Shown here piece by piece: positions 1 through 27,719 of a stretch of DNA of 27,719 nucleotides. The stretch is taken from the IMG/VR virus record IMGVR_UViG_3300044448_001601, positions 1 to 27,719 of that record; one strand, written 5' to 3'. The notes under the pieces were generated by a model. That model was given only the letters and a program-made list of their open reading frames with translations. It had not been told where the DNA came from and made no database searches. This DNA is from a virus (taxonomy: Duplodnaviria > Caudoviricetes). Made by a program: the position numbers and the translations under genes. How positions within the stretch are numbered: position 1 is the stretch's first letter; each line of letters starts with the position of its first letter.

Positions 1-2
1 AT

Positions 3-638
3 GAGAAAGATGGTAATTCATTTAGAATACTAAGACTTGGTACAATAGTTCATAGTGATGTTGAAAAAGCATTATCATCATACCAAGACAAACTTGCAGA
101 AATGGAGACTGAAGATTCTCCAGTTAAAAGAAGTATTCACATTGAAGAAAAAATTAAAATAAAACAATTAGAAGTCACTGGTACATTTGATGCAGGTGAA
201 ATGATTAATGATAAAATAAATGATACCGCAGAATTTAATTTGTATGATTTAAAAACAGCAGCTGCTTATAAGTGGACTACTAAATTTGGTAGAAAGCAAA
301 ATAGGATGCCAAATGCTGATTTAAATTATAAACTTCAATTAGGTACTTATGCTTTAGGTATAAGACATAAGTATGAACCAGATAGAATTAATATGTATCT
401 CTTGTGGTATAATAAAAATACATCACAAATGAGAGAACAATTAGTGTCTCCAGAGTGGATAGATAAAGCTTTGGAGTATTGGATAGAAATACATGAGATG
501 AAAGAAGATATGGGTGAGTCTTTTGAAGATGAGCTTATACCTCAAGTGTCTTATGGTGTCCCTATGCAAGACTGGGAATGTAGATATTGTCAATTCTATA
601 GTATCTGCCCTAGTACACTAGCAGACAAAAAAAGATAA
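3..638 (+). CDS. Cas4/RecB-like PD-(D/E)XK exonuclease with Fe-S cysteines (5'-truncated)
   Basis: The frame is open from position 3 (EKDGNSFRILRLGTIVHSD...), upstream of the track start at 102. Motifs GTIVH, GTFD, YDLKT, QLGTY and C-terminal CRYCQFYSIC match Cas4-like nucleases. It lies next to an annealing protein. Confidence 0.85.
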   Translation, partial: EKDGNSFRILRLGTIVHSDVEKALSSYQDKLAEMETEDSPVKRSIHIEEKIKIKQLEVTGTFDAGEMINDKINDTAEFNLYDLKTAAAYKWTTKFGRKQNRMPNADLNYKLQLGTYALGIRHKYEPDRINMYLLWYNKNTSQMREQLVSPEWIDKALEYWIEIHEMKEDMGESFEDELIPQVSYGVPMQDWECRYCQFYSICPSTLADKKR

Positions 639-647
639 GGAGTAATA

Positions 648-1283
648 ATGAGCAATAAAAATGAGGTAATGGTAGTTGATGAACAAATGCTACAAGCTAC
701 TGATGCCGTAAGAAAGGCAATAACTAACAAACATAAGAAAGTATCTAGGCTAAAGACACCTAAGCCGTTCATTAAAAAGAAGATGGGTTTGGATTATGTG
801 GAATTCTCTTACATGAGAGATGTTGCAGATAAGGAATTTCCAGGCTGGTCTTGGACTATAGAAAAGACTGAGGTACTAGGAAGCGAAGCGTACGTTGTGC
901 AAGGTCGATTAACTTGGTACGATGAAGGACTATGGAGAAAAGCTGATATGGTGGCAGCTCATAGGATACAAAAGAAACGTGGCACTAATGAATTTGTAGA
1001 TATAGGTAATGATGTTAAAGCTGCTAATACAGATTGTATTAAGAAAGCATTTAATATGTACCTGAATATTGCAGATGATGTATATCGTAATCAGGTTGAA
1101 GATTTATCTTTAACTGATGAACAAGCAAATGATATTCTTGTAGTAGCTGGAGATATAAGTGAAGAGAGAATAGAACAAATACATGATTTAATTAAAGAAC
1201 AGGCAATAAATACTGCGAATTACAATTCGTCTTTACTTAAACTAGAGAGAGAAAGGGAAAAAGCAAATGCGAAATCTGAATAG
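648..1283 (+). CDS. sak: Sak/Rad52-family single-strand annealing protein
   Basis: GLDYVE...ADKEFPGWSW and KAANTDCIKKAFNMYLNIADDVY resemble the Rad52/22 pattern (A.TDA.KRA...GIG..LY). RBS AGGAG at 638-642. Confidence 0.8.
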   Translation: MSNKNEVMVVDEQMLQATDAVRKAITNKHKKVSRLKTPKPFIKKKMGLDYVEFSYMRDVADKEFPGWSWTIEKTEVLGSEAYVVQGRLTWYDEGLWRKADMVAAHRIQKKRGTNEFVDIGNDVKAANTDCIKKAFNMYLNIADDVYRNQVEDLSLTDEQANDILVVAGDISEERIEQIHDLIKEQAINTANYNSSLLKLEREREKANAKSE

Positions 1284-1527
1284 TAGTTATGATGATGCTC
1301 TTTTATCTGAAGAAGAGTGTTACACAATAGGCACTAATGATGGCAAAGAATTTAGAAGAGTGGTATATAAAGGTACTAAGCTTCTGAATGGAAAACCTAT
1401 GATGGTATTTAAAACCGAAGAGAATACATCCTTAACGGTTAATCCGTCATTTCATACATTCACAATAGAAGAAATCCCATTGCCTCAACCAGAGGATTTG
1501 GGAAAAGGAGAACAATCAAATGGGTAA
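1267..1527 (+). CDS. hypothetical protein (86 aa)
   Basis: Fills the operon and overlaps both neighbours; no recognisable motif. Confidence 0.7.
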   Translation: MRNLNSSYDDALLSEEECYTIGTNDGKEFRRVVYKGTKLLNGKPMMVFKTEENTSLTVNPSFHTFTIEEIPLPQPEDLGKGEQSNG

Positions 1528-1792
1528 AATCTCAAAAGAGAATACCGACAAACTCGTAAAGAGCGGAGTACTTTCAAAGAAAGCTCTTGCTGAAATGGAA
1601 AAGTTAAACGTAGTTGCTAAAGACAGAACTAAAATCAAACGATTTATGAAAACTGCAGATGGCAAGTTTGTTGAACCTAGTCTATATTTCAGAGGAGCGA
1701 AGGGATGTAAACCGTCAAAGAAGATGGAAGAATTCACCGCTGAGTATCAAAAATTGTTAAATAAATACACAACAACTAAAAACACTAAATAG
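1520..1792 (+). CDS. hypothetical basic protein (90 aa)
   Basis: AAGGAG RBS upstream; Lys-rich; operon position. Confidence 0.75.
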   Translation: MGKISKENTDKLVKSGVLSKKALAEMEKLNVVAKDRTKIKRFMKTADGKFVEPSLYFRGAKGCKPSKKMEEFTAEYQKLLNKYTTTKNTK

Positions 1793-1800
1793 GAGTAATA

Positions 1801-2427
1801 ATGGCTAAAGCAATAAAAGGTGCAGTATATGACCCTGCGCAACAATGGGTTCCAACGGAAGAAGGAACATATCCAGCTCATGTAACATCTTTAACTACTA
1901 AAGAAGTTGCAACTAGAGCAGGTGAAGCTATTGTCGTGAATATGACATACAAAGTAGCGCCTGAAGTAGTCGATGTTAAACAAGCACTATGGGAAATGGA
2001 TGGATACGAGTACAAAAGAGATAGCTCTGGAGAAAAGATACCAGTATTCAATGGTGGAGGTTCTCAACAAGAGGTAAGTTGTACACATCTAAAAGATAAG
2101 ATTCTATATGATAATGGATTCTTTGTCTTTACGGATACATCTTCGGCTAATAAGAATCAAAGATACTTTCAATTACTTGAAAATCTGGGTATCAAATGCG
2201 CAGATGATAAAGGAATAAAGAAGTTAGTTCTTATTGAAGAAGAAGACGTTGTAGGTCAACCAGTTCAAGTCACAACTAAGAGACAAGAATATGTCACTAA
2301 AGAAACTCGTGATTTACCAGTAGACCAACAAGAAAAACGTGCTACATTCAAAGTCAACACTGTTGTTAAGTGGGAGGATGGAGATGTCCTATCTCAAGAA
2401 GAGATGGATGACGATGTCCCCTTCTAA
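1801..2427 (+). CDS. ssb: phage single-stranded DNA-binding protein
   Basis: Acidic C-terminal tail EEMDDDVPF like the bacterial SSB DDDIPF tip; N-terminal EGTYPAHV beta pattern typical of phage OB-fold SSBs; near the exonuclease/Sak pair; AGGAG RBS. Confidence 0.75.
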   Translation: MAKAIKGAVYDPAQQWVPTEEGTYPAHVTSLTTKEVATRAGEAIVVNMTYKVAPEVVDVKQALWEMDGYEYKRDSSGEKIPVFNGGGSQQEVSCTHLKDKILYDNGFFVFTDTSSANKNQRYFQLLENLGIKCADDKGIKKLVLIEEEDVVGQPVQVTTKRQEYVTKETRDLPVDQQEKRATFKVNTVVKWEDGDVLSQEEMDDDVPF

Positions 2428-2448
2428 ATAAGAGAAAAAAGGGTTTTT

Positions 2449-2465
2449 TATTGTAATATACAATA
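2449..2465. promoter_or_regulatory. operator-like palindrome TATTGTA-ata-TACAATA
   Basis: Perfect 7-bp inverted repeat with a 3-nt spacer in the only sizeable intergenic gap of the left arm. Confidence 0.45.
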
Positions 2466-2480
2466 GAGTAAATTAGAGGC

Positions 2481-2547
2481 GAGGGTAGCTAGATATCATA
2501 TACCTATCTCTCGTCTCTCCCTTCGTTCTCCCAAGAAGGCTACCCTC
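2481..2547 (+). other. structured element (9-bp GC-rich closing stem with two possible internal hairpins)
   Basis: GAGGGTAGC (2481-2489) is the reverse complement of GCTACCCTC (2539-2547). Internal pairs: AGATA/TATCT (2491-2495/2505-2509) and CTTC/GAAG (2521-2524/2535-2538). Confidence 0.5.
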
Positions 2548-2566
2548 AAATTTTTAAGGAAGAGAT

Positions 2567-2824
2567 ATGAAACAAGAATCAACGGCATTAATTAAATTAA
2601 CTAAGTCTGAAATAGAGTGGACTATAATCGCTCTAGTTTATTCACAACAATCAGCTGAGCATTTCACACAATGGGATGATGCTAAGATGTATGAAAGAAT
2701 AAGGAAAGACTTTGTTAAAATAAAAGATGATATAATTAAAGGAGAGAAAGAAATTGAAACCAGAAACCAAAAGGAAGAGACAAATAGGAATAGCCCGACA
2801 GCTTGCAAAAGCTGCGATGATTGA
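2567..2824 (+). CDS. hypothetical protein (85 aa)
   Basis: AAGGA RBS upstream of ATG; ends in CKSCDD. Confidence 0.7.
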   Translation: MKQESTALIKLTKSEIEWTIIALVYSQQSAEHFTQWDDAKMYERIRKDFVKIKDDIIKGEKEIETRNQKEETNRNSPTACKSCDD

Positions 2825-3053
2825 TAAACCTGAATGGAGACCTGCTAAAGGTTATAAATACTTGGAGGATGTTTCTGTTGGTGAATTAGTCGATACTAGT
2901 TCAGGGTTAAGAGCCATTGTTGTAGAGCATACTGGTTGCGCAACTCAAGTAATTGTACTAAAAGCAGACCATCACAATCAAGCTGATAGAAATTTCTACT
3001 TAGGTGACCAAAGGTGGGCTAATTTAACTGAAGTTAAAATAATAGGAGATTAA
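2754..3053 (+). CDS. hypothetical protein (99 aa)
   Basis: TTG start with AAGGAG about 9 nt upstream; the stop abuts the next gene. Confidence 0.7.
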   Translation: MKPETKRKRQIGIARQLAKAAMIDKPEWRPAKGYKYLEDVSVGELVDTSSGLRAIVVEHTGCATQVIVLKADHHNQADRNFYLGDQRWANLTEVKIIGD

Positions 3054-3054
3054 A

Positions 3055-3324
3055 ATGACAAATCAAATAAAAGAATTAAATAGACACGTTCTAGAAATTG
3101 AAAAAATCTTAGATGATAAAAATAAAGTAATAGAACATATTCTAGATGTACTCACATGGGAAGAGATATCAGATACTACAAAGATATTAAAAATTAAAGA
3201 AATAATAGATTTGTATATTTCTAAAAATGAAAGCGAACCTACAACAGCAGATGAATTTAACGAAGCTGAAGTGCAAGAAGGTGAAGAATTAATGAAAGAA
3301 TTTCATAGTATCTTCGGTGAGTAA
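3055..3324 (+). CDS. hypothetical acidic coiled-coil protein (89 aa)
   Basis: AGGAG RBS; TAATG-coupled to the next gene. Confidence 0.75.
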   Translation: MTNQIKELNRHVLEIEKILDDKNKVIEHILDVLTWEEISDTTKILKIKEIIDLYISKNESEPTTADEFNEAEVQEGEELMKEFHSIFGE

Positions 3325-3581
3325 TGAGAAAAAATGAATTAATAAAATCTACTGCAACTACAAACAGAACAAAAGAGGCTCGTAATACAGATGCTAGAGT
3401 TAAGTTTTGTGTTGGGTGTAGAAAATGTTGGGAATACCTTTCAATAGACACTACTTCTAGAAAAAATAGAGAAGTTAGATACTATACAGATTTTCCTACA
3501 TATGGAAAAGAAAAACAAAAATGCGATAGATGCAAAGGAGAGAGCAATGAGCAAAATGTCATGGATAAGTTATTTATGTGA
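3324..3581 (+). CDS. putative zinc-ribbon protein
   Basis: Two CxxC pairs (CVGC, CDRC); TAATG overlap with the upstream gene. Confidence 0.65.
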   Translation: MRKNELIKSTATTNRTKEARNTDARVKFCVGCRKCWEYLSIDTTSRKNREVRYYTDFPTYGKEKQKCDRCKGESNEQNVMDKLFM

Positions 3582-3753
3582 AACTGGCAATAAGAAAGAG
3601 CTAGAAGAAGAAGTCGGTAAAGAACTTGCTGATGGATTCTTAAAAGCTCACAAGCAAATGAGAGATAATAGAGACCTCCCTGAATATGATAAATTGAATG
3701 AAATTCATGATAGGTTAGCTTCTGCTTTTCCTTCTGAAATAGAAAAGGAGTAG
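3547..3753 (+). CDS. hypothetical protein (68 aa, start revised from 3502)
   Basis: AAGGAG at 3535-3540 precedes an in-frame ATG at 3547 (MSKMSWIS...). Confidence 0.65.
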   Translation: MSKMSWISYLCETGNKKELEEEVGKELADGFLKAHKQMRDNRDLPEYDKLNEIHDRLASAFPSEIEKE

Positions 3754-3756
3754 AAG

Positions 3757-4140
3757 GTGAATAAATGTCCAGCTTGCGGATATCACTTAAAAAGTAGTAA
3801 GAATTATGCAGTAACGATGAATAAGATTCTTAAATCAAAAAGCAAGAGAACTGGAAGACTATTAACAAAAATTGCAACCATTATAATGAGAGAAGTTCCC
3901 TCGGAAACTCATTTCAACTATTATCAATTCTTAGTTGGAACGAAAGATGTGGATGATAATGTAATGGAGTATGCAGTAGAGCAATACTATCAGGCTAAAT
4001 GGTATCTGAATGGAAAAGGATTCCCTTACCTTAGAACTATTGCACTAAATAGAGGGAAGAACGTTAAGGCAATAATAGAAAACGAGAGAAAACGGTTGGG
4101 TTCAGTCCCACCTGTTTACAAAGGAGAAGAAGAGGAATGA
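3757..4140 (+). CDS. hypothetical basic protein with N-terminal CPACG
   Basis: GTG start after AAGGAG; 127 aa; function not recognised. Confidence 0.75.
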   Translation: MNKCPACGYHLKSSKNYAVTMNKILKSKSKRTGRLLTKIATIIMREVPSETHFNYYQFLVGTKDVDDNVMEYAVEQYYQAKWYLNGKGFPYLRTIALNRGKNVKAIIENERKRLGSVPPVYKGEEEE

Positions 4141-4286
4141 TTATGTTTGACATAGCAGAATGGATAGCCAATTTCTTAATACTAGGACTTGGCATATGTA
4201 TATGGGCCGTAGCTATTTTCATGATAGCAATGATAGTGTCTATGGCTAATAGATGGATAAGAGAAATAATAGAAAAGGAGAGATAA
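4137..4286 (+). CDS. small single-pass membrane protein (49 aa, not in ORF track)
   Basis: Translated by hand: MIMFDIAEWIANFLILGLGICIWAVAIFMIAMIVSMANRWIREIIEKER. ATGA overlap with the upstream stop; its TAA (4284-4286) abuts the ATG at 4287. Alternative start at 4143. Confidence 0.75.
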   Translation: MIMFDIAEWIANFLILGLGICIWAVAIFMIAMIVSMANRWIREIIEKER

Positions 4287-5066
4287 ATGTTACAAAATGC
4301 AATGTTCCCAGTAAGGGAAGTGCCAGCTATAGAAAATTATAGTAAGCATGGATTAGAAACTGGATATAAATTCATTATAAGAGAAGACACAAATGAAATA
4401 CTCAGTTGTATGACCAATGATTATAAATTGGTTAAGAATGAAACACTTTTAAAGACTGCGGAACCACTTATTAAAGCAAATGGCGGAAAGATTAAAGAAG
4501 TGAGGGTATTTGGTAATGGACAAAAACTTCATACAAGTTGGTCTTTTCCAAAGAATCTTGTTAAGATAGGGAAGAACGATGAAATGACTCCCGAAATTGT
4601 AATCGGGAATAGTTATGATGGTACGTTAGGTGTAAACATAATAGCAGGTGCATTTAGACTTATTTGTTCTAATGGAGCTGTTATAGGAGTAGTAGTATCA
4701 AAGTATAAGAACAAACATATCAAAGCAAATGTATCATTAGATGATATAGGTGATATTGTTTCTGAAACAGTTGAAAAGACAAAGCTTGTCATGAAAGATG
4801 AGTTTCCTGTTTTAATAGATACTGATTACAAAGACAAGCACATTGTGGAATTTCTAAAGATGTTTCCAATACAAGCAAACGATATGGTTACTCAGGCTTT
4901 GATAGCAAATAAACCTAAATCATTTTGGGATTTATTCAATGTAGGTACTAACGTATTAAGTCACCACATGAATAGAGATAGTCAGTCTACACATTTGATT
5001 GAGGGTAAGTTGTATCCTACAATTAAACGTTGGGCTTCCAAAGAGGCTAAGGTTGCCCTCGCTTGA
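4287..5066 (+). CDS. DUF932/DUF945-like phage/plasmid protein
   Basis: Characteristic IREDT..ILS.....YKLVKN and NSYDGT.......GAFRLICSNG motifs; AAGGAG RBS. Confidence 0.8.
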   Translation: MLQNAMFPVREVPAIENYSKHGLETGYKFIIREDTNEILSCMTNDYKLVKNETLLKTAEPLIKANGGKIKEVRVFGNGQKLHTSWSFPKNLVKIGKNDEMTPEIVIGNSYDGTLGVNIIAGAFRLICSNGAVIGVVVSKYKNKHIKANVSLDDIGDIVSETVEKTKLVMKDEFPVLIDTDYKDKHIVEFLKMFPIQANDMVTQALIANKPKSFWDLFNVGTNVLSHHMNRDSQSTHLIEGKLYPTIKRWASKEAKVALA

Positions 5067-5892
5067 TTGGTACGACTGTCCAATCGTGATACCTTATTAT
5101 GGTGGGAAGTATGAGTTGAGCAAGAGATTTGTTCCTCTCATACCCCCACATGATAGGTATTTTGAAGTATTCTCTGGAGGTTTGTCAATGTTCTTCAGAA
5201 AGAATAAGGCAGAATGGAACGTACTAAATGATAAAGACAACAACATTGTCAATCTGTATATGTGTGTGATATATAAACTTGATGAATTAGTAGATACTTT
5301 AAATTGGCTTCCCAAGTCTAGAAAATTATTCTTAGATTTCAAGGTTGAGGTACAAGAAAAAAGAGAGATAGAGATACCTGACCCTTTAAGAGCCGCTAAG
5401 TATTTCTATTGCATCAGACACAGCTTTAACAAATTAATTCATACACCTATGTCCATGATTAAAGATTGGAATAAAAACTGGGAAGAAGAGTTTAAATACT
5501 CAAGAGAAAAACTAGGAGGTAGTACAATAGAGAACCTAGACTTTGCTGAACTAGTAGATAGATACAAACCAAGAGAGGGAGATTTTTGGTATCTTGACCC
5601 ACCGTATTTTGTTGCTCATGAAAAAGGTAATAAGTATTATCAACATAATTTTAATGCTGACGACCATTTAAGATTGAAAGAAAAAGTAGATAAGATACAC
5701 GAAAGTGGTGGAAAATTCATGATTAGTTATGACCATGAAGAAAGAGTTGCAGAACTATATAAGGATTATGATGTAAGAACTATAGACCTTAAATACGCAG
5801 GCGCAACAGATGAAGCAAAGAAAAAGGAACGTAAGGAATACTTAATAATAAATTATGAACCAGCTAATCAAGTTGGTTTATTTGAAGAATAG
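5053..5892 (+). CDS. D12-class N6-adenine DNA methyltransferase (Dam family)
   Basis: PYYGGK (motif X), EVFSGG (SAM-binding motif I), LNDKD and catalytic DPPY. Probable TTG start at 5053 after GAGG (track start 4999). Confidence 0.92.
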   Translation: MPSLDWYDCPIVIPYYGGKYELSKRFVPLIPPHDRYFEVFSGGLSMFFRKNKAEWNVLNDKDNNIVNLYMCVIYKLDELVDTLNWLPKSRKLFLDFKVEVQEKREIEIPDPLRAAKYFYCIRHSFNKLIHTPMSMIKDWNKNWEEEFKYSREKLGGSTIENLDFAELVDRYKPREGDFWYLDPPYFVAHEKGNKYYQHNFNADDHLRLKEKVDKIHESGGKFMISYDHEERVAELYKDYDVRTIDLKYAGATDEAKKKERKEYLIINYEPANQVGLFEE

Positions 5893-5900
5893 GAGCTAAC

Positions 5901-7214
5901 ATGGCAAAGGAAGTAAAAAAAATGCCGTCCGCATCTGAAGCTGAACAAGCTTTATTAGGTTGTATATTGGAAGGCGGTGAGAGAGAGCAAGAGATTGCTA
6001 TGGCTTGGATAAGGGATAACAATGCTTTCTATACTACAGAAAATCAAGATATATGGAAGGCTATGGCTGAACTATATAAAGATGGCGTAGATATAGACTT
6101 TGTTACTCTATCTGAAAAGATGAAAGATATGACAGGTGATAGTAAAGCGTACTATATAACTGGACTTTCTGAATCATTTACATCTAAAAGTAATGTAGAA
6201 AACTATGCTAAAATAGTATGGGAAAGATACATACAAAGAGAGACTGCTAAATCAGCTGAAGCTTTACTTGAGGCTAGTTACGAAGACTATAAAGAAGTAG
6301 GCAGTATTCTAGAAAAACATAGCAAATTAATCGAGGAATTAAGACACGTTCAACCCTCTAAAATAAGAGACATTGAAGTGTTGGTTGAAGAGATGAAAGC
6401 AACTGTGGAAGAAGATACTAATCTGATACCATTTAATCTCGGACACCTTGATACTTTTGCAGGTGGAATGACTAGAAAAGAACTAACTGTACTAGGCGGT
6501 AGGCCTGGTCATGGAAAAACAACTTTGGTAATTAATATTGTAAAAGGATTGATTGAACAAGGATACAGAGTTATGCTATTTAATCGAGAAATGAGCAATA
6601 CGGAGATGTTAAAGAAGATGGCGGTAATGGAGTCGAGTTCTCTAAAATACGGAGATATAAGACGAAATGACCTTAATGAAAATAGTAAAGTTGAGTTTGA
6701 ATCTGTATCAGATAGACTAAAAGGTAATTATAAAGAATTTCTTATGTATGATAACGTAAGAGGACTTGATGATTGTCTAAGAGAAATTGCTAAGCATAAA
6801 CCAGATGTAGTCATTGATGATTATATTCAGTTGATACAAGTAGAAGGCATTAAAGAGGGAAGAAGGTTTGAGATTGAAAAGATAATGCAAGAGTATAAAT
6901 GGATATGTAAGCAAGAGAACTGTTCTGCTATATTAGTATCTCAATTAAATAGAGAGATTGAAAAGAGACTAGACCCTAGACCTCGCATGAGTGATTATGC
7001 AGAGTCAGGTGTAATAGAACAAACTGCTGAATCTGCTATGTTTGTATTCTATGGACATAACTTCGATAGTGACAAATTTAATCCATATAAAAGTGAGATT
7101 ATAGTTGCTAAAAGTAGATATGGAAAGATAGGTACTCATATGGTAGGATTCAATGGAGGAAGATGTAAGTTCTATATGAACTCTACAATGGCGGAGAAAG
7201 ATAATATTGCATAA
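5901..7214 (+). CDS. dnaB: replicative DNA helicase (DnaB family)
   Basis: N-terminal P...EAEQALLG; Walker A GGRPGHGKT; NREMS; Walker B IDDYIQL; SQLNR; ESGVIEQ; AKSRYG arginine finger. Confidence 0.96.
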   Translation: MAKEVKKMPSASEAEQALLGCILEGGEREQEIAMAWIRDNNAFYTTENQDIWKAMAELYKDGVDIDFVTLSEKMKDMTGDSKAYYITGLSESFTSKSNVENYAKIVWERYIQRETAKSAEALLEASYEDYKEVGSILEKHSKLIEELRHVQPSKIRDIEVLVEEMKATVEEDTNLIPFNLGHLDTFAGGMTRKELTVLGGRPGHGKTTLVINIVKGLIEQGYRVMLFNREMSNTEMLKKMAVMESSSLKYGDIRRNDLNENSKVEFESVSDRLKGNYKEFLMYDNVRGLDDCLREIAKHKPDVVIDDYIQLIQVEGIKEGRRFEIEKIMQEYKWICKQENCSAILVSQLNREIEKRLDPRPRMSDYAESGVIEQTAESAMFVFYGHNFDSDKFNPYKSEIIVAKSRYGKIGTHMVGFNGGRCKFYMNSTMAEKDNIA

Positions 7215-7488
7215 AAGTTGTTATGGGTGTTTCTACGAGGTTTCTAGAAAATGTTATTGGTTTCTTGTAACTGGTAATAATGAAGCACCCAAAGCAATCC
7301 CTTCAGATATAATAGACAAGGGTTGTGATAAGTACAAATGTACACCATATGAGAGTACACCAATACTTGAATACATAATAAAAACATTTGATGGCGAAGT
7401 AATTAGCAGTAAATATGAGAGACCTACATACAAAAGAAAGTATGTAAAAAGTCCTCATAAATACTCATATAGGAGAGATGCACAATGA
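7207..7488 (+). CDS. hypothetical Cys-rich protein (93 aa)
   Basis: TTG start after GGAG; CYGC...C...C...C; overlaps both neighbours. Confidence 0.65.
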   Translation: MHKSCYGCFYEVSRKCYWFLVTGNNEAPKAIPSDIIDKGCDKYKCTPYESTPILEYIIKTFDGEVISSKYERPTYKRKYVKSPHKYSYRRDAQ

Positions 7489-7946
7489 CAATAATAGGAA
7501 TAGACCCAGGCCAAGGAGGCGCAATAGCATGTTGGAATAAGGGAATAAAATCATATAAATGTCCACAAAATGTAGAAACAATGGCTGGAGTCGTAGAAGA
7601 ATTCATATTTAATAGTGAAAATATATATGCATATATAGAACAAGTTCATGCAATGCCTCACGATGGAAGAAGTTCTTTATTTAAATTTGGCACTAATTAT
7701 GGAAAATGGTTAGGTATTCTGGGAGCATATCAAATAGAAACAAACTTTGTTAGTCCACAAAAATGGATGAAATATTGGCAAGAAAAACTTGATATAAAAT
7801 TACCTAAAGATAAACCCAGTAGAAAAAGACAACTAAAAGAAATAGCCTCACATTATACAGATAAAAAAGTTACATTATACAATGCGGATGCTATATTAAT
7901 AACAATGTACGGACTGTACGACAAAAGGGAGCAAGAAAATGAGTGA
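7485..7946 (+). CDS. RuvC-like Holliday junction resolvase
   Basis: IIGIDPG (catalytic D), YIEQV (E), SLFKFG, VSPQKW and ADAILI (D) form the RNase H-fold RuvC pattern of phage resolvases. Confidence 0.88.
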   Translation: MTIIGIDPGQGGAIACWNKGIKSYKCPQNVETMAGVVEEFIFNSENIYAYIEQVHAMPHDGRSSLFKFGTNYGKWLGILGAYQIETNFVSPQKWMKYWQEKLDIKLPKDKPSRKRQLKEIASHYTDKKVTLYNADAILITMYGLYDKREQENE

Positions 7947-8124
7947 GAGTGAGTTTACAATATATTACGCAGATACTCTGAATAGAGTTTCAAGAGAAAT
8001 AAAAAGAAACAATACGCCAGAAGGTCAAAACAAACAAACTATTATAGATTTATTAAAAGCACTTAATCAAACAACAAGTCATTTAATAGAACTATTGGAA
8101 TTTGATAATAAAATATTGGCATAA
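7939..8124 (+). CDS. hypothetical protein (61 aa), last gene of the left arm
   Basis: GGGAG RBS; overlaps the end of the resolvase gene. Confidence 0.6.
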   Translation: MSESEFTIYYADTLNRVSREIKRNNTPEGQNKQTIIDLLKALNQTTSHLIELLEFDNKILA

Positions 8125-8167
8125 GATTAGCTCCTTGTGCGTAGGAATAAGTTGGGCATTGAGGCTA

Positions 8168-11017
8168 TCACACTTTTTGCCCTTCTTGTTCCATTCTAGA
8201 TAATGCCATTTCAACAGATGTTGGTAGAGTCCCACCACCACGAAGTACATTTGTTCTTTTCTTGTCTTGTCTTTCTTCTCTTTTTGCTTTACGAGCTTCA
8301 GGAGTAGGATAAAATCCAAATTCTTGTTGCAATGCAAATCCTACCTGACCACCTCTTACTGAAGGCCAATGCCTTTCATAAGCTCTTCCTGCGAATGTAT
8401 TTAATATTTTCAACTTTCTACCAAAGTCAGTTGAAGTTGAAGGGTCATTAGCTTCTAGTCCTGAAATAAGAGTAAGGATACTATCTTCATCAAGACTAAC
8501 TAAATCAGTCATAACTCCTATATCTATTATATCACTTAATAAAGGGCCACCTATTGTTCCAAGTATAGGGCCTTTACCAAAGAAAGCAGCATCAACTTCA
8601 TCATCATCCTCACTTGTAAAATAAGTAAACCATTGCTTCATTCTTTCAATAGTGTCATGCTCAACTAAGTTGCTAGCATTTACTCCAAATATTTGAGATA
8701 TAACAGCTGGAACCATAAAATAAGCCATTCCCATTCTGTATGCTTTTTCCAATCCATGAGCAGAAGTATCCTTTCCAACAAAAAAACCAAGAGAATTCAA
8801 AAGTTGCCCAGTTGCAATATCATGTTTAGACTCTCTTAAAATCTTTAAATTCTTTTCAAAGAACTCAAAACTATAATGCTGGAATTGCAACATGAATCTA
8901 CCCATCTTAGTTCTAGATGCTTTATTTTTCGCATAATCTCCATAGTCAAAATGATTCATAATAACCATATTGATTGCATAATTTTTTGCCTTATCTCTAA
9001 TTACTTTTTCAAATTGAGCATCGCTTAAAACTTCTTTACCTTCAGCAATTCTTTTCTTTCCATAATCAGTTTCAGACCTATCTTTCAACATTTGTTCACG
9101 AACACCTGTGGCTTGCATCCATTTATGCATTTGAGCAAATGCAATTTTAAAAGTATGAGCTCTGTTTGTATTTTCAGCCCATCTATGCATACCAGTTATC
9201 ATTTTAGTCCCAGCTACTCCTTGAATTTTGTTTGCAATTTTCTCCATCTTAGTTTCACTGACCATTTCCCACTTACCATCAACGTCGTTCCAAGTCCTAG
9301 TTTTAAATATATTAGATGGAGCATCTAGTCCACTTTGTAGGTATTCTGGAGAAGCTCCTTGAAATAATAATCCAGATTCTCTTAATGCTTTTTCAATATA
9401 TAATTCATAATCACCAGTTTCAAATGTCATCTCTTCTAGATATTTTTTAGCATTTTTTATTTGAACTGGCCCCCAATGAACATAATCTAATAATCTCTGA
9501 GTAAAGTTTCTAGCAGCTCCTCTTGGGTTAAAACCAAGTTTAGATATAAATTCAAAACCAAGTAAAGATTTCATCATAGCTCTAGTATTTCTACTTACAT
9601 CGGTATCTCCATTAACAGCCCTATGCATTTCCTCTATATAACTAGTTAATGTACGAGCATATTCACCAGCATCTCCCTTTGTTTTATAAATTTTCTCAAC
9701 TTTTGTAAGGGATTCTACAATATGAGCATCCATGAAAGCTGCAAAATTAAATCTATTTACATCTTTAATATAATTACTTACAGAATTAACAAAGTTTCTA
9801 CTATAATCATAATCTTGAGCTCTTCCAGTAACGTGACCATCGGCATAATTTTTCATATCATCTAGTATATCATCAACAGTTCTTGTTTTAACTGATTCAT
9901 CATAAGTGGTTGAAGCTTGAAGTTCTTCTACCTTACCCATTAAACCATCCATAAAAGAAGCGTTTAAATCCCTAGTATAATGAGGAAAATAACCTTGTTC
10001 GTACTTAGGCATTAACTTTGATTCTAAAGATTCTAATGTTGCTTTTATCTTTGAAGTACTGTGTCCTGCGTGCTCCATCTTTAATTCTCTAGATTTTAGT
10101 ATCTTTCTAACACCACCCCTCAATGTGTTATACATTCCATCCATCATTGTCATATACGATGTTAAAGCGCTATACATATTGTCGCTCATTTTATCACCGT
10201 TCTCTAATGTTAGTTTTAATAAATCATTTTTATTTAATTTTAATGATTCTTTACCATTTTGAATTCTTTGTGCTTTAGATGGATTTTTTCTTTTTATTTC
10301 TAAAAATTTGTCTTGTAATAACTTAGGTATCCCAGCGGTATGTACTGTATCCTCTCCCTCTTTCTTGCTTTTACCCTCTATTAAATAAAGTAAATCATCA
10401 TATACTTTTAATTCAGAATCTTTAACAAGTTTGTTCATCTCTCTTCTTACTCTTACAATCTCATCAGATGCTCCCGGTTGTTTATTTTGCCAATCAGTTA
10501 TCGCTTGCCTATATTCAACATCTAATGCATCTAATTTATCTTGAGCTTGTTTTAGAGAACGTCCTTTAAAGTATTTCCCAGAACGTATACCAGCTTCGTT
10601 TTTTAAATTGCTAAGTATTCCATTGAATAATGTAGTATCTCTCATTTCGTTTGCTCTAAAATGAAATCCAGAACGTTGCATATCTTTTAATAATTGACCT
10701 ACAACTGGGTCTTTAGCTGCGAAACCAGTAGCTGGTCGCCACCAAGTCTCAAGCCATTTAGTTTCTAATGAACCATTTCTTATATTATTACTTAATTCTC
10801 TTAATCTAGATTTGTAAGAACCAACTTGACCAGCAGATAATTCTGGGTTATGCTCAAGAGTTTTAATGTCCATACCATGAAATTCTGTTTCAACCATTTT
10901 AAAAGCAGCTTCATATGGGTCACTAAAGTAATCTCTGTTAATATCAGACTCAGCCCATTTCTTAATACCCCTTATTAATTCTTGAAAATTTTTATTAGTT
11001 GGGCAAGCTCTAGCCAT
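8168..11017 (-). CDS. large internal virion/ejection protein (949 aa)
   Basis: The ATG at 11017 overlaps the upstream TAA (TAATG). Motifs GYFPHY, KLGFNPRGAARNFTQ and NHFDY...GRFMLQFQHYSF, plus hydrophobic C-terminal segments, recall large ejected proteins of podoviruses. Function is inferred from motifs and position. Confidence 0.6.
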   Translation of the reverse strand: MARACPTNKNFQELIRGIKKWAESDINRDYFSDPYEAAFKMVETEFHGMDIKTLEHNPELSAGQVGSYKSRLRELSNNIRNGSLETKWLETWWRPATGFAAKDPVVGQLLKDMQRSGFHFRANEMRDTTLFNGILSNLKNEAGIRSGKYFKGRSLKQAQDKLDALDVEYRQAITDWQNKQPGASDEIVRVRREMNKLVKDSELKVYDDLLYLIEGKSKKEGEDTVHTAGIPKLLQDKFLEIKRKNPSKAQRIQNGKESLKLNKNDLLKLTLENGDKMSDNMYSALTSYMTMMDGMYNTLRGGVRKILKSRELKMEHAGHSTSKIKATLESLESKLMPKYEQGYFPHYTRDLNASFMDGLMGKVEELQASTTYDESVKTRTVDDILDDMKNYADGHVTGRAQDYDYSRNFVNSVSNYIKDVNRFNFAAFMDAHIVESLTKVEKIYKTKGDAGEYARTLTSYIEEMHRAVNGDTDVSRNTRAMMKSLLGFEFISKLGFNPRGAARNFTQRLLDYVHWGPVQIKNAKKYLEEMTFETGDYELYIEKALRESGLLFQGASPEYLQSGLDAPSNIFKTRTWNDVDGKWEMVSETKMEKIANKIQGVAGTKMITGMHRWAENTNRAHTFKIAFAQMHKWMQATGVREQMLKDRSETDYGKKRIAEGKEVLSDAQFEKVIRDKAKNYAINMVIMNHFDYGDYAKNKASRTKMGRFMLQFQHYSFEFFEKNLKILRESKHDIATGQLLNSLGFFVGKDTSAHGLEKAYRMGMAYFMVPAVISQIFGVNASNLVEHDTIERMKQWFTYFTSEDDDEVDAAFFGKGPILGTIGGPLLSDIIDIGVMTDLVSLDEDSILTLISGLEANDPSTSTDFGRKLKILNTFAGRAYERHWPSVRGGQVGFALQQEFGFYPTPEARKAKREERQDKKRTNVLRGGGTLPTSVEMALSRMEQEGQKV

Positions 11018-14000
11018 TAACATTCACCTTCGTCATACTTTCTAATTCTTTCATCTATAAATTCTCTTTTAGTTTTATTAGACCTATATCCAACATTATC
11101 TCTTACTTGGCTTAAGTTATCAAACATTTGTTGCATAGACCTAAGTCTTTCGTGACTTAAAGTTGATGTCTTTTCAAGAGACATTGAATTGTAATATTTA
11201 CCACCACCCATCAATGCATAGACTGGATTATCTTTTATGTTTTTTACATTCTGATTATTCTGACCCATTAATTCAGGGTTTGTTAAAACTCTTTGAGCTA
11301 AGTTTCTCATTTTATCATCAAGAGATGCTCTATCTGCTAAATAATCCATCGGATGAATAATTCTATTAGACATTAATTGAGAATTTATATCAGTCATGTC
11401 ATCTAAATACTCTCTAAATTGTTGCTCTTGTCCAGATATAATTGCTATATTTCTATATAAATCAATTAAATGGTCATTCATTATATTAAATCCATCACTA
11501 ATTCTAGACTTATCCCTAGACCATTTTATCCTACTAAAGCTAGTTAATCCCCTGCTCATATCTTTATTCAAATCTGGCAATCTAACATCTTCTATCCTAA
11601 GATTTCTAACGCCTCCCCTAACTGTAACATCCATAGGGTCATCAACTAAATTATCACCTATGAGATTAATCCTATCAAATCTATCATTAAAAAATCTTTC
11701 AAATTGAGATTCCATAGTTTGCAAATTTCTTAAATTTTGTCTTACAATGTCTTGAGCATCAGGGCCAAATCCACCTTCATTTTCTGGTTTTAAGAAATCA
11801 ACCATACTATCATCATTAGGTCTTGTTTCAGCAACCCTAGTAAGGAATTGCAATCCTCTTTTATATCTATTTGATTTAGCATAAGGTATATCTATTAATC
11901 TACCATTATGAACACCAATGTTTTTTCTATCTTCAGTTGGTTTCATATATTCTAATACGAAATTAAATCCATATTCATTTAATCCCTTCATTAATAACTT
12001 ATGCTCCACTTCATAAAAAGTAGTAAGGTCTGGAGTTGTTCTTAAATACTCAATGGATTCACTATCTAAAATAGTTCTGTCACCATATTCCAATATATCT
12101 TTAAATGTATCTTGATTGCTAAAGAATTGCTTTCTCATATATAGTATTTCTTTTAAAAATTCCCTAGCTGGAGCTCCTAATGTTTTACCATAAGGAAGTA
12201 TCCTTTGAAGATTGTCAATAGCACTATATTGAATAGTTCCATCTTTAATATCGTCCTCACCAATCCATTTAAATCCAATAATACCATCTTTTAAATCTTT
12301 ATACTTTTTAGTTTTTTTGTATTTCTCTGGTATTAAAGCATCTGGTATTTCAGACTCAAGTTCCTTAATAAACTTATTAACTTTATCTATAGCTACTTTT
12401 CTTTTTACATGAGGAAGTTTACTATTCTGTATATCGATTATTTTCTTTTTTAAATTACCTATTAATTTAACTTTTTTCTGATGAGACCATTTACCTTCTT
12501 TTATTTCATGTTGAAATCTATCCGTAGCTTCAGATACATCTTTATCAGTTCCAGTTCTTAATTGCTGATACCATGAATCCATCAACTTTTCTTTAGCACC
12601 ACCAATGGAACGAACAGTTGTTTCTTCAAATGGGTCTCTTCTTGCAAATTGAGTCATTATTCTATCAACAACAGAGCCCCTTTCCCCCATAGCCATTTGT
12701 TTAGCATTGTTGTCTATTCTATTTTGCCCCATCAAGTCTTTAAAAATATCCCTTGACGGTTTCCAATATTTCTTTTTGTATTTTTTACCCTTATCCCACT
12801 TATCATATGACTTAGTCTCAACTCCAAAATAATCATTAAAATTCGAATCATCCATCCATTTTTTACTATCTGGGTCATCTGAGTCTATTCGCCTATGCCT
12901 TAAATTATAATATATACTATTACTAATATCACCCATAAACCCAGAATACTTTTTAGCAGCGGACATTACATCGGTAAACCTAGGAGGTCTTTGGTCTCCA
13001 GAATTTTCCCACATTGTTTTCCCAGTTGCATTTAACAATGAATTATATTGACTAAGCATTTCTTTTATAACAGCTTTCTCAATATTCGTTAAGTCAACTT
13101 CTTGCTTCTCTCCCTTGCTATTAGTTTTAAACTTTCTAAATACCCTAACTCTTTTTGAGTCCTTTTTGTGTTTAATATTATCAATAAAACCCATACCTCC
13201 ATTGTCTCTTATTGATTCACCACCAGCAATTGAGTTACCAATAGACGGAAAAAGAAATTTATCTTTCCATCTTCTTAAGTTGCTTGAAATTTCTGGATTA
13301 AGTTTTCCGCTTCCATCTATAATATATTGAGTTTCAAGAGCAGACCTCATAAAAAAATCTACATTTTGATAATCAATCGTAATAACACTATTGTCATTTG
13401 GGTTGTTTAATAAAACCTTAGCAGGAGCTCCTTCAGAACTGACAAGTTTTCCATCTTGAATTGTTTTAGTTTTCCTTTTAGACTCAGCTCCATAAAAAGG
13501 CTCAAGACCATAAAGGCCAAGTTGTTCATTTGGTATAGTATCAGCTAAGTTATCTAATGCAGATAAAGCTCTTGGAACTTTCTGAACAGTCCCTATGTTT
13601 TTTGTAAATTGTTCATTATCAGCGTATGATTCCCATCTTTTATCCCTATCATTTACTGGAGTTAATCCGACATTGCCTTCCGATGGTATCTTATATGAAT
13701 CTGGGTCTACTCCATTTATAAAATGTTGTTGAGTTCTATGAACATGATTCCACATTTCTTTTTGATGAGCAAAAAAGTAATCAGCCTTATCAACATCGTA
13801 ATCACCTTCAAATATATTTACAACATCAAGGCTAGCTAGTTGTATAGAATTGCCATAATCCCTATGTAAGAACCCTTTTAATCCCAACACTGTCATATCA
13901 TTAGGTCTAGTTCTAGGCTTTCTATTAACAATAACTCCTATTTCAGTATCTTTCCCCAATACAGAATTTGTAAACTGTATAAATTCATGCATTTCACCAA

Positions 14001-17000
14001 GAGTCCAATTTTGCATTTCTTCTTTTGAAAACTCACTATCAAATTTTCTAGTTCCTTTGCCCCTAACTATATATCCAACATCTTCAAAAACCTGTCTTTG
14101 ATATTCTACAATGTCATCTATAGTTTTATAATCTTTACCTAAATCTTCAACAAACCTTAATTCAAATCCATCTTTAGCCAGCTCACCTAATCTCATCCTA
14201 GATTCATATTGACTAAGCATAACCTGACCTCTCATAGCTATGTCTCCATCTTTTTTCACAATCGTAGGTCTCAACCTATCCGCTCCCCTAGCACTTTGTA
14301 TAATTATTGACTGACCACCATACCTATCAGAACCTTCACCACCGTCATATTGGTTGCTAACTGAACGCTTTCCATTTACTAAAGAATTTATATACATAGC
14401 ATATAATTTATTCTTAGCTATGTTGTCACTATAACTTAAAGGATTAGCATCCCTTGAGTATGTTGCAAAATGAACAATATTATTTAATTCACGAAGGCTT
14501 TGATTTTCACCATTCATATTTGGAGCTAATCCATCTTTAGCAGCTTCAGCTAATATAAACTTTCTCATTGCTATGGGGTCTTGAGCAATAGATTGCATAG
14601 CATCTAGGTTATAATCTAAATATCTTTCATATTGGTTTCTAAAAATCTCTCCACTTTCAGCATTGTCTGCATAATTAAAATTTGAAAGAGACTCTGGAGA
14701 TGTTTTAAATGGAGTATCTGATTGTGGCTGAAGCCCTAAAGCTTCTATACTTATTTTTCTTAATCGACCATTACCTTGACCATAATATCTAGTAGTTTTA
14801 TCCTTTCCAGAAATATAATTCCAGCTTCTATTAATCATCGACAAATCTTTTACAGAACCATCTTTTTGAATCTTTTCATTTGAATTCATAACTTTAGCTC
14901 CACTCTTACTTAAAAGAATGTCAGCTTCTGGATTACTTCTAAAGAAAGAATCTAATTCCCTAGTATAGACTAACAATGTTTTACCAAGTAATAATGGTTT
15001 ACCCTCACCATGAGAACTTATTACAGGTTTAATAGGGTTTCTTGAGTTATGGTTATGACCCATTAAAGCATGAGCAGCTATCATTGTACTTTCATTAACA
15101 AATGCTATACTATCAAAAGCTGATGTATCTTGATGAGCCTTTCCTTGCATTTCATCCCAAGTCCAATCTTTATAATTCGCACCAAGCTCTCTTCTTATAA
15201 TAGACTCTGTGTCGTCCCTAACTGTATTATATCCTTCATCATTCCAAACGAGGACACCAAACCCATCATTATCTGCAACTCTTTTTAATGCCGTAGCAGC
15301 TCTTTTAGAAGAACGTTGCCTACCAGCTTCAGCTGCAATACCACCAACTGTATTTATATTATAATTATGTTCAAATCTTTCAACTGCTTCGTATATCTGT
15401 GCTAAGTTTTCTACAAAATCTTTATCAAATCTTGTAAATTTCTTAGTATGCATTAATTTTATTCTACCACTTATTTTATCTTGATTTTTCCCATTAAGGA
15501 AATCTATAAACATACTATCTTTAAACCCACCAACTTTTTCCGTACCAGTAAGCATCTCTTTATGAGTTAGTCTATGTAGCATATACTCAGCTTCAGCTGG
15601 ATTGATAACAGTATCTTTTCCATCTGATTCTATTCTATCAATTTTATCTATTAATGTTTTCCATACTTTTGTTTCTTTAGATATTTCTGGATTATCTTTG
15701 TATTCATCATATAATTTTTTAAATGGTTCAAACAATTTTTTAAATTGACCTCTTTCAATGGCAATTACATCAGTTCCATTTCCTATCCTCATAACTTCTA
15801 ATCCACCTTCTTTAGAAGCTAGGCTATCACCATTTGGAAGTTTCATAACTCCCTTCATTAATCCTTGAAATACTGATAATTGAGAATTAACTGTATCAGC
15901 ATATCCACCAGCTGTTTTATCAACGTTTTGAGATTTACCAGAAAACAAATCAACATGTCTTAATCTAGTGTATCTACCACCAACGCTTTCAGTAATTGGA
16001 GCCATTGGATTTATTCTATAATAAGTCATTCCCATAGTGTTCATAAGCACATCAAATCCAGTTCTTTGATGAACTTTGCTTTCAACTTTTAAATTACCTC
16101 TATTAAAAGATATTTCAGTCACTGGTTTTTGCCTATGCTGGCTACCTACTAAGTAAGCATAGTCTTTTAAAGCATTTGTAAGTTTACCAGCTACTAATGA
16201 TTTTTGATTAGTAAGAGCTAATTTTGTCCACTTACCAAATGAATCTTCAATATAAACATTATTCGTAAATCTGGTAAAAATATCTTTATGTAATAATCCA
16301 ATAGCTCCATCCTTATTAACATCAGCATAATTATTATATATTAATTTTTGAAATTCATCAGCCATTTCTTTAGAACTAAGTTGACTAACATCGTTATCTT
16401 TATGCCCAAATCTATATTTACTCCAGAATTTTTGAAGAGTTATTGGTTTAGATTTGTCTCTTTCATAAACATCATCTAGTAATTTTTCAGTTGTAGCATC
16501 TTCTATTTCTTGATATGTCTCCTTTGAATAATTTGCATCATATCCAAATTTTTCCATATTGATAGTAAGTTCATCTGAAATTTCCTGAGCCTTCTTTAAC
16601 CAACTTTTATTCAATTTCCAATTACCAGCTCCAACACCCGGTTTGCTTATAACTTTAGCAGCTACTAACCATTTACTAAGTCTAGCTGCATTTGCTGGAG
16701 AACCATTTATAAATATTTCAATATTCTTCCTTAATGTTTCGTAACTCTTACCATCACTAGGTAAAGCTGCTATAAATTGAGTAATTGCTTGAGTAGCGTC
16801 AACATACTTACCCGGTGATTTGTGAATAATTCCATCTATCATTTGCATAAAAGCATTATCAGTTGAAACATACTTACCAGTTTCTAAGCTAACTAATCCC
16901 TCAGAATCATTAGCTCTTCTTTTACCATCTGAAATAAGTCTATCAACCCAATCATTATATTCTTTTGCTCTTCTATATTCTACTGAATCATTATTCAATA

Positions 17001-19986
17001 CATCTAAATCTATTTTCTTAATAGAAAAACCAGCGGCCTTACCCTCAACAGCAGCTTCAAAATTGGCAAGACCTCTATCAGCTAATTCAAACAATGCATC
17101 AGTTTGGTCTAGAGATAATCTTGAGTCTTGAACTCTTTGTCCAACTATATAATCAACTATTTGATTATGCATCCAATCATTTTTCAAACTAGATTTTAAT
17201 TGAAATCCTTGGTCAGATAAAAAATGTTGTAATTTCTGAACGTCTTCATATTTTACACCAACCTGCTTAGAGCTCTTTGTGCCTTCAGAAGCTAGCTTGT
17301 AACCTCCAGAAGCTGCTTGTATTGTTAATACCCTACCAAGCAATCTCCTAGCTTCAGAAATATCCATATCTGCATTACTAAATGATTCTTCATCAAATTT
17401 TATATTTCTAACATCCTTCCTAAGAACAGGTTCAGATTCTGTTGGGCCTTGAAGTAATAAATCAGTACTGATTAATTGAGATATTAAACCACTTCTTACA
17501 TTACTTGGGGCTCCAGCTTCAAATATCTTTGAAACGCTATCAGCAGACCTTATAGCAACATTTCTTGATAATATATGTATGTAATCATTAAAAGAACCAA
17601 AGAATGAAAACTGTTCTTGCATATGCCTATTGTCTGGATACCTTTGTTGAATTGTATCTTCAGCATTTTTAATTGTTTTAAATACACCAGCTAATAATTC
17701 AGAAGACTCTATTTGCTTGGTTTGTAAATCTGTATTTGGATTTTTTTCTCTTGCCCCAATAAGGTCAACAGTAGTTAATACAGAATTAAAACTAGCTATC
17801 TTTCTATTTAAAGCATCAAGGGCATCTTGACCTTCTAATACATTTCCATCAGAATCAACAAGAAGAGGATTGTTATTTTCATCAACTAATAACCCTTTTT
17901 TAGCAGCTTGTTTAATTGAATTGCTAACATTTACTCTCGCAGGAATCCTACCGGGTGAAGATTTATCATTATAGGAAGTCATTTCAAGTTCGTTATCTAT
18001 ATTTTCATCTATACGTCTAACGCTCTCGACCACATCAACAAAATCTTGTTCAAAATCTTTAGTAGCGGATAAAGTAGATTTATCAAAAGCTTTTAAAAGT
18101 TCTTCCGTATCTGCTTTTCTCAAATCTGGATTAATCTTATAGACCTCTTCCATTATTTGCTTAGCTTCTTTAACAGATATTTGCTCAATAGGTTTATACA
18201 TGGATTCTTCACCATGATTAATTAATTTTTCATAGACTATTTCAAATTTTGGAATTCTATTTTCTTGCATAGCTACGCTTTGCTCACCTGCTTTTAAATT
18301 AGTTTCAACAATTTCAGGAGTAGATGATATTATTCCTAAATCCCTAGCCGTATCTACAATAGGTGACCATTCTGTACTATTGAAAGGACTATTCAATGCG
18401 CTATCTCTATATTTTAATGTTGGTATCTCATTAAATTGTCCAGGCCCTACACCAAGTCTCATTAAATTACCACGAAGTTGGTTAACACCTTTAGGGCTCA
18501 TATCAAACTTCGCAGGGTTCGCATGTCTTTGAATCCAAGCTCCAATAAGAAAATGAGGTAATATGTCGTTTACACCTAGTTCTGCCCCATTACGAGCCAT
18601 TTCATAGAACGAATGTAAATTAAATAAAGCTCCACCAGCTATCATTCTAGGCCATACCTCAGCTAGATTTCCAGCAGCTTCTTTAGTTGCGAACCTCATT
18701 AATTCTTTACCCATTTTACCTTTAGTACTTTCCATAAATTCTTTTAAAGCAAATTGAGCATCTTTGCCAAATGTTGACCTTAGTTGACCTAATACATCCC
18801 CATGTGTTAAATCTATTCCAATGGCTTTTTGACCTTTATAACTTATATCTACTAAATGACTTACAGGTTGTCCCTTTAAAGCTTCTGTTCTTTTTAAAGA
18901 CTCTCCCCAGAATTGAGCTGAAGCTTCTATTTGCTTAGCACTCATATTTCTATATAAATCTTTTTTACCAAAAGCTGCTTTAATGCCATGCACCATATCC
19001 TTCTTCCAAGAAGCGGCTGCCCCTCTAGGCATTAACCATCCCAAAGCTCCAAAACCAAGACCAGTTGCTGCTCCCCACATTGGCTGAGTCCAATCAAAGT
19101 TGCCATCCTCAAACATTGTCATACCTTCAAATGTAGTATCAACAACTGATAGCATAACTGCATCATTAATAATATGTGAAAGAGTTTTAGCAGCTCTAGG
19201 ATTATTTGCAAATATTCCACGTTCTGTCATTACTCCGTACCAATCTTGAATTGGTCTATTTTTTAATGCAGGGCCAAACATTTTCTTAGCAGCTACTACT
19301 TCACGAGCAGTTAATTCTCCAACTTGTTCAGCTCTAGATAAATATTGACTTAGAAAATCTTCTGATTTCTTAATAAACTCTCCACCACGAAGTTGATTAT
19401 TGTACTGAGCTTGATTAACAATAGATTTATACCCAGTGGTAATCTCATCAATAGTGTCGTCACCTAATCCCTTTGCTCTTCCCCTCTTAACCATTTCACC
19501 AACAACTTCATCAACATGTTTTTTACCAGTACCTTTCGTAGCCGCCTTTGCTAGCATTTGGCTTATTTTCATACCAGTTTTTAATGGAGCTCCTCCAATA
19601 AACCCTGCAAATCCTCCAATAGCACTAGTCCATTTAGCCATAGGGTCATCAAAGTCTATATACTTTTCTTCGTCTATTAATGCACCAGCCGCTCCGAAAG
19701 AAGCACTATCAGCAAAACTCCAAAGAGCTGCTCCAACTGCGTTTAAAGCACTTGGTTCTACATTAAGAGGGTCTGGTTGATAAGATTGAGCCCATTGCTC
19801 ACCAGAAGAAACATTGGAAACTTGCTCTGGTGTAACTACATTAGAATTACCAACAGTAAATCCCTTAGGTTGGTTTTTTAATGGAGAAGATAATTTATCT
19901 AAGGCATCCTGAACCTGCGTAAGACTAGCTGCTGTCCCACGTTCTTTTAATATAGCTTGTATATTTTTTGTAAGATTATCAGCCAT
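11017..19986 (-). CDS. giant virion protein with a two-barrel (DPBB) RNA polymerase domain; putative virion RNA polymerase
   Basis: 2989 aa. Catalytic-loop-like GDYDVDK (D2062/D2064/D2066, nt 13789-13803) preceded by RKP (R2022), LKGFL and YGNSI. Second-barrel motifs: AFDS (D1625), IKPV (K1653), LGKT (K1669) and SGAKV (K1698). Located in the ejection-protein block. Confidence 0.8.
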   Translation of the reverse strand: MADNLTKNIQAILKERGTAASLTQVQDALDKLSSPLKNQPKGFTVGNSNVVTPEQVSNVSSGEQWAQSYQPDPLNVEPSALNAVGAALWSFADSASFGAAGALIDEEKYIDFDDPMAKWTSAIGGFAGFIGGAPLKTGMKISQMLAKAATKGTGKKHVDEVVGEMVKRGRAKGLGDDTIDEITTGYKSIVNQAQYNNQLRGGEFIKKSEDFLSQYLSRAEQVGELTAREVVAAKKMFGPALKNRPIQDWYGVMTERGIFANNPRAAKTLSHIINDAVMLSVVDTTFEGMTMFEDGNFDWTQPMWGAATGLGFGALGWLMPRGAAASWKKDMVHGIKAAFGKKDLYRNMSAKQIEASAQFWGESLKRTEALKGQPVSHLVDISYKGQKAIGIDLTHGDVLGQLRSTFGKDAQFALKEFMESTKGKMGKELMRFATKEAAGNLAEVWPRMIAGGALFNLHSFYEMARNGAELGVNDILPHFLIGAWIQRHANPAKFDMSPKGVNQLRGNLMRLGVGPGQFNEIPTLKYRDSALNSPFNSTEWSPIVDTARDLGIISSTPEIVETNLKAGEQSVAMQENRIPKFEIVYEKLINHGEESMYKPIEQISVKEAKQIMEEVYKINPDLRKADTEELLKAFDKSTLSATKDFEQDFVDVVESVRRIDENIDNELEMTSYNDKSSPGRIPARVNVSNSIKQAAKKGLLVDENNNPLLVDSDGNVLEGQDALDALNRKIASFNSVLTTVDLIGAREKNPNTDLQTKQIESSELLAGVFKTIKNAEDTIQQRYPDNRHMQEQFSFFGSFNDYIHILSRNVAIRSADSVSKIFEAGAPSNVRSGLISQLISTDLLLQGPTESEPVLRKDVRNIKFDEESFSNADMDISEARRLLGRVLTIQAASGGYKLASEGTKSSKQVGVKYEDVQKLQHFLSDQGFQLKSSLKNDWMHNQIVDYIVGQRVQDSRLSLDQTDALFELADRGLANFEAAVEGKAAGFSIKKIDLDVLNNDSVEYRRAKEYNDWVDRLISDGKRRANDSEGLVSLETGKYVSTDNAFMQMIDGIIHKSPGKYVDATQAITQFIAALPSDGKSYETLRKNIEIFINGSPANAARLSKWLVAAKVISKPGVGAGNWKLNKSWLKKAQEISDELTINMEKFGYDANYSKETYQEIEDATTEKLLDDVYERDKSKPITLQKFWSKYRFGHKDNDVSQLSSKEMADEFQKLIYNNYADVNKDGAIGLLHKDIFTRFTNNVYIEDSFGKWTKLALTNQKSLVAGKLTNALKDYAYLVGSQHRQKPVTEISFNRGNLKVESKVHQRTGFDVLMNTMGMTYYRINPMAPITESVGGRYTRLRHVDLFSGKSQNVDKTAGGYADTVNSQLSVFQGLMKGVMKLPNGDSLASKEGGLEVMRIGNGTDVIAIERGQFKKLFEPFKKLYDEYKDNPEISKETKVWKTLIDKIDRIESDGKDTVINPAEAEYMLHRLTHKEMLTGTEKVGGFKDSMFIDFLNGKNQDKISGRIKLMHTKKFTRFDKDFVENLAQIYEAVERFEHNYNINTVGGIAAEAGRQRSSKRAATALKRVADNDGFGVLVWNDEGYNTVRDDTESIIRRELGANYKDWTWDEMQGKAHQDTSAFDSIAFVNESTMIAAHALMGHNHNSRNPIKPVISSHGEGKPLLLGKTLLVYTRELDSFFRSNPEADILLSKSGAKVMNSNEKIQKDGSVKDLSMINRSWNYISGKDKTTRYYGQGNGRLRKISIEALGLQPQSDTPFKTSPESLSNFNYADNAESGEIFRNQYERYLDYNLDAMQSIAQDPIAMRKFILAEAAKDGLAPNMNGENQSLRELNNIVHFATYSRDANPLSYSDNIAKNKLYAMYINSLVNGKRSVSNQYDGGEGSDRYGGQSIIIQSARGADRLRPTIVKKDGDIAMRGQVMLSQYESRMRLGELAKDGFELRFVEDLGKDYKTIDDIVEYQRQVFEDVGYIVRGKGTRKFDSEFSKEEMQNWTLGEMHEFIQFTNSVLGKDTEIGVIVNRKPRTRPNDMTVLGLKGFLHRDYGNSIQLASLDVVNIFEGDYDVDKADYFFAHQKEMWNHVHRTQQHFINGVDPDSYKIPSEGNVGLTPVNDRDKRWESYADNEQFTKNIGTVQKVPRALSALDNLADTIPNEQLGLYGLEPFYGAESKRKTKTIQDGKLVSSEGAPAKVLLNNPNDNSVITIDYQNVDFFMRSALETQYIIDGSGKLNPEISSNLRRWKDKFLFPSIGNSIAGGESIRDNGGMGFIDNIKHKKDSKRVRVFRKFKTNSKGEKQEVDLTNIEKAVIKEMLSQYNSLLNATGKTMWENSGDQRPPRFTDVMSAAKKYSGFMGDISNSIYYNLRHRRIDSDDPDSKKWMDDSNFNDYFGVETKSYDKWDKGKKYKKKYWKPSRDIFKDLMGQNRIDNNAKQMAMGERGSVVDRIMTQFARRDPFEETTVRSIGGAKEKLMDSWYQQLRTGTDKDVSEATDRFQHEIKEGKWSHQKKVKLIGNLKKKIIDIQNSKLPHVKRKVAIDKVNKFIKELESEIPDALIPEKYKKTKKYKDLKDGIIGFKWIGEDDIKDGTIQYSAIDNLQRILPYGKTLGAPAREFLKEILYMRKQFFSNQDTFKDILEYGDRTILDSESIEYLRTTPDLTTFYEVEHKLLMKGLNEYGFNFVLEYMKPTEDRKNIGVHNGRLIDIPYAKSNRYKRGLQFLTRVAETRPNDDSMVDFLKPENEGGFGPDAQDIVRQNLRNLQTMESQFERFFNDRFDRINLIGDNLVDDPMDVTVRGGVRNLRIEDVRLPDLNKDMSRGLTSFSRIKWSRDKSRISDGFNIMNDHLIDLYRNIAIISGQEQQFREYLDDMTDINSQLMSNRIIHPMDYLADRASLDDKMRNLAQRVLTNPELMGQNNQNVKNIKDNPVYALMGGGKYYNSMSLEKTSTLSHERLRSMQQMFDNLSQVRDNVGYRSNKTKREFIDERIRKYDEGEC

Positions 19987-21560
19987 TAATAATCTTGTTC
20001 GTTAGCCCATACTGAATACAAGTTGTGAACTTCATTTAAAGTAAGACCTAAAGCTACAAGGTCTCCTATTGGTAAGAGAGGGCCATCAGCAGCCGCTAGA
20101 CCTGCGTAAGAAGTAAGTTTAGCACCAAGTCCAGCTGTTAATTGTTTCTTAGCAGCTCCAGAAGAGAGCCAATTTAAGAAAGTTCTTTTTCCCCTTCCTT
20201 TAATTTGATTTTGTAACATTACAGCTGATGCACCATGTCCAACACTTTGACCAACTTTTTGACCAGTGTCGCCAAATATACTTCCAACTGCTCCAGCAGC
20301 CATAGGGACAATAAGAGGAGCTGAATAAGCTAATGTATTTCTAAGACCAACAGATGGTTTCCAATTAACTTTTTCCCATTTTAAATCCATATTTTGAAAC
20401 CATTTATATGGATTCATTACAAACTTATCACCCCATTTACCCATAGTTGTTCTATTTTTATAAGCCCATTCCTTAGCTTTGTCTTGTAATGCTTTTCTTC
20501 CAGCTTTGGTTTGAGCTTCAGTTTTATTCATACCATATTTATCTGCAAATTCTTTAGCATTTAATATATCTGTATCTTTACCAATAGCTCTTGCAGTATT
20601 TTCTTTCATTAAATCAAGGTATTCAGTTACACCCTTAGCTGATTGATAATCATGAAAAGATTTAGCCCCCACCACAGCTGGAGCAGTCCACATAGCTACG
20701 TTAGCAGTTGTTCCAACTACATTGCCAGTCGCATCCCAAAATGATTCAGAAGCTTCTTGGTCTTGTTGTTGTATTAATCCATGCTTTTGTATCTGTTCAG
20801 CTGCTTGTAATGCATCTAATTGATTTAAGGATTCCCCAACCTTTTCTTTTTCAGTAGGCTCTGTTGCAGTAATTAATTGTTCTTGAAATTCATAATCACC
20901 ACTCATTAACTCCATTCTTTCCTTCATAATTACTTCATCGTTTCTTTTACTAGCAACAGCTTGCGATAAAGTTTTTAAATTATTCTTATCATCAAGATTA
21001 TATTGCAATCCCATTAAAGCATTAATTATTCTACTTTGCTCAGCTGTTCCCTCAAGAGGGCCTGCTTCTTTAGCATTATGAACATCTATTGCAAAATCCA
21101 ACAAAAGAGAAGGGTCTTTAGCTATTTTATAATTATATAAAGCTGATGCTAATTCTTGTGATGTATTTTTATCAAATGTGATTTTACCATAATCTTTTCC
21201 TCCAAATTTTATATTTTGGAAATTATCTTTATCATTCAATGCATCAGCTAAGTCTCCTATATGGTCTTCTATGTCGTCTCTGTCGTCACCTTTCTCTGGA
21301 GCTGGAATAGTATCAGCAAATCTTCTAAGATTGGATTCATTTAAGAATTTATCTACAACTTCTGTTTTAAGCATACTATTGTATTTAGAAGAGTCTTCTA
21401 GCATTTTACTAGCTAAGTTGTATTTAGAAACATCTTGCTTAGCTTTGTATTCCATTATAGCTAAAGATTGAGCTACATCGTCTCTATCTTTCTTTTGTTG
21501 ATATTGTAGTATTCTTGTTAATGCTTGTAAAGCATCAGCTCCATATGGATTTGTAGGCAT
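19986..21560 (-). CDS. putative internal virion/ejection protein (524 aa)
   Basis: TAATG-coupled on both sides; helical charged N-half and Gly/Ala-rich hydrophobic C-terminal segments. Confidence 0.55.
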   Translation of the reverse strand: MPTNPYGADALQALTRILQYQQKKDRDDVAQSLAIMEYKAKQDVSKYNLASKMLEDSSKYNSMLKTEVVDKFLNESNLRRFADTIPAPEKGDDRDDIEDHIGDLADALNDKDNFQNIKFGGKDYGKITFDKNTSQELASALYNYKIAKDPSLLLDFAIDVHNAKEAGPLEGTAEQSRIINALMGLQYNLDDKNNLKTLSQAVASKRNDEVIMKERMELMSGDYEFQEQLITATEPTEKEKVGESLNQLDALQAAEQIQKHGLIQQQDQEASESFWDATGNVVGTTANVAMWTAPAVVGAKSFHDYQSAKGVTEYLDLMKENTARAIGKDTDILNAKEFADKYGMNKTEAQTKAGRKALQDKAKEWAYKNRTTMGKWGDKFVMNPYKWFQNMDLKWEKVNWKPSVGLRNTLAYSAPLIVPMAAGAVGSIFGDTGQKVGQSVGHGASAVMLQNQIKGRGKRTFLNWLSSGAAKKQLTAGLGAKLTSYAGLAAADGPLLPIGDLVALGLTLNEVHNLYSVWANEQDY

Positions 21561-22231
21561 TAGAATAAACCTCCGAGACCTGAATTATCAAATGTTTCTT
21601 GAGCCAATTTCTTTTCTCTTGTAAACCTTGCTCTTTCAGATTTTATTCTACCCTTTTCGCCCTCATACCACCCTTCAATACCAGCCATTGTTTCACCAAG
21701 CTTACCCATTAATCCTTCCACTCCAGATGTGTATGTTTGAGCAACTCTTTTAGATTGAGTAGATTCTTTTTCTTTTAGAGTTCCAGAATTAGCCAATCCA
21801 CTTTTCTTAACGGCTTGGTTCATTTGTTTATTAATATCAGCAACAGTGGTATCTAATTCACTTGCAAATTTTTGTTTTGAATGTTCATGTGAGCCTAATG
21901 CAAATGCAGTCTTAGCTTCCTTAGCTGTTTCTAAACCTGTTTCAGCTCCCTCTAAAGATGCTAATCCTTCATTAGCGGCTGATATAGCTGCCTTTGCACC
22001 AGATTGTGCTATCTTACCACTTTGATGCGACTGAGCAAGTGATGTTACAAACATCCCAGCTGCAGCCCACGGGAAGAATTCTTTTAATCCAGTTTGAGGA
22101 TTGATAGAACCAGAACCTCCCATAGCTTTTAATAAGTTTTGTTCTTCTTTAGTAACGTGAGCTAATTCGGTATCGCCATGCCTTCCTTTATTAGCTAATT
22201 GTGATAAATGATTGTTTGCTATACTTGCCAT
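21560..22231 (-). CDS. putative internal virion/pilot protein (223 aa)
   Basis: N-terminal GRHGDTELAHV...LLKAMGGSGSINPQTGLKEF module that I recognise from small phage virion proteins, then a hydrophobic stretch and an Ala/Gly/Lys coiled region; AGGA RBS. Confidence 0.6.
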   Translation of the reverse strand: MASIANNHLSQLANKGRHGDTELAHVTKEEQNLLKAMGGSGSINPQTGLKEFFPWAAAGMFVTSLAQSHQSGKIAQSGAKAAISAANEGLASLEGAETGLETAKEAKTAFALGSHEHSKQKFASELDTTVADINKQMNQAVKKSGLANSGTLKEKESTQSKRVAQTYTSGVEGLMGKLGETMAGIEGWYEGEKGRIKSERARFTREKKLAQETFDNSGLGGLF

Positions 22232-22243
22232 ATCTTATTCCTA

Positions 22244-23074
22244 TTACCTTCCTACTAATGACCTATGCATATTTGCATATTGCCTTTGCGGTGAATGTTC
22301 TGAATTTTTATCAAAGTAACCAGATTTTTTAAACTTTTCTAATTCTTCTTTTGTTAATTGATTTAAAGGCTTTGAAAAATCAAATTTCTCTTTTTTAGGA
22401 GGGCCTATAAATTGTTTGGGGCCTTGAATTTCTTTTTTCTTTTCTTTCTTTACTTCATTATCGCTCATATTGGATTCTTTAGCCATTGAAATCTTTTCTT
22501 TTTTCTTTTTGCCTAATCCAGTCATTGACTTTTCTCCCCACAAGTCTCCTAAATCAAATCCTTTTCGCTTTCCATAATGTTGTTTTTGTTCTTCTTTATG
22601 CTCTTGCTTTGCAGTATCCGATAAAACTCCAGTTACCCCTCCAGTAGATAGAGCAGCATTTCCTCCAGATAAAATTGTTCCCTGAGTAGTCACACCAGTC
22701 TTGCTAAATGTAGTAGTTTTTCCTGTATCATCAGCAAATGTATATTGTCTAGATTTACCACTAACTGCATCCCAAAGCTTTTGACCAAAACCTCTTGAAT
22801 CTTTTTGTAATTCTCCATACTTACCACTGTCTTCAATGTTTTTTAAATCTTGTTTAAAGTCAGCTTTTTCTTTTAATGAATCATGAATAGCTCCACCAGC
22901 TTCAATTAGGGAAGTGATAGCTCCAAACTTCATATCTGATTGTTGTTGTCTTTGCTGTGTTTCTCGACTAGTAAATGATAATTCGTCACCAGCTATACTA
23001 GCATCAGTAATATCAGCCTTGTATTCAGCGCCAGCTTTTCCAGCAGCCATAGCTTTATCAAAAAGATTACCCAT
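22244..23074 (-). CDS. putative internal virion protein (276 aa), low complexity, Lys-rich C-terminus
   Basis: Long ORF heading the ejection block; Gly/Thr-rich middle and Lys-rich tail. Confidence 0.55.
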   Translation of the reverse strand: MGNLFDKAMAAGKAGAEYKADITDASIAGDELSFTSRETQQRQQQSDMKFGAITSLIEAGGAIHDSLKEKADFKQDLKNIEDSGKYGELQKDSRGFGQKLWDAVSGKSRQYTFADDTGKTTTFSKTGVTTQGTILSGGNAALSTGGVTGVLSDTAKQEHKEEQKQHYGKRKGFDLGDLWGEKSMTGLGKKKKEKISMAKESNMSDNEVKKEKKKEIQGPKQFIGPPKKEKFDFSKPLNQLTKEELEKFKKSGYFDKNSEHSPQRQYANMHRSLVGR

Positions 23075-23124
23075 TTATATAACCTATAATAATTGTACTT
23101 ATACGATTTAATTTAACAAACATC

Positions 23125-23313
23125 CTACGCTTTATCTAATATTTTCTTGTACATAACACCATTACTTTTAATATACTCAACAACTCCCTCATCAGTCCGT
23201 CTTATTTCTGGAGTGCCTTCTCTCAAATCAGATAAAATTGGTTTACCTTCACGAATTTGTATTCTTTCTTGTTTTTTATGCAATGCGACTCTTTCTTGTC
23301 TTGTCATTGTCAT
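23125..23313 (-). CDS. hypothetical protein (62 aa), probably virion-associated
   Basis: ATGA overlap with the stop of the tail-tube gene. Confidence 0.65.
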   Translation of the reverse strand: MTMTRQERVALHKKQERIQIREGKPILSDLREGTPEIRRTDEGVVEYIKSNGVMYKKILDKA

Positions 23314-25973
23314 TTTACGTTTTTCATCCTAAATACTATGTTAATATCATTAATCTCAAAATCAGCAGGAACACTAGTTCCGTTCATATAAAACTTTGTA
23401 CTATATATATTGTTGCCATCAGAAGCAGATGTAGGTTTTAATTCTGCTAAAGTCCAATCAGTTGTAGAACTTTTATCTAGTAAAGGAGTATCGTCACTGT
23501 TGAATTGTTTATAATTAGAAACATTAGTTTCTCCATTAACTGCAAACTTGCAAGTAACTCCACTACCATCACCTCTATAAGTTAGATATATTTTATGAAG
23601 TTTCTTTCTTTGGCCCGGTTGATTAAATGCCATATCTTTAGTTTGAAATTTTATATTCCCAGCAGATGAGGTATCATCCCATTTTTTAAAAGATACATCA
23701 GAAGTGCTTGTCTTAGCATGAATTAAATCATGATTCCAATCAACTACAAAGTTAGATTTTTTATTACTATCATCAAATTTTGAATCACCAGTAACCCAAC
23801 TTTTAGTTACTAAATCATATAAATAAATATCTCCTAACCCACCACTTCCAGCAGTTCTTACAACTATAATTTGTCTTTTCTTAGGTAAGTATCCACACAT
23901 AGGATTAGTACCTACATGAGTAGCCCAATCACTTTCTTTAATAATCTGAACACCATTCTTTTCTAATAAGTCATGCACTTGCCTTCCATCGTACAAATAA
24001 CAACCTTCTTCATTTACCCAAGCTACCCCATAATCTGTCTCAGCAACTGAAGCTGGAGTTTTAACTCCTTTGTGCATATGTGTATCTTCTAAAAATTCTA
24101 TTTCTTGAGATACATTTATTATATGCATTTTATGTTCTTTAAATTGCAATATTCTGTCTGCGTATGCTGATAATGCAATTATAGAATCCCCATCTCTTAC
24201 AGAAGCTTCTATTATTCTATTTGAAGGAAATACATCAAATTGATTTACATTGGATTTTAACATACCATCAGACCTTGTTTCAACGGTACCATCCTCATTT
24301 TGAAGTTGTATATTAGCTATGTAAGCAACTCTATTAGCAACAACAGCTGTTTTATATTTTGAAGAAATTGATTTTTCATTAGAGCTTACACCTGTAATAC
24401 TTTCATATGAGCCAAGAAGATTTGGAGTAAGTAAATTTTCCCTATCTATTGTACAATGGTATTCTTGAACAGTGCCATCGTATATAAATTGTTTATCAAC
24501 TCCATTTGGATATACACTGCCAACGCCTTTTACTAAGTCATAAGTTGTTTGAAGATACCAATCTGTTTTTTGAGTTTCATCTTCTTCTCTCATATATAGA
24601 TTGATACCAGTGATTCTTTTATTCCAATTAACATATTTTATATTAAGTTTTATAGTTGGACAATGGGCAGTATTAGAAACAGTGTACGTTGTTGATGTTT
24701 GATTATCTTTATCCCATAAAGTTCTTATTAAACTTTCTTGTTTTTCGTCATATATAAAAGAACACCCTATATTCCATTTCTTATCCCAACCAACGCCAGT
24801 CCCAGAGCTTGCAGTTTGAAATACTATTTCAGGAATAACCTCATGCTCTGAAAGATAATGATCGCCTGCGGATACTATGGCTTGCGTAATCACTACTTTT
24901 TTTATTGTTAGACTTTGAATATCAGCGTCTAAAGCCTCTGCCGATATATTAGCTCTTATACCTTTTGTTGTTTCTCCATCAGCTATTTGAATTTCACTAG
25001 GACTTGTGTTAGTTCCATCCGCAACTGTGCTTGTAACTGGAAAAGAAAATGTCATTTCTGCTTCATATGTATTATCACTTACTTCAGTTCCCCAGTTTCC
25101 ACCAATTTTTGTATAAGTTGATTCATGAGTTAATGATTCAGTACTATTCCAAGATGAGCTACTATCAGCTGCTCCACATTTAAAAACAAATGTCATATTT
25201 GTGTCCATAGGGTCATCTTCAGTAACATATTTAAACGTAACAACCATCTTTGCTACATTTATAAAATCATCACCAGCGTCATTTGTATTGTCATGAATAT
25301 CGTTTTGATTCTTAAACCAATCATCTGCATTTATACTGTCATATGTGTGGCTAGTCCCGTAATTAGTCCCAAGTACTTGGATTGCATTATCCCAATTAGA
25401 AGCTGAAGATGGTTTTTCAATTTTAGAACTAACTGAATACCATTGGTCTATATTCCGCTGAAGGCTTTCTTGAAACATTTTTCTTTTTATGTAACCATAC
25501 CATCTATTATGGCTTAAATCAGCAAAGGAACCATCTGATATTCTTAAAGCCCCGTCCACATTATAGAAAGATGGTTTTAAATCTACACCTGAATCTGGTT
25601 GACCTAAATCTATTATACTATATCCCCAACTGTCACTAGCTCTTGAATAAACATCAACAACTGCATCAGTCTTGTTTATAAAGAATAAGTAATCATCTCC
25701 AGTCTCAGCTGCGTTAATTGCACTTGCTGCTGCTAAATTACCTTTAGTCATATCATGACTCATATAATGCAAACAATAGCCGGGGGTAATAGATACTCCA
25801 GTTAAAGTAGGAGCGTCATGAGCTACATTAGAGCCCATCATTCTTACCTTACCTATTTCATCTACCATAATATCTTGAGCTAAAGAAAGTTCTTCAACCT
25901 TTATATCTCTTGGGTCTGCCTGACTATTTAATCCACCGTGAAATGGATTGATTTCCATTATTTGTTTAGGCAT
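23310..25973 (-). CDS. tail tube/nozzle (DNA-stabilisation) protein, T7 gp12 / P22 gp10-like
   Basis: 887 aa, beta-rich. N-terminal F.GGLN...DPRDI, GDSIIAL...DRILQFK, GVAWVNEEGCYLYDG and C-terminal FQTKD..F..PG..KK resemble podovirus stabilisation/nozzle proteins. It lies directly upstream of the ejection genes. Confidence 0.7.
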   Translation of the reverse strand: MPKQIMEINPFHGGLNSQADPRDIKVEELSLAQDIMVDEIGKVRMMGSNVAHDAPTLTGVSITPGYCLHYMSHDMTKGNLAAASAINAAETGDDYLFFINKTDAVVDVYSRASDSWGYSIIDLGQPDSGVDLKPSFYNVDGALRISDGSFADLSHNRWYGYIKRKMFQESLQRNIDQWYSVSSKIEKPSSASNWDNAIQVLGTNYGTSHTYDSINADDWFKNQNDIHDNTNDAGDDFINVAKMVVTFKYVTEDDPMDTNMTFVFKCGAADSSSSWNSTESLTHESTYTKIGGNWGTEVSDNTYEAEMTFSFPVTSTVADGTNTSPSEIQIADGETTKGIRANISAEALDADIQSLTIKKVVITQAIVSAGDHYLSEHEVIPEIVFQTASSGTGVGWDKKWNIGCSFIYDEKQESLIRTLWDKDNQTSTTYTVSNTAHCPTIKLNIKYVNWNKRITGINLYMREEDETQKTDWYLQTTYDLVKGVGSVYPNGVDKQFIYDGTVQEYHCTIDRENLLTPNLLGSYESITGVSSNEKSISSKYKTAVVANRVAYIANIQLQNEDGTVETRSDGMLKSNVNQFDVFPSNRIIEASVRDGDSIIALSAYADRILQFKEHKMHIINVSQEIEFLEDTHMHKGVKTPASVAETDYGVAWVNEEGCYLYDGRQVHDLLEKNGVQIIKESDWATHVGTNPMCGYLPKKRQIIVVRTAGSGGLGDIYLYDLVTKSWVTGDSKFDDSNKKSNFVVDWNHDLIHAKTSTSDVSFKKWDDTSSAGNIKFQTKDMAFNQPGQRKKLHKIYLTYRGDGSGVTCKFAVNGETNVSNYKQFNSDDTPLLDKSSTTDWTLAELKPTSASDGNNIYSTKFYMNGTSVPADFEINDINIVFRMKNVK

Positions 25974-26196
25974 TTTCTTCTGATTCTATATCTTCTACAA
26001 TTAGATTCTGAGCATGTTCTGGTAATTCACATATAGAACATGAGTCTTCTGTAAAATCATATTCTGAATTAGCATCATGGTCAAAAGCGTCTATGCGAAG
26101 ACCACCTTCAACTCCTTCTAATGCACCACCCTTTACTTCTCGTAACGCTTGGCGTACGGAATTAGATTGTTCAAAGCTTCTTTTCGATTGCGACAT
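25966..26196 (-). CDS. hypothetical acidic protein with CxxC (76 aa, start revised)
   Basis: ATG at 26196 with AAGGAG at 26205-26210; CSIC motif; overlaps the start of the tail-tube gene. Confidence 0.6.
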   Translation of the reverse strand: MSQSKRSFEQSNSVRQALREVKGGALEGVEGGLRIDAFDHDANSEYDFTEDSCSICELPEHAQNLIVEDIESEENA

Positions 26197-26300
26197 CCTC
26201 CACACTCCTTTATTTTTCCTCTGGTGACAGTTTTAATTACACGACTAACGGTGTCACCAAAACCTTTATCATGTCCAAATAAATCAACTCTCTTAGGCAC
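26133..26300 (-). CDS. small basic CxxC protein (55 aa, not in ORF track)
   Basis: Translated by hand: MPKRVDLFGHDKGFGDTVSRVIKTVTRGKIKECGGCRNRKEALNNLIPYAKRYEK. GTG start after AAGGA. Confidence 0.7.
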   Translation of the reverse strand: MPKRVDLFGHDKGFGDTVSRVIKTVTRGKIKECGGCRNRKEALNNLIPYAKRYEK

Positions 26301-26442
26301 GATGTTTATCCTTTATTTTCTTTTCTGGTGATTGCCTCATTTGCCATTCTAAGGCAGTTTTCTTTTTACCATACGATGTGCAATCTTTCATATTTTTATA
26401 ACCCATCTTTTTCCAGTTCTTACATTTTTCTTTACTTGGCAT
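26293..26442 (-). CDS. small basic protein (49 aa, not in ORF track)
   Basis: MPSKEKCKNWKKMGYKNMKDCTSYGKKKTALEWQMRQSPEKKIKDKHRA; TAATG coupling at 26442 and AAGGAG RBS. Confidence 0.7.
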   Translation of the reverse strand: MPSKEKCKNWKKMGYKNMKDCTSYGKKKTALEWQMRQSPEKKIKDKHRA

Positions 26443-26711
26443 TATTTATCTCCTTTGTAAAATGGAGCTCCACCTTTAGTAGGGTTATATCCATGTTGTT
26501 TTGTTGTTCTAGTTCTTATTGAATACATTACCTTACATTGCCTTTTTTGACCATCTGTCTTGGCATTTTTCATACATTCAATTAATCTATTAGACGCACT
26601 CTTTTTACTTGGTTTAGCCATATTGTATCTCCTTCTACCGCCTGTTTTTAATTTACTTCCTTTACCTGTGTCCTTAGAAGAAACATCAGATAATCCAATT
26701 ACGTCAGCCAT
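26442..26711 (-). CDS. hypothetical basic protein (89 aa)
   Basis: Overlaps both neighbours; Lys/Arg-rich. Confidence 0.65.
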   Translation of the reverse strand: MADVIGLSDVSSKDTGKGSKLKTGGRRRYNMAKPSKKSASNRLIECMKNAKTDGQKRQCKVMYSIRTRTTKQHGYNPTKGGAPFYKGDK

Positions 26712-26850
26712 TTATACCCATTCTACTATTTAGTTTAGCAACTTTATCTTTTAAATCTTCTAACTCATCTAATAAAAAAGTAATTGCCTTACTGAGTTCA
26801 CCTTGAACATTGTCTTTTTTTGTTGTTTTTTGTTCTTTTGCTTTTGGCAT
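26704..26850 (-). CDS. small coiled-coil protein (48 aa, start revised from 26922)
   Basis: AAGGA precedes the ATG at 26850 (MPKAKEQ...); heptad pattern LLDELEDLKDKVAKL. Confidence 0.65.
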   Translation of the reverse strand: MPKAKEQKTTKKDNVQGELSKAITFLLDELEDLKDKVAKLNSRMGING

Positions 26851-26860
26851 AGTATTTCCT

Positions 26861-27055
26861 TTATTTAGCTCCGAAGACCTTTGACCAGAATCCTTTCTTT
26901 TTCTTCTTACCTTTCTGTCCAATCTTCTTACCTTTTTTCTTTTTCTTTTTTACATCTTCCATAGCAACTATAGCTGAATCTGTTTGTACTGGTTCGGGCT
27001 TCGCGGGGCTACCATTAACTATTGCCATGAAAAGTATCATTTCAATTACTTTCAT
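26861..27055 (-). CDS. small protein with hydrophobic N-terminus and poly-Lys tail (64 aa)
   Basis: ATG at 27055 just after the upstream stop; MKVIEMILFMAIV...KKKKKKGKKIGQKGKKKKKGFWSKVF. Confidence 0.6.
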   Translation of the reverse strand: MKVIEMILFMAIVNGSPAKPEPVQTDSAIVAMEDVKKKKKKGKKIGQKGKKKKKGFWSKVFGAK

Positions 27056-27056
27056 T

Positions 27057-27233
27057 TTAGACACCTAACCTTTTTAACAATACTCCTTTGATTATTTTCC
27101 AAAGAGCTTCTAGTATTGCTTTTTCTGTTTTTTCACTAATTATTGGGATATCAACAGCTTTGTTAATTTCATCAATAATCTCATCTTTTGTTTTATCAGA
27201 TAATAACTCATCTGCAATCATCTTAACTAACAT
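27057..27233 (-). CDS. hypothetical protein (58 aa, start revised from 27329)
   Basis: AAGGAG RBS and TAATG coupling at 27233 (MLVKMIADELL...VDIPIISEKTE). Confidence 0.75.
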   Translation of the reverse strand: MLVKMIADELLSDKTKDEIIDEINKAVDIPIISEKTEKAILEALWKIIKGVLLKRLGV

Positions 27234-27379
27234 TACGACTCCTTTATTTTCTTTGTTTTTAAATATAAATAATAAATCTGAACTGCAAACATTATACACA
27301 TTAAAATGCCTGACAATAAATCTGTCCAATATACAAATCCTAATCCTGTTGTCATCCCAGTTACCCTTAAACTATCCAT
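27233..27379 (-). CDS. small membrane protein, holin candidate (48 aa, not in ORF track)
   Basis: MDSLRVTGMTTGLGFVYWTDLLSGILMCIMFAVQIYYLYLKTKKIKES; TAATG-coupled at both ends; hydrophobic core and basic C-terminus. Confidence 0.65.
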   Translation of the reverse strand: MDSLRVTGMTTGLGFVYWTDLLSGILMCIMFAVQIYYLYLKTKKIKES

Positions 27380-27696
27380 TAATGTTTCCCATTTATTCTA
27401 CTTAAAGAACCATCTATTCTTGAAACTTGATTATCTAAATCATTTATTTCTTTTGTTAATGCATCAAACTTTCTATCTAATTTATCATCCGATTGATTCC
27501 ATCTTCCAATAAGTTTAATGACCATCGACTCCATATTTTCAAGAGTTTCTGATTGTCCCCTATTTTCTGTTTTTAAATCTTCTAATACTTCTTGTTGCTT
27601 AGCTGCTTTATTTGACATTTGCACTACTAAATATACAAACATAGCACCAACAACACCAATCATGCCAGCTTCACCGTATAATGCTAAAAAATCCAT
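27379..27696 (-). CDS. N-terminal transmembrane plus coiled-coil protein, holin/lysis-type candidate (105 aa)
   Basis: TM segment GMIGVVGAMFVYLVV followed by long heptad repeats; AGGA RBS. Confidence 0.6.
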   Translation of the reverse strand: MDFLALYGEAGMIGVVGAMFVYLVVQMSNKAAKQQEVLEDLKTENRGQSETLENMESMVIKLIGRWNQSDDKLDRKFDALTKEINDLDNQVSRIDGSLSRINGKH

Positions 27697-27719
27697 TATT
27701 TCTTCTTCCTACCTAATGC

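Follow-up and report, generated by a model that had tools for sequence, protein, structure and literature searches.

The question raised by this locus is what is done by the giant protein encoded on the minus strand of a 27,719-nt DNA from an uncultured marine phage (the window, i.e., the whole stretch of DNA that was analyzed). The initial annotation had taken it for a virion protein containing a crAss-type two-barrel RNA polymerase. The motifs on which that reading was built were confirmed in the translation: DTSAFDS starts at residue 1620, NPIKPVI at 1650, LLGKTLL at 1666, SKSGAKVM at 1693, VIVNRKPR at 2018, and DYDVD at 2062, and R2022, K1653, K1669, and D2062/D2064/D2066 are numbered as had been stated. 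The gene and its parts are as follows.

11017..19986, minus strand: RNA polymerase gene, 2,989 aa, predicted single-chain two-barrel enzyme and likely virion cargo (open frame, motifs, fold).
12550..15549, minus strand: modelled polymerase core, aa 1480–2479 (pLDDT 80.9, pTM 0.83), aligning to residues 876–1844 of gp66 of phage phi14:2 (model).
14887..15129, minus strand: motifs of the first (beta-like) barrel, aa 1620–1700, with D1625, K1653, K1669, and K1698 (conservation, profile blocks).
13774..13935, minus strand: motifs of the second (beta-prime-like) barrel, aa 2018–2071, with R2022-x-P2024 and the loop G-D2062-Y-D2064-V-D2066-K (loop at 13789–13803).
13546..13659, minus strand: candidate bridge helix, aa ~2110–2147, with invariant G2132; a putative assignment from model helices, conservation, and a weak match to gp66 1544–1553.
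13315..13362, minus strand: candidate trigger-loop helix, aa ~2209–2224, with invariant Q2220 and D2224, assigned by eye from gp66 N1608/D1612.

DYDVD (2062–66) is the sole DxDxD in the 2,989 residues. When the sequence was shuffled 2,000 times, R-x-P followed 30–50 residues on by D[FY]DxD appeared in 0.6% of the shuffles, and in 5.3% when any DxDxD was allowed, which makes the motif by itself suggestive, not decisive. The matter was decided by conservation in an alignment of 120 homologues, one of them a 99% near-copy. D1625, S1626, K1653, P1654, G1668, K1669, and K1698 were kept in 120/120 homologues; G2061, D2062, Y2063, D2064, D2066, and P2024 were kept in all 117 rows with a residue (3/120 were gapped), and R2022 in 116 of these 117. 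A deeper alignment kept the three loop aspartates in 112, 112, and 111 of 112 rows. Conservation peaked at residues 1601–1700 (22 positions above 90%) and 2001–2100 (27 positions), compared with 0–14 in the other 100-residue bins. Distant homologues of 2,800–3,100 aa retain the catalytic residues, with DYDID, DFDID, or DHDLD loops, and clustering at 50% identity divides the whole family, with fragments counted, into 234 clusters. A [RK]xP...DxDxD pattern is in use in the supplement of PMC10770324.

The initial annotation had also called the DYDVD loop divergent. The loop is present, but it is not unusual, as the crAss loop too carries Ile/Val at position 4, which has been stated for all crAss-like phages (10.1101/2020.03.07.982082). 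The residue at this position is Val in the protein studied and, over the 117 rows of the family, Ala in 71, Val in 26, Phe in 19, Ile in one, and Gly in none.

Sequence searches did not name the protein. Pfam and PHROGs gave nothing significant, searches of the PDB by phmmer and by profile gave nothing relevant, and tblastn against 50,697 phage records returned no name; as had been anticipated, the descriptive names under which family members were met all read ‘hypothetical protein’. Against gp66, hmmsearch found no match, hhalign reached a best E of 0.15 (0.046 with a deeper profile; not significant), and the deep profile reached a best E of 0.31 against 120 gp66-family proteins. The three best profile–profile blocks against the 120 gp66-family sequences were nevertheless the three motif blocks, in collinear order. 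D1625, K1653, K1669, and K1698 thus appear to be the counterparts of gp66 D962, K1012, K1027, and K1065, each kept in 119/119 members of the gp66 family. Three of these four pairs were aligned in the profile–profile comparison, where the first-barrel blocks are not significant singly and K1669 falls one column off K1027.

The structural model, which spans aa 1480–2479 or about one third of the polymerase, was compared with 48,161 chains by VIA-align. The best match was phi14:2 gp66 (6VR4; Crassvirales; Z 12.0, rmsd 4.9, 610 aligned, 11% identity), covering model residues 9–992. A Z of 12 is moderate for a helix-rich model of 1,000 residues, and the match is a global one, given as residue ranges. 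QDE-1 (Z 10.6, rmsd 5.7, 469 aligned) was second, RDR2 (Z 10.3, rmsd 5.7, 420 aligned) third, and P74 gp62 (Z 9.1, rmsd 4.7, 390 aligned) fifth. Ranks 1–12 were all two-barrel polymerases, and the first unrelated row had a Z of 7.7. BFVD gave 31 matches at E<=0.001, of which the top five were without a name and were followed by many pieces of giant crAss-like phage proteins. The region is thus predicted to fold as a two-barrel RNA polymerase, in line with the earlier proposal that both barrels lie in one chain and that the other barrel supplies an Asp and conserved lysines.

The predicted enzyme resembles gp66 in its one-chain motif order, its non-glycine fourth loop residue, and its spacing from R to D (40 residues compared with 39 in gp66). 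It differs in the absence of a significant sequence or profile match at 11% identity, in length (2,989 compared with 2,180 aa), and in the start of the core (near 1,490 compared with 880). In gp66, residues 196–233 form an autoinhibitory domain that blocks the cleft. QDE-1 and RDR2 (7Y7P, 7W84) share the single-chain two-barrel fold, but these eukaryotic RNA-interference polymerases are cellular, about a third of the size, aligned over fewer residues, and without virion context. P23-45 gp96 and gp64/P74 gp62 (8H2N, 8F5M; PMC10770324) are likewise phage single-chain two-barrel polymerases, and gp96 (Z 6.9, rmsd 5.3, 347 aligned) is a tape-measure-fused virion enzyme, part of a giant virion protein. 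P23-45, however, is a long-tailed thermophile phage with two polymerases and DFDGD in gp96, whereas one recognized polymerase and a podovirus nozzle are found here.

The surroundings of the gene bear on how the polymerase might reach its template.

8168..11023, minus strand: 951-aa gene (949 aa from the ATG at 11017, overlapping the polymerase stop), with one cysteine near the N-terminus (codon 11003–11005).
11020..11022, minus strand: C2989, the final residue and only cysteine of the polymerase.
19986..21560, minus strand: 524-aa protein without cysteine and with three stretches of mild hydrophobicity, its stop overlapping the polymerase start; likely ejection or channel protein.
21560..22231, minus strand: 223-aa cysteine-free protein, likely small ejection protein.
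22244..23074, minus strand: 276-aa cysteine-free protein, likely small ejection protein.
23310..25973, minus strand: 887-aa predicted podovirus tail nozzle (T7 gp12/Sf6 gp14/crAss muzzle class; structural matches).
3..8124, plus strand: convergent replication module with PD-(D/E)XK nuclease, DUF932, adenine methylase, DnaB, and Holliday junction resolvase.

The gene order around the polymerase is conserved. The top 15 structural matches of the nozzle candidate were all phage tail chains (Z 16.2–22.5). Across 79 loci, internal cysteines numbered zero in 209,409 aa of polymerase, zero in the two genes before it, four in 19,281 aa of the third gene, and one in 59,483 aa of the gene that follows the polymerase; the nozzle, by contrast, has 6.5 per 1,000 aa and the replication genes have 13. 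Cysteine suppression is reported as a mark of ejected proteins in N4-like phages (PMC11445570). From its place in a block of five genes almost devoid of cysteine, behind the predicted podovirus nozzle, we infer that the polymerase is packaged in the virion and ejected. On the other side, the hydropathy profile of the polymerase itself had no segment of 1.2 or more. The layout of phi14:2 matches, with the gene on the structural strand and replication genes converging on g065-g066-g067, followed by tail genes. The 951-aa protein, in the position of gp65, is likely an ejected partner; in its family, an Atlas lead to LPD39 applies to just 28% of a single cluster, and its sequence had no meaningful match in the PDB.

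N4-type virion RNA polymerases have a T7-like fold. The N4/DEV operon (Schitoviridae; PMC11445570, PMC13434306) also places a giant cysteine-depleted polymerase among podovirus ejection-protein genes, but that enzyme is described as structurally distinct from gp66 and is without cysteine, compared with the one terminal cysteine here.

A pattern of terminal cysteines was observed that was absent from the earlier reading. The sole cysteine of the polymerase was C-terminal in 108/108 sequences, and that of the next gene, the 951-aa family, was N-terminal in 57 of 58. The outer ends of the run lacked cysteine: 0/108 polymerases, first in the run, had one at the N-terminus, and 0/58 products of the next gene, last in the run, had one at the C-terminus. 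In phi14:2, gp67-gp66-gp65 follow the same head-to-tail pattern, from the C-terminal cysteine of gp66 to the next gene with an N-terminal one, and gp67 lacks an N-terminal and gp65 a C-terminal cysteine. The difference is that the polymerase here has no N-terminal cysteine and that there are two large genes instead of three. The polymerase could be read as a gp67+gp66 fusion; only its position and its cysteines point that way, since a comparison of its N-terminal ~1,400 columns with 11 phi14:2 proteins, gp67 among them, gave no significant match over the whole protein (best E 0.31).

The pattern suggests that C2989 might pair through a disulfide with the lone cysteine at the N-terminus of the 951-aa protein, so that the cargo would stay linked in gene order up to its release in the reducing cytoplasm, a proposal to which we would give slightly less than an even chance. 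A broader idea, to which we would likewise give a little less than even odds, is that both this marine lineage and crAss-like phages join their injected proteins one to the next through single terminal cysteines, following gene order. The cargo would then be a redox-cleavable pseudo-polyprotein that threads the tail as a single string and is freed in the host cytoplasm. If this is true, the shared cysteine mark would imply one polymerase-ejection module that is older than, or has moved between, unrelated capsid lineages. The chances are even that the terminal cysteines do not join the polymerase to the partner at all, but serve metal binding, links between copies of the same protein, attachment to a third protein, or a modification. 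The residues flanking the cysteines of both proteins are not conserved, which speaks against the link. Phage late proteins are made in the reducing cytoplasm, and a disulfide in the cargo could therefore form only in the periplasm or once the cell has lysed. Against this alternative stands the strict complementarity of the ends along the gene order, a C-terminal cysteine being followed by a gene with an N-terminal one while the outer ends of the run carry none.

Taken together, it is very probable that this protein is a two-barrel RNA polymerase in one chain; a short-tailed marine phage likely carries it in the head and likely injects it through the tail with four neighbours, after which it would transcribe the opposite-strand replication genes before the host polymerase takes over. 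As virion cargo, it would cross a Gram-negative envelope partly unfolded. D2062/D2064/D2066 would bind Mg, and D1625, K1653, K1669, K1698, and R2022 would complete the active site from both barrels. The enzyme would be DNA-dependent and serve early genes, a role proposed by analogy with phi14:2 only; the module at 3..8124 is its likely target. Sigma-70-like sites numbered 46 in window positions 1–11500 compared with 51.3 expected, in a window without the left genome end. A search of the early regions of four relatives gave no promoter motif either, as most of the repeats there were unexplained pairs or sites for ribosome binding.

It is improbable that an ejected two-barrel polymerase has a main job other than mRNA synthesis, such as priming, RNA-templated synthesis as in QDE-1, or genome pulling. 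QDE-1 and RDR2 do hold structural ranks 2–3, gp66 prefers single-stranded DNA in vitro (10.1101/2020.03.07.982082), and no DNA polymerase family was matched among the scanned subsets of the relatives’ proteins. The closest structure, gp66, has nevertheless been demonstrated to transcribe early genes and is encoded at the same place in its genome, the phages carry their own DnaB or primase-helicase, and genome pulling is compatible with transcription and no alternative to it. Still less probable is a polymerase made during infection and left unpackaged, like P23-45 gp64, for middle or late genes: the non-virion P74 gp62 ranks fifth in structure, but the gene studied is five times the size of gp62, lies on the structural strand behind the nozzle, overlaps the genes on either side at their stop and start codons, and is free of internal cysteines in 79/79 loci. 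That the gene encodes a structural ejection protein, in which the polymerase is a dead remnant or the motif is due to chance, is hardly credible, despite the frequency of the loose motif in shuffles and the empty family and PDB sequence searches, since the three aspartates are kept in close and deeper homologues and the top fold matches are polymerases only.

Finally, we asked to what kind of phage the polymerase belongs. The window holds no head genes, and the head-gene tests were made on relatives. The capsids of 4/4 relatives matched SU10_MCP PF17236 above the cutoff and not Crass_capsid, whereas the control, the phi14:2 capsid, matched Crass_capsid at E 8e-200. The portals of 4/4 relatives matched P22_portal, which that of phi14:2 did not; the portal and terminase PHROGs were 156 and 38 compared with 6547 and 6681 in phi14:2, and blastp of two relatives against phi14:2 gave a best E of 0.015. 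The nozzle candidate did not match PF25731 (the control did), and crAss001 muzzle (structural rank 4, Z 19.6, rmsd 4.4, 561 aligned) was tied with GP4 and SU10, with Pa223 on top at 22.5. The relatives’ genomes are 51.6–54.5 kb and rated 92–100% complete (the 27.7-kb window is rated 49%), in contrast with 100,418 nt for phi14:2 and ~103 kb for crAss001. Shine-Dalgarno-like words precede 15/22 window genes compared with 2/37 phi14:2 genes (background ~0.11). Bacteroidota rarely use such sites, and the host phylum probably differs from that of crAss-like phages. Among the 63 pattern matches from a GTDB scan for the host there was no relative. Two homologues are labelled Acinetobacter and Pacearchaeota, but these are probably viral contigs in genome bins, and the labels were disregarded as evidence of a host. 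Relatives with ~54-kb genomes, an SU10-type capsid, a P22-like portal, a ~520-aa terminase, and Shine-Dalgarno sites thus set the lineage apart from phi14:2. ‘CrAss-type’ therefore holds for the enzyme, whose fold is nearest gp66 without significant sequence similarity, and not for the phage.

Single-chain two-barrel polymerases carried in virions have been described before in P23-45 and in crAss-like phages, for which they count as a signature. Literature searches turned up no paper that deals with this polymerase family or with cysteines at the ends of crAss cargo proteins, and ten supplements of PMC10770324 contained no GOVbin or ‘Prokaryotic dsDNA’ entry. The family adds such a polymerase, invisible to Pfam, PHROGs, and sequence search, to podoviruses of ~55 kb that have other head genes and probably hosts of another phylum, and it widens the pool of possible sources for eukaryotic RNA-interference polymerases. 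The terminal-cysteine pattern is of interest for the question of how several hundred kDa of cargo can exit the phage head in an ordered way.

The initial annotation had read the ORF at 11017-19986(-) as a giant virion protein with a crAss-type two-barrel RNA polymerase in one chain. The motifs that it quoted were all found, correctly placed, in the 2,989-residue translation, which has no DxDxD other than DYDVD. Shuffling 2,000 times produced the strict pattern RxP-(30-50)-D[FY]DxD in 0.6% of cases and the loose RxP/DxDxD pattern in 5.3%. As a virus record, the window is linear and has a completeness rating of 49%. The sequencing runs listed with the polymerase gene, 20 in number, all come from metagenomes of seawater or marine plankton (10 of the 20 may be the source of the window; the others belong to one named study or none).

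3-8124 (+): replication module
8168-11023 (-): 951-aa gene
11017-19986 (-): polymerase gene
23310-25973 (-): 887-aa gene

The sign of the GC skew changes at ~8,100, the point where the two gene arms converge (1-8124 and 8168-27719).

A model of residues 1480-2479, built from 74 sequences (pLDDT 80.9, pTM 0.83), was compared with 48,161 solved chains. The top match was gp66, the virion RNA polymerase of Cellulophaga phage phi14:2 (Z 12.0, rmsd 4.9, 11% identity over 610 aligned residues; model residues 9-992 against gp66 876-1844), followed by the RNA-interference polymerases QDE-1 (Z 10.6) and RDR2 (10.3); then came human Pol I at 9.2 and P74 gp62 at 9.1. Ranks 1-12 were two-barrel polymerases without exception, which supports the predicted architecture; the first unrelated row had Z 7.7. 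Searching BFVD with the model gave 31 matches at E≤0.001, with five unnamed entries on top and then many fragments of large crAss-like phage proteins; the phi14:2 entry had rank 50 (E 0.0078).

Using residues 1550-2350 as the query, we retrieved 120 homologues (24-99% identity, mostly 2,800-3,000 aa). The alignment showed that: (i) D1625, K1653, K1669, and K1698 were each kept in 120/120; (ii) D2062, Y2063, D2064, and D2066 were kept in 117/117 non-gap rows and R2022 in 116/117; and (iii) position 4 of the loop varied among A, V, F, and I, with G absent. Thus, the putative catalytic residues named in the initial annotation proved conserved. When 1.84 billion representatives were searched with a profile, 234 clusters matched at E≤0.001, and many of these were fragments. 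A deeper alignment drew on 116 of the 187 regions that were available, namely every new or distant one and every third of the close ones. Of its 112 non-gap rows at the loop, the three aspartates were kept in 112, 112, and 111, respectively; DFDID and DHDLD were among the loop variants. At D1625, 9/109 rows had N, and R2022 was not kept in 4/112. Seven distant homologues (P0304, P0318, P0325, P0330, P0331, P0335, and P0372) carry a D-H-D-x-D loop. Three others (P0355, P0366, and P0367) have P-A-P-R-T-G-P in place of the family's R-x-P-R-T-R-P, with the loop R-D-[YF]-D-T-D; their canonical Arg seems to have shifted or been lost.

Every descriptive source name in the family was 'hypothetical protein', as had been expected. 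There was no significant match to the polymerase in Pfam, PHROGs, PDB sequences, or GenBank phages, and no precomputed Pfam domain in any of the 120 homologues. With gp66, hmmsearch gave no hit and hhalign was not significant (E 0.15-0.24; best 0.046 with the deeper profile). The three best blocks of the non-significant E 0.15-0.24 run coincided with the motif blocks and were collinear; they paired D1625/D962, K1653/K1012, K1698/K1065, and DYDVDK/DFDIDK (polymerase/gp66). K1669 landed one column off K1027, so we infer that pairing from spacing. D962, K1012, K1027, and K1065 were invariant in 119/119 gp66 homologues. Superfamily-1 helicase Pfam domains occur in the same chain in several crAss gp66 homologues (P0168, P0180, P0187, P0192, P0196, P0212, P0218, P0220, and P0226).

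Since the window is without head genes, the tests for a crAss-like phage were run on four relatives (51.6-54.5 kb, rated 92-100% complete). In all four, the capsid matched SU10_MCP and the portal P22_portal; the phi14:2 controls matched Crass_capsid and crAss_MUZ. The relatives' head proteins matched PHROGs different from those of phi14:2, and in blastp of the head proteins of two relatives against phi14:2 the best E was 0.015. The terminase of one relative matched 628 phage records; no crAss-like phage by name was among the 40 listed, at 23-25% identity. By these tests, the phage is not crAss-like. Shine-Dalgarno-like words preceded 15/22 window genes and 18/32, 25/34, 18/31, and 22/30 of the relatives' ORFs; phi14:2 had 2/37 in annotated genes and 3/42 by the same ORF rule. 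Bacteroidota rarely use such sites, and these frequencies make a Bacteroidota host less likely; the host search found none. DNA polymerase, sigma factor, and second RNA polymerase families had no match in the relatives' protein subsets (59, 28, and 48 proteins). Two related genomes, G002 and G003, keep the structural arm and have a ~577-aa primase-helicase in place of the DnaB/methylase set (L087:7649-9379 and L092:15017-16750); the gene-poor end of G002 has a 151-nt direct repeat of 82% identity (L085:1-151 and 2068-2218). The 'crAss-type' label held for the predicted fold, which is nearest gp66, and failed for sequence similarity and phage lineage: the enzyme is predicted to work like a crAss virion polymerase, is not a member of the gp66 family by sequence, and belongs to a non-crAss lineage.

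The upstream 887-aa gene gave a confident fold (pLDDT 86.3), and its top 15 structural matches were all phage tail chains, the best being Pa223 (Z 22.5, rmsd 3.7, 454 aligned), with GP4, SU10, the crAss001 muzzle, T7, and Sf6 among the others. On this modelled fold, it is a predicted podovirus nozzle. It is followed in turn by three shorter genes (276, 223, and 524 aa), the polymerase gene, and the 951-aa gene, which converges with the replication module. Phi14:2 has the same plan, its replication genes converging on g065, g066, and g067, with tail genes next. Blastp against 79 related loci (many cut short) located the 951-aa gene in 70 of them and the nozzle gene in 54. The polymerase start and the 524-aa gene stop overlap in the same TAATG manner as the polymerase stop and the 951-aa gene start. 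The 951-aa family has invariant G-x-x-P-H (344-348) and H-F-D-Y (691-694) motifs, two hydrophobic stretches close to the C-terminus, and an Atlas lead to LPD39 covering 28% of one cluster.

The five-gene block of the window has 2 cysteines in 4,963 aa, against 32 in the 2,186 aa of 13 early ORFs; across loci, the polymerase had 0 internal cysteines in 209,409 aa, and replication genes had 13 per 1,000 aa. In N4-like phages, the ejection operon is reported to show cysteine suppression (PMC11445570). From the gene surroundings and this depletion, we infer that the polymerase is virion cargo. It is highly probable that it would be packed in the head, leave with its neighbours through the nozzle, refold after exit, and transcribe the replication genes on the opposite strand, presumably as a DNA-dependent early enzyme with Mg held by D2062/D2064/D2066 of the predicted fold. 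A precedent for such transcription is reported for gp66 (10.1101/2020.03.07.982082). A promoter motif search found none.

The single cysteine of the polymerase is its final residue. Among 108 close homologues of at least 2,700 aa, a cysteine was in the last 8 residues in 108 and the first 12 in none, and internal cysteine was absent in 107; all 38 further full-length representatives had exactly one, inside the last 8 in 37. In the 951-aa family, it was in the first 12 residues in 57/58 and the last 8 in 0/58. The last polymerase codon and the cysteine codon of the 951-aa gene lie 15 bases apart (11003-11022(-)), separated by the TAATG overlap. The sole cysteines of the phi14:2 products of g065-g067 (L094:10997-27200) are gp67 C1797 (the last residue), gp66 C3 and C2179, and gp65 C3; of 117 gp66 homologues of at least 2,000 aa, 114 had the N-terminal and 111 the C-terminal cysteine. 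In both lineages, the ends therefore complement one another from each gene to the next.

Most simply, this pattern can be read as a putative head-to-tail disulfide chain that would order ejection. Alternatively, the terminal cysteines may bind metal or join another partner. The residues flanking them vary. The three cargo genes are reported as fused into one polyprotein in some crAss-like phages (10.1101/2020.03.07.982082). The openly accessible literature searched yielded no description of the polymerase's family, and the searches found no paper on the terminal-cysteine pattern, including that of phi14:2 gp65-gp67; work on the P23-45 polymerase is available as a preprint (10.1101/2022.12.01.518664) and a journal version (PMC10770324). 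The interest of the polymerase lies in its non-crAss lineage and in the proposed disulfide chain, which is testable.
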